Assembly (NCBI GenBank): GCA_017511715.1
Contig: JAFWJF010000002.1
Coordinates: forward strand, 135,781 to 199,780
Length of the DNA: 64,000 nucleotides
Source: Alphaproteobacteria bacterium
GTDB lineage: Bacteria; Pseudomonadota; Alphaproteobacteria; Rs-D84
Direction of reading: 5' to 3'
Shown: piece after piece, positions 1 through 64,000 of the stretch
Layout: the number at the start of each line of letters is the position of its first letter
Numbering within the stretch: the first letter of the stretch is position 1
Program-made: the position numbers and the translations under genes
The notes under the pieces: model-generated
The model's database searches: none
What the model was told of the DNA's origin: nothing
What the model saw: only the letters and a program-made list of their open reading frames with translations

Positions 1-2081
1 GTTGATGGTGTATTGTTTGACAGATCTGCGTTTTCAGAAGGACGGCGACAATTTTGTAATGCATATCGCACAAGTTGTTGATAAAGACTGCCGATATAAT
101 ATTCCCCGCATGTGGCGCTTAAATTTTGATTTATTGGTTGTGGGGCAGATGTGCCACCTGAACATATTGCTTCACCTGGGCATACGCGACATTCTGTTGC
201 ACGATCTTTATTGTAGCAATAGCCGTTAGTTTCGTTGCAATTAGCGTATAAATAGTATCCGTATTTACAAGATGTATATATTTTTGTGTAATCTTTACAT
301 TGTGCCAAGTAATCTTGGAAAGATGTTTGTTGATTTTGGCTTTGTATAAGTATGTTGGTTTTAGAAAAAGGGTTAACCAGTGTTGAATTGCATGTGTCAA
401 CAAGTGCATAACGCGCTTCGCCGGGGGCATAGGCGCGGCAACCATACGGATAAGAGTGAGAAGAATCGTTCACAGGTGGTGCACAAAGATTTTGGACAAA
501 TGTGTTTAACAAGTCTGTACAAGATTGTTCGATGGTTGTTTTTGTAATCGTGCTCATTGTTGCGACCAAAATGTTTAAGCCTGTGTCCCCACCACCATAA
601 AGGTTGCTGCAGCTGTTCAGTTTGTCCGCGCACATCTCTTCTGATAATTCTAGCAGATGATTAAAATGGGTTTTAGAATCTGAACTAACGAGTTTTTTCA
701 GTTGTTCTGATTGATTAAGGTAGCATTCATTAACAACTTGCAAGCATTCGTTTTTTACACTTTGTACGCGTTTTTGCTGTTCTTGATATATTTCAACAAG
801 AGACTGTCGTAAAAATTCGTCCCACACATCATCTGCATTTTCTTGGCATAAATCAAGAGGCTGTTTTGCAAAATCGCGCTTTTTATTAAGTTGATTTATA
901 TAAACTGAATTTTGTTTGTTTTTAAGAGTGTCGCCAGATAAAGAAATTTGATTTTCTATTTGATAAAACTCTGGTGAATATATTGGTTCACCTGTAGTAA
1001 GATTTAAGTATTTACCAGAAAAATCTAGACAATGAACATAGCCTTCGCCACATGCTGTGTCTGCTGTTATTTCGTTCCTTACGTTTGCGATACAATCATT
1101 GATACTGGTTGAATTATGCGCATTGTAGTTTTCAAGTCGGGCATCATGCATTTTTTGACGGGTGTCACGTATGGCTGTGTTTGCGGCTGCTGTTTTGACT
1201 TTCAGATTCTCTGCAAGTACCGCACAATCGTTTTCAATATACATGCCATACGCAGAAGAAATCATTTTCATATCTGAATCTGTACAACTTTGTGAAACCA
1301 AGTCATAACATTGTGTGTGAACAGCGTTGTATAAATTTTCGCCGGTAAGGTTTGCTATGTTAGAACCGCCGATAAGATGAGTCGTGTTCCAAATGGATTT
1401 TATATCGCCGGCAATATCTAGTGTGCCTTGGGTCGACAAAGATTTAGATTTTGATTCGCTTAATACATTTGATATGTTTTTCAGAACGTTTGCACTAAGT
1501 GAAACATCGCGTTTCAGATTTGCTTCGCCTTCTGATTTGGTTATCATTGCATGAACTTCGTCAGAGGTTTTTGGTATCATGCTAATGTTTAATTCGTCAA
1601 AATTTTTCAAGCTGTCGGCTGTTTGTGCCAATGTTTGTTCTTGTTTTTGTACTGATTGTAATTTGGAAGAACACACACAACGGCGATATGTTTCATTTTG
1701 AGTGGCACAAAACTGATCCATACAGGTAAAATAAGCGTCGCGACAGGCATTGTAATTGTTCCCAAATGCTTTTGGTTGAACAGTTGCGGTTGCGCGCGAT
1801 ATAAGTGCGGGACGGGTTGCACTGCGTGAAGTTGTCGTTTGGGCAGAAGTGCGTCCTGTAACAGTTTTTGTCGATGTGCTTCTTGCTGTCGTTTTTCGGG
1901 CAGAATCAGAAATAACAGATACGCGTTGGGAATTTGTACGATTTTGTAGGGCGTTATTTCGTTGGTGCGATATGGCTTGACGCGAAGTTGTTGTGGGAGT
2001 GATGTTTTGTGTACGACTGGCAGCATTGACCGTGTCAATGCATAACAATAACCCAAAGAAAATGATATAAAATTTTCTCAT
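1..2081 (-). CDS. Cys-rich secreted protein, CMDxFC-signature family, paralog 1 (3' end truncated by window edge)
   Basis: Own minus-strand translation from ATG (rev-comp of cat 2079-2081): MRKFYIIFFGLLLCIDTVNA signal peptide, S/T/R-rich linker, then ...YNACRDAYFTCMDQFCATQNETYRRCVCSS... Frame stays open to position 1, so it is absent from the ORF track. Listed ORFs 131..445, 397..633 and 1607..2056 are out-of-frame overlaps. Shares the signature and several other blocks with 2563..4800 and 4820..7285. Confidence 0.6.
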   Translation of the reverse strand, partial: MRKFYIIFFGLLLCIDTVNAASRTQNITPTTTSRQAISHQRNNALQNRTNSQRVSVISDSARKTTARSTSTKTVTGRTSAQTTTSRSATRPALISRATATVQPKAFGNNYNACRDAYFTCMDQFCATQNETYRRCVCSSKLQSVQKQEQTLAQTADSLKNFDELNISMIPKTSDEVHAMITKSEGEANLKRDVSLSANVLKNISNVLSESKSKSLSTQGTLDIAGDIKSIWNTTHLIGGSNIANLTGENLYNAVHTQCYDLVSQSCTDSDMKMISSAYGMYIENDCAVLAENLKVKTAAANTAIRDTRQKMHDARLENYNAHNSTSINDCIANVRNEITADTACGEGYVHCLDFSGKYLNLTTGEPIYSPEFYQIENQISLSGDTLKNKQNSVYINQLNKKRDFAKQPLDLCQENADDVWDEFLRQSLVEIYQEQQKRVQSVKNECLQVVNECYLNQSEQLKKLVSSDSKTHFNHLLELSEEMCADKLNSCSNLYGGGDTGLNILVATMSTITKTTIEQSCTDLLNTFVQNLCAPPVNDSSHSYPYGCRAYAPGEARYALVDTCNSTLVNPFSKTNILIQSQNQQTSFQDYLAQCKDYTKIYTSCKYGYYLYANCNETNGYCYNKDRATECRVCPGEAICSGGTSAPQPINQNLSATCGEYYIGSLYQQLVRYALQNCRRPSENADLSNNTPS

Positions 2082-2183
2082 CCTTCACTTTTTAATAATA
2101 ATATCAAAAACAGCGTGTTTTAAGCAAGGGTATTTTGCAAAAAAAAGCAAATAAAAAATCTACAGAAGTAGATTTTGTTATTG

Positions 2184-2432
2184 TTAATTTGCAGAAGCGT
2201 CTGTTGAAGTGTGCGCGCGTTCAACAAAAGTTATGCGTCCCTTGTCTAAATCATAAGGGGTCATTTCAACATGTACTTTTTCGCCAACGTTAACCCAGAT
2301 TCTGGCTTTGCGCATTTTTCCGCAAACTGTCGCCAAAATCATGTGTCCGTTTTCAAGGCGAACACGAAACATTGTGTTTGGCAGTCTTTCTTCGACTGTA
2401 CCAGAAAAAACAATTACGTCATCTTTTGCCAT
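2184..2432 (-). CDS. infA: translation initiation factor IF-1
   Basis: Last 82 aa of ORF 2184..2756 read [69 protein letters not shown], the canonical IF-1 S1-like sequence. The upstream 108 aa of the listed ORF are unrelated, so the start is placed at the MAKDD ATG. Confidence 0.85.
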
Positions 2433-2562
2433 AAATAAAACCCTTGTTCGTTGTCTGAGTAATGATATTAAGCACAGAATAAAATTGCAAGAAGTTTTTA
2501 TATCCGCTTGCAAGGTTATGTTTTTTTTGATAAAATAATATAAAAATGTGGGAAGGTTTCTT

Positions 2563-4800
2563 ATGAAAATGATAAAGATTTTGCCGGTTTTATTGGTGTT
2601 TCCATTGGTTGTATATGGGGCTTCTCGTACGGATTCAACTGTTCGTGTTGGTGTTGGACGTAATAACCAAGCGGGCGCAAGGATGCCTGCTATTTCTGGG
2701 GCCGTTGTGCAGGCCGCGTTGGAAAAAATTTCTGTTTCAGGTGGGCAAAAGCCCAAGTCAGAAACAAGTTCTGCGACCGTGGTTGCATCTGTGCCTGTGG
2801 CGACAGCATCTTCTGATGCAACTGTTTCGGCACCGGTTGATGCAGAGACTGTATCAGTTGTGGCAAGTGGTGATTGCAGGGATGCTTATCGTGCGTGTAT
2901 GGACAGTTTTTGTTTGTTGGAAGAAAGCCAGGGTGAAAGATGTGCGTGTTCAGATAATATAGAATACGCAAAAGGTAAGATTAAGACAATTCTTGCCATC
3001 CAAGCAGAAGCAGATAAGTTGTATACAGAAGGTGTTGAACGCGAACAATTGGGTGCAAAAGCCCGTTTGGTGTTTGCAGATAATAATACAAGTACAAAGA
3101 TTTCAAGTGTCGATTTTATGGGGTGGTTGTACGGCGATAAAGAAGATGTTGAAGAAAGTGGTGATGTTGGCGAAGATGTTGAATTAGGGGACGATTTGTA
3201 TCAGATGGCGGTTAAATATTGTTCTGCTGAACTGGATTCTTGTGGAAGCAAGGCCGAAATGGAATCTATGTTGTATTCGCGCATGATAGTCCAAGATTGT
3301 AAGAATTATGATTCTTATTTGGCAGACCAAAAACTTAATGCGGAATCTAATAAGCGCACCGCAGAATCTGCGGTTCGTAAAGCGCGTCTTGAAATGTTGG
3401 ATACAACGAACAAATACAATCGTGGTGAATGTTTGTTGGCGTTTCGTTCTTGTGTTGCAGACAAAGGTGGATGTGGTACGAATTTCGAGAATTGCCTTGA
3501 TAAAAAATTGTTGCAACGTCGTTCAAATGCCTGTGAAAATGTGTTAGACCAATGTATGGCAGTGCGTGATTATGTTATTGAAGATTGGACGGCAGAATCA
3601 AAAAGTATCTTGGCAGAGGCTGAAAAATATGCCGACAAAAACGAACGTTTAACATGTCTGGCGCGTGCACAAAACTGTTTGGAAGAGGGGTGCTCTACAT
3701 CAACAAACGCGGAATGTTTGACCAATGTAAATGTTGCGGCTGGAATCTGTCCTGTAATCACAGAATGTGATGCAAAAATTCCTGGTTTTCAGGCTGTTAT
3801 AAATGATAAATTGGGATATTTACAGATTAAGTTTTGTGAAAATGACATAGATAAATGCTTGCAAGATAAATGTGGTGTTGATTTTACAAAGCCTGAATGT
3901 GTTGGTAAACGCCCGTATGAAATAGCAGCACTTTGTCCCCAGGATATGTTCTCGTCTTGTAAGAATGTCGAACAATACGATATAATTGTACAGGCGGCAC
4001 TTTTGCAGATGGATTATCAAATATTGCAAGGTTGTGTGAATTATTTTGGTGAACAGTTAGGCAAAGTTTGTGGGACAGATATGGCGTGTTTACCGATTGA
4101 TGCAACCGTTGAATCTTTGACAGATTTGCCGGATACAGAAGAGGGTTTGCAAAATTTGCGTAGAACAGTCGTTGCGAATTCTGACGCGGCGGTTGAAGAA
4201 TTCTTTGTTCAATTTGAACAGGATAAGACAGTTGCAGCATGTGCTGATATGCAAAGTGCAGAGGTCGCAAAGAAGAGTTCTGTGAAACTTAAAGATAAAG
4301 AACCTTTGGGGGTAAGTGTGTTTAATACTGCTAAATTGTTGGCAAAAATGGCAGCGGAAAATCGCAATTTGCGTGAACTTGATTCTAAGATAGCGGAAAT
4401 TGCACGCGAAAAAGATTTGGAAGAAGCCAAAAAGATTTGTTTAAGTACATATAAGCCAGAAAAACCAAAAGGTTCAACAGATGACGATTCAGACGAAGCG
4501 AAATCTAATTACAGTTATATACGCACCGTGTCGTTTGAACCTGATTTGCGTAACTGTCATGTTTGTCGCAGACAGCAAGTTTGTGAAGAAGGTGGCGAAT
4601 CTGCAGCGACATCTGCATTGAAAGCGGCGGCGGGTGGTTTGTCTGCCGGGGCGGCTTCTGGAACAATGGTCAGTGCTGGATGGGGAACTGCGATTGGTGG
4701 ACTGGTTGGCGGAATCGGTGGCGCAGTGATGGGCGCAATGTCTGGTGGTAAAAAACAGTTCTGTCAAGAAGTTGAATCTTGTGAAGATATAAATATGTAA
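2563..4800 (+). CDS. Cys-rich secreted protein, CMDxFC-signature family, paralog 2
   Basis: GGAAGG RBS 6 nt before ATG 2563 (the ORF-track start 2548 is a GTG). Signal peptide [24 protein letters not shown]-rich linker, then [27 protein letters not shown]. More than 50 Cys. Tail ...[16 protein letters not shown]... followed by the Gly-zipper segment [42 protein letters not shown]. Confidence 0.7.
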
Positions 4801-4819
4801 AGAAACAAAAGGGAAGAAA

Positions 4820-7285
4820 ATGAGAAAAATATTAGGTTTCGGTTTTTTTGCAAGTTTGTTGGTGGCCTTGGTTGGTGTGGTGGATGCCGGTGCCGCAACA
4901 AAAAATACTGTTGTGAAAAAGCAGGCTGCATTACAGGCCGGAACAAAAGTGCGCACCAGATTAGCACCAACTGGTATTTATGATGAGGCTTGTTATAACC
5001 AATATTTTGGTTGTATGGATCAGTTTTGTATCGTTGATAATGAAAATGGTGGTTCGTGTATGTGCAGTGATGATGCCGCAAAATATGACGAACAGTTGGA
5101 AGCAATAAAAAATACTTTGGTGGAAGCAGAACGTATCAGCACAGAAGAGGTTGAAAAGATTCAAGCGGGGGCCAATGCTGATATTATATTTAATGGCGGT
5201 GAACGTATTTATAACGAAGAGGGTAATGTTGTAAAAGTCGGGGAAAAACCGAAAACACAAGTCACACTTTCGTCGTTTTCGTTGTTTGACACAGAGGAAG
5301 AAGATGTTGACGAATGGGTTGATATTGATTTATCTGATAAGGTAGGAAGGTCTTTGTACAATGCTGCGCATCGTTTGTGTGTTGAACAAATGTCAGAATC
5401 TTGCGACAAAGATATGATGATGCTGACCCAGTTGTATTCTCGTCAAATTATTTCTGATTGCAAGGGTTTGGCAAATTCCATTGCGCAAAAGAAACAAGAA
5501 GCGGATAGTATTTTAGCGAAAGCAAAGGCGGCGGTGCGCGGTGCATTGAAAGAAAGTTTTGAAGAAGCCAATAAATATGATCGCGGAACATGCATGGTTG
5601 AATATAAAAAATGTATGCGCAGTGAAGATGCTTGTGGGGCAAATTGGGAAAATTGTGTCTTTACAATTGCCTCTGAAAACATGCAAAACAATGCTGCAGA
5701 AAGCGTTGCCGGAACAAAAGTTGATACGATTAACACATATGATATAACCGCATCGACAATGGAAATATTAGAATCTAAACGTTTTATCTGTGAAAAAGTT
5801 TTAGATAATTGTATGGCGGTTCGTAATTATGTTTGGAATGATTTCTTGCGTGAATCTGCGCCAACAATTCGTTTGGCAGAACAAAATATAGAATCACAAA
5901 AACGTCAATCGTGTTTAAGCGATATTTCAGATTGTATCCAAAAGGCATGTAAAGATGATATCGTTGGCAAAGGCGAAGCAACAATGGATGCATGTCTTGC
6001 CCGTCCAGATATGGCACGTTCGTTCTGCAAAATTCAAATTGATCCATGCGAAAGAATGGAACCTCAAATTTGGGATTATGTAAAATCTAAATTGGCGGCA
6101 ATGCGTGTTGATGTTTGCACCCAGGAAGTTAAAGATTGTATCACGGATGAAAACAGATGCGGCAAAGATTTTATGAATTGTATTGGTATGGATTTCAAAT
6201 ATATTCATGATATGTGCCCACTTGATAAATTAGTGGTCTGCAAACAGGCAAACCCAGATTTCCAAATGTCTGATTTAGATTCTATGTTAATGGGGCTTTA
6301 TTTGAATATTGATAACAAGGCACTTGAAAACTGTGAAAATCTGGCAGAAATGAAAATGGCGGAATTATGTGGGTCAACAACAGATTGTAATGTTTTTGCC
6401 GCAGATGAATATCTGGGGACAAATTCAATCAGGTCCCAAAAAGACGGCAGTATATATCGTGTGACAGGTATGATTTCATTTGGTTCAATAAAGATGGGTA
6501 ATGCCACAGGCAGTGTGAAAGATAACGGCAAAGTTTTGTTGCCTGGTGAAATTGGAGTCAAAGATTATATCAGGGAAGTTAAAAAGAATAATAGAAGTGT
6601 AGAAAATGCCGATGCGATAATATCTTCGATTGAAGAAGAATTGAATAATATCGAAGGAACAATTAACAGGGCAATATCTTTGATAGAATCAGATCAACAA
6701 ATACAATATTGTATCAATGGTCGTGATTTATCTCAAATCAATGGTCAAAAAGCGAGTGCAAGAAATACAACAACGGCAAGATTCCCGAATTTGTTAAACC
6801 AGTATCGTGTGATTATTGGTATGGCTGCATTACGCAAGGCGCAAGATAACTATAACAAAAAAGTAAATGAAGAAATAGCGGAAGCCGCCAGAAATTCTTC
6901 TGTAGATCTTGCACAATATTTGTGTCAGAGAATTGCGGATGCAGGTTCAACATCCAGTAGGGATAACAAAATTATTGATGAAACGCCGTTGACCCCACCA
7001 TATGCGATATCTTATGATGTCGGTTCGGGGCTTAGCACAAAAGATTTGATTGCAAATGGTGCTGGCACTTCGGTAAAGACATCCGGTGTTGGTGGTGGTG
7101 AAACGGGAACTAGTATAAGCACACTTGTTAATGCGTCATTTGACCGCGAAAAAAGAAATTGTCATATTTGCCGTACTATAACAGCGGAAGCGTGTTCGCG
7201 CAAAGGTGGCAGTTGGTTCCGTACACGTGATATTAATTGTAAAACTGATGTTCATGAACCAAATTGTGAAGATGTCAAGATGTAG
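4820..7285 (+). CDS. Cys-rich secreted protein, CMDxFC-signature family, paralog 3
   Basis: Starts 20 nt after the stop of paralog 2, so likely co-transcribed. Signal peptide, then CYNQYFGCMDQFCIVDNENGGSCMCSD. Shares blocks with paralog 2: LYSR.I..DCK, RG.C....C.....CG.N.ENC, CMAVR.YV. C-terminal motif ...KRNCHICRT... Confidence 0.7.
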   Translation: MRKILGFGFFASLLVALVGVVDAGAATKNTVVKKQAALQAGTKVRTRLAPTGIYDEACYNQYFGCMDQFCIVDNENGGSCMCSDDAAKYDEQLEAIKNTLVEAERISTEEVEKIQAGANADIIFNGGERIYNEEGNVVKVGEKPKTQVTLSSFSLFDTEEEDVDEWVDIDLSDKVGRSLYNAAHRLCVEQMSESCDKDMMMLTQLYSRQIISDCKGLANSIAQKKQEADSILAKAKAAVRGALKESFEEANKYDRGTCMVEYKKCMRSEDACGANWENCVFTIASENMQNNAAESVAGTKVDTINTYDITASTMEILESKRFICEKVLDNCMAVRNYVWNDFLRESAPTIRLAEQNIESQKRQSCLSDISDCIQKACKDDIVGKGEATMDACLARPDMARSFCKIQIDPCERMEPQIWDYVKSKLAAMRVDVCTQEVKDCITDENRCGKDFMNCIGMDFKYIHDMCPLDKLVVCKQANPDFQMSDLDSMLMGLYLNIDNKALENCENLAEMKMAELCGSTTDCNVFAADEYLGTNSIRSQKDGSIYRVTGMISFGSIKMGNATGSVKDNGKVLLPGEIGVKDYIREVKKNNRSVENADAIISSIEEELNNIEGTINRAISLIESDQQIQYCINGRDLSQINGQKASARNTTTARFPNLLNQYRVIIGMAALRKAQDNYNKKVNEEIAEAARNSSVDLAQYLCQRIADAGSTSSRDNKIIDETPLTPPYAISYDVGSGLSTKDLIANGAGTSVKTSGVGGGETGTSISTLVNASFDREKRNCHICRTITAEACSRKGGSWFRTRDINCKTDVHEPNCEDVKM

Positions 7286-7290
7286 TTAAA

Positions 7291-7314
7291 ACCGCCCGTT
7301 TGGGCGGTTTTTTG
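7291..7314 (+). terminator. rho-independent terminator
   Basis: CCGCCCgtttGGGCGG hairpin followed by TTTTTT, directly after the stop at 7285. Confidence 0.7.
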
Positions 7315-7395
7315 GTAAATCGTTCCTAGATATTTTTGTGCCTGTGTTTGTTATAATTCAGACATGGAAAACAAAATAACAAATGGAGAAAAATC

Positions 7396-7749
7396 ATGAA
7401 AAAAATATCTGTTATGGCTTTGATTGCGTGTATGCCAATTTGTGGCGCGTTCGCTGGTCCCGGTAAAAATATGAACAATAATATGAATACACATCCTGCG
7501 GTTTGGAATGTCACAGAAGTTATTTCTTTGCCAGATGATACACCGGTTGTGATGCGTGGTCGTATAACAAAAAATATGGGAAACAATATTTTTGTTTTTG
7601 AGGATGCTTCTGGAACAATTATGATGGAAATCGATGAAGAATCTTGGAACGGTAATACGGTTCGTGTTGATGATGTTGTGACCGTTTATGGTAATGTAGA
7701 CAAAGGTTCTAATTATACTGAAATCGATGTTGAATCTATTGTAAAATAA
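7396..7749 (+). CDS. BOF/YgiW family periplasmic OB-fold protein
   Basis: About 117 aa with a signal peptide. Size and the pattern ...NIFVFEDASGTIMMEIDEESW...VTVYGNVDKG...TEIDVESI match the YgiW/BOF (DUF388) fold. Confidence 0.65.
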   Translation: MKKISVMALIACMPICGAFAGPGKNMNNNMNTHPAVWNVTEVISLPDDTPVVMRGRITKNMGNNIFVFEDASGTIMMEIDEESWNGNTVRVDDVVTVYGNVDKGSNYTEIDVESIVK

Positions 7750-7776
7750 AAAATGCCCGGTTGGGCATTTTTTATT
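7750..7776 (+). terminator. rho-independent terminator
   Basis: AAAAATGCCCggttGGGCATTTTTTA hairpin plus T-run. Confidence 0.7.
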
Positions 7777-7820
7777 TGTTCTTTCTTTTTATATCTTTTT
7801 ATGGTATAATTATGCCCATA

Positions 7821-8801
7821 ATGAAAAACAAAAAATCTTTATTTTCTGTTGCAATGCTTTTGCTGTGCGCACCGGCGTTTGCAGGTTGGCAATATGACGG
7901 TTATTATGTTGATGATGGCTATTACGAAGATGATGGTTCGCGTCTTACAGTAAGTTTGCGCGGTGGGTTATCGTTGGCAAATGCCAAGATGAAAAATGAA
8001 GTCGGCAATTTGGATGCTTATTATTATGTTAACCCGACAAGTGGTGCCGCGGTTTCATTGCGATACTTCACAGACGAAGCAGATGCAGAAGCAAACGGTT
8101 TTACAGATGTTGCTGTGGGTAATATCAGCAGTTTACCTGTGAAAGAAAAATTTTCTAAAACCGCTTTTACTGCGGGGGCAAGTATAGGTTTTACTGTGCC
8201 GAATCGTCCACAGTGGCGATTGGAAGCCGGGTATGATTATATTTCCGAAACAGAATATAATCAGGTTCCTTTGTTCGAAGGCGAAATGAATGTGCGTGGC
8301 GAATTCAACGGAACAATACATGTTGCAAGCAGTGGCGTGACATCAACAATATCAACAGATGTAATATCTGCGATGGCATACTATGATTTTTTTGACGGGA
8401 ATAAAAAACAATTAAATAAAATAATTCCTTATGTTGGTTTAGGGGTCGGTTATGCGACTTCGCGTACAACAATGAAGTTGTCTGATATTTATGGCGACTT
8501 GTCAACAGATTCTAATTTGCTGAATTATGGAACGGCTGATTCAAGTGGAATAATACAATTTGAACCTCCCGCTGATTCGTCTAAATATCCGACTTCTACA
8601 AATGTTGCAGCAATCGGTGCAATTGGTGCGTCATATGGGATAAGCGAATATACTTTCCTTGATTTCAGTGCGCGTTTTATGTACATCCCAACAATAAAGT
8701 GGAATCTGGTTAATTCTGATGGAACACAACATCGCGAATGGTTCAGTGCTGAAAATATGATATACACCAATTTAATGCTTGGTTTGCGTTTCGAATTTTA
8801 A
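7821..8801 (+). CDS. outer-membrane beta-barrel protein (OmpA-like/porin family)
   Basis: Signal peptide MKNKKSLFSVAMLLLCAPAFA, alternating hydrophobic beta-strand pattern, C-terminal ...LMLGLRFEF with terminal Phe. An extended -10 box TGgTATAAT at 7802-7810 supports the downstream ATG rather than the ORF-track start 7761. Confidence 0.55.
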   Translation: MKNKKSLFSVAMLLLCAPAFAGWQYDGYYVDDGYYEDDGSRLTVSLRGGLSLANAKMKNEVGNLDAYYYVNPTSGAAVSLRYFTDEADAEANGFTDVAVGNISSLPVKEKFSKTAFTAGASIGFTVPNRPQWRLEAGYDYISETEYNQVPLFEGEMNVRGEFNGTIHVASSGVTSTISTDVISAMAYYDFFDGNKKQLNKIIPYVGLGVGYATSRTTMKLSDIYGDLSTDSNLLNYGTADSSGIIQFEPPADSSKYPTSTNVAAIGAIGASYGISEYTFLDFSARFMYIPTIKWNLVNSDGTQHREWFSAENMIYTNLMLGLRFEF

Positions 8802-8812
8802 TCGATTGTTTT

Positions 8813-9895
8813 TTATGGTTCATTAAACAAACGGGCAGGGTCAACAGATTTGTTGCCACGGCGTACTTCCAAGTACATTTCGGGTTTGTTTTCGTTCATT
8901 CTGCCAATCGGTTCGCCGGCCAAGACTTCCTGACCTACAATTGCATCAATTGACCCCATGTTTGTCATCACAGTATTATATCCGTTTTTGTGGGACATGA
9001 TTATAACTTTGCCAAAGCCACGGAAACTGTCTGCGAATTTTACAACGCCATCAGCTGGTGCCATAACCAATGCATCGCCGCGCGTGCGTATGCGCCATCC
9101 GTCTGATTTTAAGCCCAGTGCTGTCTTTTCGCCATATCGGACAACCAGTTTTCCGCGGACAGGGACATTTAATTTCCGTTTGGAAAATTTTGCGTCGCTG
9201 GACATTTCTGACGATCCAACCCCGGCAGACAATTCAGAAATATTTTTAGCGCGTGCAGATAATTTTTTGAGTTTATCTTGCAGGGCAATTTGTTGGTTTT
9301 TCAATTTTTCGTTTTGTGCGCTGCGTGTTTTCAATAATTTATCCAGTTCATTTTTTTCAGCGGAATATTTTTTCGCACTTCTATCAAGTTTTTCTTTTTC
9401 ATTTGTTCGTTCATCGTGGATTTTATCAAGCGTTTTTAATTTTTGGGTCGCATCCATTATCTGATTATCAAATTTATCTGATAGCGAAGCCAGCAAGACA
9501 GAAGTCAGCACATAATCATGCATTGTTTGTGAATCAAAATTTGGGTTGTTTGCAATATACAGCATGCTGGCTGTTGCTTCGGCTATGCCGTTATGGCTGG
9601 CGTTTAATTCGGCATTTATTTTATCGCGCTGATTGTCTAGTTCTGTAATGCGTTTAAGCAGGGCGCCACGTTGTTCTTCCAAAGAACTTACTTTGTCAGC
9701 GGTTTTTACCAACTGTTTTTTTGTCTTTTCCACGTCTTTGGTTGAATTTTTCAGTTGTTGTTCAATTTTTTTATTCTGTATTTCTGTTTGTTTTATCTGG
9801 TTCTGAATCTTGGTCAGTTCTGTGTTTGCGGCAAGTCCTGGCAGGCTAGTGCTGCAAAAAATGACACTGTAAAGAATAAATTTTGTTTTCGACAT
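8813..9895 (-). CDS. M23/LytM-family murein hydrolase activator (EnvC-like, coiled-coil + LytM domain)
   Basis: Signal peptide, a long Q/K/E-rich coiled coil, and a C-terminal LytM-like domain (...GWRIRTRGDALVMAPADGVVKFAD..GFGKVIIMSHKNGYNTVMTNMGSI...). Confidence 0.7.
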   Translation of the reverse strand: MSKTKFILYSVIFCSTSLPGLAANTELTKIQNQIKQTEIQNKKIEQQLKNSTKDVEKTKKQLVKTADKVSSLEEQRGALLKRITELDNQRDKINAELNASHNGIAEATASMLYIANNPNFDSQTMHDYVLTSVLLASLSDKFDNQIMDATQKLKTLDKIHDERTNEKEKLDRSAKKYSAEKNELDKLLKTRSAQNEKLKNQQIALQDKLKKLSARAKNISELSAGVGSSEMSSDAKFSKRKLNVPVRGKLVVRYGEKTALGLKSDGWRIRTRGDALVMAPADGVVKFADSFRGFGKVIIMSHKNGYNTVMTNMGSIDAIVGQEVLAGEPIGRMNENKPEMYLEVRRGNKSVDPARLFNEP

Positions 9896-9988
9896 CAGGT
9901 TTATTTTATCAAAACAATAAAAAAATGTAAATCTTGGATTTTATAAATATCTATTGACAAAATAAAAAATCTGTCTATCATATAAGGT

Positions 9989-10909
9989 ATGAAGACAGAA
10001 ATAAAGGCACCTCATGGACGAGAAACATATGTCGCCGATTTTGGCGAAGGCTTTGTCATGAAACGTCCGTTGCCTGAATTATCCCAGAACCAAAAAGATA
10101 AGTGGTTGATTAAACAACACAAAACCAAACAAGTTATTGATGATATTCGGGCAATAGGCAACCCTGTTTATAATATTCCAGCCATGGTGCATATCAAAGA
10201 TGATGAATATCAGTTATTGGAAGAACGCGCCAAAGGCGAACCTTTGACGTTTGATTTGTATTTTTCGCTAACAGGTCGTCAACGTTATGAAATTGTGACA
10301 AGTTTATCTCATTTCTTGGTTGATATGAATGAATTAAAACCTGTTCATGAAGAAGTCTTGCATAAAATTAGCGATGAATTGAAAATGCAAAGGCTGGAAA
10401 ATATTGTCGAAAACAAGATGCCAAAATGGTTCGATGTTGGTACGATAAAATACGTGTCAGATTTAGTAGAAGATGTTCAGAAATTCGAATATATTACAAG
10501 AAAAGCCTGGTCTCATTGTGATTTGAATTCTGGTAATGTGCTTTATGATGCCAATGCCAGCAAATTATATTTTATCGATTTTGCAGAAGCCAATTATAAC
10601 TTTATCTTTCGTGATATTTTTTCCCCGTTGGCAGTTGATTTGGGTATCTGCAGACGTTTATACGAAGAATATTTCAATTTGCACGACAAAGAAAAATATC
10701 GTATTTATGGGCCAAGAAATCCAGAAGCCTTGAATATTATGCGTTATCGCATAATAACGGTTTTATTGAAACGCTTTATAAAAGCCGGTGATGATTTAAG
10801 GCTTAATGCAGAATCTGAAAAAACAAAAAATAATAATACTGAAAAAGTTAAGTTTATGAATTCGCTTATATCCAGAATACAATATGTTGAAAAACAATTA
10901 ACCAGATAA
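9989..10909 (+). CDS. protein kinase-like / aminoglycoside-phosphotransferase-fold protein
   Basis: HCDLNSGNVLYD matches the HxDxxxxN catalytic loop. IDFAEA is in the DFG/DxD Mg-binding position. No signal peptide. Confidence 0.5.
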   Translation: MKTEIKAPHGRETYVADFGEGFVMKRPLPELSQNQKDKWLIKQHKTKQVIDDIRAIGNPVYNIPAMVHIKDDEYQLLEERAKGEPLTFDLYFSLTGRQRYEIVTSLSHFLVDMNELKPVHEEVLHKISDELKMQRLENIVENKMPKWFDVGTIKYVSDLVEDVQKFEYITRKAWSHCDLNSGNVLYDANASKLYFIDFAEANYNFIFRDIFSPLAVDLGICRRLYEEYFNLHDKEKYRIYGPRNPEALNIMRYRIITVLLKRFIKAGDDLRLNAESEKTKNNNTEKVKFMNSLISRIQYVEKQLTR

Positions 10910-10910
10910 T

Positions 10911-10937
10911 AAAAAATGCCCAAATGGGCATTATTTT
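10911..10937. terminator. bidirectional rho-independent terminator between convergent genes
   Basis: AAAAAATGCCCaaatGGGCATTATTTT, flanked by A-runs and T-runs on both sides. Confidence 0.65.
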
Positions 10938-11725
10938 ATGTTGGAAGTTTTCAATTGTGCAATAATTTGTTCTTGGGACGCTTTCATTGCATTATACATA
11001 TATCTGTAATAAGATTTTGAATCCCCGTTTGCCATATTAGAAATAGCTTTACGATAATGTTCTTTGTCGCTTTTGCGGTTGAACACAACAGGCCGATAAC
11101 CAAAATGCAACAAAGACAAATTCATAACCATTCGCGATGTACGTTTGTTATAATCGTCAAACGGATGCAACATAAGCAAATTATAGTGTAAATCAAAAGC
11201 GCGTAAAGGATATGGTTTTTTGCTGTTATGATAGTCATAAAGTAGATTTTCTAACAGTTGTGGGATCATAACAGGATCTGGGGTATGAATTCGTGCCCCG
11301 TTAACAGTTATTTCTAAGATTTTATCTGCATTTCTGTATCTGCCGGCAGAAACATTTGTGTCTTTGGCAATAAGGTAATGGATGTCGCATATGGTTGATG
11401 CCGTTATTATGGAATCGTTTTTGTGTGCCAATATATAATCATAAGCTTCGCCCAGGCCCCTGGTGCAACTGTAATCAAAATATGCAGATTGTTCTTTTGT
11501 TGGCATCCAAAATAAAACACGGGGTTCTGTATAAGAAATTTCATGACGCAACCAATTAAAATTATTTAATTTTTTTATGTTGGAACCAGATAACTTCCCA
11601 GAAATAATCTGTTTGTTGTGTTCAACAACTTCCTGAACGGACAGGTTTTTTGGCGAATATTTGTTTTCTGGTGTTTTTTTATTGTGTGTCATTTTTTTAT
11701 CCTTGTTTTTAATACTGTAGCACAA
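10931..11725 (-). CDS. Fic/DOC family protein (possible AMP/phosphocholine transferase)
   Basis: Fic core motif is present as the variant HPFDDYNKRTSR, versus canonical HPFx[DE]GNGRxxR. About 260 aa, mostly alpha-helical. Confidence 0.65.
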   Translation of the reverse strand: MCYSIKNKDKKMTHNKKTPENKYSPKNLSVQEVVEHNKQIISGKLSGSNIKKLNNFNWLRHEISYTEPRVLFWMPTKEQSAYFDYSCTRGLGEAYDYILAHKNDSIITASTICDIHYLIAKDTNVSAGRYRNADKILEITVNGARIHTPDPVMIPQLLENLLYDYHNSKKPYPLRAFDLHYNLLMLHPFDDYNKRTSRMVMNLSLLHFGYRPVVFNRKSDKEHYRKAISNMANGDSKSYYRYMYNAMKASQEQIIAQLKTSNIK

Positions 11726-11827
11726 ATAATCGTTTTGTCAATCATTGATAAAAAAGATAAAAAATCGTGTTGCACAAAGTTTTGTTTTTTATTATTCTGT
11801 GTCAAAGAAAGAGAAGGGGTGTTTTTT

Positions 11828-13315
11828 ATGAAAAAGTTATTGTTATTGTTGGCTTTGATTGCGCCGTTTGTTTGTGATGCCGCGCCTAAGAAAGAAAAAA
11901 AGGACGAACCTGTTGTTCATTTGACTGATGAACAGATTTATGATGAATTGAAAAAATTGGCATTGGTTTTTGAGACGGCGCGCGATAAATTTGTCGAAGA
12001 AGCAGACGAACGCAAAATGTTGGAAGGCGCAATGAACGGTATGTTGGCGGCGCTGGATCCGCATTCTTCGTATTTATCTTCTGATGATTTCAAGGAGTTT
12101 AACGATAAATCCCATGGTGAATTTGGCGGACTTGGTATCCAAATAACCAGTGACAAGGGCGCGATTCGTGTGATTTCGCCAATTGATGATACGCCTGCTG
12201 ACAAGGCTGGTATTAAGGCTGGTGATTATATAACTCATATTGATGGCGAACAAGTTTTTGATATGAATATCAATCAGGCGGTAAAAAAAATGAAGGGCAA
12301 ACCGGGGACTGCTGTTAAATTGACGGTTGTACACGATGGCAATGAACCAAAAGAGATGACGCTTAAGCGTGCAATTATCAAGGTTAAATCTGTAAAGTTT
12401 AGTGAAAAATCGGATGCTGCGGCAACAGATGATGAAAAGTTGCCGAAAATAGGTTATTTGCGTATCTCTGATTTTGGTGCGACCACGACCAAGGATTTGA
12501 AAGAGGCCTTGAAAGATTTGGAAAAGAAAAATGTAGCAGGCTATGTTCTTGATTTGCGTAATAATCCCGGGGGATATTTAACTGCCGCAATTGATGTAAG
12601 TGATGCGTTTTTGGATGGTGGTGAAATCGTATCTACGCGTGGCAAAGAAAAATCTGATATAGAAAGATTGTTTGCAAAGCCTGGTGATTTGGTAAATGGA
12701 AAACCTGTCGTTGTTTTGATAAACCATGGTTCTGCATCTGCGTCTGAAATTGTGGCAGGTGCATTGCAAGATAATGGACGTGCGATTGTTATGGGGTCGC
12801 AAAGTTTTGGTAAAGGCTCTGTACAACAGCAAAAACCATTGGGGGATGGATCGGCAATTCATATAACTATTGCGCGCTATTATACACCAAGCGGTCGTTC
12901 AATACAAAACGAGGGCATCACGCCTGATATAGAAGTATTGCAGAGTAAAGTTGAAACATTGGAAAAGAAAGAAGCGCTCTTTACAGAAGCAACTTTCAAT
13001 AATTCGCTTAAAAACGATGCTTCAAGCAAAAAAGATAAGTCTAAGAAAAAAGATTCTAAAAAGTCTGGCAAGTATGATGACGATGAAGAAGAGGAAGATT
13101 ATTTAAGTTTGTCTGACGAAGAAAAAGATGCGCGCGATTATCAGTTGCAACGTGCGATGGATATGGTGCGTGCTCTGTCCAAGATTGGCAAAAAGAATCT
13201 TGAAAAAGTCGAAGATGAACAAAAATCAGAACCTAAAAAAGAAGAAGTAAAAAAAGATTCTGATAAGAAAAAAGACGATAAAAAAACAGAACCTAAAAAG
13301 GATAATAAAAAATAA
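11828..13315 (+). CDS. ctpA: carboxy-terminal processing protease (S41)
   Basis: Signal peptide MKKLLLLLALIAPFVCDA, a PDZ domain (GIQITSDKGAIRVISPIDDTPADKAGIKAGDYITHIDGE), and S41 catalytic blocks (NPGGYL...GSASASEIVAGALQDNGRA..GSQSFGKGSVQ). Unusual K/D/E-rich tail of about 100 aa. The ORF-track start 11618 would overlap the fic gene and is rejected. Confidence 0.85.
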   Translation: MKKLLLLLALIAPFVCDAAPKKEKKDEPVVHLTDEQIYDELKKLALVFETARDKFVEEADERKMLEGAMNGMLAALDPHSSYLSSDDFKEFNDKSHGEFGGLGIQITSDKGAIRVISPIDDTPADKAGIKAGDYITHIDGEQVFDMNINQAVKKMKGKPGTAVKLTVVHDGNEPKEMTLKRAIIKVKSVKFSEKSDAAATDDEKLPKIGYLRISDFGATTTKDLKEALKDLEKKNVAGYVLDLRNNPGGYLTAAIDVSDAFLDGGEIVSTRGKEKSDIERLFAKPGDLVNGKPVVVLINHGSASASEIVAGALQDNGRAIVMGSQSFGKGSVQQQKPLGDGSAIHITIARYYTPSGRSIQNEGITPDIEVLQSKVETLEKKEALFTEATFNNSLKNDASSKKDKSKKKDSKKSGKYDDDEEEEDYLSLSDEEKDARDYQLQRAMDMVRALSKIGKKNLEKVEDEQKSEPKKEEVKKDSDKKKDDKKTEPKKDNKK

Positions 13316-13346
13316 AAAAGCAGGGCGCAAAGCCCTGTTTTTTTTA
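13316..13346 (+). terminator. rho-independent terminator
   Basis: CAGGGCgcaaaGCCCTG followed by T8. Confidence 0.7.
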
Positions 13347-13433
13347 TCGTTGCTTTATAAATATAATCTTGCCTTGACTTCGTAAAAGCAGTAATATTAA
13401 ACAAGAATAAATTTGTATTTAGGAATGGAAAAA

Positions 13434-16400
13434 ATGGCAAGGTTAATTGTAGATGGAAATTGGGCTGCGGCTGATGTTGCATATCGTTGTGTCGATTGTG
13501 CGGCTATTTATCCGATTACCCCAAGTAGTACGATGGGCGAATTGTCTGATGAATGGGCGTTTCAGCATAAAAAAAATATTTGGGGTGTTGTTCCTGAAAT
13601 AATTGAGATGCAATCGGAAGCGGGTGCCGCTGGTGCGTTGCATGGTGCGTTGCAAATGGGGGCGTTGGCGACAACTTTTACTGCATCCCAAGGACTTCTT
13701 TTGATGATTCCAAATATGTATAAAATAGCCGGCGAACAAACCCCATTTGTTATGCATGTTGCCGCGCGTGCGCTGGCAACACATGCGTTGTCTATTTTCG
13801 GTGACCACAGTGATGTGATGGCGGTGCGTAATACCGGGTTCGCGATGCTGTCTTCGCATAATGTTCAGGCGGCACACGATATGGCGGCGATTGCACATGC
13901 GTCAACATTAAAAAGTCGCGTTCCATTTTTACATTTTTTTGATGGATTCAGAACAAGTCATGAAGAATCTGCATTGGAAAGGATAAGTGATGAAGTTTTG
14001 CGAGAAATGTTGCCTGAAAAATTAGTTTTGGAAAATCGCAGGCGCGGTATGTCACCAGACAAGCCAACGATTCGTGGAACTGCGCAAAACCCAGATGTTT
14101 ATTTCCAAGGGCGCGAAGCCGCAAATATGTTGTACGATTCTTTGCCACAAATAGTTGCGGATGAAATGGAAAAATTCGCAAAATTGACCGGACGCAGATA
14201 TGGTGTGGTCGATTATATCGGGGATAAAAATGCCAAGTATGTAATTGTTTCAATGGGTTCAAGTTGCGAAACAATTGCTGAAACCTTGCCGTATTTACCA
14301 CGCGGAGTTGGTATGATATGTGTTCACTTGTTTAACCCTTTTCCGGTTGATGCGTTCTTGAAACTGTTGCCAAATTCGGTGGAACAAATTGCGGTGCTGG
14401 ACAGAACAAAAGAAGCAGGTTCAATCGGAGAACCACTTTACCAAAATGTGCGTAATATTGTTGATATGAAAATAAAAGTTTTCGGTGGGCGTTATGGTTT
14501 GGGGTCTAAAGAATTTAAGCCACGTGATGTGAAAGCCATAGTTGAATATATGATGCGTGGCGAATTACATCATAATTTTACAGTCGGTATAGATGACGAT
14601 TTGACACATTTATCACTTGATATAGATAAAACTTTCACAATTGAAAACAAAGATGTGCAGACTGCGGTACTTTATGGAATTGGCAGCGATGGAACAGTTG
14701 GGGCGGTAAAAAATATTGTGAAAATCGTTGGGGAAAATTCTGAATTGTATCCACAATCTTACGCGGTCTATGATTCTAAAAAATCTGGTGGAATAACACA
14801 ATCACATATTCGTTTTTCGTCCGAACCAATTAAAAGTGAATATTTGGTGGACAGTGCTGATTTTATTTGTGTTTCTAATTTTATGATTGCACAAAGGTTT
14901 GATGTTTTTTCCTCTTTACGTGCAGGCGGTACGGTTATGATAAACACTTCTTTGCCCCCAGAAAAAGCCTTTGCGAATTTGCCGCGTTCCGCACAAGAAC
15001 ACTTGATTCGTATGCGTGCAAATGTATATTTTCTTGATGCAAACGCTGCAGCAAATGAATTGGGCTTAGGCAATCGAATCAATACTTTTATAATGTTAAA
15101 TTTCTTTAATTTAACAAAAGTTATCAATCCGGATACAGCGAAAGATGCGGCGAAAGTTGCAATTGAAAAAACTTACAAAAAGAAAGGTATGGATGTCGTT
15201 CATGCAAATTGGGCGGCGGTGGACAGGGCAGAATCTTATCTGAAAAAATACAAATTGCCATCCGTTGTTTCTGAATCAGCACCAGATTTTATACCTGCAA
15301 TGACAGAAAATACCCCGTCTGAAATCGCGGGGACACTTGGTGAAATGGCGGCAGGGCATGGTGACGATATTCCGGTGTCGCGTTTCAAGGTCGATGGTGT
15401 GTTTGGTGGTGGGCAATATCCTGTCGGAACATCAAAATATGAAAAGCGTGCATTGGCAACACGTGTCGCAGTGTGCGATTTAGATAAATGCATCCAATGT
15501 GGAAAATGTTCGATGCTTTGTCCGCATGGCGCGATTCGTATAAAGGTTATGGGCAAAAACGAAATGCAGGCAGCGCGTGCAAACGGGATAACTGTTGTGC
15601 CGATGAAGACACCTGAATTAGGGGCTGGGTTATTTTATACATTAAATATATCACCATCTGATTGTACTGGATGTGGTTTATGTATGAAAAATTGTCCGGT
15701 GGGCGCACTATCTTTGGTGCCGATGGCGGATGGAATTAAAAACCAAAAAATATTTGATGCCGCATTAAATATCCCGGATATAGATAAACAAAAATTAAAT
15801 CTTAATATTCCAAAGCATGTTGAATTGTTGCCCCATTATTTCGAGTTTCCGGGGGCATGTGCAGGTTGTGGTGAAACGCCGTATGTTCGTTTAATGGCGC
15901 ATTTGTTTGGGGATAAGATGGTTGTTGCAAACGCAACAGGCTGTTCTTCTATTTATGGCGGTAATTTGCCGACAACGCCGTGGTGCAGTGATAAAAATGG
16001 TCGTGGACCGGCATGGTCTAATTCGCTGTTCGAAGATAATGCGGAATATGGTTTGGGGATGCGAATTGCACTGAATCAAAGGCGGTCTGCATTGCGTTCT
16101 GTTTTGTTCGAATTAGGCTTTGATAATGTTGAACAGATGATGAATACGGTCGGAACAGAAAATCAACGCGAAGTACAAAACAGTTTGCGTGTTCAGTTGT
16201 CTGGTATAGAAAATCCGCGTGCGCGTTATGCAGAAGGTCTGATTGATGCGATTGTTGATAAATCTGTATGGATAGTTGGTGGTGATGGTTGGGCATACGA
16301 TATTGGGTATGGTGGTGTCGATCATATTTTACACAGTGGCGAAAATGTAAATATTCTTGTTTTGGATACAGAAGGTTATTCAAATACCGGCGGTCAGCAA

Positions 16401-16931
16401 TCTAAATCTACGCCTTTTGGTGCATCGATGAAATTTGCGATTGGTGGCAAAGAACACGCGAAAAAAGATTTGGGTTTAATTGCCATGATGTCGGGTGCGT
16501 ATGTTGCACAAATTGCAATTGGTGCAAATCAAGCACAGGCTGTGCGCGCATTCCGTGAAGCGGAAGCCTTCAATGGTCCGTCGATTATTTTGGCGTATGC
16601 ACCATGCATTGCGCATGGGTTTGCGTTGCAAAACGGTGTTGAACATCAAATCAATTTAGTGAATACAGGTGCGTGGCCACTTTATAGATTTAATCCGTCA
16701 AATATTGAAAAGGGTCAAAACCCGCTGACCATAGATTCGCATGTTGGGACACCGTTCCCACTGGAAGAATTTATGAAAAGTGAAACTCGATTTGCGCTGG
16801 CGCGGTCAGTTAATCCTAATTTTGATAAATTGGTTGACGAAGCCAAGGCAAATAATTTATATAAAACAGAGCTAAAACAACATATTGCAAATTTTGTTGT
16901 GAATAAAAACAAAGACAACGGTGAAGGATAA
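13434..16931 (+). CDS. nifJ: pyruvate:ferredoxin (flavodoxin) oxidoreductase, single-polypeptide PFOR
   Basis: About 1165 aa. N-terminus ...DGNWAAADVAYRCVDCAAIYPITPSS..., two 4Fe-4S ferredoxin motifs (CIQCGKCSMLCPHG; CTGCGLCMKNCPVG), and a TPP-binding region GGDGWAYDIGYGG. AGGA RBS 9 nt before ATG 13434. Confidence 0.85.
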   Translation: MARLIVDGNWAAADVAYRCVDCAAIYPITPSSTMGELSDEWAFQHKKNIWGVVPEIIEMQSEAGAAGALHGALQMGALATTFTASQGLLLMIPNMYKIAGEQTPFVMHVAARALATHALSIFGDHSDVMAVRNTGFAMLSSHNVQAAHDMAAIAHASTLKSRVPFLHFFDGFRTSHEESALERISDEVLREMLPEKLVLENRRRGMSPDKPTIRGTAQNPDVYFQGREAANMLYDSLPQIVADEMEKFAKLTGRRYGVVDYIGDKNAKYVIVSMGSSCETIAETLPYLPRGVGMICVHLFNPFPVDAFLKLLPNSVEQIAVLDRTKEAGSIGEPLYQNVRNIVDMKIKVFGGRYGLGSKEFKPRDVKAIVEYMMRGELHHNFTVGIDDDLTHLSLDIDKTFTIENKDVQTAVLYGIGSDGTVGAVKNIVKIVGENSELYPQSYAVYDSKKSGGITQSHIRFSSEPIKSEYLVDSADFICVSNFMIAQRFDVFSSLRAGGTVMINTSLPPEKAFANLPRSAQEHLIRMRANVYFLDANAAANELGLGNRINTFIMLNFFNLTKVINPDTAKDAAKVAIEKTYKKKGMDVVHANWAAVDRAESYLKKYKLPSVVSESAPDFIPAMTENTPSEIAGTLGEMAAGHGDDIPVSRFKVDGVFGGGQYPVGTSKYEKRALATRVAVCDLDKCIQCGKCSMLCPHGAIRIKVMGKNEMQAARANGITVVPMKTPELGAGLFYTLNISPSDCTGCGLCMKNCPVGALSLVPMADGIKNQKIFDAALNIPDIDKQKLNLNIPKHVELLPHYFEFPGACAGCGETPYVRLMAHLFGDKMVVANATGCSSIYGGNLPTTPWCSDKNGRGPAWSNSLFEDNAEYGLGMRIALNQRRSALRSVLFELGFDNVEQMMNTVGTENQREVQNSLRVQLSGIENPRARYAEGLIDAIVDKSVWIVGGDGWAYDIGYGGVDHILHSGENVNILVLDTEGYSNTGGQQSKSTPFGASMKFAIGGKEHAKKDLGLIAMMSGAYVAQIAIGANQAQAVRAFREAEAFNGPSIILAYAPCIAHGFALQNGVEHQINLVNTGAWPLYRFNPSNIEKGQNPLTIDSHVGTPFPLEEFMKSETRFALARSVNPNFDKLVDEAKANNLYKTELKQHIANFVVNKNKDNGEG

Positions 16932-16935
16932 TCAG

Positions 16936-17364
16936 ATGAAAAAATTATTTATTATTTTAGTCTTAGCATTGACGGCGTGCACTTTTCAGACAAAACATCG
17001 TGGGTATGTTTTTCCAGAAGATTTGGAAACACGTGTTGCAAATATAAAAACCACCGCACAATTACAAGAAGAAATAGGCGACCCGCAAACACGTACCATA
17101 TATGGCGATGAAGTCTGGGTTTATTACAGCGCAGAAGAAAATATGCGTGGCCCATTCCCAAGAACTTATGATGATAAAACAGTGCTTTTGGTGTGGGTAA
17201 AAGGCGGACAGGTTGTAAAGACCAAGGTTTTGCATGATGCCGATTTGCCAAATGTTCGAATCGCACAAGGTGAAACAGAAATACCTGCGGCAATTGAATT
17301 AAATGCAATTGAAGAAATGTTCAATAATATCGGTCGTTTTTCGCCGGCTGGCCTTGGGCAATAA
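16936..17364 (+). CDS. bamE: outer membrane protein assembly factor BamE (SmpA/OmlA lipoprotein)
   Basis: Lipoprotein signal ...LALTAC, then ...HRGYVFPEDLETRVANIKTTAQLQEEIGDPQTRTIYGDEVWVYY... typical of BamE. Confidence 0.6.
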   Translation: MKKLFIILVLALTACTFQTKHRGYVFPEDLETRVANIKTTAQLQEEIGDPQTRTIYGDEVWVYYSAEENMRGPFPRTYDDKTVLLVWVKGGQVVKTKVLHDADLPNVRIAQGETEIPAAIELNAIEEMFNNIGRFSPAGLGQ

Positions 17365-17451
17365 AAATTTGTCCAAACGATTGTTTTTTCACAATTTTGT
17401 GCTATAATACCTCTATCAGAGGGAATGGCAAACGCAAAAGGTGTGTAAAAA

Positions 17452-18018
17452 ATGCCAACTAAGAAGTTAGATTTTAAGTCAGGACAATATGTCGTTTATC
17501 CAACCCAGGGTGTTGGAAAATTGTTGCGTATCGAAGAACAAACTGTCGGTGACCAGAAAATAAAAATGATGGTTATTGATTTCGAAAGAAATCATATGAC
17601 TTTGCGTGTCCCAGTGGAAAGGGCAGAATTATCGGGTTTGCGTCCTTTGAGCAGCGCCAAGAAACTGGATGAAGCGATTGCTGCAGCAAAAGGTAAGGCA
17701 GGGGCAAAGCGTATGATATGGGCACGCCGTGCCGCCCAATACGAAGAAAACATAAATTCTGGTGACCCAATGAAACTGGCAGAAGTTGTTCGTGACCTGC
17801 AACGCAGAAGTGCGGCGGATACAATGACTTTTTCTGCGCGTCAGTTGTATTTGCGTGCGCTGGAACGTATGGCGCAAGAGTTTGCTATTTTGCACAAAAT
17901 GGATTTAGAGGCTGCTTCTGATAAAATTGAAGATATTTTGGGTGTTCCAAAAGAAATAGATTTGAATGCTGTTGATGAAGAAGATGAAGAAGAAGCAGAT
18001 GAATCTGATGAAGAATAA
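17452..18018 (+). CDS. cdnL: CarD/CdnL family RNA-polymerase-binding transcription factor
   Basis: N-terminal FKSGQYVVYPTQGVGKLLRIEEQTVGDQKIKMMVIDF matches the CarD_CdnL_TRCF domain. Acidic D/E C-terminal tail. Confidence 0.75.
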   Translation: MPTKKLDFKSGQYVVYPTQGVGKLLRIEEQTVGDQKIKMMVIDFERNHMTLRVPVERAELSGLRPLSSAKKLDEAIAAAKGKAGAKRMIWARRAAQYEENINSGDPMKLAEVVRDLQRRSAADTMTFSARQLYLRALERMAQEFAILHKMDLEAASDKIEDILGVPKEIDLNAVDEEDEEEADESDEE

Positions 18019-18022
18019 TTTT

Positions 18023-18051
18023 GCGCGCCATTTTTAGTGGCGCGTTTTTTT
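18023..18051 (+). terminator. rho-independent terminator
   Basis: GCGCGCCAtttttagTGGCGCGC-like hairpin plus T-run. Confidence 0.65.
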
Positions 18052-18111
18052 CTTGTGTTTATTTGTTTTTTTCGCAATCATTGAAACATAGGCTTAACAA
18101 AGGAAGTTATT

Positions 18112-18555
18112 ATGGCAGGAAGTATAAACAAAGTGATATTGGTTGGTAATATCGGTCAAGAACCTCAGGTTCGTACTATGCAATCTGGACAAAAAGTAGT
18201 TTCTTTTTCTTTGGCTACATCGGACAGATGGCGCGACAGACAAACCGGGGAACAAAAAGAACAAACTGAATGGCATCGTGTTGTGATTTTCAACCCTTCC
18301 TTGGTTGATGTTGCGGAACGTATGTTGCAAAAGGGAACAAAATTGTATTTGGAAGGTTCGTTGCGCACGCGTAAATGGCAAAACCAACAAGGTGTTGATA
18401 CTTATACAACCGAAGTTGTTTTGAATCCGTATTCAGGTCAAATGGTAATATTGTCCGGGGCCAAGGCGATAGACGGTTCTGCAGAATCTGCCCCTGCATC
18501 TGCACCACGGGAAGAAGTTAATATCGAAGATATTGCAGACGATATTCCGTTTTAA
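18112..18555 (+). CDS. ssb: single-stranded DNA-binding protein
   Basis: [60 protein letters not shown]..., acidic tail ending DDIPF. Confidence 0.9.
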
Positions 18556-18571
18556 TAAAAGTATGATTATA

Positions 18572-18606
18572 AAAAAACACCCACAATCGTGGGTGTTTTT
18601 ATTTTT
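18572..18606. terminator. bidirectional rho-independent terminator
   Basis: AAAAAAACACCCACAATCGTGGGTGTTTTTATTTTT. The identical hairpin core recurs at 56186..56216. Confidence 0.7.
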
Positions 18607-19843
18607 ATGATAATTTATGAATTACCAAGCCACTGCGCAATTTGGGTTCAAACCAAGTTGTCTTTGGTGGCATAATGTTGCCTGTGTCGGCAATATCAAT
18701 AATTTGACGCATTGTGACAGGATATAGCGCAAACGCAACCGCCATTTCACCAGAATCAACGCGTTTTTGCAATTCGCCCAGTCCGCGAATTCCGCCAACA
18801 AAATCTATGCGTTTAGATGTGCGTAAATCGCCCAGGTTTAATATCTTATCAAATACCAGGTTCGACAATACTGTTACGTCTAAAACACCAATTGGGTCAT
18901 TGTCATTATATGTACCAGGCTTTGCAGTCAACGAATACCATTTCTTGTTCAAGTACATTGCAAAATTGTGTAATTTGTTTGGATGATAGATTTCAGAACC
19001 CATTTCAACCACATCAAAAGATTCATTTAATTTTGCTAAAAATTCTGATTCAGTTAACCCGTTCAAATCTTTGACTACACGATTATAATCAATAACTTTC
19101 AATTGAGATTCTGGGAATATCACCGCAAGGAAATAATTATATTCTTCATCGCCTGTGTGATTTGGGTTTTGTTCTTTCTTTTCTAAACCAACGCGTGCGG
19201 CAGCGGCTGTTCTGTGGTGACCGTCTGCAACATAGAATGCCGGGACTTTCGCAAAGATTTCCGTGATGTGTTTATTTGTGGCATCATCGTCTATCTTCCA
19301 GAAAGTGTGACCAAAGCCATCTGGGGCAACAAAGTCGTATTCTGGTTCGTGATTTGCAATCCATTCAGAAACCAATTTGTTCATTTCCGCAACATCTGGG
19401 TATGCAAAAAACACAGGTTCTAAATTCGCGTTTTGAATGCGAACATGAATCATACGATCGTCTTCTTTGTCTTTGCGGGTCAATTCGTGTTTTTTTATCT
19501 TTCCGGTCATATAGTCATCAACATTTGCCGCCGCAACAAGACCGTATTGTGTGCGTCCATCCATCGTTTGTGCATAGATATAATACATTTCTTTGTCGTC
19601 TGTGACCAACCAGCCATTTTCTTGCCATTTCTTGAAGTTTTCAACTGCTTTGTCATAGGTTTTTTGTTCGTGTTCATCAGCGATAGGGTCAAAATCTATT
19701 TCCGGTTTGATGATGTGTAAAAGCGATTTTTCACCGGCCTCACTTTTTGCTTCGACTGAATTCAATACATCGTATGGACGCGAAGCAACTTCTGTCGCCA
19801 ATTCTTTTGGTGGGCGAACGCCCTTAAATGGTTTTATTTTCAT
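18605..19843 (-). CDS. DUF1015 family protein
   Basis: MKIKPFKGVRPPKELATEVASRPYDVL... is the typical DUF1015 N-terminus. AAAGGAAGA RBS precedes ATG 19843; the ORF-track start 19867 is 8 codons upstream. Confidence 0.7.
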   Translation of the reverse strand: MKIKPFKGVRPPKELATEVASRPYDVLNSVEAKSEAGEKSLLHIIKPEIDFDPIADEHEQKTYDKAVENFKKWQENGWLVTDDKEMYYIYAQTMDGRTQYGLVAAANVDDYMTGKIKKHELTRKDKEDDRMIHVRIQNANLEPVFFAYPDVAEMNKLVSEWIANHEPEYDFVAPDGFGHTFWKIDDDATNKHITEIFAKVPAFYVADGHHRTAAAARVGLEKKEQNPNHTGDEEYNYFLAVIFPESQLKVIDYNRVVKDLNGLTESEFLAKLNESFDVVEMGSEIYHPNKLHNFAMYLNKKWYSLTAKPGTYNDNDPIGVLDVTVLSNLVFDKILNLGDLRTSKRIDFVGGIRGLGELQKRVDSGEMAVAFALYPVTMRQIIDIADTGNIMPPKTTWFEPKLRSGLVIHKLS

Positions 19844-19947
19844 AATTCTTCCTTTTTTTATTTCCAAATACGCGTTGAATTATAACACTAAAAAAAATGT
19901 TTTCCATACCTGTTGACCAATTTTTGTAAAAATGCAAATATGGAAAT

Positions 19948-20673
19948 ATGAAAAAGATTTTTTTATTCTTTTTACTGACAGCGTGTGCCGGTCAGAACTG
20001 GAAAGCACCAGATGATTTTGCTTTTGTTCCGATAAAATCTGGTGAATATGAAATTGCCACATGGCAGAAAATAAATAACCCAGAAAATAAAAATATTCAT
20101 ATTTATATCGAAGGCGATGGGCATGCTTTTGATGCGTATGGTTTCCCAACCACAGACCCAACACCGCAAGGGACGCTTGTTCGTGATTTTGTTACGAAAG
20201 ATGGTTTCGATAATGTGGTTTATATGGCGCGACCATGCCAGTTTATAAAAACTGAGTCTTGTGCGGAATCTGATTGGACAAATGGGCGGTTTGCACAAAA
20301 AATCATAGATGCACAATGTGTGGCAATAAAACGAATCGCAAAAAACAAAAACATAACTCTGATAGGATATTCGGGTGGTGCGATGGTTTCTGGTTTGGTA
20401 ATTGAACAATGTCCTGAATTAAAAATTGAAAAATGGATAACAATTGCGGGTGTATTAGACCATAAAAAATGGACGGCGTATTTTAATGATAAAGATTTAA
20501 CCGAATCGTTGAATATAGAAAAATTGCCAGATGTAAAACAAGTGCATTTTGTTGGCGAATATGACGAAACTGTTCCGCCAGAACTGGCAAAAAAATGGAC
20601 GCGTGCATCAGATGTAAGAATTATACCAAATGCCACGCACGATGATTTTGGCAAACTGAATTTGTTCGAATAA
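19948..20673 (+). CDS. alpha/beta-hydrolase fold lipoprotein
   Basis: Lipobox LLTAC, GYSGGA (GxSxG nucleophile elbow), and a distal HDDF carrying the putative catalytic His. Confidence 0.55.
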   Translation: MKKIFLFFLLTACAGQNWKAPDDFAFVPIKSGEYEIATWQKINNPENKNIHIYIEGDGHAFDAYGFPTTDPTPQGTLVRDFVTKDGFDNVVYMARPCQFIKTESCAESDWTNGRFAQKIIDAQCVAIKRIAKNKNITLIGYSGGAMVSGLVIEQCPELKIEKWITIAGVLDHKKWTAYFNDKDLTESLNIEKLPDVKQVHFVGEYDETVPPELAKKWTRASDVRIIPNATHDDFGKLNLFE

Positions 20674-20676
20674 AAA

Positions 20677-21378
20677 TTATTTTACTATGCAATTTACAAC
20701 TGTTTTATCTTCGTTTTCGATTGTAAATCTGTTGTCGGAACAACGGTATATTTTTAATACATCGCCTTCGAATGTTTGACTGACGTATTTTATTTCAATT
20801 GCAGAAATTGGCTTTTGATGAAGCAACGCTGTGTCAAATTGATTAACAATATATCGAATATAAGAAACATTATTATTGTGATGATAAAAATCTATGTCTG
20901 TGCTGCGCACAACAACAGTATCAGATAATTCACATGCTGTGAAATCACCGTTGTCAAATTGTATATCTATTTCTGGTGTTTCAGAATGTATTGTATCATT
21001 TAGACCAACTGTGTTGCCGCGTCTGATACGACTGGTGTTGTGGTCGATTGCGCACAGTTCTGCACGGGAAGCAACTGCGATTTTCCCATGGCTTTTTATA
21101 AGAGTATCAACAATCAGTTTTACGCCACCAACATTTGATATATAACATTCAATTGTGTATTCTTCCATCCAATGTATTGGGTGGTGTATTTCAAGTCTGT
21201 TTTTTATAAAAACCCACATTGCGTCGTATTCGCGTATGCATGTTTCCCCGTCCAGTTTTAGATTGCCCATCATTTCACAAATTGCATCTTCAACAAGTTG
21301 AAAAGCGCCAACGGCCGATAAGTTCGCCGCAGTATCGCACAAACTGTAATTTAATTTATCGTGTTTAATAAATTTCAT
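20677..21378 (-). CDS. acyl-ACP thioesterase-like (double hotdog) protein
   Basis: About 233 aa. DFYHHNNNVSYIRYIV resembles the D.N.HVNN..Y signature of acyl-ACP thioesterases. Confidence 0.5.
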   Translation of the reverse strand: MKFIKHDKLNYSLCDTAANLSAVGAFQLVEDAICEMMGNLKLDGETCIREYDAMWVFIKNRLEIHHPIHWMEEYTIECYISNVGGVKLIVDTLIKSHGKIAVASRAELCAIDHNTSRIRRGNTVGLNDTIHSETPEIDIQFDNGDFTACELSDTVVVRSTDIDFYHHNNNVSYIRYIVNQFDTALLHQKPISAIEIKYVSQTFEGDVLKIYRCSDNRFTIENEDKTVVNCIVK

Positions 21379-21483
21379 CTCTATAATCCCTATTTAATTT
21401 TTTTGCCGCAACATGCTAGATTTTTTTTATAAAAATGTAAACAAGTTTTTATTAAAAAATAAAAGGAAATATTTCTTGTGTCA

Positions 21484-21549
21484 TTATACCCATGCAACAA
21501 AAATTAAAATACCCAAATGGGTGTTTGAATTTTTGGTTGGGGTACACGG
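21484..21549. repeat. 66-bp direct repeat copy A (duplicate of tRNA-Gln 3' end plus downstream terminator region)
   Basis: ttatacccaTgcaacaaaaattaaaaTacccAAaTgggtgtttgaatttttggttggggtacacgg. About 90% identical to 21715..21781. Confidence 0.8.
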
Positions 21550-21714
21550 TGCCTTGATAAACAATAAATAAAATCAAAAAAATCTTGTGAACTTTGATTT
21601 TTTAAGATTTTTTTAATTGTTTATCTGCGTACTCGCTTGCGCGGCAATCGTGACGATTTTGGTGCGTTGCACTTCCAAAATCTACTGCTTGTCGAACTTG
21701 CGGTTCTTGTCTCG

Positions 21715-21781
21715 TTATACCCAAGCAACAAAAATTAAAACACCCGCAAGGGGTGTTTGAATTTTTGGTTGGGGTACACGG
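21715..21781. repeat. 66-bp direct repeat copy B, overlapping the genuine 3' end of tRNA-Gln
   Basis: See copy A. Includes the acceptor 3' half, CCA and the tRNA terminator hairpin. Confidence 0.8.
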
Positions 21782-21839
21782 ACTCGAACCGCGATATACA
21801 GAGTCAGAGTCTGCTGTTCTACCATTAAACTATACCCCA
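21766..21839 (-). tRNA. tRNA-Gln (anticodon CUG)
   Basis: Rev-comp TGGGGTATAGTTTAATGGTAGAACAGCAGACTCTGACTCTGTATATCGCGGTTCGAGTCCGTGTACCCCAACCA. U1:A72 acceptor pair, anticodon loop CUCUGAC, T-loop GGTTCGAGTCC, encoded CCA. Confidence 0.8.
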
Positions 21840-21942
21840 ATATGCGCATGTATTATATACATTTTATTTCTTTTTTCAAATAAATAATTTCTATTAAATT
21901 TGGGAATAAAATCAGAGTGTTTTATTAAATGTGTGTTTGACA

Positions 21943-21971
21943 ATAATGTGTTTATGCTTTAACATCCTTTG
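21943..21971 (+). promoter_or_regulatory. sigma70-type promoter (TTGACA-N17-TAACAT) for the autotransporter gene
   Basis: TTGACAataatgtgtttatgcttTAACAT, with an AAAGGAGAG RBS before ATG 21997. Confidence 0.5.
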
Positions 21972-21996
21972 TGAGATAAGCAAAGGAGAGCACATC

Positions 21997-24900
21997 ATGA
22001 AATTATCACGAACTGCATTGAAAGAATTAACCGCCGCGTATCGCGCCGTTTTGCGCCATGGTATTTTGTGTAACGCGATTGCATTGGGCTTGGTCGCCGT
22101 ACCAGCAATGGCAGAGCGTCTTGCCATTGAAGGTGGAAATCCCATAACAGAAACAGATAAGGTGTATTCTAATAATTCTGGTCAAACGTTTGGTGGCGGA
22201 ATTGATAATTACGGCGGTAATGTGACCGAAATAAATGTGACAATTCAAGGTAATGCTGCGAACCGTGGTGGTGGTGTTAATAATGATGGTGTTGCAATAT
22301 TTAATGGTGGCTTGATTGGTGGCACAACAGCAGGACTTGGTAATCAAGGCAGTGGCGGTGGTGCTATAGCGAACACGGGTACATTAACAATAAATGGTAC
22401 CACGATACAAAATAATGTTGCCACAAATTATGGTGGTGGCATATATAATTCTTTGAATGCTTCTGGTACTTCGGCGGCGATGGTGTCTGTTAGCAACGCC
22501 ACGTTGAAAGGTAATTCTGCCGGTCAGTTTGGTGGGGCTATATATTCTCAGGGTACAAAAGATATTGTTACTGGGGCTTTGAATATCACAACATCGAATT
22601 TCTTTAACAATTCTGCGGCAAATACAAAAGCCGGCGGTGCGATATACTTGCTTGACAGTGGTAATGTGACAATCAAGGGGGCTAAGTTTGGTGGATATGA
22701 TGAAACAGACCCGGAAAATCCGATATCGTTGGGTAATACAGCAGGCAAGGGGGGCGCCGTTTATATCGGGGGTGTAAATGCCCCAACACATGGCGAAGCT
22801 ACGGTTACTATTACCAAAGATGAATCAAATAACAAGACAATCTTTGATCATAATGTTGCCAATGGCGCAGGTGCAGAAGGATATGGTGGGGCGCTAGTCC
22901 ATAATGGATATAAAACATTTTTAGATTTAAGCAATGCAGAATTCACAAACAATAGCGCGACAAATCAAGCTGGCGCATTGTTGATTAGTGTTACCGCGGG
23001 CACGTTGCGGGCTGATGGTTTAGCAGCAGGAATAAATAATGTTTTGTTTGCAAATAATACGTCTGCGGGTCAGGGCGGTGCCATGTGGAATGGTGCTGTG
23101 GCAATGATTACCAATACAGAATTCAACAATAATTCAACCACAGGCAATGGCGAAGGTGGTGGTGCGGTCGATTTGGGTGCAGTATCAAAAACAGCATTTG
23201 ATAATGTAACATTTACAAGTAATACAGCTGCATCATCTGGTGGTGCAATCGCAACACGCAATTTTAGTTCAGGACAAAATGCCAATGCAAAATTGGATAT
23301 TTATAGTACGACATTCAAGGGTAATTCTGCGGCAATGAACGGTGGTGCAATTTATAATAATTTCTATAACAGTATCGGACATACCGGTTCGGTTTATGTA
23401 AGCGGGGCAACATTTGGTGGTACTGGCACGGGCGAAGGCAACAGTGCTGCAAATGGTGGGGCGATTTATAACAATGCAGACGGAACGCAAACTGGTAATA
23501 TGTACATCACTAATTCGACATTTACCGGCAATTTCGCAGTGGTTCCTGATACATATACTGGTGCGACTTATAAGAAAGAAGGCGTTGGTGGTGCAATTGC
23601 TTCGTCAGGCAGTTTGACAATCAATGCTTCAACATTTACTGGTAATACAGCGCGTACAACAGGTTCTGGGTGGGGACTTGGTGGGGCGCTTTCAACCGTT
23701 ACAGTTGATGGCTTTGCCACAGACATGACCATTATTGGTTCAACGTTTACCGGTAACAGTGCAGATGTTGGTGGTGCCGTTTATGGCATGCTTAAAGCAA
23801 CAAATCAACATGGTTTAAGCACTATAACGATTTCTGGTTCTACATTTGAAGGCAACAGTGCGCAGGCTGGTTCTGCAATAGCAAACTTTGACATAATGTC
23901 AGTTTCGGATACCACATTTTCAGGTAATACAACATTTAATATCGATGATGGTGGTACGGTGTTCTTGGGGTCTGAATCTATTACATCATTTACCGGTGGC
24001 GATTTTACTGATAATGAATCAAACACTGTTGGTGGCGCAATCGCAACACGTAGCATAAATAACGATAACTCTTATGCAAAGTTAGATATTGTTGACACAA
24101 CATTCAAGGGTAATTCGGCTGGCACAAATGGTGGCGCAATTGATAACAATTTCTATGACAGTGTCGGGCATGCTGGTTCTGTTTATGTAAGCGGTGCAAC
24201 ATTTGGTGGTACTGGTACAGGCGAAGGTAACAGTGCTGCAAATGGTGGCGCGATTTACAATCATGCAAACGCGACCCGAACGGGTAGTATGTATTTAACA
24301 GGTGTCAATTTCTTTGGCAATACTGCGACAACTGCTGGTGGTGCCATATATAATGAAGGCGTTATAACTTTGGCGGCGGATAATACATTTAAGAATATTA
24401 AAGCAGGTGGTGTTGCAAACGATATTTATAATGATGGGACGTTGAATATCGCATCTGGAACGACAACGTTGGATGGCGGTGTTACTGGTAATGGAACGTT
24501 GAATATTGCCAGTGGCGCAACATTGAATATCGGAAGTGCAACTGTTTCACAGGGAACCATCAATTTGGGCGGAACTTTAATTGCTGATTTAGTGAGTGGC
24601 GCAGACCCAATCTTTACGGCAACGACATTTGAAGGGACTGGTAATTTAAGTTTGGCTATTGAAAAGGAAGGAACTTATAATTTGTTTGGTAATGCTGTGT
24701 TTGCAAATGCACAACAGCAAATAACCAGCACGTTTTATGATTTAGATTGGACAACAAATGATGGCAAAACCGTTATAGCAACCAAGAAATCTGCTGATAA
24801 AATTGCAGAAGAAACTGGTTTAACAACAGAATCTGCTGTGGCTGTTTCGCATATCGTGGATGCCGGCTCATCAGATACAGGAACAAAACAGATAAAGGAA

Positions 24901-25914
24901 TTGTCTGTGGCTGTTCAGGAAAAATTAGCGTCTGGAAATACTGCTGCGATTGAACAAGCAACCAAGGCGGTGCATCCAGAAAAAGAAGCGGTCGTACAAT
25001 CTGTTTCTGCATCTGTTCAACATGCGGTTGTTAATTTGGCGGCAAATCGTATGTCAATGCCAAGAACAAGACGTGTTATGCCAGCGCATAATTATTATGG
25101 CAACGTTTATGGGCGCAATGGCGGTGATGTGAATTTTACTTCTGGCGGTATTTGGGCGCAAGGTTTGTTTAATAAATCTAGGCAGCATGATGCATTCAAT
25201 GGTTATACGCGTGGAATCGCGTTTGGATTGGATGGGACAATCAACAGGCATTGGACAATTGGTGCGGGGTATTCGTATGCTCATTCTGATATAGATGGAA
25301 CTGCGCGTAATACTGAAATTGATTCTAATACATTGTTCTTGTACGGTCAGTATAAACCTGCACAATGGTATGTGAATGCAATCGCGAATTATACAATGTC
25401 TGATTATTCTGAAATTGGAACGATTATTGATGATAAAACGATATTTGCAGACTATAAAGTTAATTCGTTTGGTGGCGCGTTGGCAACAGGATATGATTTC
25501 AGAAATGGCATAACCCCAGAACTTGGGTTGCGCTATATACATGTCAGTGCTGATGATTACGCAAATTCGTATGGTGTAAAAACACATATGGATGATAATG
25601 ATTTCTTGACAGGGGTTATCGGCGCAAAGTACGCATTTAATGTGGATGTGTCCAGACACACAAAAATCATGCCACAACTTAATGCGGGCTTTAAGTATGA
25701 TTTGTTGTCTGATAAACAAATTGCCACAGTTGCGATGCCGGGGATAAATGCTTATACAATCGAAGGGAATCGGTTGAACCGTATCGGAGGCGAATTTGGT
25801 ATCGGGTTAGGTATGCAGTATCGTACTTTGGAAATGTCTGTTAATTATGACATCGATGTCCGTGAAGATTATACTTCCCAGACAGGTATGTTGAAATTCA
25901 GATATAATTTCTAA
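21997..25914 (+). CDS. Pmp-like autotransporter (polymorphic-membrane-protein-type passenger with GGA[IV]/FxxN repeats, C-terminal beta-barrel)
   Basis: Extended signal peptide MKLSRTALKELTAAYRAVLRHGILCNAIALGLVAVPAMA. More than 20 GGAIY/GGAIA motifs and FTGN/FKGN/FEGN/FSGN motifs. C-terminal ~280 aa has alternating hydrophobic residues and ends ...KFRYNF. Confidence 0.8.
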   Translation: MKLSRTALKELTAAYRAVLRHGILCNAIALGLVAVPAMAERLAIEGGNPITETDKVYSNNSGQTFGGGIDNYGGNVTEINVTIQGNAANRGGGVNNDGVAIFNGGLIGGTTAGLGNQGSGGGAIANTGTLTINGTTIQNNVATNYGGGIYNSLNASGTSAAMVSVSNATLKGNSAGQFGGAIYSQGTKDIVTGALNITTSNFFNNSAANTKAGGAIYLLDSGNVTIKGAKFGGYDETDPENPISLGNTAGKGGAVYIGGVNAPTHGEATVTITKDESNNKTIFDHNVANGAGAEGYGGALVHNGYKTFLDLSNAEFTNNSATNQAGALLISVTAGTLRADGLAAGINNVLFANNTSAGQGGAMWNGAVAMITNTEFNNNSTTGNGEGGGAVDLGAVSKTAFDNVTFTSNTAASSGGAIATRNFSSGQNANAKLDIYSTTFKGNSAAMNGGAIYNNFYNSIGHTGSVYVSGATFGGTGTGEGNSAANGGAIYNNADGTQTGNMYITNSTFTGNFAVVPDTYTGATYKKEGVGGAIASSGSLTINASTFTGNTARTTGSGWGLGGALSTVTVDGFATDMTIIGSTFTGNSADVGGAVYGMLKATNQHGLSTITISGSTFEGNSAQAGSAIANFDIMSVSDTTFSGNTTFNIDDGGTVFLGSESITSFTGGDFTDNESNTVGGAIATRSINNDNSYAKLDIVDTTFKGNSAGTNGGAIDNNFYDSVGHAGSVYVSGATFGGTGTGEGNSAANGGAIYNHANATRTGSMYLTGVNFFGNTATTAGGAIYNEGVITLAADNTFKNIKAGGVANDIYNDGTLNIASGTTTLDGGVTGNGTLNIASGATLNIGSATVSQGTINLGGTLIADLVSGADPIFTATTFEGTGNLSLAIEKEGTYNLFGNAVFANAQQQITSTFYDLDWTTNDGKTVIATKKSADKIAEETGLTTESAVAVSHIVDAGSSDTGTKQIKELSVAVQEKLASGNTAAIEQATKAVHPEKEAVVQSVSASVQHAVVNLAANRMSMPRTRRVMPAHNYYGNVYGRNGGDVNFTSGGIWAQGLFNKSRQHDAFNGYTRGIAFGLDGTINRHWTIGAGYSYAHSDIDGTARNTEIDSNTLFLYGQYKPAQWYVNAIANYTMSDYSEIGTIIDDKTIFADYKVNSFGGALATGYDFRNGITPELGLRYIHVSADDYANSYGVKTHMDDNDFLTGVIGAKYAFNVDVSRHTKIMPQLNAGFKYDLLSDKQIATVAMPGINAYTIEGNRLNRIGGEFGIGLGMQYRTLEMSVNYDIDVREDYTSQTGMLKFRYNF
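23241..23520 (+). repeat. internal ~280-bp direct repeat, copy 1, inside the autotransporter passenger
   Basis: Encodes ATRNFSSGQNANAKLDIYSTTFKGNSAAMNGGAIYNNFYNSIGHTGSVYVSGATFGGTGTGEGNSAANGGAIYNNADGTQTGNMYIT. Near-identical at the nucleotide level to 24034..24313. Confidence 0.75.
24034..24313 (+). repeat. internal ~280-bp direct repeat, copy 2
   Basis: Encodes ATRSINNDNSYAKLDIVDTTFKGNSAGTNGGAIDNNFYDSVGHAGSVYVSGATFGGTGTGEGNSAANGGAIYNHANATRTGSMYLT. Confidence 0.75.
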
Positions 25915-25921
25915 GATACAA

Positions 25922-25956
25922 AGAAAGGGTCAAGTGTTTTGACCCTTTTATTTTTT
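25922..25956. terminator. bidirectional rho-independent terminator
   Basis: AAAGGGTCAAgtgttTTGACCCTTT plus T-run. The convergent gene ends at 25948. Confidence 0.65.
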
Positions 25957-26736
25957 GTGTGTGTGTTTCCTGTAATCAGTAGAATTAAGACCGCTTTGTA
26001 TTTTCGGTAAATTAAATTCTGCGTCCATTTCACGTAATTGTTTTACCATAATTTTTTCAATTTCTGCACGTTTTTTCTCAAAATCTTCGCCACGCAATTT
26101 AGAATCAATATATATTGGTTCGCCAATACGACAAGATATTGTACCAAATAATTTTGGGACCATAAATTTATCCCATCTGTCCATGTACATTGGTCGTGAA
26201 CATGAAAAGCATACCGGAACAATAGGCGCGCCCGTCATGCGTGCAAAATATAATGCGCCGTCTTGTAAGTGCAGAGATGGTCCGGACGGTCCATCAACCG
26301 GAACACACATAGAAACATTTTCTTGCTTCATCACACGAACGCCTTCACGTAAAACCGCTACCGCGCCATCTGATGTAGAACCATAGATTGCACGCAAACC
26401 AAAAAGCCGTTGCATGCGTGCCATCATACGTCCGTCTTTGTGTCGCGATGCAACACAGTAAGATTTTATTCGTGCAGACCGTATCACAGGCGACAACATG
26501 GCGCATCTGCCATGGAAAAAGACAAAAACCACGGGGCTTTTGCGATAGTTTTTTAATGATTCTGTATTTGTGAATTTGTGTCGCGATGTCAGAAATATGA
26601 ACCATGTCACACCCGCAAACAAGGCAACAACGACCCATTGTATCGCAGAATTATGCAAAATGGGCTCCCAAAAACTTTTCCAAATTTTTCGTAAAAACTT
26701 GTACATAATGCTTGATTTTATCAGGAAAAAAGCCAT
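25948..26736 (-). CDS. lysophospholipid acyltransferase family protein (DUF374-like)
   Basis: N-terminal TM segment, then FFHGRCAMLSP...ASRHKDG...VPVDGPSGP, resembling DUF374/LPLAT conserved blocks. Confidence 0.5.
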   Translation of the reverse strand: MAFFLIKSSIMYKFLRKIWKSFWEPILHNSAIQWVVVALFAGVTWFIFLTSRHKFTNTESLKNYRKSPVVFVFFHGRCAMLSPVIRSARIKSYCVASRHKDGRMMARMQRLFGLRAIYGSTSDGAVAVLREGVRVMKQENVSMCVPVDGPSGPSLHLQDGALYFARMTGAPIVPVCFSCSRPMYMDRWDKFMVPKLFGTISCRIGEPIYIDSKLRGEDFEKKRAEIEKIMVKQLREMDAEFNLPKIQSGLNSTDYRKHTHKK

Positions 26737-26761
26737 TTTGCAAATTTTAAGACTGTGACCA

Positions 26762-26795
26762 AAAAATAACCGCCCAAATGGGCGGAGTTTTTTTA
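26762..26795. terminator. rho-independent terminator downstream of groEL
   Basis: ACCGCCCaaatGGGCGGag plus T7. Confidence 0.65.
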
Positions 26796-28409
26796 CATCA
26801 TTCCTGGCATACCAGGTGCCGATGGGGTTGTTGATTTTTCTTCTGGGATTTCAGACATTACCGCGCCAGTTGTTAATAACACTCCTGCGGTTGATGCTGC
26901 CGCTTGGATGGCTGTTTTTACAACTTTTGCTGGGTCGATAATTCCAGATTTCATCATGTCAACATATTCGCCAGTTTGGGCATTGTATCCAAAGTTATAA
27001 TCTTTGTTTTCCATGATTTTGCCAACAACGATTTCACCCGATACACCGGCGTTTTCGGCAATTTGCATGCAAGGTGCGACAATTGCGCGACGGACAATGT
27101 CGATACCAACGGTTTGGTCTGCGTTTGCCCCTGTCAAATTTTTCAGTGATTCAACCGCGCGAACCAGTGCAACACCACCACCGGCAACAATGCCTTCGGC
27201 AACTGCAGCACGTGTCGCAGCCAATGCATCATCAACACGGTCTTTCTTTTCTTTGACTTCGACTTCGGTCATACCACCAACGTGGATAACCGCGACACCA
27301 CCAACCAATTTAGCCAAGCGTTCTGCCAATTTTTCGCGGTCATAATCGCTGGTTGAATCTTTCAGGTTTTTACGAATTTCGTCAGCGCGCGCTTTGATTG
27401 CGTCTGTGTCGCCACCGCCGTTTACCAACAATGTTTTATCTTTGGAAACGACAACGCGTTTCGCGGAACCTAATACAGATTGGTTAATGTTTTCAAATGT
27501 CATACCCATATCGTCAGAAATAACTGTTGCACCGGTGACAATGGCTATATCTTTCAACATTTCTTTGCGGCGGTCACCAAAGCCTGGGGCTTTGACAGCA
27601 CAAACTTTCAATCCGCCACGCAGACGGTTTAACACTAATGTTGCCAGGGCTTCAGATTCCACATCTTCGGCAATAATCAACAGTGGACGGCCAGATTGTG
27701 CAATTGGTTCCAGAATAGGAAGCAATGCTTGCAAACCTGTGATTTTCTTTTCAGAAACCAAAATTGCGGCATTTTCCAGTTCCGCCAACATTTTTTCGCT
27801 GTTTGTTACGAAATAGGGTGACATAAAGCCTTGGTCAAATTGCATACCTTCAACAACATCAATTTCTGTATTCAGTCCTTTGGCTTCTTGGACAGTAATA
27901 ACGCCTTCTTTGCCAACTTTTTCCATTGCGTCTGCAATTTTTTGCCCGATATCAGAATCGCTGTTTGCCGAAATTGTTGCAACCTGGGCGATTTCAGAAG
28001 AGTCTTTAACCGGGCGTGCATGTTTTTCAATGTCTTTGACAACGGCATCAACGGCTATATCAATACCGCGTTTAACATCCATTGGGTTCATGCCTGCCGC
28101 AATAACGCGACGACCTTCGCGGAAAAGGTTTTGTGCCAAAACAGTTGCAGTTGTTGTTCCGTCCCCAGCACTGTCGCCGGCACGTTTCGCAACTTCTTGA
28201 ATCATTTTCGCGCCGATGTTTTCGGCATTATCTTTCAACGAAACTTCTTTTGCAACGGTCACGCCGTCTTTGGTTGCAACAGGTGCACCGTATGCGCGTT
28301 CAATCACAACTGTGCGCCCCTTTGGACCCATAGTGATTTTTACAGCGTTTGCTAATTTATCAACGCCTGATGCCAATTTGTCAGTATTAAAAATAATATC
28401 TTTTGCCAT
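26793..28409 (-). CDS. groEL: chaperonin GroEL (Cpn60)
   Basis: [56 protein letters not shown]...[12 protein letters not shown]... ends with the PGMPGMM repeat. The ORF-track start 28436 is 9 codons upstream of the conserved MAKD. Confidence 0.95.
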
Positions 28410-28422
28410 CGTTTGTTCCTTT

Positions 28423-28707
28423 TTATAAAATTCCAAGTATGTCAGATTCTTTGATTAACACATAGTCGGTTCCGTCAATTTTGACTTCGTTTGCAGATGA
28501 TGCCCATTTTGCAAATAATACGACATCATCCTTTTTGACGGATACAGGAATCTTTTGTCCGTTTTCATATATTCCATCGCCAGTCGCAATAACGCGACCC
28601 CGGGAAGGTTTTTCTTTTGCGTTGTCAGGGATAATAATTCCACCGGCTGTTTTATTTTCTTCTTCTATTCTTTTCAATAAAATATAGTTATGCAATGGTT
28701 TGAACAT
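28423..28707 (-). CDS. groES: co-chaperonin GroES (Cpn10)
   Basis: [45 protein letters not shown]... Confidence 0.95.
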
Positions 28708-28824
28708 AATTAAGCACTCCTTTGCTATGCGTCAAATATAGTGCAAAAATTTGGCTTTTCAAGGGGCTTGATTTTTTGCGCCCATGCAGTGTATATTTAT
28801 ATGTATGGAATAAAGGGGTATAAT

Positions 28825-29172
28825 ATGTACGACAAAAATAATGTTTTTGCAAAGATTTTGCGTGGTGAAATTCCTAATAAAACGGTTTATAGTGATGATA
28901 ATGTGCTGGCTTTTTATGATGTCGCGCCCCGTGCAAGGGTGCATGTGTTGGTAATTCCGCGTGGTGAATATACAGATATTTTCGATTTTACACAAAACGC
29001 ACCGGCGGATGTTCAGGTTGCTTTTTGGAACGGCTTTCGCAATACGGTTGAAAAGTTAGGCTTGCGCGATAATTTTAGAACTGTTGCTAATACTGGTCGT
29101 GGTGCGGGGCAATCTGTGATGCATTTTCATATTCATATCATGAGCGATGAAAGATTTGTCGAAGATTTTTAA
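28825..29172 (+). CDS. HIT-family (histidine triad) nucleotide hydrolase
   Basis: MYDKNNVFAKILRGEIPNKTVYSDDNVLAFYDVAPRARVHVLVIPRGEY... plus the histidine triad HFHIHIM. Confidence 0.8.
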   Translation: MYDKNNVFAKILRGEIPNKTVYSDDNVLAFYDVAPRARVHVLVIPRGEYTDIFDFTQNAPADVQVAFWNGFRNTVEKLGLRDNFRTVANTGRGAGQSVMHFHIHIMSDERFVEDF

Positions 29173-29377
29173 TGTTCGTGTCACACCACACGCAAAACAA
29201 AATAAAATTGTCGAAACCGACGGTGTTTTGCGTGTTTATACAACTGTCGCACCAGAAAATGGGCGCGCAAACAGTGCTGTTGTCGAACTTTTGTCAGAAT
29301 ATTTTAATGTCCCAAAATCAAGAATTAAAATATTAAAAGGCCTAACAGGTCGTGACAAGGTCGTTGCCATCGAGTAG
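29147..29377 (+). CDS. DUF167/YggU family protein
   Basis: 76 aa: ...FNVRVTPHAKQNKIVETDGVLRVYTTVAPENGRANSAVVELLSEYFNVPKSRIKILKGLTGRDKVV matches YggU. Overlaps the HIT gene end by 26 nt in another frame. Confidence 0.6.
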   Translation: MKDLSKIFNVRVTPHAKQNKIVETDGVLRVYTTVAPENGRANSAVVELLSEYFNVPKSRIKILKGLTGRDKVVAIE

Positions 29378-29914
29378 CCTTTTGATAAGGTCTTCTGGCG
29401 AATTCACAACGTGCAAATTATATTCGTCCGTATTTGGCATAAAGCCTTCTGCTTGCATGTGGGTCATGACTTGACCGAAAATTTCCCAATATTTAGCAGT
29501 GTTCATCATGTAAATCGGTTTGCAAGATTCGCCAACTTGTTGTTTCGTCATGATGTCTGTCATTTCATCCAAAGTCCCGATTCCACCGGGTAAAATTACG
29601 AAAGCATCTGATAATTCGAACATTTCTTCTTTGCGGGTTGATAAACCGTCAACAATTTTTACTTCTATTTCTTTGTGTGCCGGTTCTTGAAGAGATACCA
29701 CATGTGTCGTAGATATTCCAATTACGTTGCCTCCGTTTTCAATGGCAGCACTGGATACGGCACCCATTAAACCGACGTTTCCGCCCCCAAAAACAAGAGT
29801 CATTTTATTTTTTGCCAATAATTCGCCGATTTTACGCGCGTCGCGTGCATATTCTGGGTTGTTTCCAAATTGGTGGCCGCAATAAACAGCCACAGATTTT
29901 ATTTTCTGATTCAT
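29342..29914 (-). CDS. LOG-family cytokinin riboside 5'-monophosphate phosphoribohydrolase-like protein
   Basis: VAVYCGHQFG...LVFGGGNVGLMGAV...ILPGGIGTLDEM (GGGxGxMG and PGGxGTxxE motifs). Confidence 0.8.
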   Translation of the reverse strand: MNQKIKSVAVYCGHQFGNNPEYARDARKIGELLAKNKMTLVFGGGNVGLMGAVSSAAIENGGNVIGISTTHVVSLQEPAHKEIEVKIVDGLSTRKEEMFELSDAFVILPGGIGTLDEMTDIMTKQQVGESCKPIYMMNTAKYWEIFGQVMTHMQAEGFMPNTDEYNLHVVNSPEDLIKRLLDGNDLVTTC

Positions 29915-29963
29915 GCTTATTTTTCCTTTATTTTTGGAAATTATACCATAAAATAAATTCGTT

Positions 29964-30938
29964 ATGAATCAAAAGTTTATTGATTTTATTACTAAATATA
30001 AAGACCATAAAATGGCGGTTGCCGTCAGTGGTGGCGTTGATTCTGTGTGTTTGCTTTATTGGTTGCATGAAATTGGGGCAGATATTGTTTGTTTACATGT
30101 GAACCATAAATTACGCCCAGAGGCTGACATTGAAACAGAATATGTTGAAAATGTTTGTGAAAAAATGAATATTCCATGTCGCGTTTTTTATTGGGATGCT
30201 GATAAGCCAGAAAACGGATTGGAAGCCGCCGCCCGTGAAGCGCGTTATAAAATGATGACAGATTTTTGTCATAAAAATAATATTGAATATTTGGTGACCG
30301 CACATCAAAGTGATGACCAAATCGAAACTTTTTTAATGAATCTTTCGCGTGGCAGTGGCCTTTATGGTTTGGCGGCGATGATGCCTGAATCAATGCGAAA
30401 TGGTATCAAAATAATTCGTCCATTATTAAATGTATCGCGTGGTGAAATCAAAAAATATTGTGATGATAATAATATCAAATATTTTGTTGATTCTATGAAT
30501 AGTGATGAACATTATACGCGTGTAAAAATTCGTAACAACAGACATTTGTTAAACGATGATTTGGGGATAAGCGATGCGCGGCTTTTATTAGCAATTCAGA
30601 ATTTGTCGCGAACCCGTCAATGGATGGATAAATATATTGATATGCGTATTGAAATGGTTATTCGTTCGTGGGGTGCGTTGTTTGTTGCTTCTTTTTTGTT
30701 TGACGAAGCAGAAGAAATTAGATTAAAGTTCTTGGGAACATTGATTCAGAAAATAGGTGGGGATATTTATCCGATACGCTTGAATTCTTTGCAAAATGCA
30801 CTATCTAAGTTAGGTGCAGATTGCAAGTTTACATTGGGGCATTGTACGATTCGCAGACTTAACGACAGAATCTTGATTGTCCCAGAAGGAAAACGTACAA
30901 GTTTTAGGAAAAGACATGAAAAAAGAAAACATATTTAG
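29964..30938 (+). CDS. tilS: tRNA(Ile)-lysidine synthetase
   Basis: PP-loop AVAVSGGVDSVCLL, then ...VCLHVNHKLRPEADIE... Sits directly upstream of ftsH, a conserved arrangement. Confidence 0.8.
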   Translation: MNQKFIDFITKYKDHKMAVAVSGGVDSVCLLYWLHEIGADIVCLHVNHKLRPEADIETEYVENVCEKMNIPCRVFYWDADKPENGLEAAAREARYKMMTDFCHKNNIEYLVTAHQSDDQIETFLMNLSRGSGLYGLAAMMPESMRNGIKIIRPLLNVSRGEIKKYCDDNNIKYFVDSMNSDEHYTRVKIRNNRHLLNDDLGISDARLLLAIQNLSRTRQWMDKYIDMRIEMVIRSWGALFVASFLFDEAEEIRLKFLGTLIQKIGGDIYPIRLNSLQNALSKLGADCKFTLGHCTIRRLNDRILIVPEGKRTSFRKRHEKRKHI

Positions 30939-32805
30939 AAAAAAAGACGGTTCAAGATTTTATTTAATAATTTTTGTGGTTTTGTTCATCGCGCTTATTG
31001 CGCGTATCGCATATGTTGGTAATGCGAATAAACCGATTGTACAAGATGTTGCAATAAAAAAAGCACCGATTGAATTAACTTTTTCGGATGTTTTGCGTCG
31101 CGCAAACGATATCAAAACAATGGATATTGGCAAAGATAATATTGCAACTGGTGTTTTGAAAGATGGAACGCCATATCGCGCAGTGATTACATACAATCCT
31201 GAATTGTTGGAAAAAATATCTAACAATGGTGCGGTTGTTTCTATTAATAATAAAGATTCAATGTGGGATAATGTTGCAAAATGGTTGCCAATTTTAGTAA
31301 GTGCCTTGTTCCTTATCTGGTTATTAAAAATTTTACGTGGCGGAAGCGGTGGCGGTGGTATCACACGCAGTTTAATTGGGCAAAACCCTACTAAAATCAC
31401 AACAGGAAAAACAAAAACTTCTTTCAAAGATGTCGCAGGCATTGATTCTGAAAAACAAGAATTGATGGAAGTTGTAGAATTCCTTAAAAATAAAGATAAA
31501 TTCAAGGCACTTGGTGCACGTGTGCCACGCGGGATATTGTTGTCTGGTGAACCTGGAACAGGTAAAACTTTGCTGGCACGTGCTGTTGCTGGGGAAGCGA
31601 ACGTTCCGTTTTTTGCCACATCGGGCAGTGATTTTTCGGGTATCATTGTTGGTTTAGGCGTTGCAAAAATCAAAGAGATTTTTGATTTAGCAAAACGTAA
31701 TGCACCATGTATTTTATTTATCGATGAAATTGATGCCATTGGTCAAAGCCGCAGCAAACATTCGCTTAATGACAATGACCGCGAACAAACTCTTAACCAA
31801 TTGTTGATTGAAATGGATGGTTTCTCTAATGATACAGGAATAATTGTTATTGCAGCGACAAATCGTCCTGATATGTTAGACAAGGCTTTGTTGCGTCCTG
31901 GTCGTTTCGACAGACAGATTCATATCGATTTACCGAATCTGGAAGGGCGGCGTGATATTTTGGAATTGCACGCCAAGAAATTCAAGATTGGCGAAAAAGT
32001 TTCTATGATGGATGTTGCGCGCGGAACAACTGGCTTTAGTGGCGCAGATTTGGAAAATCTGTTAAATGAAGCAGCGCTTCATGCTGTTCGTGTCGGACAT
32101 AAAGTTGTTGAACAGAGCGATATAGAAGAAGCGCGTGATAAAATTCTTATGGGACCAAAAAAGAACCGTAAAATGCGCCAGCAAGATATTAAATTAACCG
32201 CCTATCACGAAGCAGGGCATGCTTTTGTTGGTGTGCATTATCGCGATGTCACAGACCCTATTCACAAGGCGACAATTATCCCGCGTGGTCAGGCTTTGGG
32301 TATGGTGCAACACTTGCCTATTGATGACAAGGTATCTATGACATTGGAAGAAGTGCGTGCAGATTTGGCAGTTGATTTGGCAGGACGTGCCGCAGAAGAG
32401 GTTTTCTTTGGTAAAAGTAAAATCACAACCGGCGCGGCAAGTGATATTGAAATGGCAACACATCTGGCGCGTCGTTCTATCACTATGGCAGGTTTGTCTG
32501 AAAAAATTGGTATGGTTGCGATAAATCAAGCAAACACTTTTGGACAAAGAATTGCACTGGAAAACGCTTCTGAAAAAACAGCAGAAGCGGTTGATGCAGA
32601 AATTAGAACGTGGGTTGATAATGCATATAAAGATGCCAAGAATTTGATTTCTAAAAACAAGGCAACTGTGGAAAAATTGGCCAAGGCTTTGTTAGACAAA
32701 GAAACTTTGTCTGGCGAAGAAATTCGTGAAATTGTTTTGGGTAAAAAAGCAACTGTGAAAAAGACATCCGTAAAAACCACAAAAAAATCAAATGCCCAAA
32801 AATAA
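30916..32805 (+). CDS. ftsH: ATP-dependent zinc metalloprotease FtsH
   Basis: Two N-terminal TM segments, AAA+ Walker A GEPGTGKT, Walker B ILFIDEIDA, SRH, zinc motif HEAGHA. AGGAAAAG RBS before ATG 30916; the ORF-track start 30877 is an alternative. Overlaps the tilS 3' end. Confidence 0.9.
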   Translation: MKKENIFRKKDGSRFYLIIFVVLFIALIARIAYVGNANKPIVQDVAIKKAPIELTFSDVLRRANDIKTMDIGKDNIATGVLKDGTPYRAVITYNPELLEKISNNGAVVSINNKDSMWDNVAKWLPILVSALFLIWLLKILRGGSGGGGITRSLIGQNPTKITTGKTKTSFKDVAGIDSEKQELMEVVEFLKNKDKFKALGARVPRGILLSGEPGTGKTLLARAVAGEANVPFFATSGSDFSGIIVGLGVAKIKEIFDLAKRNAPCILFIDEIDAIGQSRSKHSLNDNDREQTLNQLLIEMDGFSNDTGIIVIAATNRPDMLDKALLRPGRFDRQIHIDLPNLEGRRDILELHAKKFKIGEKVSMMDVARGTTGFSGADLENLLNEAALHAVRVGHKVVEQSDIEEARDKILMGPKKNRKMRQQDIKLTAYHEAGHAFVGVHYRDVTDPIHKATIIPRGQALGMVQHLPIDDKVSMTLEEVRADLAVDLAGRAAEEVFFGKSKITTGAASDIEMATHLARRSITMAGLSEKIGMVAINQANTFGQRIALENASEKTAEAVDAEIRTWVDNAYKDAKNLISKNKATVEKLAKALLDKETLSGEEIREIVLGKKATVKKTSVKTTKKSNAQK

Positions 32806-33439
32806 CGATGTGAAATTTGAGGTCTTGCATTTGCCACCAATGAATACAAATTCGTTGTTGGTAAGTGTTGGAAGAGATGCTGTAATTTTTGACGCCTGGG
32901 GTAAAGCAGCCGATTGGGAAAAAGTGCTGTTGGGGCGCGGGTTGAAATTGCAGGCGATATATTCTACGCATGGACATCCTGATCATATATCTGCAGCGCC
33001 TGCGCTGGCATGTGCATTTAATATAGATTGGTTTTTAAGCGACAAAGATAATTATTTAATAGGTTGGGGTAACGAACTGTTAGACATGTTCGGTATCCCA
33101 CATATTCACGATGATTATAAAAAGCCAATTAATTTGTTGCCAGGTACAGTTGAGGTGTTGCCTGGTATCAAGATGGAGATTATGGCGAGTCCGGGGCATA
33201 CACCGGGCGGACTTATGTTCTATTTTCCAGATTATAAAATTTTGTTAACAGGTGACACTTTGTTTGCGGAAAGTTTTGGTCGCTATGATTTTCCAGGGGG
33301 CAGTGCGGAACAATTACAAAAATCGATTCGGAATTTATATAATAAAAATCTTAGTGATGAAACTTATGTTGTTCATGGTCATGGCATGGATACAACGATA
33401 GGATGGCTAAAGCAACATAATCAATTTTTTATAGCGTAA
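32792..33439 (+). CDS. MBL-fold metallo-hydrolase (glyoxalase II-like)
   Basis: STHGHPDH (HxHxDH motif), downstream His/Asp ligands (GHTPG, VVHGHG). Confidence 0.7.
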   Translation: MPKNNDVKFEVLHLPPMNTNSLLVSVGRDAVIFDAWGKAADWEKVLLGRGLKLQAIYSTHGHPDHISAAPALACAFNIDWFLSDKDNYLIGWGNELLDMFGIPHIHDDYKKPINLLPGTVEVLPGIKMEIMASPGHTPGGLMFYFPDYKILLTGDTLFAESFGRYDFPGGSAEQLQKSIRNLYNKNLSDETYVVHGHGMDTTIGWLKQHNQFFIA

Positions 33440-34196
33440 AAACCAAAACGCGGTTTATTCCAGATAAATCTTTTTCGGTGCGTTCGAATTTCCATCCATA
33501 AAAATTGAATATTTTAATAACCTGGGCAGATTGTCCAACGCCAATTTCCAGATAAATCTTGCCGTCTTTTTTTATTAGTTTTTTTGCGTTTTTTGCGATT
33601 TGTTCGTACGCTGCCAACCCATCGTTCCCAGCATAAAGTGCAATTGCTGGGTCGAATTTTGCGTGTGTGTTAACGCGTATATCTCCGTATTTTATATAAG
33701 GAGGATTGGAAACAATGATGTCAAATTTTTCATTAGATTGAAATTTAGAAAAATCTGCGTGTTTAGTTTTTATTTGTTTAGTTAGATTTAGTTTTTTGAT
33801 ATTTTTTTTCGCGACACGCAAAGCTTTTCTCGATTTATCAATTGCGATGCCTGTTGTGTTTGGGATGTTTTTGCAAAGTGCGCATATTATGCAACCTGTG
33901 CCTGTCCCCATGTCTAAAATAGTGCGATTTTTGTCGGCAACGCAATCTTTGATAACCGATTCGACAAGTGTTTCTGTATCTGGACGAGGGTCCAGTGTGT
34001 GTTTGTTTGTGTAAAATTCAATGCCATAAAACCATTTAGAATGAATAATTTTTGCGACAGGCATACCGCGTTTTAATTGATAAGAATAATAAAAAGTGCG
34101 CCACCAAGATAATTTTGGATGCTTGGTTGTGATGATTCTGGCGGCACGAACACCGCCTGATTTTTCAAGAATTGTGAACGCTTGATTTATATTCAT
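33429..34196 (-). CDS. prmC: class I SAM-dependent methyltransferase, HemK/PrmC-like N5-glutamine MTase
   Basis: SAM-binding block DMGTGTGCI and (N/D)PPY motif VSNPPYI. Confidence 0.6.
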   Translation of the reverse strand: MNINQAFTILEKSGGVRAARIITTKHPKLSWWRTFYYSYQLKRGMPVAKIIHSKWFYGIEFYTNKHTLDPRPDTETLVESVIKDCVADKNRTILDMGTGTGCIICALCKNIPNTTGIAIDKSRKALRVAKKNIKKLNLTKQIKTKHADFSKFQSNEKFDIIVSNPPYIKYGDIRVNTHAKFDPAIALYAGNDGLAAYEQIAKNAKKLIKKDGKIYLEIGVGQSAQVIKIFNFYGWKFERTEKDLSGINRVLVFTL

Positions 34197-34217
34197 ATTT
34201 TTATTATAATGTGCGTC

Positions 34218-35543
34218 ATGGAAAAAGCAAAATTAATTATTAAAAAGATGGCAGCCCGGGGGTTAACATCTTGTAAAAAAGTTGGTAATGTTCATACATT
34301 ATCCCGTGTTATTTTAGGGATTGCAATAGTGATGGTGTTAATCGCTGTTGGTGTGGTTTGTTTTTATAAACCTGCCAGAGAGGCTGTGTTTTCCAGCGAA
34401 GTACACACCGTTGTTGATGTAAAGTCTGGGGATACCCTTTCCAAAATATTAGGGGAACAGGGCTTTTCAATACAGGATATAAATGCTATCTCTAAAAACC
34501 TAAAAAAAGATGCTGATTTTGTGACTTTGCGCGCAGGGCGCGATAAGTTTGACTTTGTGCGTGAAAGTGAAAATGCGCCAATTTCCAAAATTGTGATTGA
34601 AAATGGTCCTTGGAATAAAATTGAAATTGATTGCGGGACACCAGATACTTGGCAATGTCAAAAAATAGAAATTGCGCGTGATACACGTGTCGCGTACAAA
34701 CAGGGCGAAATTGCCAATGGCAGCAGTTTCTATTTGTCCGCAATGGACGCTGGCATCCCAGAAGGTATTATTTTGGATGTTTATGATTTGTTGGCTTTTG
34801 AAATGGACTTTGAACGCGATATCAGGGCAGGACAAAAATTCTATGTTTTGTATGAAGAAAATTTTGCTTCTGATAAAAAGGTGGACAATGGGCATGTCTT
34901 GGCGGTGTCTTTTGATGCGTTGCGTGGTAATGTCCAAATGTATCGCTATGTCAAACCAGACGGAAAGTCTGGATATTATGATGCCAATGGAAATGGAGCA
35001 ATCAAATCGTTAAAAAGAACACCGATAAACAATGCGAAAATTACATCTAAATTCTCTGGTGGGCGCAAACATCCTGTTCTTGGGTTTACGCGTGCACACA
35101 AGGGTGTTGATTTCCGTGCACCAACAGGGACACCAATTCCTGCGGCGGGTTCCGGCCGTGTTATTGCGCGCAGTTTTAATCGTGGACATGGCAATTTTGT
35201 AAAGATAAGGCACAATGGGACATTTGAAACTTTGTATGCGCACATGTCTAAATTTGCCAAGGGGGTAAATGTCGGTACGGTCGTACGCCAGGGACAAATT
35301 ATAGGTTATTCTGGTTCTACCGGGCTTTCTACGGGGCCACATTTACATTACGAAGTTATTAAAAACGGTGTGCACGTAAACCCGATGACTGTTAAATTGC
35401 CGGCAATTGATAATTTGGATGCAACAAACAAAAAGATGTTTATGGAACGCAAGGCATTAATAGATTCAACCATTAAATCTTTGGCGGATAATCCAAATCA
35501 AGTGGTTAGATTGGATGGTGATGAAAAAATACAAAAAAAGTGA
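34218..35543 (+). CDS. M23-family peptidase with N-terminal TM anchor
   Basis: C-terminal LytM/M23 domain HKGVDFRAPTGTPIPAAGSGRV...GSTGLSTGPHLHYEV (HxxxD and HxH). TATAAT at 34204-34209 immediately upstream of ATG 34218. Confidence 0.7.
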   Translation: MEKAKLIIKKMAARGLTSCKKVGNVHTLSRVILGIAIVMVLIAVGVVCFYKPAREAVFSSEVHTVVDVKSGDTLSKILGEQGFSIQDINAISKNLKKDADFVTLRAGRDKFDFVRESENAPISKIVIENGPWNKIEIDCGTPDTWQCQKIEIARDTRVAYKQGEIANGSSFYLSAMDAGIPEGIILDVYDLLAFEMDFERDIRAGQKFYVLYEENFASDKKVDNGHVLAVSFDALRGNVQMYRYVKPDGKSGYYDANGNGAIKSLKRTPINNAKITSKFSGGRKHPVLGFTRAHKGVDFRAPTGTPIPAAGSGRVIARSFNRGHGNFVKIRHNGTFETLYAHMSKFAKGVNVGTVVRQGQIIGYSGSTGLSTGPHLHYEVIKNGVHVNPMTVKLPAIDNLDATNKKMFMERKALIDSTIKSLADNPNQVVRLDGDEKIQKK

Positions 35544-35592
35544 AACAAAAAAACATTAGACAAATAAAAAACGCTTCCCTTTTTTTTGTTTT

Positions 35593-35603
35593 GTGATATA
35601 ATG
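35593..35603 (+). promoter_or_regulatory. extended -10 promoter element (TGaTATAAT) inside a motif shared with 39783..39791
   Basis: CTTTTTTTTGTTTTGTGATATAATGCACAAAGAGA. A near-identical block precedes gene 39806. Confidence 0.5.
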
Positions 35604-35633
35604 CACAAAGAGAAACATCAAAAGGTAGGGAAG

Positions 35634-36452
35634 ATGGGCAAACATCTGTGGCTTGTATCTATTTTAATGATGGTTTTTTTGGTGTCTGATGCTGTGGCTG
35701 CGGGTGTGCTTGTGCCTGCTAGCCAGTTCCCGAATTTTGCAAATGGCGAATATATGCAACCGAACATGATTTATCAGAATTCTGCGTTGGCTGTTAATAT
35801 GGATGGTGTTTACGAAGGTGAAGTTTGGGCAAAAGCAGTATATACTGATGGTGCGATTTGTTCGCCGGGTACGTATTTGCCAGCAAATAAAGTGGTTTGC
35901 GAAACGTGTTTAGAAGACAATTATTGTCTAGGTGGGACATTCCTGCTTTCTGCAGAGAATCAAGGAATAACGAGCTGTGTAGATGGTTTATCATCTCCTG
36001 CTGGTGCATCAAGTGCAGATATGTGTGACCTTTTGCATATAACGTGTGATGCAGGAACTTATTTGCCGGCAGGCGCGACAAGTGCAAGAGATTGTGCAAT
36101 TTGTCCAGAAAACAAATATTGTGGTGATGATAATCCAAGAGAGTTTGTTGCAAATGCTGTAGAAGACCAAGGTGTAGCCAGTTGTCCATCTGGTTTGGTT
36201 TCGCCACGGGGAACGACCAGTGTTGGTGGTTGCGGCAAGATAATGCATATCGGGGAAGACGTGTTGTATTTAACGTCTGAACAGCAAACAACACCTGCGT
36301 TAGCAGTGAAATTGGAAGGCAAAGTTTATTATGCAAAAATGACACCAGGTGCAAAGGCGATTAATGAGGCAACTAATACATCTTTAAGAACAAGAGTAGA
36401 TGGAGTAGAATATTCCATTCAAGATAATGTGAAGTTGTACAACAACAAATAA
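35634..36452 (+). CDS. secreted protein with ephrin-receptor-like / GCC2_GCC3-type cysteine repeats (eukaryote-like)
   Basis: Signal peptide MGKHLWLVSILMMVFLVSDAVAA, then repeats CSPGTYLPANKVVCETCLEDNYCLGG / CDAGTYLPAGATSARDCAICPENKYCGDD / CPSGLVSPRGTTSVGGCG, i.e. C.xGTY......C..C....YC.G modules. RBS AAGGTAGGG. ORF-track start 35586 rejected. Confidence 0.55.
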   Translation: MGKHLWLVSILMMVFLVSDAVAAGVLVPASQFPNFANGEYMQPNMIYQNSALAVNMDGVYEGEVWAKAVYTDGAICSPGTYLPANKVVCETCLEDNYCLGGTFLLSAENQGITSCVDGLSSPAGASSADMCDLLHITCDAGTYLPAGATSARDCAICPENKYCGDDNPREFVANAVEDQGVASCPSGLVSPRGTTSVGGCGKIMHIGEDVLYLTSEQQTTPALAVKLEGKVYYAKMTPGAKAINEATNTSLRTRVDGVEYSIQDNVKLYNNK

Positions 36453-36472
36453 TAAACCCAAGAGGAACGATA

Positions 36473-36970
36473 ATGATAAGAAAGTCAATTTTGTTTTTTG
36501 CTATTATGACAGTTTTTGTATCGGTTGATGCATTTGCTGTGGCTAGCGTGAAAAAATTAGGAACAGCCGGTGTTTCAACAAGTGTGGCAAAGCCGGTTAC
36601 TGTATTACCAAAGGCACCAGTCAGTGTACCAAGTGACGATTCGTTCCAGACACGTGTTGCAACGACTCCTGCGGGCAGAATCGCATCGGGCGATGCCAAC
36701 ACACGTTTATCTGCCGGGGTAAGTTCGATTAAAGCAATCAGTGCAGGCAGTCTTTCTAATCTCCCATCTGGCGGTGGAACAAGTCAACATGGAACCGCAG
36801 GGGGGGTGACAGATGTGGTCACATCTGGAACTGGAAATTATGTGACAGACGTTTCAATGCGTGGTGATAACAAGTTGGGTGTGACGAAAACTAATTTGTT
36901 GTATGCGCCTGTGCGTCGTGGTTCTAATAATGCGGTTGTGGATACCGTAGAAATATGGGTTGTTAAATAA
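36473..36970 (+). CDS. secreted hypothetical protein (S/T/G-rich)
   Basis: Signal peptide MIRKSILFFAIMTVFVSVDAFA, GGAAC RBS, terminator follows. Confidence 0.45.
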   Translation: MIRKSILFFAIMTVFVSVDAFAVASVKKLGTAGVSTSVAKPVTVLPKAPVSVPSDDSFQTRVATTPAGRIASGDANTRLSAGVSSIKAISAGSLSNLPSGGGTSQHGTAGGVTDVVTSGTGNYVTDVSMRGDNKLGVTKTNLLYAPVRRGSNNAVVDTVEIWVVK

Positions 36971-36987
36971 TATCATATGTTTGCTCT

Positions 36988-37019
36988 AAAAAACCGCTGA
37001 TATTCAGCGGTTATTTTTT
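36988..37019. terminator. bidirectional rho-independent terminator
   Basis: AAAAAACCGCTGAtattCAGCGGTTATTTTTTT. Confidence 0.7.
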
Positions 37020-37217
37020 TGCGCTTATGAACAGTGCAAATATCCATCCTATAAACGACCACCCAAACATAACCGACCCCATGCGAACGCGCATTTGATC
37101 AAATTTAGAACGATTGTTTGCAGATGCAAGATACATCGGGGTTAAAATAATACAGACCAGAATACCAATAACTGCGATATATTTTAACCCTAACAAAATT
37201 TTTGCTATACTAATCAT
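37011..37217 (-). CDS. small two-TM membrane protein
   Basis: 68 aa with two hydrophobic helices, immediately downstream of eno. Confidence 0.35.
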   Translation of the reverse strand: MISIAKILLGLKYIAVIGILVCIILTPMYLASANNRSKFDQMRVRMGSVMFGWSFIGWIFALFISAKK

Positions 37218-38480
37218 TTATATACCGTATTTTGCGTTTGACCCAAGTTCTTCATCTATACGAATTAATTGATTGTATTTTGCCATTCGGTCTGTGCGTG
37301 ACATAGAACCCGTTTTGATTTGACCTGCATTTGTTGCAACGGCTAAATCTGCAATTGTGGTGTCTTCGGTTTCGCCACTGCGATGAGAAACAATAACCCC
37401 ATAATTAGCATCTTGTGCCATTTTGATTGCGGTTAATGTTTCTGTCAGAGAACCGATTTGGTTAACTTTAATAAGGATTGCGTTTGCGCAGTTGCTTTCA
37501 ATACCTTTTTTTAGGCGAATCGGATTCGTCACAAATAAATCGTCGCCAACCAACTGACATTTGTCCCCAATTTCTGAGGTTAATTTTTTCCATGCATCCC
37601 AATCTTCTTCTGCCAATGCATCTTCGATGGAAATCACAGGGTACTTAGAAATCAATTCTTTGTAAAAATCTATCATTTCGTCAGATGTTTTTTCTGCGCC
37701 CTCAAAATGATAAATTCCATCATGATAAAATTCAGAAGACGCAACGTCCAGACCTATTGATACATCGGCACCCGGGACGTAACCTGCGACTTTGATTGCT
37801 TCGATAATGGTATCTAATGCTTCGTTGCAAGTGTTAAAGTTTGGGGCAAAGCCACCTTCGTCACCAACGTTTGTTGAATGATGTGATTTTTTTAGAATAG
37901 ATTTCAGATTATGAAAAATTTCCGATCCCATACGAATCGCTTCGACTTCGTTTTTTGCGCCGTTTGGGATAATCATAAATTCTTGTGCGTCAAGGCCGTT
38001 ATCTGCGTGTGCGCCGCCGTTAACAATGTTCATCATTGGACGTGGTAAAACACATGGATTAGCATTGCCAAATATATTTGCAATATGCTTATAAAGCGGT
38101 ATCTTTTGTGCGTTTGCTGCCCCGTGCGCAACCGCCAATGATACAGATAAAATCGCGTTCGCGCCAAGTTTCTCTTTGTTTGCTGTGCCATCCAGATTCA
38201 GCATTTTGTTGTCAATATCAGATTGTTTTGATGCATCCATACCAATCAAAGCAGGTGCGATAATTTCGTTTACATTTTTTACGGCATTAAAAACAGATTT
38301 GCCCATATATGTTTTGTCGCCATCGCGCAATTCCAACGCTTCAAATGAACCTGTCGATGCGCCGGATGGAACAGATGCGCGCCCAAATGCGCCCCCGTCT
38401 AACCAAATATCGCATTCAACAGTTGGGTTGCCACGCGAATCCATAATTTGACGTGCATGAATTTTTGTAATAGAAAACAT
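37218..38480 (-). CDS. eno: enolase (phosphopyruvate hydratase)
   Basis: [44 protein letters not shown]..., active-site blocks [17 protein letters not shown] and [12 protein letters not shown]. Confidence 0.95.
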
Positions 38481-38510
38481 TATATAATCTCCCTTTTTCC
38501 TTTTAACAAA

Positions 38511-39242
38511 TTACATAGTGAAATTTTCGCCAAGGTAAACTTTTTTAACCATTTCATCTTTGACAATTTCATCTGTTGTTCCGTGTTTAAGTATTTTTCC
38601 ATCGTGCAATACATAACTGCGGTCTGTGATACCCAGTGTTTCACGAACATTGTGGTCGGTAATAATAACCCCCAAACCACGATGTTTTAATTGAGATACT
38701 AATTCACGAATTTCGTTCACTGCAATAGGATCGATGCCCGCAAAAGGTTCGTCCAGCAGTATAAATTTAGGGTCATTTGCCAATGCGCGTGCAATTTCAA
38801 CGCGTCTGCGTTCGCCGCCTGATAAAGCGGTTGCGGGACTTTTACGTAAAAACGCTATTGAAAATTCATCAAGTAAAGAATTTAATTTTTCTTCGCGTTT
38901 TGAACGATTGGGTTCAACTATTTCAAGTATTGCCATAATGTTATCTTCGACAGACAGACCACGAAAAACGCTGTTTTCTTGGGGCAGATAACCAATGTGC
39001 AGGCGCGAACGTTGATAAAAAGGCAAATGTGTGATATCTTGGGAATTAAGGAATATTTGACCGCTGGACGCCGCCAATTGCCCGGTAATGCAATAAAAAG
39101 CAGTTGTCTTTCCAGCACCGTTCGGTCCCAAAAGTCCGACAGATTCGCCCTGGTTAGCAAGTAATGATATGTCGCGCAAAACAACGCGCTTACCATAATT
39201 TTTTGACAGATGTTCAACTTTTAGTACCGATTTTTTTATCAT
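38511..39242 (-). CDS. lptB: LPS export ABC transporter ATP-binding protein LptB
   Basis: Walker A GPNGAGKTT, ABC signature LSGGERRRVEIARAL, Walker B ILLDEPFAGID, 243 aa. Overlaps the upstream lptC-like gene by 4 nt. Confidence 0.85.
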   Translation of the reverse strand: MIKKSVLKVEHLSKNYGKRVVLRDISLLANQGESVGLLGPNGAGKTTAFYCITGQLAASSGQIFLNSQDITHLPFYQRSRLHIGYLPQENSVFRGLSVEDNIMAILEIVEPNRSKREEKLNSLLDEFSIAFLRKSPATALSGGERRRVEIARALANDPKFILLDEPFAGIDPIAVNEIRELVSQLKHRGLGVIITDHNVRETLGITDRSYVLHDGKILKHGTTDEIVKDEMVKKVYLGENFTM

Positions 39243-39718
39243 AGTTGTATCACCATTTCTTCTGTTAACATTTTATCGCCATTGCTGGAATCGACGCGAA
39301 CATGTCCGCGCAAATTTAATTCTTTGGTTTTTAGATTAAATTGAGCCGTTCTGGCGGAAATTTTATCTGTTATTTTCTTGCCATCTGTTTTGCGAGTCAC
39401 TGTGCCAAATGGTTTTTCAAGAAAAATGATATCTGGTTTTTCGTATTCTTTATGCCCAGATTCAGCGGTTATTTTGAAAGGGTTGCCGTCTTTGTCTGTT
39501 CCAACAAAAGAAGCGTTGGTCATCTTTATCTGGTTTGTCACGATGTCGCGCATGTTTATCGCACTTATTGGTGTCCATAATATTTGTTTAGTTAAAAACG
39601 ACGCAGATACCAGTACCGCAACCATTACCAGCCCCCAGCCCGTAAAGAAAAACTGCCAAAGGCGTGTAAGCCGTTTGTGTTTGGAAATAATAATAAAATT
39701 GCGCTGGTTGTTTTTCAT
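39239..39718 (-). CDS. lptC: LptC-like periplasmic LPS-transport protein (TM-anchored OstA-fold)
   Basis: N-terminal TM segment, then a beta-rich periplasmic domain. Position directly upstream of lptB. Start taken at MKNNQRNF; upstream ATGs in the ORF-track ORF (39799) are possible. Confidence 0.45.
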   Translation of the reverse strand: MKNNQRNFIIISKHKRLTRLWQFFFTGWGLVMVAVLVSASFLTKQILWTPISAINMRDIVTNQIKMTNASFVGTDKDGNPFKITAESGHKEYEKPDIIFLEKPFGTVTRKTDGKKITDKISARTAQFNLKTKELNLRGHVRVDSSNGDKMLTEEMVIQL

Positions 39719-39782
39719 CACATGACAGTGTAGCGATTTATAAATTAAAATGCAATTTTTATATTTATATAATCTTTTTTTT

Positions 39783-39791
39783 GTGATATAA
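39783..39791 (+). promoter_or_regulatory. extended -10 promoter element (TGaTATAAT) inside a motif shared with 35593..35603
   Basis: CTTTTTTTTTGTGATATAATATGCCAAAGAGAG. Confidence 0.5.
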
Positions 39792-39805
39792 TATGCCAAA
39801 GAGAG

Positions 39806-40588
39806 ATGAAAAGACTATTGACCTTCTTGGTTGTTCTTGTTTGTACTGTGGTTGCTGAATCACAGGCGGCTGTTAATATTAAAAAAGCAGCACCTGTGGC
39901 GGCCAAAAAAGCCGATGCCACAGAATCTGCAACCAGTTTATTGCCCGCTGTTATCGGGTTGGTCGGAAATGTAAAAAATTTACAGGCACAGCAACAACAG
40001 TTAACTGCAGATTGTGCGCCGACATCTGATGAAATAAGAACAGTTAATGATTTAGTTAAAGAATGGGCAAAGATAAGCGAAACGAATTCTTTTGATGCGG
40101 CCAGTGGTTTGGGCGACAGGTCTTGTGATGGCAGTTATCAGACATTTTTAGACCTTTATGATGAAGCGTGTTATGAAACTTTTAGCAGTAGCGCTGACAA
40201 AGGAACGGTTTGGGAAAACTTCCCGAAAGTGAGTTCGGGTAAAAAATGTAAAGATGATGCCGGTAAAAAATGTGAAACAGTATCCAATATCTATGATATT
40301 TTTGTAAAGATTCCATTCACTGATGAAGATTATACAAAAGCAGAGGCAAGAAAGATTGCAGAGCTGAAAGAAAAAGCGCAACGTTGTGCGCCTGCGAAAG
40401 TTGCAGCGGCAAAACGTGAACTTTATGGTGGGTTTGTAACACAAGCGTTAAGCAGTATAGGACAAACAACCGGAACAGCAGGAACGTCTTCCGTTTTAGA
40501 AACGGTGTCTTCAATGGGTGGGTCTGGCGATGTTAAATCAATGTTACCGTCATTGGGGTCGATGGCAACACAACTGTTTGACAAGTAA
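39806..40588 (+). CDS. secreted hypothetical protein (Cys-containing)
   Basis: Signal peptide MKRLLTFLVVLVCTVVAESQA. 8 Cys. Terminator hairpin at 40605..40632. Confidence 0.5.
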   Translation: MKRLLTFLVVLVCTVVAESQAAVNIKKAAPVAAKKADATESATSLLPAVIGLVGNVKNLQAQQQQLTADCAPTSDEIRTVNDLVKEWAKISETNSFDAASGLGDRSCDGSYQTFLDLYDEACYETFSSSADKGTVWENFPKVSSGKKCKDDAGKKCETVSNIYDIFVKIPFTDEDYTKAEARKIAELKEKAQRCAPAKVAAAKRELYGGFVTQALSSIGQTTGTAGTSSVLETVSSMGGSGDVKSMLPSLGSMATQLFDK

Positions 40589-40693
40589 TAAAATTTTTTG
40601 TTGAAAAGCACATTTTGTGTGCTTTTTCTCTTTACTCAATCTTGGAAAAAAGGTATAATTAGTCTGATATATGGAAAAGGAAAGGATTTTACG

Positions 40694-42109
40694 ATGAAAA
40701 ACAAATATTATGTTTCTATGCTGTCTTTGCTTGCAACAGTTGTTGTTGCTGGGTGTGCTGGAACTGATACGCGGGATACAGAATACGAAATGCCGGCGGT
40801 AGAATATGTGGAAAATCTGAATGTTAATGCCGCCCCGCACAAAGATTCTTTCCTTAATCAATTGGCGATGAATTATCGTTCGTATGCGATTTATAATGCC
40901 AGAACCAGTGATTATCCCGATATCGCAGAATTGTTCGCTAATAAGGCTATCGGGGCTTTTTCTGGTGAAACACCTTTCCCTGAATCTTTGGATAATTGGA
41001 AAATCGGGGATGATAGTGAAAGATTTGAAATCTATACAGGTTATAACAATTTAATCAATGAATTAAGGGGTGATGCCGCACAGACACAACCACAACTTGC
41101 CGCAGAAGCACAAGCAAAATTTGATTGTTGGATATCGGCTGCTGCCAGTGGTCAAAATGCCACTGCGAAAGAGTGCAGGGCGCGTTTCTTGGCAACAATG
41201 CAAATGTTGAAAGATTGTGCAGAAGGTAAAGTTGTTGCGCCAACATACGTAAAATCTACAAATCTGATACCAAAGGTCGCAGAAGAAAAGTATTATCCTG
41301 AAACCCGCAGATTAAATGCGATGGCAGGTTCATCGCGTTCCCGCGAAGGTGTTGTTATTGTTAATAATGTAAATATTCCTGGCAATTTGGTTCAGCCTGT
41401 ACCTGTGACGCTTAATGTGCCACAACAAGCACAACCTGCGATGGTGTTTAATCAAAACATCTATGGCGGTGATGAAAATTCAACGACAGGAGATGATGTC
41501 GTAAATGCAACAGGTGGCGCAGAAGGTGATTATGTATCACGTGACGAATTTGTGGATATGATGATGGCAATGCGTGCAGAATTAGCAGCAATAAATGCAC
41601 GTTTAGATGGCGTTGGGAAAGAAGCAGACAAGACCGTTATCAAAGTTCAACAGATTCCGCTTGAACCAAAGCAACATGTTATGGAAGAAATCTTTGAAGT
41701 ACACTTTGATTTCGACAAATCAAAAATTAAGCCTGAATACGAAGATTTAATCAGAAAGTTGGTGGCAACAACTCGGGCTAATAAAAATGTAAAGGTTTCT
41801 GTGGTGGGGCATACAGATACCGCTGGTTCGAGTGCGTATAACTATGCGTTGGGTGGTCGTCGTGCCGAAGCGGTGCAGAGAATGTTGATTGAATACGGCA
41901 TACCTTCGTCTCAAATTATAGCAGTTTCTGCAGGGGAAGAAGATTTGAAGGTAAAAACACCTGATAATACACCTAATGCGGAAAATCGTCGTGTTCGTGT
42001 TGTCAAAGAAGTTCAATATACAGAACCAGCCAAACCTGCGCCAATCGTTGTCGAAGAATACAGCAGTGTCGATGATTGTGAAGATTGTTTGGAAATGGGG
42101 ATGTTATAA
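40694..42109 (+). CDS. OmpA-family lipoprotein (peptidoglycan-binding OmpA/MotB C-terminal domain)
   Basis: Lipobox VVAGCAG. C-terminal FDFDKSKIKPEYEDLIRKLV...VSVVGHTDTAGSSAYNYALGGRRAEAV matches the OmpA_C domain. ORF-track start 40598 rejected. Confidence 0.7.
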   Translation: MKNKYYVSMLSLLATVVVAGCAGTDTRDTEYEMPAVEYVENLNVNAAPHKDSFLNQLAMNYRSYAIYNARTSDYPDIAELFANKAIGAFSGETPFPESLDNWKIGDDSERFEIYTGYNNLINELRGDAAQTQPQLAAEAQAKFDCWISAAASGQNATAKECRARFLATMQMLKDCAEGKVVAPTYVKSTNLIPKVAEEKYYPETRRLNAMAGSSRSREGVVIVNNVNIPGNLVQPVPVTLNVPQQAQPAMVFNQNIYGGDENSTTGDDVVNATGGAEGDYVSRDEFVDMMMAMRAELAAINARLDGVGKEADKTVIKVQQIPLEPKQHVMEEIFEVHFDFDKSKIKPEYEDLIRKLVATTRANKNVKVSVVGHTDTAGSSAYNYALGGRRAEAVQRMLIEYGIPSSQIIAVSAGEEDLKVKTPDNTPNAENRRVRVVKEVQYTEPAKPAPIVVEEYSSVDDCEDCLEMGML

Positions 42110-42200
42110 TATATTGACAAAAAACAACTTGACAAAAAATAATTTTTGGTGTATATTAGCTCTAATTGATAGAGAGATGAAAGCGTAAAAGGTATAGTAG

Positions 42201-42350
42201 ATGGCGAAACAGGACTCTTTTAAGAAAGCAACGGGAACCGCAAAAACTGCGGGGTTCAAAGGTGCTGTGAAGAAATTAAATGTTGTTAATTTTGCAGCAG
42301 AATTTGAAAAACGCGATATTGTTATCGGTAAATCTGAACTGGAAAAATAA
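42201..42350 (+). CDS. small ORF (49 aa) in the rho leader region
   Basis: MAKQDSFKKATGTAKTAGFKGAVKKLNVVNFAAEFEKRDIVIGKSELEK. AAAAGGT RBS. Below the ORF-track size cut-off. Speculative. Confidence 0.25.
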   Translation: MAKQDSFKKATGTAKTAGFKGAVKKLNVVNFAAEFEKRDIVIGKSELEK

Positions 42351-42490
42351 TTCTGTTTGGTGTATCGGGGCGTGATGTTTGTTATTGCTCTCGATTTGCT
42401 TTTCTTGACTTTTGTTTTGATTTCTACTATAATTAAAATTACAGAAGTGACGGAATTCTTCGTTCACAATTTCCACAAAAAGGCTTTTTT

Positions 42491-43759
42491 ATGCATGTAA
42501 ATGAATTAAAGACAAAGTCGCCTCAACAATTGTTGAAGATGGCTGAAGATATGGGGATTGAAAATCCTGCGCAATTAAATGTTCAACAATTGCGTTTTGC
42601 TGTTATGCGGGTGTATGCTGCTGATAAATCGATTGTTTTGATTGGTGATGGAGTTTTAGAACGCATGCCAGATGGCTTTGGTTTTTTGCGCGCACCGGAA
42701 AGTAATTATTTGGCGGGGCCAGACGATTTGTATGTTTCGCCAAATTTGATAAAAAAATATGGACTTAAGACTGGCGATTATGTCGAAGGTCAAATTCAAG
42801 CCCCACAAAATGAATCTGAACGATATTTTGCCTTGGAAACGATAGAACGGGTAAATGGTGATGATCCTGAAAAATTGCGTCATCGTATTTCATTTGATGA
42901 TATGACACCGTTATATCCTGATGAAAAATTACAAATGGAAGTTGTTAATGATACGGACAAAGGTCGCAATTTATCTGCGCGCGTTATTGATTTGATTTCC
43001 CCAACGGGAAAGGGACAACGTTCGCTTATTGTCGCGCCACCAAGAACAGGTAAGACGGTTATGTTGCAAAATATCGCTCATTCAATTGCAACAAATTATC
43101 CTGATGTTAAACTGATTGTGCTTTTGATTGACGAACGTCCAGAAGAAGTGACAGATATGCAACGCAGCGTTCGTGGCGAAGTTATTTCTTCGACTTTTGA
43201 TGAACCGGCGGCGCGTCATATTCAAGTTGCAGAAATGGTTATTGAAAAAGCAAAACGTTTGGTCGAAGCAGGTCAAGATGTTGTTATTTTACTTGATTCT
43301 ATCACAAGATTGGGGCGCGCATATAATACTGTTGTTCCATCCAGTGGAAAGGTTTTGACTGGCGGTGTTGATGCGTATGCGCTGCAGCGTCCAAAACGTT
43401 TCTTTGGTGCCGCGCGTAATATTGAAGGTGGCGGTTCTTTGACGATTATTGCGACCGCGTTGATTGATACTGGTTCCAAGATGGACGAAGTCGTTTTTGA
43501 GGAATTTAAGGGAACAGGAAACAGCGAAATTATTTTGGACAGAAAATTGTCTGATAAGCGTGTTTATCCTGCGATTGATATTACAAAATCAGGAACGCGT
43601 AAAGAAGATTTGTTGGTTTCCAAAGATGTCTTGTCCAAAATGTATGTTTTGCGTCGCATAATAAACCCAATGGGAACATTAGAGGCGATGGAATTTTTGT
43701 TGGATAAATTGCGATTAACAAAAACCAATGAAGATTTCTTTAATTCTATGAATCAATAA
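42491..43759 (+). CDS. rho: transcription termination factor Rho
   Basis: [26 protein letters not shown]..., RNA-binding OB domain, Walker [18 protein letters not shown], and the C-terminal R-loop/Q-loop regions. Confidence 0.95.
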
Positions 43760-43763
43760 AAAT

Positions 43764-43792
43764 AAAACCGCCGATTAAGGCGGTTTTTGTTT
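43764..43792 (+). terminator. rho-independent terminator
   Basis: AAAACCGCCgattaaGGCGGTTTTTGTTT. Confidence 0.7.
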
Positions 43793-44138
43793 AGGGGGCA
43801 AAACAATGATAAGAATATATTTAATTATTTTGGTATGTGCGCTTTTTGCTGGCGCATATTTTTATGGCGAAAATCGTGGCGTATCAAAATGCCAAATAAA
43901 AAATCTGGAAAGTCAAATTGAAAAAACAGAACAAATTCAACAAAACAAAAGGAATCTGGATGATAAAGTTTATAAGACTGGGGTGCGTGATATTCGTGAC
44001 ATCTTGCGCGCTAAATACACAATCGCACAATAGTATGCAATGCGATTGTGATGTGATATATGGTCGTGAATCTGATTGGGAAAATATAAGCGATGATTTG
44101 GCGCGGAACATTTACAGGCATAATCTTAAATGCGAAAA

Positions 44139-44978
44139 TTAAGCAAAAGTTTTTGCGACCTTTTCAATTAATTCCCGGACGATATCGGCAGATTGCATAT
44201 CGCCATTTGGCGCATATTCAACAAACTCAAAATTTATTGCGTCACTAAACTCTTGGATAAAAGCGCGTGCAAATTCAACTGATAGCCCGTTTTGTTCCGG
44301 CACCCATACATCGCGGAAGTATTTCGGATCGATTCCATCAAAATCAAAAGATACAATAAATTTTTTTGTGCCGATGCGATTGCGAACTTCGTTAAATGCT
44401 TTGTCCCAATCGGCTTTTGTTTCAAGTTGTGCAGGTGTGCGGAAAAAGATATTGTTATCTTTGACATATTTCATTTCTGATGGTTCGCAAGAACGCGTGC
44501 CGAAAAAGAATATATTCTCAGGTTTTAACGCAGGTTTTTTGTGTTGTAATGACAGCCAACGCGAATCGCCTTCGCCCAAAAGATGTCGAACATTTGTTCC
44601 GTGTGGCGCGCCAGATGCTTCCCTTATAGATGATTCAGGGGTATGAATATCAAGGTGCGCATCAAAATAAACCAAACATAAATCTTCGTTTGGGTATTGG
44701 TCTGCAATACATGCAAAATGAGAAAAATTCACACTGTGGTCTCCACCAACAAAAATGTGTTTTTCGTGTGGGGTGTTATTATAAATTTTTTTATGAATAT
44801 TAAAAGCGTCACCAAATCTGTCGGTGATTGAATCAGGGTTAACATTATCTGGTGTGATAATTGTCCATGTTGCGTTTGGAAACATTTGTTGAATTGCGCG
44901 TGGTGCCAATGCCGGACCGCCGTTCAAAACCTTCGCGGTTGCGCCGCGACTGTATTCTATACCAAGGAATTTAATCAT
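44139..44978 (-). CDS. arginase-family hydrolase (agmatinase/formiminoglutamase-like)
   Basis: Ureohydrolase motifs FVGGDHS, VYFDAHLDIHTP and SFDFDGIDP. Confidence 0.75.
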   Translation of the reverse strand: MIKFLGIEYSRGATAKVLNGGPALAPRAIQQMFPNATWTIITPDNVNPDSITDRFGDAFNIHKKIYNNTPHEKHIFVGGDHSVNFSHFACIADQYPNEDLCLVYFDAHLDIHTPESSIREASGAPHGTNVRHLLGEGDSRWLSLQHKKPALKPENIFFFGTRSCEPSEMKYVKDNNIFFRTPAQLETKADWDKAFNEVRNRIGTKKFIVSFDFDGIDPKYFRDVWVPEQNGLSVEFARAFIQEFSDAINFEFVEYAPNGDMQSADIVRELIEKVAKTFA

Positions 44979-45876
44979 TATAACTCTCTATTACACTTTC
45001 TGCTGCATCTTGTATTTTTTGCAGACTTTTTTCGTAAGTTTCGCAATCGCGCGCAATCTCAGATTTATATGCATCGCGTAGATTTGATGCCATATAATAA
45101 CATGCACGCAGGTGCTGTGAACAATATTGATGACCGGTATTAAAGGCGTTTTGTCCGCGAACACGGCTTTCTGTATTTGCCCATTCGATATTTAGTGCAT
45201 TATCAATGTTTACCCATGGGTTATCGCCAGTTTGTACACCAACGGTTTGGTCCCAGTATTCTTTTATTTCTTCACTGGTTGCAGAAGATGAGTATTTCAA
45301 TCGAACAATCTTTTCGATTAATTCTTCTATTTTGTTTTTATACTTGGCATCAATTTGCGCCAGTTTTGCACTGCAATAGCAACGATTATAGGCGGTGTCT
45401 TCGCGTTTGCAATAATCTTCCATGCATTCTTTGTAATCTGCCATACACCGTTGGGAAGACGGACGTTCTGTTGCTGTGTAATAATTATTTGTTGTGGTGC
45501 GTGCCGTATTGACATTTCTGACACGTACAGGTGCAGTTGCTGCACGATAATTTATATTTGTGCCCGGTGTAAAAGGATTTGCCGCACGTGCTTTTGTATT
45601 TGTTCGTTGGACAACACGGCGTGGTTGTTGGGTCTGTGTATTTGGTGTTGTTTGTACCATTACGCCTGAACGAGGAACGACGGCGCGTCTGGCACTTGCT
45701 GTTGTGGCAGATATGTTCTTGGCGTTCGTATTCGTTTTAGTATTGTTTAACACATATGGATAAACATCATTGTGTGAAGTAATGGTGTTAAACTTTTTAG
45801 GAACATAACTATCAACAGCTGTTGCGCTTGTAGCAACCAAGACAGAAACCACGAAAAAGAAAAATCCTTTCTTCAT
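44971..45876 (-). CDS. Cys-rich secreted protein, CMDxFC-signature family, paralog 4
   Basis: Signal peptide MKKGFFFFVVSVLVATSATA, T/N/R-rich linker, then CMADYKECMEDYCKREDTAYNRCYCSA. Start 45876 chosen over 45957, which would overlap the upstream gene. Confidence 0.6.
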   Translation of the reverse strand: MKKGFFFFVVSVLVATSATAVDSYVPKKFNTITSHNDVYPYVLNNTKTNTNAKNISATTASARRAVVPRSGVMVQTTPNTQTQQPRRVVQRTNTKARAANPFTPGTNINYRAATAPVRVRNVNTARTTTNNYYTATERPSSQRCMADYKECMEDYCKREDTAYNRCYCSAKLAQIDAKYKNKIEELIEKIVRLKYSSSATSEEIKEYWDQTVGVQTGDNPWVNIDNALNIEWANTESRVRGQNAFNTGHQYCSQHLRACYYMASNLRDAYKSEIARDCETYEKSLQKIQDAAESVIESYND

Positions 45877-45920
45877 ATTTTGTATTCTAGTGTTTTTGAT
45901 ATAAATAAACAAGCACATTT

Positions 45921-46961
45921 TTATCTGTATAATGGTTCGGTTGGTCGAACATGGCAACCGTTTTTGCGTTTAAGTTCAATCGCGTTTTTATATCCGCGAC
46001 TGACAGCGCCTTTATAGCGTTGCTGTGCTACTTTTTGTAAAAAGGCATCACGTTCGTTTAACCAATCATTATGTATGTCGCCTTGATAATTATTTACAGC
46101 CCGTATCATTTCAGAATCGACAGATGATGTTTTCTTAGGAAGCCCTAGAAAAGTTCTAAATTGTTGTAATGCCGTGCCAGGACCACTGGCCATGCCGGCC
46201 AAGAATACATCTGTGGCAATAACGTCAGGTAAACGTTCGAAACCATAGGGTTTCCAGTATTTTTCATAATAGACAGTTTCTGCCTCTGCGCGTGAATTTA
46301 CCCGAACGCCTGCACATTGTTTTCCAGAACCGATGCCATAACAAGTATAACCGCAACGGTCGTTTTTTATTGTTCCACATGCGCCTTCTTTTCTGAATAT
46401 AGTAATCAAGCCTTTTTCCAGGGCAGGGTGTATTTTTTCATATTTTCCCGTGGTCAAAATTGTGTTTGTAAAATTATTGTCGCGTGCTGCAGGATAGCAC
46501 GAACCGCCGACTATAAAATTATTTTCAATCACATCGCCACCACCAATCGTTCTTCCAGAAAAGTGTGATGGTTGCTGTTGACCGGTTTGTGTTGGCGAAG
46601 GGAGTGTCGGGCCTGGTGTGGTTTGTGTGCCGGCTTGTGTGGTATGGCATATTTTTGTATCGTCAGGATATTTTGCACAGTAGGTATCGTGTGGCAGGTT
46701 TTGCCTGTCGCTTTCTTGTTGTTTCTGTTCTTGGTCCATTTGGTCAATGATACGGTCAGTGTAAACTTCTTCGCCTGGGACGATATTTAATTCTTGATAT
46801 GCCTTTTTATCAAGCAATGGTTTGTATCCTTCGCGTGCAATATCAATGCGTGCTTTGAAAGACATATCTTGAAAAGTTCCCGGAAACGATGCCACAGACA
46901 ATTTTCCCTGTGCGGGGCTGCACAGGACAAATAAACAAGCAAGATAAAAAATCTTTTTCAT
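45921..46961 (-). CDS. secreted GH108-family muramidase-like protein with peptidoglycan-binding C-terminal domain
   Basis: Signal peptide. FRKEGACGTIKNDRCGYTCYGI aligns to the GH108 catalytic block (L.HEGGYVNDP.DPGG.T.YGI). ...YYEKYWKPYGFERLPDVIATDVFLAGMASGPGTALQQFRTFLGL matches the PG_binding_3 region. Confidence 0.55.
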   Translation of the reverse strand: MKKIFYLACLFVLCSPAQGKLSVASFPGTFQDMSFKARIDIAREGYKPLLDKKAYQELNIVPGEEVYTDRIIDQMDQEQKQQESDRQNLPHDTYCAKYPDDTKICHTTQAGTQTTPGPTLPSPTQTGQQQPSHFSGRTIGGGDVIENNFIVGGSCYPAARDNNFTNTILTTGKYEKIHPALEKGLITIFRKEGACGTIKNDRCGYTCYGIGSGKQCAGVRVNSRAEAETVYYEKYWKPYGFERLPDVIATDVFLAGMASGPGTALQQFRTFLGLPKKTSSVDSEMIRAVNNYQGDIHNDWLNERDAFLQKVAQQRYKGAVSRGYKNAIELKRKNGCHVRPTEPLYR

Positions 46962-47055
46962 TATCGTTTCTTATTTTATCATGAAAAGTGTGAAAAAATA
47001 ATGTTTTTTGTGTCGATTGTGTTGAAAATATTTTTCTTTATATGAATAAAACCCT

Positions 47056-47085
47056 TTGACAAACACGTGTTTTGTGTTATCCTGT
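47056..47085 (+). promoter_or_regulatory. candidate sigma70 promoter (TTGACA -35 with downstream TATCCT-like -10)
   Basis: TTGACAaacacgtgttttgtgtTATCCT upstream of ORF 47122. Confidence 0.35.
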
Positions 47086-47121
47086 GGCTCTGATGCGTAA
47101 AGAACAAAATAAGAGGGCAGC

Positions 47122-47511
47122 ATGAACGGTTATATTGGTTGTTCCAAGAAAGATATTGAATATTTGATTGAAACTGTAAATGCGCCGGGCATTTTGGTAA
47201 AACGGCGTTCGTTGCCAAAGAAAAAATCAGGTGTTCGTTATAGTTTTCTGGATGGGGGAAAAGATTTGTTCTCTTTGACATGTGTGCGTTTGTCAGACAG
47301 AGATTCTATGGAAATATCTATAAGCAGTGGGGCAGATGTTTCTGATGCTTTGCGAGAGGGCGATGATGCTTATCGAAAGGCGTGTGTTCTTTATCAGTTG
47401 GCAGAAAAAATGTATGAAGCACAGCGTGGAACATCAATAAAGTCGCAGAAAGAATCTGTTCAATTACAGCAAATAAAAATTTTTTGTGAAATATTTTCTC
47501 ATATCAAATAA
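47122..47511 (+). CDS. hypothetical cytoplasmic protein
   Basis: 129-aa ORF with an AGAGGG RBS, followed by a strong bidirectional terminator. Confidence 0.4.
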   Translation: MNGYIGCSKKDIEYLIETVNAPGILVKRRSLPKKKSGVRYSFLDGGKDLFSLTCVRLSDRDSMEISISSGADVSDALREGDDAYRKACVLYQLAEKMYEAQRGTSIKSQKESVQLQQIKIFCEIFSHIK

Positions 47512-47547
47512 AAAAACACCGCATAAAATTATGCGGTGTTTTTTTAG
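47512..47547. terminator. bidirectional rho-independent terminator
   Basis: AAAAAAACACCGCATaaaattATGCGGTGTTTTTTT. Confidence 0.7.
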
Positions 47548-47556
47548 GGAGTATTA

Positions 47557-47826
47557 TTATCTGCTTTTTTCGTTTTGTTTTTTTCGTGACCAAATGCCTG
47601 CTGCGCCAGCAGCTAATACCGCGGAACCCAACCATAAAGCTTTGAGTGGGTTTTTGTTTGTGATAACATTTTTTTCGTACCCAAGGTTTTGATTTTCGGC
47701 TGTCGCAGCATCGTTGTAATCCATTGTGCCTGCTGCACCTAACATCAACAAGAAGCCAGTAACGGCAAGTGTTGTATAAACAGCATTAAGTACATCAAAA
47801 GACTTTTTTTTGTTTGTGTTTTCCAT
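47557..47826 (-). CDS. small membrane protein (two TM helices)
   Basis: 89 aa with two hydrophobic segments and a basic C-terminus. Confidence 0.4.
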   Translation of the reverse strand: MENTNKKKSFDVLNAVYTTLAVTGFLLMLGAAGTMDYNDAATAENQNLGYEKNVITNKNPLKALWLGSAVLAAGAAGIWSRKKQNEKSR

Positions 47827-47951
47827 GTTAAAATCCTTTTTTATTGTTGTTTATGTATAAATATAACACAAAATATCCGTTTGTCAAGTGTTGTGGCTAA
47901 TGTTTTGTATTGGTTGACAAATGTGTTGTTTGGTGTTATTCTGCTGTGGCT

Positions 47952-48794
47952 ATGGGACAAGAACTCGTTCTTAGTTTTAAAATCACAAATTGGTGCAATT
48001 TAAGTTGCGCCCACTGTTGTGAGTGCAGCAACTCTCGAAATAAACCAAATTTTATGCCGTTGGAAAAATTAGACAAGTATTTGGCAGAATCAAGAACTTT
48101 GCCAATTATCCCAAACGAATTGGTTTGTATTACTGGAGGGGAAACTTTGGCACCGTATATGTATGAAGAACCAGACTATATACCAAACGCATTAGATTTA
48201 ATTTATTCTTATAAATATGTTCCAACAATAAAAACCAACGGTACTTGGGGTAATGACGGAAAGTTTCGACAGAAGATTTTGTCTGATATCGGGGCAAAAG
48301 CCTATAAATATGGCAAATTAATAACTCTTGATATTTCTGTGGACGAATTTCACGATAATTACAGTGGTGTTGCACGAATTATTCAAGATGTATTGTTATC
48401 GTCCAGATTAAGTTTTGCGATAAGATTTTGCTTGGTAGGTTTTAATACACCGGCTTCTTTGGTGGCATTAAATCGCGTGCAAAGCGAATTGCAAAAATCA
48501 GGTTTCGTTGTCAAAAAAACGATTGCTAATGATTGGATGATAGAGGCACCAAATGCTTCTTATGGTGTATATGTGTATAACGATTTTTCGTCAAAAATAT
48601 ATAACCTTGGTCGCGCAAAACAGACAAATGTTTACAATGATGAATATAGCCCTTATTTGATTCATGAATCAGATTGTTTCCAGATAGACAATGAAGACAA
48701 CGCGATTCTAAACTATTTTTCTCGTGAACAAATAAATAACAGACCATTAAGTGAGATTTTTCGTTCTTTGATGTGGCAACAAAGGCACAGATAA
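47952..48794 (+). CDS. radical SAM protein
   Basis: CNLSCAHCC (CxxxCxxC) near the N-terminus, GGE motif ITGGETL. Function unassigned. Confidence 0.55.
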   Translation: MGQELVLSFKITNWCNLSCAHCCECSNSRNKPNFMPLEKLDKYLAESRTLPIIPNELVCITGGETLAPYMYEEPDYIPNALDLIYSYKYVPTIKTNGTWGNDGKFRQKILSDIGAKAYKYGKLITLDISVDEFHDNYSGVARIIQDVLLSSRLSFAIRFCLVGFNTPASLVALNRVQSELQKSGFVVKKTIANDWMIEAPNASYGVYVYNDFSSKIYNLGRAKQTNVYNDEYSPYLIHESDCFQIDNEDNAILNYFSREQINNRPLSEIFRSLMWQQRHR

Positions 48795-48797
48795 TAA

Positions 48798-48868
48798 TTG
48801 AATTTCGTGGTCGTGCTGATCTAGCTTTTCTCGAGCCAAGATTGTAGAGATTGGAAGAGAGATCGTAG
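48798..48868. repeat. ~70-bp direct repeat (left copy) bounding the isochorismatase+sodC pair
   Basis: ttgaatttcgtggtcgtgctgatctagcttttctcgagccaagattgtagagattggaagagagatcg, about 85% identical to 50062..50132. Confidence 0.7.
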
Positions 48869-48880
48869 TGTTTAAGAAAT

Positions 48881-49321
48881 TTATATAATATTTTTAGTTC
48901 CGATATTTCTTTCCATGATTTTAATGGCTTTTTCATGTAATTCTTGTGTCGTGCTGAAACATAAATTTTTCAGAATAATTGGTCGAATATTATTTTCTAT
49001 CAAATCCAAGGCGGTTTTATATACGCAAGCATCTGTATCAAATCCGCAGATATATATTTCATCAAATTGTTTCATTTCTGGAATGAAAGCTGAATAACCT
49101 ATTTTGGTATATATAGTTGCGTCTGGTTTTGGGTTAAAGGCAAGATTTTCATCTTTATACCCAGGCCAATCAAGGAATCTCAGAAGTGGGGAATTGTTTT
49201 TTGTATATTTCGACACATAAACAATGTCGTAATCATATTGAATCTTTTCAATTTCTTTCGCGATTGTTGGTTTCGTTACCGCAGATTTTTGGACATCTAT
49301 GATTAGTAAAACTTTTGCCAT
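48881..49321 (-). CDS. isochorismatase-family cysteine hydrolase (nicotinamidase-like)
   Basis: MAKVLLIIDVQKS... (Asp of the triad), ...IYICGFDTDACV (catalytic Cys). Confidence 0.7.
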   Translation of the reverse strand: MAKVLLIIDVQKSAVTKPTIAKEIEKIQYDYDIVYVSKYTKNNSPLLRFLDWPGYKDENLAFNPKPDATIYTKIGYSAFIPEMKQFDEIYICGFDTDACVYKTALDLIENNIRPIILKNLCFSTTQELHEKAIKIMERNIGTKNII

Positions 49322-49480
49322 TTGGGTGCCTTTCGTTATATTAAATTATAACACAAATAATTTGAAAACCAGGTAAAAAATTGCTCGGGTACACCATATT
49401 GAAAACGTTCCTTTTGCGAAAAATATATGTTTTCTTATATTTATCATACGGACATATCTAATTGATGCAGGAGAACGCAA

Positions 49481-50005
49481 ATGAAAAAAATCTTGTTATA
49501 TTCGACATTATTATTAACAGGTTGTAACAATTATAACCCCAGTGCACATTCGGATATTTATTTGACAGGCACATCTGGCATGGGACAAAAAATAGGCGAA
49601 GTTTTCTTTACAGACACACCATCGGGGCTGTTGATAAATGTCAATTTGCATAATCTGCCGGCGGGCGAACATGGTTTCCATATTCACGAAAAACCAAATT
49701 GTGGTGCGGATGTTGATGCCCAGGGGAACCTGCAACCCGCACTCAAAGCGGGTGGTCATTATGACCCCGATAAAACTGGACATCACATGGGTCCCAATCA
49801 ACCCGGGGGACACAAAGGCGATTTGCCGGTCTTGAACGTGTCCGCGGACGGCACTGTTAACACATCTTTTACTGTTCCAAATCTGAAAGTCCAAGAAATT
49901 AAAAACCGATCAATAATGATTCATGCAGGTGGCGATAATTACAGTGATACCCCCGCTGCGCTGGGCGGTGGTGGTGCTCGTATCGCCTGTGGGGTGATTA
50001 AGTAG
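49481..50005 (+). CDS. sodC: periplasmic Cu/Zn superoxide dismutase
   Basis: Lipoprotein signal LLLTGC. GFHIHEKPNCG and GGHYDPDKTGHHMGP (Cu/Zn His ligands), GGGGARIACGVI (disulfide Cys). Confidence 0.9.
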   Translation: MKKILLYSTLLLTGCNNYNPSAHSDIYLTGTSGMGQKIGEVFFTDTPSGLLINVNLHNLPAGEHGFHIHEKPNCGADVDAQGNLQPALKAGGHYDPDKTGHHMGPNQPGGHKGDLPVLNVSADGTVNTSFTVPNLKVQEIKNRSIMIHAGGDNYSDTPAALGGGGARIACGVIK

Positions 50006-50040
50006 GCCGGACTTTCTTTGTGTTCTTGTTTTTATGAAAC

Positions 50041-50132
50041 GCAAAAAACCGACCATAAAGGTCGGTTTGAATTTTCTGGTCGTGCTGGTCTAGCAGTTCT
50101 CGAGCCGAGATTTTGAAGATTGGAAGAGAGAT
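50041..50132. repeat. terminator hairpin plus ~70-bp direct repeat (right copy)
   Basis: cgaccataaaggtcgg hairpin, then tttgaattttctggtcgtgctggtctagcagttctcgagccgagattttgaagattggaagagagatt. Confidence 0.7.
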
Positions 50133-50180
50133 TAAAAACACTTATAAATAAAAACCGTCCAGAACGGACGGTTTTCTATG

Positions 50181-50993
50181 TTATCTTGAATCGCGACCTT
50201 GTGATATTACAATATTATTATCATTCGATTTGTTCAACTTTGCTGTTGCCTTGCGGAATATTTCTGCTATAAAAAATTTCTTTTCAAATATACCTTTTAA
50301 TACTGCTTTATCTTCGTCTGAAAAAGCTTTTGCTGTCAATATTGTTGGCATGTTTTCCCGGATTGATTTTACCAGTTGTTTATTCATGCTATCTTTCACT
50401 ATGTCTTGTAATTTTTGTGCGATTTTCTGTTTGTCGTTAGCAGGTGTATTAACATATGTGAACAATATCAATTTTACCAAATTTGACATATCTTTATCCT
50501 GTTTGTTCCAAGCAATTTTTTTTGCCACTGATAATATTTGGTACCTTGTTGTCAAAGGCATTTCTTTTGGTAATTTAGTCTGTGAAAAATAAGGATCGTT
50601 CACAAATTTTTCAACAGCACCACTTTCAAAACCTTTGATTGTTTCCAGTTCTTCTTTTGCATATCTAAATACATTTTCTATCTCTGCTAATTGTTTTGAT
50701 GTCTCGTCAGACATTTTCCATTGTTCTGCAGATAAGGATGATTTATCGATTGACATAGAATCGCGTTGCAATTTGATAAACTCTGATTTAATGGGGCCAT
50801 CAAAAAGATGTTCCATCTTAGATTCCAAAGAAATCAATTCTTCAAAGGACATTTGTGAGTACGGTGACTCTTTGCTGTTTTTGTTGTTTTTTCGTATGCT
50901 TTCAAAAGAAGCCCCTAAAGTTTCTTGCGCTTTAGATTTTAAATCTTGAATTCTTTTTATTATTTCTTCGATAGTAAATTTTTGATCTGCCAT
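50181..50993 (-). CDS. hypothetical cytoplasmic alpha-helical protein
   Basis: 270-aa ORF with no signal peptide. Flanked by the att-like repeats. Confidence 0.45.
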   Translation of the reverse strand: MADQKFTIEEIIKRIQDLKSKAQETLGASFESIRKNNKNSKESPYSQMSFEELISLESKMEHLFDGPIKSEFIKLQRDSMSIDKSSLSAEQWKMSDETSKQLAEIENVFRYAKEELETIKGFESGAVEKFVNDPYFSQTKLPKEMPLTTRYQILSVAKKIAWNKQDKDMSNLVKLILFTYVNTPANDKQKIAQKLQDIVKDSMNKQLVKSIRENMPTILTAKAFSDEDKAVLKGIFEKKFFIAEIFRKATAKLNKSNDNNIVISQGRDSR

Positions 50994-51120
50994 ATTGTGT
51001 TCCTTTTTGTTCGTATTTACTTAAATTATATCATAAAAAGTTCGAGAAATCACCAAAAATATCGTTTTTCAAAATTGGTTAGTTCGAACTCGTTGTAAGT
51101 ATTAGAAAACAAAACAAAAA

Positions 51121-51165
51121 CCGCTCTTAATGAGCGGTTTGAACTCTCTGGTCGGGGCGAAGGCC
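51121..51165. repeat. hairpin plus tRNA-Pro 3'-end-like fragment (copy i)
   Basis: ccgctcttaatgagcgg tttgaactctctggtcggggcgaagg. The last 18 nt match the tRNA-Pro acceptor/T-arm 3' segment. Confidence 0.65.
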
Positions 51166-51310
51166 TCCTCGATACGCAATAATAAAAATCTATAAAAACT
51201 CGTATCTACAAACTCCGTTTTTATGATTTTTCTAATTGTGTATTCTCGTATTGGTCATGCGCAACTGCGTTGCTCTGACCGATCCTTTCGCCACTTTTAG
51301 AGAAAATTAA

Positions 51311-51362
51311 AACCACCACAAAAGTGGCGGTTTGAATTTTCTGGTCGGGGCGAAAGGATTGT
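51311..51362. repeat. hairpin plus tRNA-Pro 3'-end fragment (copy ii; 20/20 nt identical to the tRNA 3' end)
   Basis: ccaccacaaaagtggcgg tttgaattttctggtcggggcgaaaggatt. Confidence 0.7.
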
Positions 51363-51531
51363 TCCGCTTCGCTTCACTCCCTTGGCTCATTCGCTCCGCT
51401 CACCGGCATACTCTCGTCTGCCTTTCGCCTGCGGGTCGAACCTTCTTCCCGAATGTTCTTTGAATCCTTTCGCTCAGAACTTAAAAGATATAATAAAAAA
51501 CACCGCATAAAGCGGTCTTTCTTATTATATC

Positions 51532-51608
51532 TGGTCGGGGCGAAAGGATTCGAACCTTCGACACCTTGGTCCCAAACCAAGTACTCTACCAGACTGAGCT
51601 ACACCCCG
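51532..51608 (-). tRNA. tRNA-Pro (anticodon UGG)
   Basis: Rev-comp CGGGGTGTAGCTCAGTCTGGTAGAGTACTTGGTTTGGGACCAAGGTGTCGAAGGTTCGAATCCTTTCGCCCCGACCA. Anticodon loop UUUGGGA, T-loop GGTTCGAATCC, encoded CCA. Confidence 0.85.
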
Positions 51609-51693
51609 AAAACGAGAGTTATTATATACTTATTTTTCCAAAAAGCAAATATATTTTATTGAAATTTATTGTTATGGGTATAGTATTAGCGAC

Positions 51694-52518
51694 ATGACTC
51701 AAAAATATTCTCTTCATACACATACAATCGGTTTTGATGGTCGTGATTCTGTCCAAACCATGGTTAATTGCTCCCGTCAACTGGGATTTAATACGATTGG
51801 TATTTCTAACCACTTTATTGTAAATGCAGATATTAAAAATTCCAAAATGTATTCTTTTGCGATTCGTGGGGGATATGACACTATATATTCCGAATCGTTT
51901 GATGAAGTGTTGACACGATTTATCCCGCATTACGAAGAATTAGAGCGCATCCAAGAACTAAACAAAAATACCCGAATCTTGCGTGGGATGGAAGTTGACT
52001 TTTTCAATATTCCAAAGTGGCGTTATGGATTTGAACGAATTTTAGGGATATTAACGCCAGATTATTTAATAGGTTCTGCACATTTTATAGAATACGATGG
52101 GAAAATCTTGAATATGCATGACCTGGAAAAATCAAGCCCAGATATCCAAGATTTGTTGTTGCAAAAATATTGGAAGAATGTTGCAGTGGCGGCAGAATCT
52201 GGCTTGTTTACATGGATGGCACATCTCGATTTGCCGAAAAAAGTTGGACTTGGGCGTGATAAAAAATGGGCAGAATATGAAAACATGGCGGTAGAGGCAA
52301 TTGCAAAATCGGGGACAGCGATTGAAATAAACACTTCTTTTTATAAGCCCGATTGTTATGAACCATATCCGTCAAATCGTATCTTGAAAATGGTTGCGAA
52401 AAATAATGTTCCTGTGTTGTTAAGCGATGACGCACATAACGCCAAAGATTTAGGGCGTAATTTTGATGAAGCTAGTCAATTAATCAAATATATGAATTTG
52501 CGAACTTTCAGTAGATAA
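51694..52518 (+). CDS. PHP-domain phosphoesterase (histidinol-phosphatase HisK-like)
   Basis: LHTHTIGFDGRDS (HxH motif), plus downstream His/Asp ligands (GSAHF, AHLDLP, SDDAHN). Confidence 0.6.
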   Translation: MTQKYSLHTHTIGFDGRDSVQTMVNCSRQLGFNTIGISNHFIVNADIKNSKMYSFAIRGGYDTIYSESFDEVLTRFIPHYEELERIQELNKNTRILRGMEVDFFNIPKWRYGFERILGILTPDYLIGSAHFIEYDGKILNMHDLEKSSPDIQDLLLQKYWKNVAVAAESGLFTWMAHLDLPKKVGLGRDKKWAEYENMAVEAIAKSGTAIEINTSFYKPDCYEPYPSNRILKMVAKNNVPVLLSDDAHNAKDLGRNFDEASQLIKYMNLRTFSR

Positions 52519-52548
52519 AAAATGCCCGATTGGGCATTTTTTATTTGT
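52519..52548. terminator. bidirectional rho-independent terminator
   Basis: AAAAATGCCCgattGGGCATTTTTTA. Confidence 0.7.
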
Positions 52549-53626
52549 TTGTTAATTGTAATTCAATTCGGCGATTAAGTTGCATGCTTTTTGCATCTTT
52601 GCCTTGGGCAATCGGGTACATGTCCCCAAAACCAGATGGAATCAACCTTTGTACGGAAACGCCATTTTTTATCAATTCGTCTGCGACAGATGCCGCGCGC
52701 AACAATGATAATTGCATGTTATTCCAATAGGCTTTTGTCCCGGGAATAACAAGTCTGCTGTCGGTATGTCCGTCAATACGAACAATCCAATCAATATCTT
52801 TTGGAATTTTGTTTTCCAAGCCTTTGATAAGGTCTGCCAGTATTTTTATCTGTTTTTTTCCGGCATTAGATATTTTATAAGAACCACTGCCGAACAAAAT
52901 ATCGCTTGATAATATAAATCTGTCACCTTCTGGTTTTATGCCCGTGGTTTCGCCCTGTCCCAGTGCGGTTTTTACTTGCTTGTAAAAATCTGATTGGTAT
53001 TGAGCCAACGAATTTAATTCTGCCACTTTTTCCGCAAGTGCTTTGTTTAACCGATTTGACATTTGCGTATATTCTGTTTCTTGTTCTTTGGCCCGTTGTT
53101 CTGCCGCGCGAAGTTGGCTTTCTAATTCGGTGATACGGGCGTTCAATTCAGACTGTTTTTTACTCATTTCATCATTAAGTTCGTGACGTTCAGATTCCAG
53201 TCGTGCCATTTCAGTCTTTGCCGCGTTTGCCAATTGCAGTTGTTCTGTTAACGCTGCGATTTGTGCCGCCAGTTGTTCTTGTTGAACGGTCAAGGCACTG
53301 ATTTGGTCTTCATAGGCATTCGCCAGTTTCATTTGGTTTTCTATTTGTCCTTCTTGGTTTTCCAGTGCATCACGCGCCGCCAGTAATAATTGTTCTGCTT
53401 CCTGTTTATCGGCGTTCATTTGTTCGATTTGTTCAGCCTGGGCTTGTTTTGCTTGTTCCAATTCAGCAACTTTCTTTGCACCGGTGTTTTTATTAAATAC
53501 ACTGGTTGTTGTCCACAAGAACACAAATACGATAAGCAAGAATATTAAAATGATAACCAGGTTAGAAAACAAATCTACAAACCCTGGCCATGCGTTAGTT
53601 CTTTCTTTGAATCGAGTGTTTAACAT
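52541..53626 (-). CDS. MotB/OmpA-like stator subunit with ~200-aa periplasmic coiled coil
   Basis: N-terminal TM LVIILIFLLIVFVFLW, a long Q/E/A-rich coiled coil, and a C-terminal OmpA_C-like domain ...IVRIDGHTDSR...QLSLLRAASVADELIKNGVSVQRL... Confidence 0.65.
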   Translation of the reverse strand: MLNTRFKERTNAWPGFVDLFSNLVIILIFLLIVFVFLWTTTSVFNKNTGAKKVAELEQAKQAQAEQIEQMNADKQEAEQLLLAARDALENQEGQIENQMKLANAYEDQISALTVQQEQLAAQIAALTEQLQLANAAKTEMARLESERHELNDEMSKKQSELNARITELESQLRAAEQRAKEQETEYTQMSNRLNKALAEKVAELNSLAQYQSDFYKQVKTALGQGETTGIKPEGDRFILSSDILFGSGSYKISNAGKKQIKILADLIKGLENKIPKDIDWIVRIDGHTDSRLVIPGTKAYWNNMQLSLLRAASVADELIKNGVSVQRLIPSGFGDMYPIAQGKDAKSMQLNRRIELQLTNK

Positions 53627-53651
53627 TGTTTTCCCTCTCTCTTTTTATTTT

Positions 53652-54800
53652 TTAATTGTTTGTTTTGAACAAATAATCGATTGCTGTTCCAATGTATCTG
53701 GAATAAGCATCAAAAAGTTGTCTGTCTTTCTTGGTCTTTGGCAAAGTATTTGGGTGCGCCATTAAGTATTGATGCAGGGCGTTGGTGTTGTTAAAACGTG
53801 TAATGCCATCGCCTAAATCTATATTTTTCCCAGAAACACAAATTATTTTCAGGTTGATATTTACGCCTTCTAATGTATCGGCAAAGCATAATTCGATGCG
53901 TTTCAGAACATTTTGTAAAACGTCTGCATCGTTATTAAGTGTCGCGATAAACATTTTTTCACCCGAACCAATTGCAACAAGTGCAGGATATTTTCCGTCA
54001 ATTCTTATCAAATCACGAACAACATATTTGGCATCTATGAATGCATCGTGAATCTGGGAAATCTTGGTGAAAGTATCCGCGCTTACAGGTGCGCTTTCTG
54101 CGACTTTTGCTATATTTATGTTGTTCGTTGGGTTTTGCAATACGTATTGCGACATGAAATCAGTTAATTCTTGGAATATTGTATTTTGTGCAAACTGTAA
54201 TTGCAGCCCAAGAAAGCCCACCACCAAACTTCCTGCCAGACCAAGCAAAGAACTGGTGAACGCGGTTGCCATACCTGATAACGGTCCCGCCATGGCGATT
54301 TGCATGTTTTGCAGTAATTCTGGGTCATCAAAATCGATAGCCATCAATAATTCTGCGAAGCCACCAACCGTCACAATCAGTCCCCAAAATGTGCCAAGCA
54401 GACCTAAGAATATTAAAGTATTTGTTATATATCGCACAGAATCACGTTTGTCTTCGATTCGGATGCTGACCAAATCAAGCAGTTCTGACATGGTGTTCGT
54501 TGTAATATGTATATGGCGGTTGTGTAATGCCATTGAAATAGGGCGTAATAATTTCGGGGTATATCCGTAATCTGCGCGACCTGCGAAATATGCGTGCAAC
54601 CACTTATATTCCGGCAAAAGCCCAAACATGCTTAAAAAACAAAGCCCGATTCCAAACAAGGTTGTGCCAATAATGATTCCGTTCAATATAATATTAGTTA
54701 TCGCGATATTGAATACTGTCTGCCAGAAAACCACCGCAAAAGCCAGCAAAACTGCGGTAAATATCGACATTATGTTAAGATTTCTGTGAAATCGTTTCAT
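53652..54800 (-). CDS. MotA/TolQ/ExbB proton-channel family protein with extra C-terminal ~150-aa domain
   Basis: TM helices and ...LGLLGTFWGLIVTVGGFAELL..., ...AMAGPLSGMATAFTSSLLGLAGSLVVGFLGLQL (MotA/ExbB signature), followed by a soluble C-terminal region. Confidence 0.65.
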   Translation of the reverse strand: MKRFHRNLNIMSIFTAVLLAFAVVFWQTVFNIAITNIILNGIIIGTTLFGIGLCFLSMFGLLPEYKWLHAYFAGRADYGYTPKLLRPISMALHNRHIHITTNTMSELLDLVSIRIEDKRDSVRYITNTLIFLGLLGTFWGLIVTVGGFAELLMAIDFDDPELLQNMQIAMAGPLSGMATAFTSSLLGLAGSLVVGFLGLQLQFAQNTIFQELTDFMSQYVLQNPTNNINIAKVAESAPVSADTFTKISQIHDAFIDAKYVVRDLIRIDGKYPALVAIGSGEKMFIATLNNDADVLQNVLKRIELCFADTLEGVNINLKIICVSGKNIDLGDGITRFNNTNALHQYLMAHPNTLPKTKKDRQLFDAYSRYIGTAIDYLFKTNN

Positions 54801-54982
54801 GTGTTTTTATCTCTCGTTATACAAATCTTAGTAAAATTTTTGTGGGCATGTCAACACTGTTTTATGGGTATATATATAAGCATGTATTAAAAAGACTTGA
54901 TTTTTTGCAAAAAATCTTCATAATAGGTCTGTTCCTGCTGATGACATGGGGTTGTCGGCTGTTATAAACCAAAGGAAATAAA

Positions 54983-55324
54983 ATGGCTTATTATGAAAGC
55001 GTCCTGGTATTTCGTCAGGACTTGACCGAACCGCAGGTAAAAGAAAAAGCGGATAAATTTGCAAAAATTATCAAAGAATTAGGTGGCGATGTTAAATCTA
55101 CTGAATTTTGGGGCTTGAAAAATTTGGCTTACATCATTCGTAAAAACCGCAAGGCACACTATGTAATGATGAACATTGAATTAGACGGTTCTCAAATCAC
55201 AGAATTGGAACGCCGTTCCCGTATTGACGAAGATGTTATTCGTTTCCTTAACGTTCGCGTTGAAGAATTGTCAAAAACACCTTCCGTTATGATGAAGAAA
55301 AATACAGAAGAAGAGGTGGCATAA
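54983..55324 (+). CDS. rpsF: 30S ribosomal protein S6
   Basis: [50 protein letters not shown]... Confidence 0.9.
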
Positions 55325-55551
55325 TGGCAGTACGTGCAGCAATTTATCGTAAAAAATCTAACCCATTAAAGGGCAAGGTTATTGATTATAAAGATGTGAA
55401 ATTATTGTCGCATTACATCACAGAACGTGGAAAAATTGTTCCATCTCGTATTTCCGGGGTATCTCAGAAAGATCAACGTGCTTTGGCGACAGCCATTAAA
55501 CGTGCACGTCATTTGGGGTTGATGCCATTTGTAAGAAACAATTTGGGTTAA
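55324..55551 (+). CDS. rpsR: 30S ribosomal protein S18
   Basis: ...[50 protein letters not shown]. Start overlaps the rpsF stop. Confidence 0.9.
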
Positions 55552-55579
55552 TCTCTAACTTGAAAAAAGGACAGATAAA

Positions 55580-56167
55580 ATGAAAGTAATCTTAACAGAA
55601 AAAATTACAAAATTGGGTAATATCGGCGATACAGTTGAAGTAAAAACTGGTTATGCGCGTAATTACCTTTTGCCAAATAACAAAGCAATTCGTTTCACAA
55701 AAGAAAATGTTGCATTGTTCGAAGCAAAGAAAGCAGAATTGGTTGCGCGTCATGAAAAAGCAAAGAAAGACGCTGAATCAAAAGTTGAAGCAGTTAAAAA
55801 TGCTAAATTGCACATGATTCGTCAGGCGGGAGATACAGGTCAACTGTATGGTTCGGTATCTTCGCGCGATATCGCACGCGAATTGAAAGAAGTTGCTGGC
55901 GTTAGTGTTGAATCTGCCCAGGTTATGTTGGGTTCGCCAATTAAATCTGTTGGTGCGTTTGATACAAAAATCGCTTTGCATCCAGATGTTATTGTTGATG
56001 TAAAGATTTATGTTGCACAAACACAAGACGAAATTGATGCGTTGGTCGCAGGTAAAAAATTAACTTTCGGTACAAAGAAAGTTGAAGAAGAAGCAACAGC
56101 GGAACCAGCAAAAGAAGAAGTTAAGGAAGCAGCATCCGAAGAAAAATCAGAAGAAGTTGCAGAATAA
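55580..56167 (+). CDS. rplI: 50S ribosomal protein L9
   Basis: MKVILTEKITKLGNIGDTVEVKTGYARNYLLPNNKAIRFTKEN..., acidic C-terminal extension. Confidence 0.9.
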   Translation: MKVILTEKITKLGNIGDTVEVKTGYARNYLLPNNKAIRFTKENVALFEAKKAELVARHEKAKKDAESKVEAVKNAKLHMIRQAGDTGQLYGSVSSRDIARELKEVAGVSVESAQVMLGSPIKSVGAFDTKIALHPDVIVDVKIYVAQTQDEIDALVAGKKLTFGTKKVEEEATAEPAKEEVKEAASEEKSEEVAE

Positions 56168-56185
56168 TTTCTGTTATTGTGAATT

Positions 56186-56216
56186 AAAACACCCACAATC
56201 GTGGGTGTTTTTTTGT
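56186..56216 (+). terminator. rho-independent terminator (same hairpin as 18572..18606)
   Basis: AAAACACCCACAATCGTGGGTGTTTTTTTG. Confidence 0.7.
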
Positions 56217-56520
56217 TGTGATAATTCCAGAGATTAATTCCCCACCTGGTGCGGGGAGGGTGCCAATAAATATTGTGTATCAAGGGAAACCTCCCTCCCG
56301 TCCTTCGGACGTACTCCCCCCAAGGGGAGAATTGAAAGTTCTCCTCCTGTGGAGGAGTACCCGCAGGGGGAGGTGGTCTTTTATAAAAAACTTGGCAATC
56401 CGCCCCGTCACCTTCGGAGTCCCCCCGGGCGGGGAATTATCTCCCCACAAAAGGTGAGAATCAGATCCCTAACAAAGGGATGAAGCGCAATTTCCCCTAG
56501 CGTGTTTTTTTCTTTGGGGC
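56217..56520. other. GC-rich, hairpin-dense ~300-bp element (candidate structured ncRNA or REP-like cluster)
   Basis: At least five perfect short hairpins: CTCCTCCtgtGGAGGAG, CTCCCCccaaGGGGAG, CGTCCttcgGGACG and CACCttcgGAGTC (two C-UUCG-G loops), ATCCCTaacaaAGGGAT. GC content is clearly above the surroundings. The Pro-rich ORF 56218..56457 is judged an artefact. Confidence 0.4.
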
Positions 56521-56527
56521 GGTTTTC

Positions 56528-59488
56528 TTATTTTTTTTGTACTTTATTTCCATCACAGTAATAAGCATCGCTTTGCCATACGTTGTCTTCAACATTTTCA
56601 ATGAAATCGTTAACCTTTTCTAAAACGGTACAAGCATCCTTTTCTTCTTCGCTTAACGCTTCGTTATTGTTGGTGCCGTGTTTATAAGGATTGTCGGTAT
56701 TAAATTTTGGGGACAGTTTTTCAGACGCTGTTGCAAGGGGCATCCAACATTTTAAATATTCATCTGAGGACAATTTTGGGTCATATTTGAATAGCTCTAA
56801 ATGTGTTGGACTTATCACTTTTAGCTTCTCATTAATTTCATCTATGCATTCTCTTATTTCTGACTCAGATTTTTTTTTGCTATCCGTATCGGATGTTTGG
56901 ATGCCTTGCCCAGAAATGAGGTTTGTAAGAGCATCGGTTCCCACTGCATTAGACATCGTACTCAACACGTTGTTTTTTACATTATTTGTGTTTTTGTTCT
57001 TTGCGGCGTTCACACGGTCATTTGTTGCATCAAAAGCTTTGTTTAGGGCTTCTATTGCGTTGTCTTTTTCTTCATTTGTTGGGTTGTTTGACAATGTTAC
57101 ACCAATCATTTTACCTGCAACGACCGCACCGAAACTTTCAATCAATTTATTCAGCACCCTGTCGGTATCAACTGTATCTGCGAATAAATCTTGTGCCGTT
57201 TGATTTTTCGCCTTTTTCAAATCGTTTTTGCAGTTTATGTTTTTAACAGATAATGCGCTTGGTGGGAAAGAGCTGAATGTTAATTTATCTGTTTCTTGCA
57301 CACCGGCTTCTTGGAGGCATTTTTTCAATTTATCCAGTGCGTCTGTTTCCTCTTTTGCCGCTTCTTCTAACGCCTTGGTATCTTTTTTCTTTTTTATCAA
57401 TTCACCAAGTTTACCGTTGATAAGGGAATTACCAACCACACCGACAACAACTCCCGCACCGGCAGCGATAGCACCGCCCGTCACGCGTTTTTTAGATGTT
57501 GATGCCGCATCGTCAATTTTTGCTTGGTCGGCTTCTGATTGCAACATTTGGGCACGATAAAGCGATGCGTAGTTGCCATTAGTTATTCCGATGTTTTCTT
57601 CGTCATAAAGCCCACTGGTTGCCCTGTCATAAATAACTTCGCTTTCAATGCCTGGTTTCATACCAAGCGCATTTTTACGTTCTTTAAGGTCTTGGGCAAG
57701 GGCAAGATATTGTCCGCGTAAATTCATAAGTTCTTGGTCATTTGCGCCCGGTAATTCAATTTCTGTGGGGCCTGCCTTTACCTGTTTATCTTCGCCGTAT
57801 GTGCAACGCATTGTTTCAATATATGCCGCCATATCTGCCGCCGCTTCTTTATCAGCCGATTGTTCCGACAGACCTTGTGCCAGTTGCATGCCACCGATTC
57901 CAGTCGCAGCGGTGGTCAATGCAGTCAAAGTTTTATTTGCGGTTGATTGTTCTTTGGCCTTGGCATCTTCATATGCTTTTTGTTTTTCTTCTAAATCTTT
58001 TTGTCTTTGTTCGTCGGAGCGGTTATCGATTTTTTCACATTTGCCGTCTTTCAACTTGTAAAGTTTTTTATTACAGTCTGTGGCAATACATGTGTTTTTA
58101 GATACATCCCAATATCCATCGTCAGCATGCATTTCGTTTAATTCGGCAACTTTGCATCTTTTTTTCGTGCATTGACCGTTTACAACATCTTCTTCGGGTG
58201 TGGGACATTTTTTGTTTTTACATGCGGTTCCATCGGCGGTTATTTCATAGTCGTCCGATATACATTTTATTGCAATACAAACACCGTCTTCCAATTTATA
58301 GCCGTTTTTGCTTACATTATTTTTTATCATACGTTTTGCGTCTTTTTCACTGCATAGTGTTTGTTCGCATTTTGTTTTATCGGCATTTAATGTATAACCT
58401 TTGACCGTATCGCACGCAAATTCGCATTGTCCGTTAATCCATTTACTTTTGTTGGTTGCGTTGGCGGCACGTATTTGTTCATCGCTGCATCTGACCTGAA
58501 CACATTTTTGTTGAGATTCATCCCAATCGTCTTCTGGTTTTGTGCATTTGTCATGGACACATTTGTTTTTGTTATTCAAATGATAGCCGTTTACACAGCC
58601 TTTTGGGACACATTCTTTTCCGTTCCATTGTGGCTCTGTTCCTTTTGCGGTCTGTACTTCTTGAATTTCGTATTCTGAGCATCTGACTTTTGTACAACCT
58701 TTGCCGTCAATCCAGTCTTCTTCTAAGCTTTCACATTCGTCTTTGACGCAAACATCGTTATTTGTGTGATAACCTGTCACGCAATCCGTGGGAACACATT
58801 TCCCGTTTCGAACGGTAACTTTTTTTGCATGGTTGTTTGTTTTCAGGTCTGATTCTTCTGTCTTGGAACACTTAACTTTTTCACAGATAGAGTCAGATTT
58901 TTTGTATTCGCCTGGTTCACCGATGCAGGTATCAATAACACATCTACCGTTAACTACTTTTGTAGATTGGGCGTTTTTTAGACTGGCAATTTCAGCAGAA
59001 GTGCAATTAACCTTTACACAACTGTTGTTTTGTATTTCATATTCGCCCCGTTCGCCGATACAGGTATCTATGACACATTTTTCTTTTTCCCATTTTACAG
59101 TGGCTGCATTGTGGGTATTTATTAACTCGTTTTTTTGATTTTCTGTGCATTCGGTTGGTATAATAATAGGTTCGTCTAAAATACGACTATCATCTTCAAG
59201 TTTTATATTAAGATTTGCTTTGGCATCAACTTTTTGTGTTTTATAGCCCATGTAAGATATTTGTAGTTTTGTCGCATCGTCTGGAATCGAAAAGTTAAAT
59301 TCCCCGTTTTCGTTAGTTGCTTGACCTCTGTTTGGTATTGGGGTCCCATTGGCATCCAATGGTCGTACGCTTGCTCCTGCCAGTGGGCCTTCTTTGTCAG
59401 AAACCGTTCCGCTGACGTTCAGAGCAAACACAGGCATTATGGACAATGCAAAGAATAGGCCGGTAAAAATAATACTTATTTTTTTCAT
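56528..59488 (-). CDS. large secreted Cys-repeat protein (CarboxypepD_reg-like N-domain, tandem ~40-aa Cys modules, Gly-zipper/KE C-terminal region)
   Basis: Signal peptide. N-domain LNVSGTVSDKEGPLAGASVRPLDANGTPIPNRGQATNENGEFNFSIPDDATKLQISYMGYKTQKV. About 12 modules such as CVIDTCIGE(R/P)GEY....C.KVKC and CVP.(D/G)CV.GYH.NN..CV.D.C. C-terminal part carries GGAIAAGAGVVVGVVGNSLINGKLGELIKKKKD. Confidence 0.7.
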   Translation of the reverse strand: MKKISIIFTGLFFALSIMPVFALNVSGTVSDKEGPLAGASVRPLDANGTPIPNRGQATNENGEFNFSIPDDATKLQISYMGYKTQKVDAKANLNIKLEDDSRILDEPIIIPTECTENQKNELINTHNAATVKWEKEKCVIDTCIGERGEYEIQNNSCVKVNCTSAEIASLKNAQSTKVVNGRCVIDTCIGEPGEYKKSDSICEKVKCSKTEESDLKTNNHAKKVTVRNGKCVPTDCVTGYHTNNDVCVKDECESLEEDWIDGKGCTKVRCSEYEIQEVQTAKGTEPQWNGKECVPKGCVNGYHLNNKNKCVHDKCTKPEDDWDESQQKCVQVRCSDEQIRAANATNKSKWINGQCEFACDTVKGYTLNADKTKCEQTLCSEKDAKRMIKNNVSKNGYKLEDGVCIAIKCISDDYEITADGTACKNKKCPTPEEDVVNGQCTKKRCKVAELNEMHADDGYWDVSKNTCIATDCNKKLYKLKDGKCEKIDNRSDEQRQKDLEEKQKAYEDAKAKEQSTANKTLTALTTAATGIGGMQLAQGLSEQSADKEAAADMAAYIETMRCTYGEDKQVKAGPTEIELPGANDQELMNLRGQYLALAQDLKERKNALGMKPGIESEVIYDRATSGLYDEENIGITNGNYASLYRAQMLQSEADQAKIDDAASTSKKRVTGGAIAAGAGVVVGVVGNSLINGKLGELIKKKKDTKALEEAAKEETDALDKLKKCLQEAGVQETDKLTFSSFPPSALSVKNINCKNDLKKAKNQTAQDLFADTVDTDRVLNKLIESFGAVVAGKMIGVTLSNNPTNEEKDNAIEALNKAFDATNDRVNAAKNKNTNNVKNNVLSTMSNAVGTDALTNLISGQGIQTSDTDSKKKSESEIRECIDEINEKLKVISPTHLELFKYDPKLSSDEYLKCWMPLATASEKLSPKFNTDNPYKHGTNNNEALSEEEKDACTVLEKVNDFIENVEDNVWQSDAYYCDGNKVQKK

Positions 59489-59501
59489 TTGCTTTTACTC
59501 T

Positions 59502-60917
59502 TTATTTAGAAGCCCTTTGTTCGCTGCTTGAACCACTGCCAGACGATGTTGTTGAACTAGAAGAAGTTGCCGTTCTGGAACCATTGTCCGTTTTTTCGGC
59601 ATCTTTCTTGGCTTGTTTTTCTTGTTCTTTTGCGTCTTTTTTCGCTTGTTTGTCCGCTTTCTTTTGTGCTTTTTCTGCCTCTTTGGCTTCTTTCTTTTCT
59701 TGCTTTTCTTCTTCTTTTTTCAGTTTTTCTTCTTCTTTGACGGCTTTCTTGGCCTTTTGGGTGTCAAGTGCGCGGTCTATTGCCCCCGATGTGACCAGAC
59801 CAACCGCCGTACCAACACCAGAACCCAACATCGCAGATGATGCACCGGTTTGTGCGCGTGTTTCACGATATGCGTTTTCACGATATGTTGTGACATTTAT
59901 ACCAAACCATTCCTGCATACATACAAACGTGTCACCGGCATAGCGTTTGCGTGATGCCATTGGCGTTGATTGATCGTTGCCCGCAAAGAAATTAACAGTG
60001 AATACACAATCAAATGAACGTTCATCAAACATTGCACCCAATTTTCGACAATTTGACATCATCATATCACGCAATGCATACAAGCGTTCTTCATCTTTCT
60101 TTACTTCCTTTTCTGCGTTTTCGCGCAATTTGCCGATTGCAGTGCCAAAACGATTGGCAAGGCCTGAATCTGATTCTGTGCACTCTTTCGCAATTGTTGA
60201 ACATTTTTGTATTGCGGCATCTGCATATGTCTTGCCCAGGCACTTATTATATGTTGTCCCACATTCATTTATTATGCACGCATTGTATTGGTTGCCACAA
60301 TTTATCACTTTATCATATGACGATAAACGAACATTCATATCGCGGTCAGCCGTGATTTCAGTGGAAAACATGCGGAACTCTTCGGCGGTACATTCTGTGG
60401 CGCGCCGGCAGGCGTTTAATTTATCACCAAATATTGTTGCGCCATCCAATGCACATTCAGTGAAATCTTTGCCGCATTTTTCAATCATACATTTACGCAG
60501 GCCATTGTCACAGGTATTGGTGCTTGTTGCAAGGGCTTTTTCTTGGGCAGATTGGGCGGATGTGGTTGCTTCGTTTGCCGCCAATGCCGCACGTTGTTTC
60601 CGTATTTGTTCCGCAAATGAATTGTCTGTGTCAGCAGATTCAAGAACTGTTGATACCGCAACCTCAAATTCAGATGACTTGTTTATTATATTAGGTTTTG
60701 TTTCCAGTGCTTCTGATGTTTCTGATTTCGTTTCTGACGATGGTTCTGTCAGTGTTTCAGAAACCTGTTCAGTTTTTTGTGTCGGCACTGCGATTGAACG
60801 ACGCGTTGTCACCCCAGGCGCGTTGCGAACCGCAACACGAGTCGCCGCTTCTGCATCCAATGCGAACGCCATAATTATGGATAACATTGCAATAAAAAAT
60901 CTTTTGTCTTGTGCCAT
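59502..60917 (-). CDS. Cys-rich secreted protein, family paralog 6, with Gly-zipper segment and Lys/Glu-rich tail
   Basis: Signal peptide MAQDKRFFIAMLSIIMAFALDAEA, then CDNGLRKCMIEKCGKDFTEC. More than 25 Cys. C-terminal GASSAMLGSGVGTAVGLVTSGAIDRAL followed by a KE-repeat tail. ATG 60917 lies 2 nt after the stop of the upstream gene; the ORF-track start 60938 overlaps it. Confidence 0.6.
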   Translation of the reverse strand: MAQDKRFFIAMLSIIMAFALDAEAATRVAVRNAPGVTTRRSIAVPTQKTEQVSETLTEPSSETKSETSEALETKPNIINKSSEFEVAVSTVLESADTDNSFAEQIRKQRAALAANEATTSAQSAQEKALATSTNTCDNGLRKCMIEKCGKDFTECALDGATIFGDKLNACRRATECTAEEFRMFSTEITADRDMNVRLSSYDKVINCGNQYNACIINECGTTYNKCLGKTYADAAIQKCSTIAKECTESDSGLANRFGTAIGKLRENAEKEVKKDEERLYALRDMMMSNCRKLGAMFDERSFDCVFTVNFFAGNDQSTPMASRKRYAGDTFVCMQEWFGINVTTYRENAYRETRAQTGASSAMLGSGVGTAVGLVTSGAIDRALDTQKAKKAVKEEEKLKKEEEKQEKKEAKEAEKAQKKADKQAKKDAKEQEKQAKKDAEKTDNGSRTATSSSSTTSSGSGSSSEQRASK

Positions 60918-60919
60918 CT

Positions 60920-61783
60920 TTATTTCAACCTTTCGCATGCAGTGTCATAAAATTTACAAAGTTGTTCCGCAACTGTTTTTTCATAATCAAAACCGATATC
61001 GCATTTATTGCGCATGTTGTTTTTACAAACACGTGCGATGCAATCTTGTTTTGCCTTGCCCCCAGTGCAGGATGCCTGGGCTGTTGCCAATTTTTGTTCG
61101 CGTGTCTTTTTATATGAATTGATAATGTTTTGTAATAACTTGGTCGCGTTCGCAATTGATGTGTTGCGCGCCGATGTCAATGAAGAACGTATCTTGGTCA
61201 AAAATTCATCGCAGCCAACCGATAAAACACTGCATTCGGAAAAATATCTGTCAAATTCTGTGTCCGATTCGCATTTTCTGTAGTCTGCCGTGCAACGTTT
61301 TGCATCAACAATACAGGTCGTGATTTCAGAAGAACAAGAACTTTGAGACTTTTTTTCGTTCGCTTGTTGTGCCAAGTTTGTAAATTCTGTGGCAATTCCC
61401 GCCGCCGTACACGATTGTTCAATTAACTTATCATAATTATCTGTCACATCATCCGGGGTGCATCCAGAAACTTTCTTAAGACATTGTTCGGTCGCCCAAA
61501 CATATCGTGCACCAGGATCAGACGGTGCATTTTTCAATTCTTTATCAGATATTATATACTTTGTAGATGTACCAACAGATATGTTGCGCATTGTGGTCGA
61601 TTTAGTCGGCGTACCCGCAGATGCAGAACCGCAATATTGACAACGTGCCGCAGGATTTGCACCAATGTTTATGGCACACGCTGAATCAAGGCATCGTGTC
61701 AAATTAGCCACAGAACACGCACCATAAACCAATGTTGGCACGCACATCAAACACCCGAAAAAAATAAAATCGCGAATTTTCAT
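60920..61783 (-). CDS. Cys-rich secreted protein, family paralog 7
   Basis: Signal peptide MKIRDFIFFGCLMCVPTLVYGA, then CSVANLTRCLDSACAINIGANPAARCQYCGS, a signature variant. 30 Cys in 287 aa. First gene of a three-gene minus-strand operon. Confidence 0.6.
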   Translation of the reverse strand: MKIRDFIFFGCLMCVPTLVYGACSVANLTRCLDSACAINIGANPAARCQYCGSASAGTPTKSTTMRNISVGTSTKYIISDKELKNAPSDPGARYVWATEQCLKKVSGCTPDDVTDNYDKLIEQSCTAAGIATEFTNLAQQANEKKSQSSCSSEITTCIVDAKRCTADYRKCESDTEFDRYFSECSVLSVGCDEFLTKIRSSLTSARNTSIANATKLLQNIINSYKKTREQKLATAQASCTGGKAKQDCIARVCKNNMRNKCDIGFDYEKTVAEQLCKFYDTACERLK

Positions 61784-61918
61784 TTTCTCCCTTGCGGAAT
61801 ATTATATCAAAAAGCCTGTATCAAAGCAAAGAAAAAAATACCAGTATCGTTTAAGTAAAAATTCTGGACAGGCCATAATTTTTTGTGCTAGACTTTTTCC
61901 AAAAGAGAGAATTGTTCC

Positions 61919-64000
61919 ATGAAATTTATTAGATTTTTTGGCATTTTATTTTTTTTAATTCCTTGCATGTCGTGGGCCGCATCGTCATCCGATTTCCAAA
62001 ATGCATCGCAATTATTGTCCGCGGCGCGACGTGGTGATACGCGGACTGTTCAGATTTTAATCAATAACGGCGCAGATGTAAATTATGTCGATTCAACAGG
62101 TTTGTCATTGGTGTGTACTGCGGTTATGAATAATGACACGCGCGCGATTCAAATCTTGCAGATGTATGGCGCGGACGCGTCAAATTGCGACAGGCAAATA
62201 AAAAATTATAGGCAAAAAAATCGTGTCGCCACACGTGGCAAAGAATACGGATTCTTTAGTGGGTTATCTTCTTCACATGTGTTGTTATTGTCTGCTGTTG
62301 GGGTTGCTGCTGTGATTGGGGGCGTTGCATTGTTGACAGATGCTTTTGATGCAGAAAATAATAATTATACGCCTTCGTCTGGCGGTTCGCATTCTGGCAG
62401 TGGCAGTGGTGGCAGTGGTGGCAGTACTACACCGTCAACGAATAAACTTTTTGCACAAAATTTACCGTATGGTCCGGCGTGTTCGGGAACTTCGTGCCCG
62501 ACAGATTTTACAACATGGCAAGACAGTGATGATTTTACTTATATGTCTGATATATCTACGCAAAATACATTTAATTATTTAATGGTTGCGCGTGCTTATA
62601 ATGCGTTTGTTCGGGGGTATTTGGGGATGGGCACAATAAGAATTACTAACGATTTAGCACCGTTTGATTTGTCATCGTTGCCTTTTGCAGAAGGCAGTAT
62701 CCCAGGCGGCGGAAAACCTGTGAATGTCGCGCTTATAACTGGTTCTGGGGTTAATGCCACGGGCAGTGCTATGGATGGTTTGTCTTCGTGGCTTGATTCT
62801 ACAAAAATAAGTCAGATTCAGGCGGCCTGTGCATCAGGGACAACATCAACCGAATGTCAAACTGCAGTTAATGCGGCATTGAAGACTTCTCATAAGTATT
62901 ATAATTTATCTGGGGAACTGGGTGAAACGCCGGTGGAAAATACGACGTTTGATTTGGTAAATGGTACAACAGTATTTGGCAGTGCAACAAATGAAGATAC
63001 TAAGTTGGCAAAAATAATCGCTGGCTGGGAAGGCGATGAACGCACAAACCCTGATTTTTATGGTTTTATTCCAAATGGTCAATTGACGGTTTATAAAGTA
63101 GGGACGGGCGCAACAGGGGTTTCTGATTATAAAAATTATGCGGCGATTTTTGATGCACTGCAATTGAAGGATACTTCGGGGAATTATGTGGCGAATGTTG
63201 TTGCTAATCTTGCGTTGCCTTCTGAATCTTTTGGTTTGTCTTATGCCACAGTTGATGGGGCAAAGATTTTATATGATGCGGCAACAACTGCACCATTAAA
63301 GACAGCGGTTTTTACGGGGCTTGTCGATAATTATTATAATTTGAATACAGGAGATGATTCAACGGTTAATAAACCTTCGCAGGATATGACGTGTGCTTTT
63401 TCGGGGTGTGCCCAAACAGGTAATGTGGCAGCCGTGTTAAAGAATCCTGTTATTATAGTTAATTCGGTGGGGCGGTCTTTATATGGTTTGGGGGAATCTT
63501 CGTCTTTAAGTCCCCAGGTGGCAACTTTTGAGAACTTTGCGCCGGTTGTTTATAGCGGTTTACAGAATTTGTTCATGAGTGTTGTTGCGGTTAAACCAAA
63601 TGCCACAACCGGAACGGCAGATTTAACTGTCGATGAATATAACGCATCGGGGGCGGGCAAATTAGAGTTGTCAACATGGGCAGACCCGGATGATTCTACA
63701 ATAACTTATTCTTCGCGTATGTGTGGTTTGGCAGGGACTGGTAATGCTGGTGCGATGAACCCGTGGTGTTTTGCGGCACCTGGGATCACTGATTTAGAAG
63801 CAGCGGCGGCGATGGCTGGTTCGGTTGCCTTGGTTAAAAGTGCGTTCGATTATATGACACCGCAACAGATGTTCTTGCTTTTGGCGCTGACTGCCGATGG
63901 TCCGTATTTGGGGACAAACCCGGGGACTAATTTGGCGTGGGCATCAAAAAAAGATTTGATTACTTATTTGCAAAATATGTACAGTTTGCCAGCAAATTTA
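61919..64000 (+). CDS. ankyrin-repeat protein with large C-terminal G/T/S-rich domain (3' end truncated by window edge)
   Basis: Own translation from ATG 61919: MKFIRFFGILFFLIPCMSWAASSS.., ANK repeats (AARRGDTRTVQILINNGADVNYVDSTGLSLVCTAVMNNDTRAIQILQMYGADA), a hydrophobic segment VLLLSAVGVAAVIGGVALL, a GSGSGGSGGS linker, then more than 500 aa still open at 64000. Absent from the ORF track because edge-truncated. Confidence 0.6.
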   Translation, partial: MKFIRFFGILFFLIPCMSWAASSSDFQNASQLLSAARRGDTRTVQILINNGADVNYVDSTGLSLVCTAVMNNDTRAIQILQMYGADASNCDRQIKNYRQKNRVATRGKEYGFFSGLSSSHVLLLSAVGVAAVIGGVALLTDAFDAENNNYTPSSGGSHSGSGSGGSGGSTTPSTNKLFAQNLPYGPACSGTSCPTDFTTWQDSDDFTYMSDISTQNTFNYLMVARAYNAFVRGYLGMGTIRITNDLAPFDLSSLPFAEGSIPGGGKPVNVALITGSGVNATGSAMDGLSSWLDSTKISQIQAACASGTTSTECQTAVNAALKTSHKYYNLSGELGETPVENTTFDLVNGTTVFGSATNEDTKLAKIIAGWEGDERTNPDFYGFIPNGQLTVYKVGTGATGVSDYKNYAAIFDALQLKDTSGNYVANVVANLALPSESFGLSYATVDGAKILYDAATTAPLKTAVFTGLVDNYYNLNTGDDSTVNKPSQDMTCAFSGCAQTGNVAAVLKNPVIIVNSVGRSLYGLGESSSLSPQVATFENFAPVVYSGLQNLFMSVVAVKPNATTGTADLTVDEYNASGAGKLELSTWADPDDSTITYSSRMCGLAGTGNAGAMNPWCFAAPGITDLEAAAAMAGSVALVKSAFDYMTPQQMFLLLALTADGPYLGTNPGTNLAWASKKDLITYLQNMYSLPANL

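Follow-up and report, generated by a model that had tools for sequence, protein, structure and literature searches.

How does the large exported protein P2, encoded at this locus, end, and does the glycine-rich hydrophobic stretch near its carboxy terminus fasten it to a membrane? The window, i.e., the whole 64,000-nucleotide stretch of DNA that was analysed, encodes LPS transport genes, OmpA-family proteins and an autotransporter, and the organism is a diderm. Candidatus Enterousia is an uncultured gut alphaproteobacterium. An earlier note on this DNA had proposed that a C-terminal module is shared across a family of proteins, and that a Sec signal together with one C-proximal glycine-zipper helix points to membrane anchoring or oligomerisation of a large exported domain, in P2 and, with a stretch of the same kind, in the ORFs 59502..60938 and 56528..59488. 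Spelt out as a single-pass anchor, this would be one transmembrane (TM) helix that fixes the domain in the inner membrane, with the N-terminus out, the C-terminus in and a charged cytoplasmic tail. The combination of N-terminal signal peptides with a late hydrophobic stretch speaks for such a single-pass anchor, as does the KK directly after the stretch in P2. Our reading, to which we assign a rough probability of 0.6, is that P2 ends instead in a disulfide-clasped glycine-zipper hairpin that is probably membrane-dipping. The features of P2 and of its paralogue P3 are as follows.

2563..4800, plus strand: P2, exported Cys-rich protein, 745 aa counted from the ATG at 2563 (the gene callers start at GTG 2548, giving 750 aa), with a signal peptide, an A/S/T/V linker (aa 30-100), a Cys-rich body (aa 105-630) and a C-terminal module (aa 650-745)
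4438..4440, plus strand: Cys626 of P2, in the last helix of the body
4513..4602, plus strand: N-half of the P2 module, strands beta1 (aa 650-659) and beta2 (aa 664-677)
4603..4749, plus strand: putative glycine-zipper hairpin, inserted between beta2 and beta3 of P2
4750..4797, plus strand: C-half of the P2 module, strand beta3 (aa 731-744), with Cys4 = C734 (nt 4762) and Cys5 = C740 (nt 4780)
4820..7285, plus strand: P3, a P2 paralogue (27% identity over the body) that starts 20 nt downstream of P2
7136..7282, plus strand: P3 module without a zipper, SFDREKRNCHICRTITAEACSRKGGS followed by the loop WFRTRDIN and CKTDVHEPNCEDVKM-COOH

The AlphaFold2 (AF2) model of P2 has a mean pLDDT of 76 and exceeds 90 in the body, which is all-helical; the linker is poorly conserved. 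The signal peptides end in VVYG/ASRT (P2) and VVDA/GAAT (P3), and neither has the Cys at +1 that defines a lipobox. Both proteins have a Sec-type signal peptide and a large exported Cys-rich body. When all five ORFs were scanned against Pfam and NCBIfam, P2 and P3 were assigned to no family, and no sequence or fold similarity of either protein to anything in the PDB or Pfam was found. The P2 gene belongs to the core, evolves slowly and is syntenic, and the P2-P3 tandem recurs in one diverged genome (L030).

The motif that the earlier note reported in both proteins is present, slightly displaced from the positions given there. RNCHVCRR, within (D)LRNCHVCRR, lies at nt 4549-4572 of P2 (not 4548-4571, an offset of 1 nt), 82 aa ahead of the stop, and RNCHICRT, within (E)KRNCHICRT, at nt 7154-7177 of P3 (not 7147-7170, an offset of 7 nt), 42 aa ahead of the stop. 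The unit common to P2 and P3 reads F-[DE]-x3-R-x-C-[HRK]-x-C...C...GG ... C...C-E-D-[IV]-x-M-COOH, and we define the clasp module by the pattern F-[DEN]-x3-R-x-C-x-x-C-x(5-7)-C ... C-x(5-11)-C-x-[DE]-[IVL]-x-[MFLY]-COOH. This pattern occurs in P2, P3 and 233 of 240 orthologues, and was not found in paralogue 1, 44971..45957, 60920..61783, 59502..60938 or 56528..59488. These five ORFs lack both the Cys module and the CEDIxM end, so the module cannot be called family-wide. Conservation among P2 and P3 orthologues concerns the Cys pattern and the carboxy terminus: CxxC-x(3-8)-C is kept in 240/240 orthologues of the two proteins, C-x-D-x-x-[ML]-COOH in 114/120 P2 and 119/120 P3 orthologues, and the terminal CED[IV]N[MY] in 114/120 P2 orthologues. 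Other motif positions are not conserved: the N in NCH and the last R vary among P3 orthologues (I/T/N/V at the N position; T commoner than R), and the His in CHxC is H/R/K in diverged P2 relatives (H/R/K/E reported across relatives). The C-termini of P2 and P3 orthologues matched each other with an hhalign probability of 92% (E 5e-7) over SF[ED]xxxRxCHxC..C..GG; judged from sequence, the likeness exceeds chance and the two modules are homologous.

In the AF2 model, the P2 module consists of the three beta strands listed above (block pLDDT 79-92), of which 664-677 and 731-744 are adjacent and antiparallel. The N-half contains Cys1 = C665 (nt 4555), Cys2 = C668 (nt 4564), Cys3 = C674 (nt 4582) and the invariant G678; the P3 module has Cys at aa 781, 784, 792, 807 and 816. 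The best-conserved hallmark of the P2 module is the CED[IV]xM-COOH end of a 16-residue Cys-containing strand, which had previously been described as a charged tail. This tail is net acidic with two conserved Cys, a composition that argues against a single-pass anchor. Column conservation of the module is 0.87-0.89, compared to a mean of 0.77 and to 0.12 for the linker, which is of truly low complexity.

The pairing of these Cys can be predicted from their losses. Among diverged relatives, Cys2 and Cys5 are jointly lost in nine representatives and Cys3 and Cys4 in five, with a single loss in none; on a rough NJ tree these joint losses map to about five and about three separate places, respectively, and the events are not fully independent phylogenetically. 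The loss of cross-flank Cys in pairs implies the disulfides C668-C740 and C674-C734, which we infer from sequence comparison. The register is that expected for antiparallel strands (668+740 = 674+734 = 1408). The Cys2-Cys3 and Cys4-Cys5 spacings co-vary partly, being 6/6 in P2, 8/8-9 in P3 and 6/10-12 in another subgroup, and the latter led us to reject strict co-variation. Cys626 is the likely partner of Cys1, since C626 and C665 are both invariant in 83 aligned sequences. No Dsb oxidoreductase was found among about 30 ORFs scanned within the 64-kb window. A zinc ribbon or CxxC metal site was rejected because the Cys2/Cys5 and Cys3/Cys4 pairs are lost independently of each other, and the His is replaceable. 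The same independent losses count against a thioredoxin-like redox CxxC; furthermore, this CxxC lies inside beta-strand 664-677 of the three-stranded AF2 sheet, and the Pfam scan produced no thioredoxin match.

In P3, strands 2 and 3 are joined by a loop of only 14 residues; the flanks are the same as in P2 and the hydrophobic stretch is absent. The antiparallel pairing of the P2 flanks in the AF2 model, the loss of flank Cys solely as cross-flank pairs and the short P3 loop between the same flanks therefore suggest that both P2 flanks lie on the same oxidising side, and each of these observations argues against a single-pass anchor. The P2 zipper is an insertion in the strand 2-3 loop of the module, and this beta2-beta3 loop is an insertion hot spot: P2 orthologues have 59-60 aa in the Cys3-Cys4 loop, P3 orthologues have 12-20, and among representatives the length ranges over 7-238.

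The glycine-rich string quoted for P2 in the earlier note was exact (nt 4603-4749, including flanks). The zipper comprises 48 residues in two helices linked by a P/A-G-W-G turn: helix 1 (about aa 682-703), the turn S/P-A/G-G-W (aa 704-707) and helix 2 (aa 708-729), which carries a GxxxG ladder. The i+4 ladder of Gly 696, 700, 708, 712, 716, 720 and 724 is near-invariant (15-17 of 17 relatives at 27-57% identity), and Pro705, which together with Gly706 and Trp707 separates the helices, is found in 14 of 17 diverged relatives. A stretch of 48 aa with a conserved Pro-Gly-Trp turn mid-way is difficult to reconcile with a single-pass helix. Thus, of the proposed exported domain with a glycine-zipper anchor, the Sec signals and the conserved zipper were confirmed, and the single helix gives way to two helices with both ends on the same side. 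The turn has no positive charge, unlike the usual cytoplasmic loop. The Kyte-Doolittle values of the helices, 1.39 and 0.92, are under the usual TM threshold of 1.6, their summed dG comes to about +4 and +6.5 kcal/mol with approximate values of the biological scale, and the zipper is mostly coil in the AF2 model, with pLDDT <50; these features and the uncharged turn speak against membrane embedding. Zero charged residues were found over about 45 zipper positions in more than 100 orthologues. Helices at the same position in distant relatives are strongly hydrophobic (Kyte-Doolittle 2.0-2.9), and the start of the last helix, [PS][VA][AV]GW, is common to P2 and these relatives; membrane association or oligomerisation of the P2 segment is therefore a reasonable expectation. 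A slippage-prone DNA repeat behind the Gly-rich coding region was rejected, there being no tandem DNA repeat.

The remaining ORFs to which a module or a hydrophobic stretch of this kind had been attributed contain the following features.

147..200, minus strand: look-alike ATECRVCPGEAICSGGTS inside paralogue 1, aa 628-645 of 766
57413..57478, minus strand: segment GGAIAAGAGVVVGVVGNSLING of ORF 56528..59488, aa 671-692
59592..59744, minus strand: K/E-rich tail of 59502..60938, aa 399-449, modelled as one long helix
59778..59843, minus strand: small-residue segment ASSAMLGSGVGTAVGLVTSGAI of ORF 59502..60938, aa 366-387

Paralogue 1, a protein of 766 aa read from the minus strand (2081->1 and beyond), continues for about 120 residues after the look-alike and lacks the CEDIxM end; the look-alike is probably not the same module as the P2/P3 clasp. 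Its stretch ECRVCPGEAICSGGTS was rejected as a copy of the module, as it is not kept in the diverged L030 orthologue. The strings quoted earlier from 59502..60938 (aa 366-387) and 56528..59488 (aa 671-703) were exact, and each segment is conserved among its own orthologues; they are not recurrences of the P2 stretch, and a single homologous module comprising all three small-residue segments was rejected (hhalign probability 1.7-2.7%, i.e., <3%). In 59502..60938 there is a single segment, in which G372/G376/G380 are invariant in 74 orthologues, and its tail is hypervariable (17-284 aa among orthologues, often with paired Cys). The Cys number is even in 57/59 Cys-containing tails, which argues against a cytoplasmic tail. 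The segment GGAIAAGAGVVVGVVGNSLING is conserved among orthologues and lies about 295 aa ahead of the stop, so that it is not C-proximal as had been stated. ORF 56528..59488 has a further small-residue segment at nt 57869-57928 and 6-7 Cys beyond its hydrophobic segment. With these Cys, and the even counts among 59502..60938 orthologues, both tails look extracytoplasmic, again contrary to a single-pass anchor. As for a single helix of at least 19 or so residues at Kyte-Doolittle >=1.6, P2 reaches 1.39 and 59502..60938 reaches 1.42; only 56528..59488 exceeds the limit (1.83 at aa 672-690, then KKKK), and this one segment does favour a single-pass arrangement. Sequence similarity between 56528..59488 and P2/P3 was not detectable, and BLAST (E<=1e-3) found no Cys repeats common to the tails of 59502..60938 orthologues and the N-terminal part of 56528..59488. 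A single fusion protein (P0492) links the two genes, so the likeness that the eye suggests between these regions carries no weight here.

The preferred reading, a disulfide-clasped hairpin, can be stated as follows. Candidatus Enterousia (order Rs-D84) is a diderm with a reduced genome, and P2 and P3 would be Cys-rich proteins of its envelope, exported by Sec and all-helical, each ending in a small three-stranded antiparallel beta-sheet held by disulfides (Cys2-Cys5, Cys3-Cys4 and, probably, Cys1 with Cys626 of the helical body) and closing with the invariant C-E-D-[IV]-x-M carboxy terminus. In P2, the beta2-beta3 loop would house the 48-residue two-helix hairpin. With both ends stapled in the oxidising periplasm, the hairpin would be left with three options, to enter a membrane part-way from the periplasm, to cross it twice or to pack against further copies, and would thereby tether or oligomerise the large P2 domain. 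The hairpin is probably embedded in a membrane, and we favour the inner one, crossed by two TM helices, on the grounds that the corresponding helices of distant relatives are strongly hydrophobic and resemble stop-transfer segments. Alternatively, by analogy with SlyB-type glycine-zipper lipoproteins, it may lie in the inner leaflet of the outer membrane.

An unlikely alternative, the most probable of the rivals, is that nothing is inserted into a membrane, and that the zipper is a soluble periplasmic or surface loop for helix packing (with itself, with P3 or with another partner) or a flexible hinge. The sub-threshold hydropathy, the low pLDDT, the scores of P2 under the Pfam glycine-zipper thresholds and the lack of a lipid anchor for outer-membrane targeting are all consistent with a soluble loop; its conservation (0.89 against 0.12 for a linker), the uncharged positions, the TM-like helices of distant relatives (Kyte-Doolittle up to 2.9) and the membrane-embedded state of known proteins with the glycine-zipper motif (bioRxiv 10.64898/2025.12.22.696046) are not. 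We consider it improbable that P2 is released or displayed and inserts its hairpin into a partner or host membrane as a pore or tether, like glycine-zipper toxins and bacteriocins. Such a device would be in keeping with weak Pfam matches to Bacteriocin_IIc, the P22 gp7 ejection protein and C19orf12, with the presumed dependence of Rs-D84 on partner cells and with the membrane damage reported for a glycine-zipper T7SS effector (PMC12955049); against it, the genes are linked to no secretion system other than Sec and have no immunity-like neighbour, and a core, syntenic, slowly evolving gene is untypical of toxins. Slightly more speculative still is the idea of a new kind of membrane-engaging device, in which P2 copies, joined by their zippers, form an alpha-helical ring or pore in the outer or a partner-cell membrane, where the Cys-rich body, perhaps with P3, would form a periplasmic or intercellular scaffold by which this metabolically dependent bacterium attaches to a host or takes metabolites from it. 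The single-pass anchor with a charged cytoplasmic tail is highly improbable, since the predicted disulfides would tie both hairpin ends together on the oxidising side and thus rule it out.

The genomes of Candidatus Enterousia and other members of Rs-D84 are <1 Mb and lack the greater part of biosynthesis, and these bacteria are considered to live at the expense of other cells (PMC12306168). They nevertheless retain at least three large Cys-rich paralogues that are exported (P1, P2 and P3), as well as smaller, more weakly related ORFs, all without a match in Pfam, NCBIfam or the PDB. The stapled P2 hairpin, set against the hairpin-free P3 clasp, provides a concrete topology with specific predicted disulfides, and points to P2 as the partner that engages the membrane in a conserved P2-P3 pair. 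A glycine-zipper hairpin placed as a loop insertion and shut by two predicted disulfides would be an unusual deployment of this element. The value of these results is chiefly for annotation of the Rs-D84 lineage; they have no bearing on a long-standing general question.

Several known systems resemble P2 in part. Tripartite sorting signals (PEP-CTERM, GlyGly-CTERM, MYXO-CTERM, LPXTG) likewise combine an N-terminal signal peptide, a short motif, a hydrophobic stretch and a short tail; however, the P2 tail is acidic and Cys-bearing, not basic, its hydrophobic part is a two-helix hairpin, and P3 keeps the motif and the end without the hydrophobic part. With the net acidic tail and no match to NCBIfam sorting-signal models at E<=1, an exosortase, rhombosortase or sortase signal was rejected. 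Class IIc bacteriocins and the T7SS LXG-T2 toxin, i.e., glycine-zipper membrane-damaging peptides and effectors, likewise use GxxxG ladders for intramembrane helix packing, and the P2 matches to Bacteriocin_IIc are sub-threshold in Pfam; these are either small peptides that are secreted or the tips of polymorphic toxins that come with immunity genes, whereas the P2 hairpin belongs to a large core protein that is conserved and syntenic. The N-terminus of VacA, which we take to be a glycine-zipper membrane-damaging element, has GxxxG ladders that can be likened to those of P2. The disulfide cross-linked chlamydial OmcA/OmcB presumably offer a likeness of another kind, in that a partner-dependent diderm with a small genome has several large, Cys-rich paralogues exported by Sec. 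The zipper itself has a parallel in lipoproteins of the Pfam glycine-zipper clan (SlyB, YfgH, OsmB, YiaD, Rickettsia 17-kDa antigen; PF05433, PF13488, PF13436, PF13441), Sec-exported Proteobacteria envelope proteins that have two short Gly/Ala/Ser-rich helices with repeated GxxxG over about 40-45 aa, with a hydrophobicity too weak for Sec translocon arrest, as in P2. Repeated GxxxG in two consecutive short helices, by which the clan is recognised, is present in P2, and its scores are below the gathering thresholds (PF13488, 12.6-15.3 bits vs 25; PF13441, 10.6 vs 28.9); among nine P2-type C-termini only P0262 clears one (PF13436, 27.5 vs 27.0). The known 2TM glycine-zipper lipoproteins are located in the outer membrane (bioRxiv 10.64898/2025.12.22.696046). 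Unlike these lipoproteins, P2 has no lipobox or N-terminal lipid anchor, and its predicted hairpin is found at the extreme C-terminus, looped within a disulfide-stapled sheet on a 550-residue novel helical Cys-rich body.

Five lines of evidence support the reading that the glycine zipper at the 3' end of the P2 ORF is an insertion in a disulfide-stapled beta-sheet, a C-terminal unit shared by two of the following three paralogues.

2563..4800, plus strand: P2, 745 aa from ATG (750 aa from the GTG at 2548 used by gene callers)
4820..7285, plus strand: P3, 821 aa, starting 20 nt downstream of P2
From nt 2081 past the left window edge, minus strand: P1, the third paralogue, 766 aa in full from the source contig

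In local BLAST, P2 matches P3 across the body (E 3e-52, 27% identity), P1 (E 2e-11) and the ORF 44971..45957 (E 6e-6), is marginally similar to 59502..60938 and 60920..61783, and has no detectable similarity to 56528..59488. P2 and P3 found no family match in Pfam, NCBIfam or PDB sequence searches, and the best Foldseek match of this helical, Cys-rich family in PDB had E 0.8. All homologues are annotated "hypothetical protein" and come from MAGs of uncultured gut and rumen Alphaproteobacteria, several of them named Candidatus Enterousia; P3 is 100% identical to an NCBI MAG protein (locus tag IKF41_01320). The lineage, order Rs-D84, is fermentative, with genomes below 1 Mb and a supposed dependence on partner cells (PMC12306168). 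The window also codes for an autotransporter, OmpA-family proteins, LptB/LptC and a Cu/Zn superoxide dismutase; therefore, the source cell is a diderm with a periplasm. The order P1 (minus strand), infA, P2, P3 (window 1-7285) is kept in a diverged Alphaproteobacteria MAG, GCA_009784235.1 (L030:3332-12904), with a P2-like protein of 41% identity and a P3-like protein of 906 aa in which the C-terminal module is retained and preceded by an additional hydrophobic region rich in A/G/T. The short member at 44971-45957 (minus strand, ~300 aa) is without the C-terminal module and retains only the N-terminal signature of P1, P2 and P3, C-x3-Y-x2-C-M-[DE]-x-[FY]-C...C-x-C, behind a long T/N/R-rich linker.

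Both flanks of the module are common to P2 and P3, the P3 flanks being RNCHICRTITAEACSRKGGS and CKTDVHEPNCEDVKM, and the loop between Cys3 and Cys4 has 59 residues in P2 and 14 in P3, with a range of 7 to 238 among 266 family members. AlphaFold2, run on P2 with an 83-sequence alignment (mean pLDDT 76), gave a confident all-helical body (aa 105-630, pLDDT mostly >90), followed by a block of three strands (650-659, 664-677 and 731-744; pLDDT 79-92), with residues 689-728 as a low-confidence excursion between strands 2 and 3. An exhaustive search at E<=1e-3 yielded 474 representatives. In the diverged ones (27-57% identity), Cys2 (C668) and Cys5 (C740) are jointly absent in nine, Cys3 (C674) and Cys4 (C734) are jointly absent in five, and none lacks just one Cys of either pair. 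In a rough NJ tree, the losses are scattered among all-Cys sequences, at about five and about three separate places, respectively. Such paired-only losses are the signature of what would be two independent disulfides, C668-C740 and C674-C734. Both pairs have i+j = 1408, the register expected for antiparallel strands, in independent agreement with the predicted sheet. C626 and C665, invariant in 83/83 sequences, probably form a third bond, from module to body. A four-ligand zinc site is argued against by the independent loss of the two pairs.

The earlier note had described RNCH[VI]CR, a glycine-zipper segment and a charged tail as a shared C-terminal module that suggests membrane anchoring or oligomerisation, an observation that held in part. 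The motifs are present and lie at nt 4549-4572 (RNCHVCRR, P2) and 7154-7177 (RNCHICRT, P3), 1 nt and 7 nt from the positions first assigned, and the glycine-rich string quoted for P2 is exact. Profiles of the C-termini of P2 orthologues (last 100 aa) and P3 orthologues (last 70 aa) match with a probability of 92% (E 5e-7) across SF[ED]xxxRxCHxC..C..GG; the C-terminal end is CED[IV]N[MY] in 114/120 P2 orthologues and C-x-D-x-x-[ML] in 119/120 P3 orthologues. Given this match and these ends, the resemblance is not due to chance. The actual consensus extends further and is less strict than the one proposed: F-[DEN]-x3-R-x-C-[HRK]-[VI]-C-x(5-7)-C-x2-3-GG ... C-x(5-8)-C-E-D-[IV]-x-M-COOH. Among P3 orthologues, neither the N that precedes the first Cys nor the R that follows the second is conserved, and the His position is H/R/K/E in diverged P2 relatives. 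It should be noted that the invariant end [IV]-x-[MFLY]-COOH (window 4783-4797 and 7268-7282) is of the hydrophobic-x-hydrophobic type bound by PDZ domains, and that ~4 kb downstream, at 11618-13315, lies the gene for a tail-specific protease (Peptidase_S41) that has PDZ domains; this could be a coincidence, as the end may just pack as the last strand.

The inserted segment is laid out as a helix (~682-703), a Pro/Gly/Trp turn and a second helix (708-729). Across 17 diverged relatives, positions 696, 700, 708, 712, 716, 720 and 724 are near-invariant Gly, and position 705 is Pro in 14, followed by (G)W-G. Column conservation in P2 orthologues is 0.87-0.89 in the hairpin, compared to a protein mean of 0.77 and to 0.12 in a genuine low-complexity linker (aa 61-90), and no tandem DNA repeat was found in the hairpin coding region; the segment is therefore under selection by position, which fits tightly packed helices. 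The linker belongs to an A/S/T/V-rich stretch of ~70 residues after the signal peptide (window 2563-2870, P2 aa 1-102), nearly unconserved in orthologues (0.12) and modelled at pLDDT <45; P1, 59502..60938 and 44971..45957 have similar linkers.

By simple hydropathy, the P2 helices score 1.39 and 0.92 (Kyte-Doolittle), under the classical threshold of 1.6, and sum to ~+4.2 and +6.5 kcal/mol on the "biological scale". Soluble oligomerisation through the hairpin is a real rival. Distant relatives also have [PS][VA][AV]GW at the start of helix 2, and their counterpart of this helix is strongly hydrophobic, e.g., VPVVGWVVAAVIVVAAAFVAFG, with Kyte-Doolittle values up to 2.9. The favoured arrangement is a 2-TM hairpin in the inner membrane, both of its ends being periplasmic, because relatives have stop-transfer-grade helices at the same position; the inner leaflet of the outer membrane is the alternative site. 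Of the interpretation first offered, membrane association or oligomerisation is supported, and a single-pass anchor with a charged tail is not.

The ORF 59502..60938 has one short, conserved small-residue segment, ASSAMLGSGVGTAVGLVTSGAI, in which G372, G376 and G380 do not vary across 74 orthologues; AlphaFold2 modelled the segment without confidence. Both the Cys module and the CEDIxM end are absent, and homology to the P2 hairpin was ruled out (hhalign probability 1.7%). The sequence after the segment is hypervariable among orthologues (17 to 284 aa), the tails being K/E-rich, S/T-rich or Cys-rich with Cys-paired modules. The tails have no Cys in 39 sequences, 2 in 27, 4 in 6, 6 in 11, 8 in 5, 9 in 2, 10 in 4, 12 in 3 and 14 in 1; the count is even in 57/59 Cys-bearing tails, which suggests disulfide-bonded, extracytoplasmic tails, so that an N-out/C-in anchor fits poorly. 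The ORF 56528..59488 starts with a CarboxypepD_reg-like domain and bears two small-residue segments in a strongly conserved block (aa 490-700), the second segment being followed by ~295 further residues, Cys included. No Pfam family matches this block (57413-58020, minus strand), in which the segments surround a ~130-aa domain (MRCTYG..KQVKAGP.EIELPG.N), and it may itself constitute a 2-TM unit. Synteny of 60920..61783, 59502..60938 and 56528..59488 (window 56528-61783, minus strand) extends to at least 20 Enterousia/Rs-D84 genomes (loci L003-L029), and in the lineage of one representative relative, P0492 (23 member sequences), 59502..60938 forms a single fused gene with the aa 490-700 block.

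Cys-rich exported proteins are unusually abundant in the window: signal-peptide proteins with 13 and 7 Cys and no Pfam match are encoded at 35586-36452 (+), with repeated C..G.Y.P-like units, and at 39806-40588 (+). The autotransporter (21931-25914, +; 1327 aa, large for a genome <1 Mb) combines Chlamydia polymorphic-membrane-protein repeats with a beta-barrel domain at its C-terminus. The superoxide dismutase (49481-50005, +) is periplasmic; the lineage has been described as strictly fermentative, without respiration.

Compared with known systems, the P2 element would behave like a membrane hairpin of two glycine-zipper helices. In Pfam, it matched the glycine-zipper families, Bacteriocin_IIc, C19orf12 and P22 gp7 repeatedly, all below threshold, and a single relative, P0262, exceeds the PF13436 threshold. 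The 2TM glycine-zipper lipoproteins SlyB, YfgH and OsmB cross the inner membrane and reside in the outer membrane (bioRxiv 10.64898/2025.12.22.696046); like them, P2 has helices of sub-threshold hydropathy, but unlike them, it has no lipobox. Given this lack, the sub-threshold score and the different context, P2 does not belong to the SlyB-type lipoprotein family, and a C-terminal sorting signal was rejected on NCBIfam search. The clasp host is a large helical Cys-rich family without sequence match in PDB, Pfam and NCBIfam. The new part is the context, a hairpin inserted in, and held shut by, a probably disulfide-stapled C-terminal beta clasp, and its significance is mainly lineage-specific.

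Follow-up and report, generated by a model that had tools for sequence, protein, structure and literature searches.

Can a direct repeat inside a surface protein gene serve as a recombination switch for the length of the exposed protein? The question was raised by a gene in a 64,000-nt stretch of an alphaproteobacterial genome (the window; all positions below refer to it). A previous reading of the letters alone (the sequence-only reading) had described a Pmp-like autotransporter with two nearly identical ~280-nt segments, and had proposed that RecA-mediated deletion or duplication between them could vary passenger length by about 265 aa, as a plausible means of size or antigenic variation. 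Our analysis leads to a different view of the repeat. We consider it probable that the gene encodes a type Va autotransporter with an old internal repeat that is not subject to frequent RecA-dependent switching, and that variation arises by divergence and by mosaic exchange.

The gene, its locus and its host

The gene occupies positions 21997..25914 of the forward strand (ATG at 21997, stop codon included and ending at 25914) and encodes a 1305-aa type Va autotransporter with matches to PF03797 and PF02415; these limits, taken from the ORF list, are exactly those of the sequence-only reading. The product is identical to NCBI protein MBR3147983.1, already named 'autotransporter domain-containing protein' there, and the annotation itself is routine; an indexed database copy of the window protein differs by one residue. 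The start codon is backed by N-termini conserved across the family. A Shine-Dalgarno sequence, AAAGGAGAG (21982..21990, + strand), could be read 6 nt ahead of the ATG, and a consensus scan found a candidate sigma-70-like promoter, TTGACA-17-TAACAT (21937..21965, + strand), as a consensus match only (10 of 12 positions). An invertible promoter was considered and rejected; the region holds only a small hairpin (21556-21625) and inverted repeats at chance level.

Immediately upstream of the locus lies a tRNA-Gln(CTG) gene (21766..21839, − strand; ARAGORN and Rfam), and a tRNA-Gln gene was present upstream in all eight loci scanned (L001, L002, L004, L005, L006, L023, L029 and L084). Downstream, a terminator scan detected a bidirectional intrinsic-terminator-like hairpin (25923..25949, both strands; a 12-pair stem followed by a T-run), common to the autotransporter gene and the convergent DUF374 gene. 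The order tRNA-Gln, autotransporter, DUF374, groEL-groES was observed in 29 loci, a case of conserved synteny.

We collected 659 homologs; those with a named source all came from metagenome-assembled genomes (MAGs) of uncultured Alphaproteobacteria or Proteobacteria. The related genome loci lie in MAGs of Candidatus Enterousia and of further uncultured alphaproteobacteria, for the most part of rumen or gut origin. This species was absent from the results of a scan of GTDB representatives, in which the closest groEL genes were at most 87-89% identical at the nucleotide level. The host is an uncultured gut or rumen alphaproteobacterium, a relative of Candidatus Enterousia in the order Rs-D84, which has reduced genomes. 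This order and its genome reduction have been described, with a genome of ~0.9 Mb and a very limited metabolism (PMC12306168).

Architecture of the protein

The gene product belongs to the classical (type Va) autotransporters and combines a repeat beta-helix of Pmp type with a beta-barrel at its C-terminus. By inspection, aa 1-39 (21997..22113, + strand, just upstream of 22114) make up a putative extended signal peptide, MKLSRTALKELTAAYRAVLRHGILCNAIALGLVAVPAMA, in which the N-region is basic, the core is hydrophobic and an AMA motif stands before E; a putative cleavage site separates it from the following ER. This N-terminal sequence is almost invariant across many homologs; ESPR and other signal-peptide families were absent from the Pfam results (E<=1).

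The passenger (aa 40 to ~930; 22114..24786, + strand) is a right-handed beta-helix of ~890 aa, in which GGA[ILV] and FxxN mark about 20 rungs or more. More than 20 GGA[IV]/FxxN motifs had been reported from the letters; both motif types are indeed enriched, with counts of 16 GGA[ILV] (14 of them GGA[IV]) plus 4 GGG[IV], and 15 FxxN, vs 0.5 GGA[ILV] and 4.1 FxxN expected in shuffled sequences. The sequence-only reading was also right in assigning the passenger to the Pmp (Chlam_PMP) type and in pointing to PF02415 and PF03797 as the relevant profiles. PF02415 matched in eight stretches (E 4.5e-19; 66.9 bits vs a cut-off of 20.6) and TIGR01376 matched six times. The AlphaFold model (pLDDT 84, pTM 0.74) contains a beta-helix, a helical linker and a barrel; in the passenger, short strands follow a regular pattern to ~aa 930, with pLDDT mostly 85-98.

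The alpha-helical linker (aa 933-1019; 24793..25053, + strand) has five predicted helices (DSSP of the AlphaFold model, model residues 824-910), and this region is conserved in the family consensus. A basic loop modelled with low confidence (aa 1020-1045; pLDDT <50 at model residues 911-936) directly precedes the translocator (aa 1047-1305; 25135..25911, + strand). The latter matched PF03797 at aa 1052-1285 over the full profile (positions 1-255 of 255; E 2.3e-35, 123 bits vs a cut-off of 26), and the worry that a beta-domain might be lacking does not apply. The barrel and its FRYNF ending were recognized correctly in the sequence-only reading; its length, put there at ~280 aa, is ~258 aa in the model (aa 1047-1304, pLDDT about 80-88). 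The C-terminus, ...MLKFRYNF, has an aromatic last residue, and this ending is kept throughout the family. Pfam returned at E<=1 only PF03797, PF02415 and a spurious Ras match; the NCBIfam match to YfaL/EhaC was weak and partial (22.9 bits vs a cut-off of 1459).

A Foldseek search with the whole model against the PDB gave EspP, EstA, AaaA, NalP, Hbp, BrkA and AIDA-I as best matches (E 1e-11 to 2e-7; TM (target) up to 0.82), all of them type Va translocators. These matches are to the barrel, which outweighed the rest of the model in the search, so that no independent structural match for the passenger came from it. With EspP, NalP, Hbp, BrkA, AIDA-I and EstA the protein shares a superposable barrel, a full-length PF03797 match and an aromatic C-terminal residue, but a PDB sequence search with the protein gave no match and thus no detectable similarity to any PDB chain. 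The passenger, of Pmp-repeat type, also differs from the pertactin, SPATE and AIDA types found in type Va autotransporters with solved translocators.

Chlamydial Pmps (C. trachomatis PmpD, C. pneumoniae Pmp21) have the same type V architecture and FxxN and GGA[ILV] beta-helix rungs. The Pmp middle domain (Pfam ChlamPMP_M) had no match here (Pfam, E<=1); an ~85-aa helical linker stands before the barrel instead. Pmps in the strict sense are encoded by Chlamydiaceae and mediate adhesion to host cells, whereas the host here is a gut alphaproteobacterium. Poly-G tracts phase-vary some chlamydial pmp genes; the present gene, in contrast, has no poly-G tract. Outside the chlamydiae, more than 100 species have Pmp-repeat proteins (Debrine et al. 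2023; PMC10715098). The non-chlamydial PF02415 proteins (from many bacteria, Methanobrevibacter and Trichomonas) have the same paired-motif beta-helix repeat; unlike these at large, the present subfamily is confined to uncultured Alphaproteobacteria of gut or rumen. Its genes occupy a conserved site by tRNA-Gln and groESL, and a conserved, putative extended signal peptide is peculiar to its members.

In the pathway established for this family, the ~39-aa extended signal peptide would direct Sec export and BAM would place the ~258-aa barrel in the outer membrane; the passenger would then be threaded outward and fold into a Pmp-type beta-helix with one FxxN and one GGA[ILV] buried per rung (for the structural role of these motifs see PMC10715098 and PMC11166332). 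By analogy, a surface adhesin or surface coat is the most likely role of the protein.

Age of the internal repeat and its potential for recombination

Repeat search, alignment and identity profile placed the core of copy A, two beta-helix rungs (aa 432-497), at 23285..23504 (+ strand). The core of copy B (aa 695-760; 24074..24293, + strand) is 82% identical to it at an offset of 789 nt, which is 263 aa and in frame. A direct repeat therefore exists close to where the sequence-only reading had placed it, but 'nearly identical' does not describe it. The 280-nt segments named there are 76% identical (215/284 columns); the best 220 nt reach 82%, and only the best 30-nt windows about 90%. The coordinates named there imply a spacing of 793 nt, slightly more than the true one. 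Weaker similarity begins at 23238/24030, with a single 3-nt indel, and the longest perfect matches are 20, 20, 17 and 14 nt. Within-protein repeats were found by BLAST of fragments against the whole protein; whole-protein self-BLAST showed the main diagonal only. The AlphaFold model gives the two copies the same strand pattern (pLDDT 85-95 in copy A). Copy B is the colinear ortholog of aa 527-591 of P0004 and aa 713-778 of L086, two related sequences.

GGA and FxxN motifs occur in all rungs, which resemble each other at a background of 30-37% aa identity, and the likeness of A and B might come from structural constraint common to all Pmp rungs, that is, from convergence with no specific duplication. 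This is extremely improbable, given that the cores are 83% identical in amino acids and 82% in nucleotides, vs <=47% nucleotide identity over 220 nt at every other in-frame offset, and that the similarity extends to third codon positions. We give just as little credence to an assembly artefact, which the sequence-only reading had brought up itself. The source is a MAG, a general reason for caution and the only one found; but 18% of sites differ between the copies, too many for an assembler to merge the two or to generate them. The NCBI MAG, the Logan assembly of SRR12529293 and the ENA assembly share the structure, which recurs, diverged in sequence, in JGI contig Ga0310786_10018096.

Are the copies, then, a working substrate for RecA-dependent unequal recombination, so that passenger length switches by 263 aa in the population, with size or antigenic variation as the result? 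The repeat is direct, in frame and well above background, and the family offers points in favour of such switching. Many members are ~1040-1060 aa long, the size expected after deletion; ~20 of roughly 119 homolog clusters have an internal repeat of their own (>=50% aa identity, offsets of ~230-300 aa); and one relative (P0096/L087) has a 300-nt internal repeat that is 97% identical, at a 708-nt offset. Younger duplications of the kind imagined in the sequence-only reading do arise in the family, as P0096/L087 demonstrates.

For the present gene, however, such switching is very unlikely. Since 18% of positions differ between the copies and no exact run exceeds 20 nt, the repeat makes a poor recombination switch; in E. 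coli, the minimal efficient processing segment is as long as such a run or longer, and ~18% divergence strongly depresses homologous recombination. The dS between A and B is 0.6-0.8 (0.62-0.78, on only ~46 synonymous sites in the core; dN 0.07-0.10, dN/dS about 0.12), vs a groEL dS of 0.83-0.93 between this genome and L086 or L002; the synonymous divergence of the copies is almost that of orthologs from different species. Moreover, L086, a diverged syntenic ortholog (groEL 86% identical), keeps both copies at nearly the same spacing (261 aa vs 263 aa here).

No length variant appeared in any assembly or among database relatives. The NCBI MAG, Logan and ENA assemblies all have the 1305-aa length, with 1 nt difference in total; these are nearly clonal consensus assemblies with little power for rare length variants, short-read assemblies giving the majority structure only. 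The search of 5.8 billion protein clusters yielded no length, deletion or duplication variants among homologs; a 1322-aa cluster member is a different start call only, and the next best match after the 1305/1322-aa cluster was 54% identical. The gene has no homopolymer >6 nt and no tandem repeat, and phase variation by simple repeats was rejected. Thus, of the marks of a contingency locus, neither near-identical repeats or a long simple-sequence tract nor length variants were seen (the latter in the nearly clonal consensus assemblies and L086). In this gene, the claim of a size switch driven by recombination is not borne out. Copies A and B go back to an old duplication, within the gene, of a two-rung core (~66 aa) whose protein sequence is kept by purifying selection. 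Nor is this core a widespread mobile 'cassette': matches of >=60% aa identity were confined to this species (two), L086 (two) and the P0004 species (one).

Possible exchange within the gene and probable exchange between lineages

In copy A, the sites at which one genome stands alone against three concordant sequences cluster in different parts for this genome and for L086. Those unique to this genome fall mostly in 23306-23385 (14/15), and 9/15 of those unique to L086 in 23402-23499 (Fisher p = 0.005). Because of this segregation, the sequences suggest that short patches have been exchanged between A and B and that the copies are not recombinationally inert. Ongoing intragenic gene conversion (concerted evolution) might then be what mainly maintains the similarity of A and B and also generates variants of the core. 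In line with this, the upstream flank of copy A is nearest to P0002, P0003 and P0007 (63-65% aa) and its core to P0004 and copy B (80-83%); compared with L086, copy A forms an 84.5% island between tracts of ~88% and 99%, with a neighbouring 70% block more divergent still. We nevertheless regard conversion in this leading part as unlikely. A single 'concerted' site was found vs 14 'orthology' sites, which also interrupt the putative tracts; nucleotide identity of A and B within genomes (82% here, 83% in L086) is not above that of A and A between genomes (83%; B and B, 92%); the dS between copies is high; and copy A is not unique, other mosaic blocks being equally or more divergent. Under the preferred reading, an old duplication, short-patch conversion between the copies would be at most occasional.

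Nucleotide identity to L086 varies along the gene. In successive blocks from the N-terminal part it is 69%, 98.7%, 88%, 84.5% and 70%, and in the following blocks to the C-terminal part 98.9%, 89%, 92%, 96% and 75%, vs 86.3% for groEL. The two most similar tracts lie at 22790..23090 (+ strand; 98.7%, 4 mismatches in 301), a recently exchanged segment, and at 23576..23860 (+ strand; 98.9%, 3 mismatches in 285). Exact runs shared with L086 reach 153 nt in the passenger, within the second tract, vs a maximum of 49 nt in groEL. Among syntenic orthologs, passengers are 41-54% and GroEL proteins 92-96% identical in amino acids, and different passenger segments have different orthologs as best match. 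The passenger is a recombination mosaic with segments swapped between related lineages. Two processes account for the visible variation of the locus: fast divergence of the passenger, and mosaic homologous exchange of ~100-300 nt segments between related lineages.

Mosaic surface protein genes diversified by recombination are a general class in host-associated bacteria. The present gene resembles them in its conserved anchor and flanks, its hypervariable exposed domain and the near-identical ~300-nt tracts between lineages with ~86% identical housekeeping genes. It differs in that the 64-kb window contains no silent cassette array, paralog or silent-cassette donor at the nucleotide or protein level.

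A ~0.9-Mb genome retains a 3.9-kb gene for a Pmp-type surface protein at a conserved position; its exposed part evolves much faster than its neighbours, and segment exchange between lineages is very recent. Taken together, these observations make it likely that the protein is a key interface with the host or partner of these uncultured gut bacteria. The locus also offers a natural data set on modular diversification of beta-helix passengers.

A wider reading, which we put forward tentatively and hold to be possible rather than probable, is that tRNA-Gln/Pmp-autotransporter/groESL may serve the gut symbionts Candidatus Enterousia (Rs-D84), with their reduced genomes, as the main hypervariable locus for a surface antigen or adhesin. 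Rung-sized modules of ~100-300 nt would then be frequently exchanged between species, even across anchor types (Va and Vc; P0007), and repeats such as A and B would be landing pads for short-patch conversion, not for deletion. If true, this would be a modular 'rung-shuffling' diversification of a beta-helix in an organism whose genome is smaller than 1 Mb.

The autotransporter gene and its product

The gene at 21997..25914 (+) is a single uninterrupted ORF that encodes 1305 aa. A ribosome-binding site rated good (AAAGGAGAG, 21982-21990) and a candidate sigma-70-like promoter (21937-21965) precede it, and a bidirectional terminator hairpin follows at 25923-25949. We placed the start at ATG 21997, not at an upstream GTG or ATG, because the N-terminus MK(Q/L)S(K/R)T.LKELTAAYRAVLRHGILCNAIALGL...PAMA is near-invariant in many homologs. 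Three alternative leader types occur in the autotransporter family (window 21997-22113 and family N-termini); the extended leader of 39-40 aa, 'MKQSKTTLKELTAAYRAVLRHGILCNAIALGL..PAMA', is almost invariant, even beside passengers that cannot be aligned. At E<=1 the Pfam scan gave no match to ESPR or any other signal-peptide family.

The passenger carries 16 GGA[ILV], 4 GGG[IV] and 15 FxxN motifs (composition-matched shuffles: 0.5 GGA[ILV] and 4.1 FxxN). Both profiles that the sequence-only reading had named for a check were found in Pfam: PF03797, the autotransporter beta-domain, matches aa 1052-1285 with its full profile (E 2.3e-35), and PF02415 (Chlam_PMP) matches in eight stretches (E 4.5e-19); in NCBIfam, TIGR01376 (POMP_repeat) was matched. 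Given this motif excess and these matches, its description of a motif-rich, Pmp-like autotransporter and its family assignment were right. The protein has the features tested for a type Va autotransporter; its signal peptide is a candidate judged by eye. The PF02415 matches make it a Pmp-repeat protein, but it falls outside the chlamydial Pmps proper, since Pfam found no Pmp middle domain, the linker consists of helices and the host lineage is alphaproteobacterial. The autotransporter is a further member of an already known protein type.

An AlphaFold2 model of aa 110-1305, built on a 60-sequence family alignment (mean pLDDT 84, pTM 0.74), predicts a long, regular beta-helix to about aa 930, five helices (aa 933-1019), a basic loop of low confidence (aa 1020-1045) and a beta-barrel (aa 1047-1304). 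A search of the PDB detected no chain by sequence; Foldseek, also run against the PDB, matched the translocators of EspP, EstA, AaaA, NalP, Hbp, BrkA and AIDA-I with E-values of 1e-11 to 2e-7 and target TM scores as high as 0.82. The conserved region of ~85 aa with the five predicted helices (24793-25053) lies between beta-helix and barrel, where classical autotransporters have a shorter, single linker helix and chlamydial Pmps their middle domain.

Type Va secretion is an established pathway, and the mechanism proposed here is based on it. The putative extended signal peptide would direct Sec export, BAM would assist insertion of the barrel, and the passenger would be translocated and then fold from C to N terminus into the beta-helix. 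Each rung would bury its FxxN and GGA motifs and expose variable loops on one face, as in chlamydial Pmps (PMC10715098). By analogy, the most likely function is that of an adhesin or surface coat. Ca. Enterousia is reported to have a reduced genome (<1 Mb) and to be fermentative, without TCA cycle or respiratory chain (PMC12306168); such a role plausibly fits a reduced-genome, fermentative, probably partner-dependent gut bacterium.

Extent, age and inheritance of the internal repeat

The gene contains an in-frame direct repeat whose best gap-free pair is 23285-23504 (core of copy A) and 24074-24293 (core of copy B), at an offset of 789 nt, or 263 codons. Weaker similarity, with one 3-nt indel, begins at 23238/24030 in a GGAIATR rung; as protein, the stretches upstream of the cores are ~40% similar over some 70 aa. 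The sequence-only reading had located such a repeat approximately but called it nearly identical, which it is not: identity is only 82% over the best 220 nt and 76% over the 280-nt segments it had named, reaching ~90% only in the best 30-nt windows, and the longest exact matches are 20, 20, 17 and 14 nt. The similarity far exceeds that between other Pmp rungs: the cores are 83% identical as protein (aa 432-497 vs 695-760) against a background of 30-37% between rungs, and other in-frame offsets give at best 47% over 220 nt. In the AlphaFold2 model the cores (model residues 323-388 and 586-651, pLDDT 85-98) have an identical strand pattern, 5-3-3 then 4-3-3, and each is predicted to correspond to two consecutive rungs.

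Between the cores dS is 0.62-0.78 and dN 0.07-0.10 (dN/dS ~0.12, Nei-Gojobori). This dS is comparable to that of groEL between this genome and two syntenic relatives (0.93 for locus L002, 0.83 for L086), which argues that A and B separated about as long ago as species in the group diverged; their similarity reflects protein-level constraint.

Locus L086 (JGI contig Ga0310786_10018096) came from a scan of JGI metagenome DNA with a 32-mer specific to copy A. It holds a colinear ortholog (80% aa) in a matching gene neighbourhood, with both cores at a spacing of 261 aa. Between the two genomes, B and B are 92% identical (nt; dS 0.22) and A and A 83%; A and B inside either genome are 82-83% identical. 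Among variable sites in the four core sequences, 14 follow the orthology pattern and one the concerted pattern. Together with the presence of both cores in L086, this indicates that the two-copy architecture is older than the split from L086 and has been stably inherited.

In copy A, this genome and L086 each have 15 sites of their own, at which the remaining three sequences agree (several differences are synonymous). The two sets are spatially segregated (Fisher p = 0.005), 14 of the former falling in 23306-23385 and nine of the latter in 23402-23499. This pattern is suggestive of short patches of B-to-A conversion that affected different sub-tracts in each lineage, as is the resemblance of copy A flank and core to different sequences: the upstream flank is closest to homologs P0002, P0003 and P0007 (63-65% aa), the core to copy B and homolog P0004 (80-83%). 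However, the putative tracts are broken up by orthology sites, and equal divergence is seen in other blocks of the gene.

A size switch that recombines often would predict the reverse of this stable inheritance of two copies. The protein from the window matches NCBI MBR3147983.1 ('MAG: autotransporter domain-containing protein [Alphaproteobacteria bacterium]') at every residue; the Logan assembly of SRR12529293 differs by a single nucleotide over the whole gene, and an ENA assembly encodes this protein too, with its start called further upstream. An assembly artefact is ruled out, as the repeat recurs in all three. Outside the 1305-aa cluster the best match among the 659 homologs reaches only 54% identity, so they include neither a 1042-aa deletion product nor a triplication product; the three same-product assemblies are almost clonal and have limited power to reveal rare length variants. 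In repeat identity, simple repeats and length variants, the features tested, the gene does not resemble a repeat-mediated contingency locus. The proposal that the repeat serves as a RecA substrate for passenger size variation is wrong, or at least unsupported.

Mosaic passenger at a conserved locus

The interest of the gene lies not in its internal repeat but in a mosaic, fast-evolving passenger at a conserved locus of a poorly known gut lineage with reduced genomes. Comparison with L086 shows a finely mosaic gene. Nucleotide identity is 69% at 21997-22750, 98.7% at 22790-23090, 88% at 23091-23270, 84.5% in copy A (23285-23504), 70% at 23505-23575, 98.9% at 23576-23860, 89% at 23861-24073, 92% in copy B (24074-24293), 96% at 24294-24400 and 75% at 24401-25914; for comparison, groEL has 86.3% and DUF374 79.8%. 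Exact runs of 153, 123 and 116 nt occur in the passenger (groEL maximum 49 nt), and pS is 0-0.13 in the near-identical tracts against a background of 0.5-0.65. These long runs and low pS values indicate that the lineages have recently exchanged passenger segments by homologous recombination, or received them from a common pool of donors.

Internal repeats of their own (>=50% aa identity, offsets of ~230-300 aa) were found in ~20 of ~119 homolog clusters. One, in protein P0096 (locus L087, a 4.3-kb contig of MAG GCA_030525725.1), is an in-frame repeat of 300 nt with 97% identity and an offset of 708 nt (L087 positions 388-687 vs 1096-1395), either a young duplication or possibly an assembly problem. 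Segmental duplication thus recurs in this family on evolutionary time scales; it is one whose passengers range from ~750 to 1750 aa in length. Homolog P0007 (ENA, 1675 aa) shares the extended signal peptide, and its passenger is 60% identical across 64% of the query, but its anchor is of the YadA-type trimeric kind (PF03895), not PF03797. Since a related leader and passenger are paired here with another anchor, it appears that anchors of types Va and Vc exchange Pmp-type passengers.

The gene order tRNA-Gln(CTG) / autotransporter / DUF374 / (GNAT) / groEL-groES is kept in at least 29 of the loci fetched. These belong to MAGs of Ca. Enterousia and other uncultured alphaproteobacteria, most of them from the gut of ruminants, horses and other hosts. 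Syntenic orthologs share 92-96% aa identity in GroEL, 60-77% in the barrel, 41-54% over the whole protein (best alignment) and 43-53% in the passenger (aa 40-1000).

Other features of the window

Two adjacent cysteine-rich ORFs, 2548-4800 and 4820-7285 (+; 750 and 821 aa), had no Pfam match; they are apparently paralogous, and both start with signal-like sequences. A pyruvate:ferredoxin oxidoreductase gene (13413-16931 (+), 1172 aa) fits the fermentative lifestyle reported for Ca. Enterousia (PMC12306168). The syntenic loci L002, L004 and L005 have a GNAT acetyltransferase gene between DUF374 and groEL; the window lacks this gene (25948-26793). The last 16 nt of tRNA-Gln (21766-21839, minus) and ~50 nt of downstream flank with a terminator hairpin are duplicated (21483-21549 vs 21715-21781, 232 bp apart, ~84% identity). 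The 16-mer is present two or three times in the related loci L005, L012, L041, L042, L043 and L052, a pattern that resembles a recurrent att-like scar or a hotspot of integration at tRNA-Gln in this genus.

Follow-up and report, generated by a model that had tools for sequence, protein, structure and literature searches.

A family of cysteine-module proteins with TNFR/ephrin-receptor-like affinity at the family level, encoded in a hypervariable two-gene cassette of gut Alphaproteobacteria

A gene at 35634..36452 (+; ATG start, stop included) of the window, i.e., the whole 64,000-nt stretch of DNA analyzed here, encodes a protein of 272 aa, referred to below as protein A. Protein A is the smallest format of its family, in which a variable passenger of 1–33 cysteine-rich modules precedes a single Cys module and then a C-terminal domain (CTD). 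Its gene is followed by that of a second, predicted secreted protein, B. Within the libraries and literature searched, the CTD, protein B and the organization of the cassette are undescribed, and the Cys module represents a known superfamily in a new and divergent bacterial form. The observation made in the earlier note holds up, and its domain class is right at the level of the family, while its claims on ecology and on transfer from eukaryotes are unproven; it overlooked the CTD, gene B and the hypervariability, which set the cassette apart more strongly than the modules do. The reading that we consider best, and hold with moderate confidence, is that A is a modular, envelope-displayed adhesin-like protein held by its CTD together with B.

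Three candidate starts are available for the gene of A, namely TTG at 35586 (from the ORF list), ATG at 35601 (from one public gene call, P0001) and ATG at 35634. The last of these appears to be the best start because the homologs all begin there (M-[GDN]-K-[HR]-L...). The N-terminus from this start, MGKHLWLVSILMMVFLVSDAVA|AG, has a positive n-region, a hydrophobic core and an AxA motif, and ends in A-V-A by inspection. Residues 1–23 read as a classical Sec signal peptide, in line with the signal peptide named in the earlier note; the homologs have equivalent N-termini, and in the AF2 model of A this region is helical and of low pLDDT. The region that follows (residues 24–75, pLDDT 59–71) carries a pattern conserved in alignment A1, ...QPNxxYxNxA...NMxGVYxGxVxAxAVY..., and was detected in 7 of 15 related loci with a mean identity of 46%. 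It also occurs in upstream paralogs at related loci. The putative promoter and ribosome-binding region 5′ of A (Table 1) was read from the sequence; the consensus promoter scan made no call in this interval, and a match to the −35 element is lacking.

Protein A has exactly 12 cysteines (76, 89, 92, 98, 115, 131 and 138, 154, 157, 163, 184, 200), whose positions define two six-Cys modules. The two repeat strings that had been quoted from this protein, CSPGTYLPANKVVCETCLEDNYCLGG and CDAGTYLPAGATSARDCAICPENKYCGDD, are both found verbatim, and they belong to true internal repeats: the BLOSUM62 local score of module 1 against module 2 is 106, as compared with 25.8 ± 4.9 (maximum 50) in 2000 shuffles (z = 16). 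Module 2 differs from module 1 by insertions of 3 aa and 4 aa. The extent of the repeat had been underestimated, however, as the earlier note covered only the first four of the six cysteines. The full module is ~57 aa long and follows C-x2-G-x-Y-L-P-A-x4-C-x2-C-x4-Y-C-x-G-G-x(9-12)-Q-G-I-x2-C-x2-G-x2-S-P-x-G-x6-C. A module HMM built from relatives matches the ORF of A with E = 9e-43 in two domains (best single domain, E = 3e-23). A six-frame scan of the window revealed no other copy of the module or of the CTD, the next best ORF against the module HMM having E = 0.55. The AF2 model has pLDDT >90 across residues 70–265, and the modules of A (~57–63 aa) probably form a rigid, disulfide-stapled rod.

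Table 1 Features of the A–B cassette, in window coordinates
Feature	Position	Strand	Basis and remarks
Putative promoter and ribosome-binding region	35595..35633	+	Extended −10-like TGATATAAT (about 35596-35604); AGGTAGGGAAG directly 5′ of the ATG; read from sequence
Predicted signal peptide of A, residues 1–23, MGKHLWLVSILMMVFLVSDAVAA	35634..35702	+	Inspection; N-termini of homologs
Conserved N-terminal region of A, residues 24–75	35703..35858	+	Alignment A1
Cys-rich module 1, residues 76–131, six Cys	35859..36026	+	Module HMM; pLDDT >90
Cys-rich module 2, residues 138–200, six Cys	36045..36233	+	Weak PF07699 match at residues 137–162
CTD of A, residues 200–266, CGKIMHIGEDVLYLTSEQQTTPALAVKLEGKVYYAK...LRTRVDGVEYSIQDN	36231..36431	+	Conservation over loci; AF2
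Partner gene B, 165 aa, predicted secreted, signal peptide	36473..36970	+	Starts 20 nt past the stop of A
Intrinsic-terminator-like hairpin AACCGCTGA-TAT-TCAGCGGTT, then T-run	36992..37021	+	9-bp stem, 5 GC pairs

The modules had been described as typical of the eukaryotic TNFR/ephrin-receptor-like Cys-rich domain, with an hmmscan for PF07699 or TNFR_c6 named as the check. The earlier note took the lack of a significant profile match as refuting, and by that rule the window protein on its own fails, as it is significant for no Pfam family. It matches PF07699 (Ephrin_rec_like) over a partial model (positions 13–36 of 48) with E = 0.83 and 9.9 bits, below the gathering threshold of 23.1, and TNFR_ELAPOR1_6th with E = 0.56; TNFR_c6 gave no match, and nothing above threshold was found in NCBIfam or with phmmer against the PDB. 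Module 1 of the window, scanned singly, does not match PF07699 at E ≤ 0.01. Two other families, EGF_Sp38_C (E = 0.0014 in A) and BA14K, were rejected, their matches being short Cys-pattern matches below the cutoff that are not family-wide. DUF7631 was also rejected as a classification, since its matches span only model positions ~2–18 (C-x2-C...Y-C-x-GG); its cutoff is passed only on summing over a protein of 31 modules.

At the level of the family, the assignment fared better. Among 29 close relatives, PF07699 is matched at E ≤ 1 in 15 and TNFR_ELAPOR1_6th in 14. One relative (P0008) reaches 22.7 bits over the whole PF07699 model (1–48/48) and another (P0042) 23.2 bits. When 134 diverse family modules were scanned singly, 49 matched PF07699 at E ≤ 0.01 (best, 5.7e-8), as compared with 16 for DUF7631, 13 for NCD3G, 12 for TNFR_c6 and seven for TNFR_ELAPOR1. 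At E ≤ 6e-5, which is roughly gathering level, five of the 134 modules remain, with PF07699 as the sole remaining family. The profile of the 134 modules matches human ELAPOR1 in the PDB with E = 1.5e-7 and p75NTR with about 0.2. A narrower profile of close-family modules (A4) finds ELAPOR1 only marginally (E = 0.07); a significant ELAPOR1 match required the broader profile. A word-indexed protein search with the module profile gave one match only. Taken at the family level, these matches indicate that the modules of A belong to the TNFR-like/Ephrin_rec_like superfamily as a divergent bacterial lineage, in which the window copy itself stays below the Pfam thresholds.

The similarity is confined to part of the module. 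PF07699 domains, formerly GCC2_GCC3 and found in Eph-receptor-related proteins, ELAPOR1, SCUBE and complement/adhesion proteins, share with A an extracellular Cys module of ~50 aa, the start C-x2-G-x-[YF], the inner C-x2-C and the tandem arrays. Alignments to eukaryotic and PDB sequences cover the module's first half only (C-x2-G-x-Y ... C-x2-C ... Y; the first ~30 residues), whereas the second half (YC-x-GG ... QGI-x2-C ... SP-x-G ... C) has no ELAPOR1 or TNFR alignment and usually fails to align with the ELAPOR1 repeats. A further difference is that the host of A is bacterial and that its architecture, an N-terminal region followed by modules, a new CTD and a partner gene, is known from no PF07699 protein. 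The cysteine-rich domains of TNFR proteins (PF00020, TNFR_c6; TNFR2, p75NTR, LTbR) and of CaSR (PF07562, NCD3G) likewise resemble A in being six-Cys modules of ~40–60 aa; they form elongated, disulfide-stapled rods, as the modules of A probably do. The loops between Cys 4 and 5 and between Cys 5 and 6 are longer in the A family, and the two groups are not known to have ligand-binding residues in common. The top-ranked PDB chains in a Foldseek search with the A rod were TNFR2, EphA2, CaSR, ELAPOR1 and EphA4, none of them significant, and the fold and PDB-sequence matches to TNFR-type domains have E = 0.14–0.4.

Similarity of this kind raises the question of a eukaryotic source, in which case A, in line with the host mimicry named in the earlier note, could be an effector that was taken over recently from a eukaryote, imitates a host TNFR/ephrin-receptor-like domain and is secreted to disturb host signaling. 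PF07699 has been described as having arisen in ancient eukaryotes, its sporadic bacterial cases being read as horizontal transfer (PMC6993872); the lineage of the carriers has reduced genomes and probably depends on a partner (PMC12306168), and the top cross-kingdom match is human ELAPOR1. However, no close eukaryotic homolog was present among the matches examined, and what similarity there is remains distant and does not extend past the first ~30 module residues. The GC3 of A (0.311) is native in comparison with that of neighboring genes (0.32–0.34). Moreover, the module has a signature of its own (YLPA, YCxGG, QGI, SPxG) and is diversified over at least hundreds of bacterial clusters, and there is no dedicated effector-secretion system in the window or the loci examined. 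We therefore consider a recent eukaryotic acquisition unlikely, although an ancient transfer may have taken place, as the literature puts the origin of PF07699 in eukaryotes (PMC6993872).

The size of the family was estimated with an HMM searched exhaustively against 1.84 billion representatives. At E ≤ 1e-3, the family comprises 1,701 of them, of which 922 remain at E ≤ 1e-10 and 245 at E ≤ 1e-30, and lengths range from 160 to 6,218 aa among the best 150 of the 1,701. Canonical modules, 407 in total, are present in 136 of 142 representatives, with up to 33 in one protein, and larger relatives of A also carry Flg_new repeats, LRR-like repeats and other Cys domains.

What is constant in the family is the C-terminal end. 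All close relatives of A end in a CTD of ~65 aa with the pattern CGK(I/V)(M/L)H(V/I)G.D.LYLT...TTPALAVK.DG.VYYAK...L.T.IDG.EYSIHDNT. Among the 101 representatives whose best match reaches the CTD, 95 carry it at their very C-terminal end, in proteins of 160–5,094 aa. It is the most conserved part of the cassette, being found in all 15 loci with a mean identity of 61%. The AF2 model of the CTD (pLDDT 90.5) is all-beta, with six strands arranged as three hairpins. No meaningful Pfam match was obtained for the CTD among 42 members; in the PDB, the best sequence match has E = 1.1 and the best Foldseek fold match E = 1.8. The profile and fold searches with the CTD and the profile searches with B thus gave no match to known sorting and anchor domains (T9SS CTD, autotransporter barrel, YadA anchor, LPXTG, PEP-CTERM and others). 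The overall design nevertheless recalls modular surface adhesins, such as autotransporters, T9SS CTD cargo and Listeria–Bacteroides-repeat proteins, in that a repeat passenger of variable length is joined to an invariant terminal CTD, Flg_new repeats occur in larger relatives, and the locus is hypervariable. It differs from these adhesins in that the CTD of A belongs to no anchor or sorting family and, at ~65 aa, is too small for a beta-barrel, and in that they have no counterpart of the small dedicated partner B. A T9SS is not expected in Alphaproteobacteria.

Protein B has a characteristic organization of its own. A conserved motif, AFAV(A/P)SVKKLG, is followed by a variable low-complexity linker (alignments A3 and A5), in which many homologs have a short coiled-coil-like insert, and then by a conserved C-terminal stretch of ~55 aa (GNYVTDV..DNKL.VTKTNLLYAPV....EIWVVK). 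B matches nothing in Pfam, NCBIfam, PHROG or PADLOC, and its best PDB profile match has E = 0.14. In 13 of 15 independent loci, the gene immediately downstream of A encodes a B homolog; none was detected at the other two (L018, L019). The pairing is seen with A proteins of 180, 600, 1,060 or 1,979 aa, and it persists in a different neighborhood, with RNase J upstream and rpsD downstream. The hairpin 3′ of B, at 36992–37012, is the sole terminator-like site within 35300–37300 and may close the A–B unit. A and B are probably co-transcribed.

A tightly linked, hypervariable two-gene cassette could also encode a Cys-rich secreted protein of the polymorphic-toxin or bacteriocin type (A) and a cognate protein that protects against it or confers immunity (B). 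Polymorphic toxins, however, have a conserved N-terminus and a variable C-terminus, which is the reverse of what is seen in A. No toxin domain is present, and there is no PADLOC or Pfam match; B, for its part, has a signal peptide and a conserved C-terminal domain and does not belong to an immunity-type fold family. A toxin–immunity pair is thus very unlikely. A defense-system reading of the cassette was likewise rejected, there being no PADLOC match.

The window has 39.6% GC and encodes PFOR and an autotransporter with Chlam_PMP repeats. Its organism is a Candidatus Enterousia-like gut alphaproteobacterium (order Rs-D84); the proteins flanking the cassette are 79–99% identical to those at the corresponding loci of such metagenome-assembled genomes (MAGs). 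In a locus scan that used one genome per GTDB species, 13 loci were obtained, all from MAGs named Candidatus Enterousia sp. or (uncultured) Alphaproteobacteria/proteobacterium, with sources such as the rumen, sheep, horse feces, roe-deer colon and similar. The carriers found are thus herbivore-gut MAGs, and the earlier note's statement that such proteins occur mainly in amoeba-associated or intracellular lineages is not borne out by them, as these bacteria are not known to associate with amoebae or to live inside cells; the carriers do fit a description as host-associated with a reduced genome. Genomes of Enterousia/Rs-D84 are mostly <1 Mb and encode neither a TCA cycle nor respiration, most biosynthetic capacity is missing as well, and a life as symbionts or parasites that depend obligately on a partner has been proposed for these bacteria (PMC12306168).

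The cassette is hypervariable within conserved synteny, as judged by identity contrasts. When the window was compared with four syntenic loci (L002, L003, L007 and L011), the flanking M23 peptidase is 90–94%, enolase 90–93% and LptB 97–99% identical, whereas A is about 50% and B 28–39% identical. In DNA alignments, A can be matched only over the part that codes for the CTD. Over the 15 loci, the modules have a mean identity of 42–46% and the C-terminus of B 54%, both below that of the CTD, and the middle of B has no detectable similarity. Changes in module content were observed between close strains. L003 and L007, from strains about 95% identical, differ by an indel of 1.16 kb within A, with its junction in a repeated module, and A of L007 contains three near-identical tandem modules.

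The synteny also bears on where A may act. At the syntenic loci, the gene immediately upstream of A, on the same strand, encodes an M23/Csd3-type peptidase. The only export signals on A and B are Sec signal peptides, and disulfides form in the periplasm. These observations would suit a structural protein of the periplasm or envelope interior that is tied to the adjacent peptidoglycan peptidase and is not surface-exposed. On the other hand, the neighbors of A–B elsewhere are different genes, as noted above, and A has a promoter-like region of its own, with the terminator-like hairpin only after B. The size range of the family (160–6,218 aa), its hypervariability and its repeats of the adhesin type (Flg_new, LRR-like) are unusual for housekeeping proteins of the periplasm. 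A purely periplasmic role is accordingly considered improbable.

A variable protein of modular build that keeps a conserved terminal domain and is followed by a small gene could, in principle, also be a phage-derived receptor-binding (fiber) protein with B as its assembly chaperone, and three marginal fold matches in BFVD are to uncharacterized gut "phage" proteins (TM 0.55–0.61, E 0.09–0.5). Both A and B have Sec signal peptides, however, and the cassette lies among housekeeping neighbors in conserved synteny. With tblastn, no match was found in 50,697 phage genomes; IMG/VR, searched with the A1 patterns, gave none, and the best match to PHROGs has E = 0.035. On these null results, a phage origin of A–B was rejected, and we regard it as extremely improbable.

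We return to the reading of A as a modular adhesin-like protein displayed at the envelope. In the mechanism proposed here, Sec would carry A and B through the inner membrane. An invariant unit for attachment or assembly at the cell envelope would then be made up of the A CTD and the conserved C-terminal part of B, and the Cys modules, together with other repeats where present, would be the exposed and fast-evolving part, serving as rigid spacers or as binding units on which a partner, host, phage or immune system may exert diversifying pressure. Against surface display stands that no outer-membrane translocation route was identified for A and B, which show Sec signal peptides only. The exposed part may contact a partner or host, or it may evade recognition by phages or by immunity. 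The number of modules could shift through recombination between repeats. A bolder and tentative proposal, about which we remain doubtful, is that the CTD of A and B form a new envelope display system of Rs-D84, and that this system shows hypervariable arrays of one to more than 30 TNFR/ephrin-receptor-like modules at the cell surface as the main tool for attachment to, or uptake by, a eukaryotic or microbial partner in the herbivore gut.

If the bolder proposal is true, no larger expansion in bacteria would be known for a domain that is otherwise regarded as eukaryotic. A family of at least 1,700 sequence clusters is built mainly from a divergent "eukaryotic" module, and its traceable members belong to a gut lineage that is uncultured and has reduced genomes. 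Two candidate new domain families for the databases are the A CTD and the B C-terminus, and the modules offer a handle on a possible inter-kingdom domain transfer and its direction. For the biology of the carriers, the A–B cassette provides a handle on what Enterousia attaches to, and the A family on how a diderm with a genome of <1 Mb displays giant disulfide-rich proteins.

Gene A, which encodes a secreted protein with two six-cysteine modules and a conserved all-beta C-terminal domain (CTD), is followed by a conserved partner across nearly all related loci. This partner, gene B, has no database family match (coordinates are given in the table below).

Features of the window and of related A-bearing loci (locus coordinates are within each locus)
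Feature	Location	Strand	Remark
ORF, 750 aa	2548..4800	+	adjoins 821-aa ORF
ORF, 821 aa	4820..7285	+	adjoins 750-aa ORF
PFOR (pyruvate:ferredoxin oxidoreductase), 1,172 aa	13413..16931	+	
Autotransporter, 1,327 aa	21931..25914	+	Chlamydia-PMP-type repeats, C-terminal beta-barrel
B, small secreted protein	36473..36970	+	immediately 3' of A
Clean terminator hairpin	36992..37021		3' of B
Membrane protein, 68 aa	37011..37217	-	between B and enolase
A paralog, upstream	L009 2677-3838		broken into two ORFs
A paralog, upstream	L012 2762-4045		
A paralog, upstream	L013 4307-5683		
A paralog, upstream	L016 4759-5841		
A paralog, upstream	L017 4834-5913		
A-family member, 1,979 aa	L010 535-6474		
A relative, 1,484 aa, 85 Cys	L019 2431-6885		different alphaproteobacterial MAG

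The L010 member ends in one cysteine module and the CTD, with B next downstream. Its other sequences include LRR-like repeats of ~24 aa each (GSIPHDLFAGISGSPASxMFxSTFxGCxGLTG), numerous Flg_new (Listeria-Bacteroides) repeats and "CWC" domains. The L019 relative is an exception to the rule of a terminal CTD plus B: it carries the CTD internally, ahead of a "CWC"-type domain, and is not followed by a B gene. Five related loci carry an upstream paralog, absent from the window, that shares the N-terminal region of A. In these paralogs, this region is followed by a degenerate module without most of its cysteines and then by a different cysteine domain (motif CWC...W[VL]F...C..xCAxxCA), and the CTD is replaced by a C-terminal Flg_new repeat.

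Between two strains of ~95% identity, gene A differs by a 1.16-kb indel (L003 8192-8294 versus L007 5028-6192) whose junction lies inside the repeated module. The three near-identical tandem modules in L007 suggest recent repeat expansion or recombination. The A gene of the L002 MAG is broken by a run of Ns at ~7430-7540, where the sequence is either masked or gapped in the scaffold. Metagenome assemblies are probably prone to break at this family's repeat-rich genes, and thus the family's sizes are likely underestimated.

When the CTD model (36231..36449) was compared against BFVD, three marginal fold matches were obtained (TM 0.55-0.61, E 0.09-0.5, ~20% identity). These uncharacterised proteins (A0A8S5NPH6, A0A8S5SL66 and A0A8S5SD73) derive from gut-metagenome contigs labelled Myoviridae or Podoviridae sp., and could be distant relatives or come from mis-binned bacterial contigs.

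Elsewhere in the window, the 68-aa membrane protein keeps its synteny at 72-76% identity, its sole database match being a weak one to Imm_superinfect (PF14373), and the two adjoining large ORFs have no Pfam match at E <= 1e-5. The autotransporter is another large surface protein, and its presence shows that the organism possesses an outer membrane and uses type V secretion. PFOR fits what has been described of Rs-D84, namely a lifestyle that is anaerobic and strictly fermentative.

What the first reader, a model, noticed from the sequence alone, without database searches (positions are those of the whole stretch)
44971..46961. Fourth CMDxFC-family member adjacent to a secreted GH108-type muramidase
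44971..45876 (-) encodes signal peptide, T/N/R-rich linker and CMADYKECMEDYCKREDTAYNRCYCSA, the same signature as the 1..7285 array. It lies immediately downstream of a secreted protein (45921..46961) whose C-terminal half aligns to the GH108 lysozyme-like catalytic block plus a PG_binding_3 domain. GH108 proteins are commonly associated with secretion machineries and phage. This is a co-oriented pair of a peptidoglycan remodelling enzyme with a Cys-rich exported protein.
Basis: partly seen in the sequence, partly recalled or inferred. Interest (0 to 1): 0.55.

Follow-up and report, generated by a model that had tools for sequence, protein, structure and literature searches.

The report
Muramidase beside orphan cysteine-rich exported protein
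A real cell-wall-cutting enzyme gene lies next to a real exported cysteine-rich protein of an uncharacterised family in a small-genome gut bacterium, but related genomes usually separate the two genes, so the pairing looks like local gene order and not a working unit.

Summary
45921..46961(-) encodes a signal-peptide protein with a GH108 muramidase domain. It passes Pfam's cut-off, keeps an invariant Glu-x8-Asp-x4-Thr catalytic triad as in Brucella SagA, and its model matches SagA and NMB1012. 44971..45876(-) encodes an exported protein. Its C-terminal 160-residue, 8-cysteine helical domain is homologous to the N-terminal module of the three giant paralogs at 1..7285. PG_binding_3 is only weakly supported.

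The genome is an uncultured reduced-genome gut alphaproteobacterium (order Rs-D84, Candidatus Enterousia-like). In other species, GH108 lies directly upstream of the cysteine-rich gene in 7 of 65 loci. The upstream neighbour is otherwise variable. The downstream side is conserved: an arginase-family gene follows in 50 of 78 loci (an 8-nt overlap here), and rho lies within 6 kb in 59 of 63. GH108 orthologs also occur in unrelated contexts. The window holds no secretion machinery or phage genes.

Best reading: a housekeeping periplasmic autolysin and a lineage-specific envelope protein, probably co-transcribed here without a conserved functional link. The cysteine-rich domain has no Pfam, NCBIfam or PDB relative, and the short form carries conserved RRVVxR repeats. 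That unnamed family is the more interesting part. Overall interest is modest.

The parts
45921..46961 (-). Gene for an exported GH108-family muramidase (346 aa). By residue: signal peptide 1-19 (nt 46961..46905); conserved N-terminal module about 20-105 (46904..46647); P/T/Q-rich linker about 106-138; catalytic region 139-260 with E192, D201 and T206 (46547..46182); helical C-terminal domain 261-346, equivalent to the peptidoglycan-binding domain of SagA (46181..45924).
   Evidence: ORF. Pfam PF05838. PDB sequence matches. AF2 model (pLDDT 75-92 over most of residues 160-330, and 54-62 over the catalytic loop, about residues 190-220). Foldseek against PDB. Invariant residues. N-terminal module shared with other proteins. 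PHROG endolysin family E = 4.7e-12.
45877..45920 (-). 44-nt AT-rich spacer between the GH108 stop codon and the start of the cysteine-rich gene. It has no terminator-like hairpin. A weak promoter-like site (45957..45929) lies just upstream, inside the 3' end of the GH108 gene.
   Evidence: The number of promoter-like sites in the region is at chance level (14 found, 11.4 expected).
44971..45876 (-). Gene for the short-form CMDxFC-family protein (301 aa). By residue: signal peptide 1-20; conserved N-terminal motif 21-50 (PKKFNTITSHNDVYPYVLNN); basic disordered linker 51-139 with RAVVPR (64-69) and RRVVQR (86-91); 8-Cys helical domain 140-301 (nt 45459..44974; Cys 144, 151, 156, 166, 168, 252, 259, 278).
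   Evidence: AF2 model (domain pLDDT mostly 83-97, residues 1-135 below about 52). Composition. RRVVxR repeats. No PDB sequence match, and no significant PDB fold match.
44139..44978 (-). Arginase/ureohydrolase-family gene (279 aa, no signal peptide). Its ATG overlaps the stop of the cysteine-rich gene by 8 nt (ATGATTAA), so it is probably the last gene of the same transcript. The metal-site motifs GGDHS, DAHLD and SFDFDGIDP are present.
   Evidence: It follows the cysteine-rich gene in 50 of 78 related loci.
1..2084 (-). Long CMDxFC paralog, cut by the window edge. It has a signal peptide, an R/T/S-rich linker, and then the same 8-Cys module (CRDAYFTCMDQFC...).
2548..4800 (+). Long CMDxFC paralog (750 aa) with the 8-Cys module at residues about 106-270, further cysteine-rich regions and a glycine-zipper-like C-terminal stretch.
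4820..7285 (+). Long CMDxFC paralog (821 aa) with the 8-Cys module at residues about 56-232.

Best explanation
Two separate envelope proteins are encoded side by side and are probably transcribed together with an arginase-family gene. They do not form a dedicated functional pair.

(1) The 346-aa protein is a Sec-exported periplasmic autolysin. An N-terminal module of about 85 residues, which occurs in other envelope proteins of these bacteria, is joined by a flexible P/T/Q linker to a T4-lysozyme-like GH108 domain. That domain would cleave the MurNAc-GlcNAc bond of the cell's own peptidoglycan using Glu192, Asp201 and Thr206. A helical domain equivalent to SagA's peptidoglycan-binding domain follows. 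The catalytic loop carries three extra invariant cysteines, which probably staple it with disulfides.

(2) The 301-aa protein is the short, widely conserved member of a lineage-specific family of exported cysteine-rich proteins. It has a conserved N-terminal docking motif, a strongly basic disordered tether with two or three RRVVxR motifs, and an acidic helical bundle with 8 cysteines (four possible disulfides). The giant paralogs at 1..7285 carry the same bundle at their N-termini. It most likely acts as a structural or tethering component of the cell envelope.

Shown: the ORFs, the homologies, the invariant residues, the predicted folds and the synteny statistics. Inferred: export, enzyme activity, disulfide formation, co-transcription and the envelope role.
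For: - **GH108 identity and intact active site:**. The triad and its spacing are as in SagA (Glu17/Asp26/Thr31; PMC8334348).
- **Family membership of the cysteine-rich protein:**. The domain family has 726 clusters at 50% identity, all unnamed proteins of uncultured Alphaproteobacteria.
- **Predicted structure:** a confident helical domain behind a disordered N-terminal half.
- **Linker:** pI 12.0 against 5.1 for the domain. RRVVxR-type motifs occur at least twice in 141 of 150 short-form proteins (two sets: close homologs sharing 55-100% identity, and cluster representatives), but in only 9 of 93 long paralogs.
- **Against coupling, seen from the cysteine-rich gene:** GH108 is directly upstream in 7 of 65 loci and within 3 kb in 9 of 65. 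Close relatives (72-73% identity) have RmlC or NUDIX genes there instead.
- **Against coupling, seen from GH108:** its orthologs sit beside LpxB, prepilin peptidase, MacB, MiaB or RmlC in other genomes.
- **Conserved side of the locus:** arginase follows in 50 of 78 loci, and rho lies within 6 kb in 59 of 63.
- **Surroundings:** housekeeping and envelope genes only.
- **Host biology:** members of this order keep peptidoglycan synthesis genes (RodA, MreB, MrdA) despite genomes under about 1 Mb (PMC12306168).
Against: - Adjacency or near-adjacency of GH108 and the short form recurs in several lineages down to about 42-55% GH108 identity, sometimes with one or two genes inserted or in divergent orientation (L012, L017, L025, L098, L104, L113).
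- In another lineage (L084, L086, L107) a long paralog of the same family lies 1-2 genes from GH108. By contrast, the roughly 1.1 Mb of flanking DNA around the short form in 80 species holds no second family member. This hints at some family-level association that the explanation does not account for.
- No expression data, enzyme assay or localisation data exist.
- The envelope-structural role of the cysteine-rich protein rests only on its architecture.
Confidence: 0.6

Rival explanations
1. The two proteins are a functional pair. The cysteine-rich protein regulates, inhibits, anchors or is a substrate-site partner of the muramidase. This would resemble the SagA-PhiA arrangement in Brucella, where a small periplasmic protein is reported as the inhibitor of a GH108 autolysin.
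For: - The genes are co-oriented with a 44-nt spacer and no terminator.
- Adjacency is kept in 7 loci, with spacers of 26-71 nt in the five where my ORF calls gave a clean gap, and in metagenome loci L090, L092, L094/L095 and L121.
- Loose linkage persists in more distant lineages (L098, L104, L113).
- A long paralog lies near GH108 in L084, L086 and L107.
- There is a precedent in the SagA-PhiA system (PMC8334348).
Against: - Most genomes that have the cysteine-rich gene lack GH108 within 8 kb upstream.
- The cysteine-rich gene keeps its place next to arginase and rho whether or not GH108 is present.
- It is all-helical and matches no inhibitor family (PliC/MliC, which includes PhiA, is a beta-barrel fold).
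- Purified PhiA itself did not bind or inhibit SagA (PMC8334348).
- The remaining linkage can be explained by the stable gene order of reduced genomes.
Confidence: 0.15
2. The CMDxFC family forms a disulfide-cross-linked protein layer of the envelope, working like the chlamydial cysteine-rich outer membrane complex. The GH108 enzyme is the dedicated peptidoglycan-opening activity for installing it.
For: - Four family members lie in 64 kb, three of them 700-820 aa with dozens of cysteines.
- All have a signal peptide followed by a basic or S/T-rich linker.
- The genome is reduced and gut-associated.
- An autotransporter with Chlamydia PMP repeats is encoded in the same window.
- GH108 lies near two different family members in two lineages.
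Against: - There is no sequence or Pfam relation to chlamydial OmcA/OmcB.
- All 8 cysteines of the module could pair within the domain.
- These bacteria keep a peptidoglycan synthesis machinery.
- The GH108 link is patchy.
- Nothing shows intermolecular cross-links or a surface location.
Confidence: 0.1
3. The locus is a remnant of a phage lysis cassette or of a secretion-system accessory locus. GH108 would be the endolysin or the specialised lytic enzyme of that machine.
For: - GH108 matches the PHROG endolysin family phrog_315 (E = 4.7e-12).
- The 75-aa gene at 43806..44033 matches an Rz-like spanin family (E = 1e-6).
- Characterised GH108 relatives such as SagA and TtsA serve secretion systems (PMC8334348).
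Against: - tblastn finds no match to any of 50,697 phage records.
- No holin, structural, integrase, T4SS or T6SS genes are in the window.
- The protein has its own Sec signal peptide and an N-terminal module specific to this lineage.
- Its orthologs are chromosomal in many species, in housekeeping contexts.
- The spanin-like gene stays with rho in nearly all loci whether or not GH108 is present.
Confidence: 0.04

Closest known systems
Brucella abortus SagA (PDB 7DNP), Neisseria NMB1012 (2IKB/2IS5) and Salmonella TtsA (6V40): GH108 muramidases with a C-terminal PG_binding_3 domain
   Same: The two-domain core is shared: a T4-lysozyme-like hydrolase domain with Glu-x8-Asp-x4-Thr, followed by a helical domain. 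The family profile matches SagA at E = 1.4e-10 over SagA residues 5-146. Foldseek aligns 169 columns against the 174-residue SagA chain, with target-normalised TM 0.61.
   Different: - It has a cleavable signal peptide, where SagA has a C-terminal membrane anchor.
- It has an extra conserved N-terminal module and linker of about 170 residues.
- Three invariant cysteines lie inside the catalytic loop, and others are at positions 155 and 336.
- The C-terminal domain is too diverged for the Pfam PG_binding_3 model.
- No secretion system is encoded nearby.
Brucella PhiA and the PliC/MliC periplasmic lysozyme inhibitors
   Same: These are small exported proteins. PhiA was reported as the inhibitor partner of the GH108 enzyme SagA (PMC8334348).
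   Different: PhiA, PliC and MliC are eight-stranded beta-barrels. The protein here is a disordered basic tether plus an all-helical 8-Cys bundle. It has no Pfam or PDB match, and its gene usually occurs without GH108 next to it.
Chlamydial cysteine-rich envelope proteins (OmcB/OmcA)
   Same: The resemblance is only in general design: Sec-exported, with a basic N-terminal region followed by a cysteine-rich body, and several paralogous cysteine-rich proteins in a small-genome, host-associated bacterium. This comparison rests on my own knowledge of OmcB, not on a test made here.
   Different: No detectable sequence similarity (no Pfam hit). The fold is helical. Cross-linking and surface exposure are untested.
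Unnamed 'hypothetical protein' family of uncultured Alphaproteobacteria (for example MCL2537932.1 and MDR1207315.1)
   Same: These are true homologs. They share the signal peptide, the N-terminal motif, the RRVVxR repeats and the C-terminal 8-Cys domain.
   Different: None in kind; the window protein is an ordinary member. The family has no curated model and no described function.

Membership tests
Glycoside hydrolase family 108 (Pfam PF05838) | A match to the family model above the curated cut-off | tested here: met
   E = 2.5e-8, 34.8 bits against a cut-off of 21.2, residues 187-260 covering model positions 3-85 of 85. All 22 orthologs match.
Glycoside hydrolase family 108 (Pfam PF05838) | A catalytic Glu, Asp and Thr in the alpha1-alpha2 loop with T4-lysozyme-like spacing (SagA Glu17/Asp26/Thr31) | tested here: met
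   E192, D201 and T206 have the same +9 and +5 spacing and are invariant in 22 orthologs. The reference residues are from PMC8334348.
Glycoside hydrolase family 108 (Pfam PF05838) | The fold of solved family members | tested here: met
   Foldseek against PDB: SagA 7DNP E = 5.4e-4, TM (target) 0.61; NMB1012 E = 2.6e-3; 2NR7 E = 0.14. The model is of moderate quality, with mean pLDDT 66.5 and low confidence in the catalytic loop.
Glycoside hydrolase family 108 (Pfam PF05838) | N-acetylmuramidase activity on peptidoglycan | not testable with these tools
   This needs purified protein and a muropeptide analysis.
PG_binding_3 (Pfam PF09374) | A match to the domain model | tested here: not met
   No hit at E <= 1 for the window protein. 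Only 1 of 22 orthologs hits, at E = 0.17.
PG_binding_3 (Pfam PF09374) | A helical domain after the hydrolase domain that aligns with the peptidoglycan-binding domain of SagA or NMB1012 | tested here: inconclusive
   The alignments continue into that domain: to NMB1012 residues 15-157 of 167, to SagA residues 5-146 of 182, and over 169 columns by Foldseek. However, the substrate-contact residues were not checked.
CMDxFC 8-Cys domain family (unnamed; defined here) | Eight cysteines in the pattern C-x6-C-M-[DE]-x-[FY]-C-x9-C-x-C-S ... C-x6-C ... D-C, with homology over the whole roughly 160-residue module | tested here: met
   All 8 Cys and 9 other columns are invariant across the short form and the three long paralogs. 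HMM E = 2.7e-87. BLASTP E = 9e-8 and 3e-6.
CMDxFC 8-Cys domain family (unnamed; defined here) | Short-form architecture: signal peptide, N-terminal motif, linker with RRVVxR repeats, domain at the C-terminus | tested here: met
   RAVVPR is at residues 64-69 and RRVVQR at 86-91. Of 150 short-form proteins, 148 have at least one such motif and 141 have at least two. The N-terminal motif is kept in distant members.
Periplasmic lysozyme inhibitors (PliC/MliC/PhiA) | An MliC/PliC beta-barrel domain | tested here: not met
   No Pfam hit to any inhibitor family. The predicted structure is all-helical. No PDB sequence or fold match.
Phage lysis cassette or prophage | An endolysin flanked by holin, spanin and other phage genes, with similarity to phage genomes | tested here: not met
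   The neighbours are housekeeping and envelope genes. tblastn against phages finds no match. The Rz-like 75-aa gene stays with rho whether or not GH108 is present.
Secretion-system-associated GH108 (SagA or TtsA type) | A type IV or toxin-secretion locus in the genomic neighbourhood, or a functional dependence on one | tested here: not met
   No such genes are in the 64-kb window or in the ortholog contexts examined. Some orthologs lie near a prepilin peptidase.
Arginase/ureohydrolase family (Pfam PF00491), for the third gene | A match to the family model and the metal-binding motifs | tested here: met
   E = 6.8e-32. NCBIfam arginase and agmatinase models match below their equivalog cut-offs, so the substrate is undefined. 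GGDHS, DAHLD and SFDFDGIDP can be read in the translation.

The most novel reading that the evidence does not exclude
The CMDxFC proteins (the short rho-linked form plus the giant paralogs) build a disulfide-stabilised protein scaffold in the envelope of these reduced-genome gut alphaproteobacteria. The short form would be tethered by its RRVVxR repeats. The cysteine-stapled GH108 autolysin would be functionally tied to this scaffold, either opening peptidoglycan for it or being positioned or restrained by it. That would explain why GH108 turns up beside two different family members in different lineages.
Probability: 0.1. Interest if true: 0.6.

Novelty: new variant of a known kind. Interest (0 to 1): 0.3.

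Why it matters
The muramidase is a recognisable GH108 enzyme, and its presence is unsurprising. It is one of probably few cell-wall hydrolases in an organism with a genome under about 1 Mb, and its cysteine-stapled catalytic loop and extra N-terminal module are minor variants.

More useful is the definition of an uncurated domain family. It has about 726 clusters at 50% identity, and all are 'hypothetical protein' in uncultured Alphaproteobacteria. It has an invariant 8-cysteine helical module and no structural relative. It occurs in two architectures, and the short form is a conserved gene next to rho with a conserved RRVVxR linear motif.

These proteins are probably major envelope components of a poorly understood, uncultured gut lineage (Rs-D84, Candidatus Enterousia). 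They could bear on how these bacteria attach to or interact with partners. The specific claim of a muramidase and cysteine-rich protein pair does not hold up as a conserved unit.

Tried and rejected
- **PG_binding_3 by Pfam:** no hit, so the domain is described only as SagA-like by alignment.
- **NCBIfam for both proteins:** nothing meaningful.
- **Cysteine-rich protein against PDB sequences:** no hits even at E <= 10.
- **Foldseek of its model against PDB:** only generic helical bundles, best E = 0.28, so no fold assignment was made.
- **Prophage or lysis-cassette origin:** rejected (and the window annotation).
- **Lipoprotein status of GH108:** rejected, because the cysteine in the signal peptide is not conserved in orthologs.
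- **The longer TTG-started ORF for the cysteine-rich gene (44971..45957):** rejected in favour of ATG 45876. That start gives the signal peptide directly and matches the ortholog N-termini.
- **Promoter and terminator scan:** not informative. Promoter-like sites are at chance level.
- **A second copy of the GH108 N-terminal module in the window:** none found.
- **More than four family members in the window:** none found at E <= 1e-3.
Full report
**Source and setting**

The window is chromosomal DNA of an uncultured alphaproteobacterium. The exact proteins occur on rumen and gut metagenome contigs and in an NCBI MAG named 'Alphaproteobacteria bacterium'. The nearest genomes are Candidatus Enterousia and related MAGs. 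These belong to order Rs-D84, whose members have genomes of about 0.7-1.0 Mb, keep RodA, MreB and MrdA, and lack respiration (PMC12306168).

The rest of the window holds housekeeping and envelope genes. These include PFOR, GroEL, FtsH, TilS, enolase, LptB/LptC, rho, ribosomal proteins, two M23 peptidases, CtpA, OmpA-like proteins, SodC and an autotransporter with Chlamydia-PMP repeats. No secretion-system or phage genes were found.

**Checking the observation**

Both ORFs are as described, on the minus strand. The quoted motif string is present.

A regular-expression scan of all six frames finds the core C-M-[DE]-x-[FY]-C in four ORFs: 1..2084(-), 2548..4800(+), 4820..7285(+) and 44971..45876(-). 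There is one further, unrelated hit.

The relationship is true homology, not a shared short motif:
- Residues 142-296 of the short protein align with the N-terminal modules of the long ones (E = 9e-8 and 3e-6).
- All eight cysteines align and are invariant.
- A domain HMM picks out exactly these four ORFs in the window.

So the short protein consists of the N-terminal head module of the giant paralogs, placed behind its own linker.

**The muramidase**

- Pfam GH108 is matched above the cut-off by the window protein and by all 22 orthologs tested.
- A profile of the ortholog family matches Brucella SagA at E = 1.4e-10, NMB1012 at about 5e-9, and TtsA weakly.
- The AF2 model has mean pLDDT 66.5. 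The C-terminal two domains score mostly 75-92, apart from the catalytic loop.
- Foldseek finds SagA, NMB1012 and the P. gingivalis 'secretion activator' as the only meaningful PDB matches. The alignment covers nearly all of SagA.
- SagA's catalytic residues are Glu17, Asp26 and Thr31 (PMC8334348). The window protein has E192, D201 and T206 with identical spacing, and they are invariant across orthologs. An active enzyme is therefore likely.

Features specific to this lineage:
- a Sec signal peptide;
- a conserved N-terminal module (FPxTxxDxSFxxR...GYxPFxDxxAY), which recurs inside 300-700-aa unknown proteins of related genomes;
- a P/T/Q-rich linker;
- invariant cysteines at 195, 203 and 207 inside the catalytic loop, and at 155 and 336.

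The Pfam PG_binding_3 model does not detect the C-terminal domain, although the alignments to SagA and NMB1012 run through it.

**The cysteine-rich protein**

Orthologs are abundant: 817 clusters at 90% identity match at E <= 1e-3, and every one that carries a name is a 'hypothetical protein'.

A profile of the domain finds 726 clusters at 50% identity in 1.84 billion representatives. They fall into two architectures: short (about 300-430 aa, domain at the C-terminus) and long (700-1100 aa, domain near the N-terminus). The named members are all from uncultured Alphaproteobacteria or 'Rickettsiales' MAGs.

The parts of the window protein are:
- **Signal peptide.**
- **N-terminal motif:** about 25 residues, recognisable even in distant members.
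- **Linker:** 89 residues, pI 12.0, predicted disordered. It is not featureless. Of 150 short-form proteins examined, 148 have at least one and 141 have at least two R-x-V-V-x-R hexapeptides. Here these are RAVVPR and RRVVQR. Long paralogs rarely have them.
- **8-Cys domain:** acidic (pI 5.1) and predicted with high confidence as a helical bundle. It has no PDB sequence match, no significant fold match, and no Pfam, NCBIfam or PHROG family.

**Is the pair a unit?**

I fetched the locus from 80 other species and annotated the neighbours by tblastn, HMM search and clustering.

| Neighbour of the cysteine-rich gene | Loci with it | Loci with enough sequence to judge |
|---|---|---|
| GH108 directly upstream | 7 | 65 |
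| GH108 within 3 kb upstream | 9 | 65 |
| Arginase-family gene directly downstream | 50 | 78 |
| rho within 6 kb downstream | 59 | 63 |

Otherwise the upstream neighbour varies: RmlC, NUDIX, tRNA genes and many others. This is true even in relatives sharing 72-73% identity.

Seen from GH108, orthologs at 45-57% identity lie beside LpxB, an ABC transporter, prepilin peptidase, GcrA, MacB or MiaB. Among 34 metagenome loci, only a minority have the short form next to GH108 (L090, L092, L094/L095, L121) or nearby (L098/L119, L113, L104).

In this window the arginase-family gene overlaps the cysteine-rich gene by 8 nt, and the three genes have no terminator between them. They are therefore probably co-transcribed. 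This arrangement is a feature of one sub-lineage.

**What remains unexplained**

GH108 lies within one or two genes of a different, long family member in L084, L086 and L107. Loose GH108 and short-form linkage reappears in distant lineages. Meanwhile the flanks of the short form in 80 species contain no second family member.

With only a handful of independent contexts, and with the stable gene order expected of reduced genomes, I treat this as a lead and not as evidence. It keeps the functional-pair and envelope-scaffold readings alive at low probability.

**Verdict**

The inferred partnership is not supported as a conserved feature, and nothing ties the locus to secretion machinery or phage.

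The most likely picture is a housekeeping periplasmic autolysin next to a lineage-specific, disulfide-stabilised envelope protein. The unnamed 8-Cys family, with its RRVVxR-bearing short form, is the part that deserves a family description and experimental follow-up.

Noticed in passing
window 43806..44033 (+): This 75-aa protein has an N-terminal membrane helix and a coiled coil, and sits immediately downstream of rho. It matches the PHROG Rz-like i-spanin family phrog_1026 (E = 1e-6, covering 72 of 85 model positions). It is conserved next to rho in nearly all related genomes, whether or not GH108 is present.
   Followed up: partly
window 44139..44978 (-): An arginase/ureohydrolase-family gene with intact metal-binding motifs overlaps the stop of the cysteine-rich gene by 8 nt (ATGATTAA). 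It follows that gene in 50 of 78 related loci, so it is a better conserved partner than GH108. Its substrate (arginine, agmatine or other) is undefined, because all NCBIfam equivalog cut-offs are missed.
   Followed up: partly
window 46647..46904 (-); L084:9417-11258, L086:10684-11637, L107:10425-11333, L116:3823-5949, L123:2448-4127: The N-terminal module of about 60-85 residues in the GH108 protein (FPxTxxDLSFxxR..GYxPFxDxKAY) also occurs inside unknown 300-700-aa proteins. In L084, L086, L107 and L116 these are encoded a few genes from the GH108 ortholog, and in L084 and L086 also near a prepilin peptidase and GcrA. It may be a shared targeting or anchoring domain.
   Followed up: partly
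window 46341..46388 (-), GH108 residues 192-207: The catalytic loop reads E-G-A-C-G-T-I-K-N-D-R-C-G-Y-T-C, with Cys195, Cys203 and Cys207 invariant in orthologs. In canonical GH108 proteins these positions are Gly or other residues. This suggests a disulfide-stapled, possibly redox-sensitive, active-site loop.
   Followed up: no
window 45603..45687 (-), cysteine-rich protein residues 64-91: Conserved R-x-V-V-x-R hexapeptides (RAVVPR, RRVVQR) lie in an otherwise low-complexity basic linker. They occur two or three times in almost all short-form orthologs but rarely in the long paralogs. They look like a short linear binding motif with an unknown partner.
   Followed up: partly
window 21931..25914 (+): A 1327-aa autotransporter has a C-terminal beta-domain and Chlamydia polymorphic-membrane-protein repeats.
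   Followed up: no
L084:7125-7442, L086:7175-7492, L103:1888-2202, L116:1452-1766 (all -): Where GH108 orthologs lie in the LpxB and prepilin-peptidase context, a convergent gene for a conserved 105-aa exported protein with 6 cysteines always follows them. This is another small cysteine-rich neighbour of GH108, unrelated to the CMDxFC family.
   Followed up: no
L088:2805-5258 (+): In another lineage an 817-aa exported protein lies two genes upstream of GH108. It has 52 cysteines in CxxC/GCC-like repeats and is unrelated to the CMDxFC module.
   Followed up: no
window 52541..54800 (-): A pair of envelope genes: a 382-aa protein with weak MotA/ExbB similarity, and a 361-aa coiled-coil protein with an OmpA-like C-terminal domain.
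   Followed up: no
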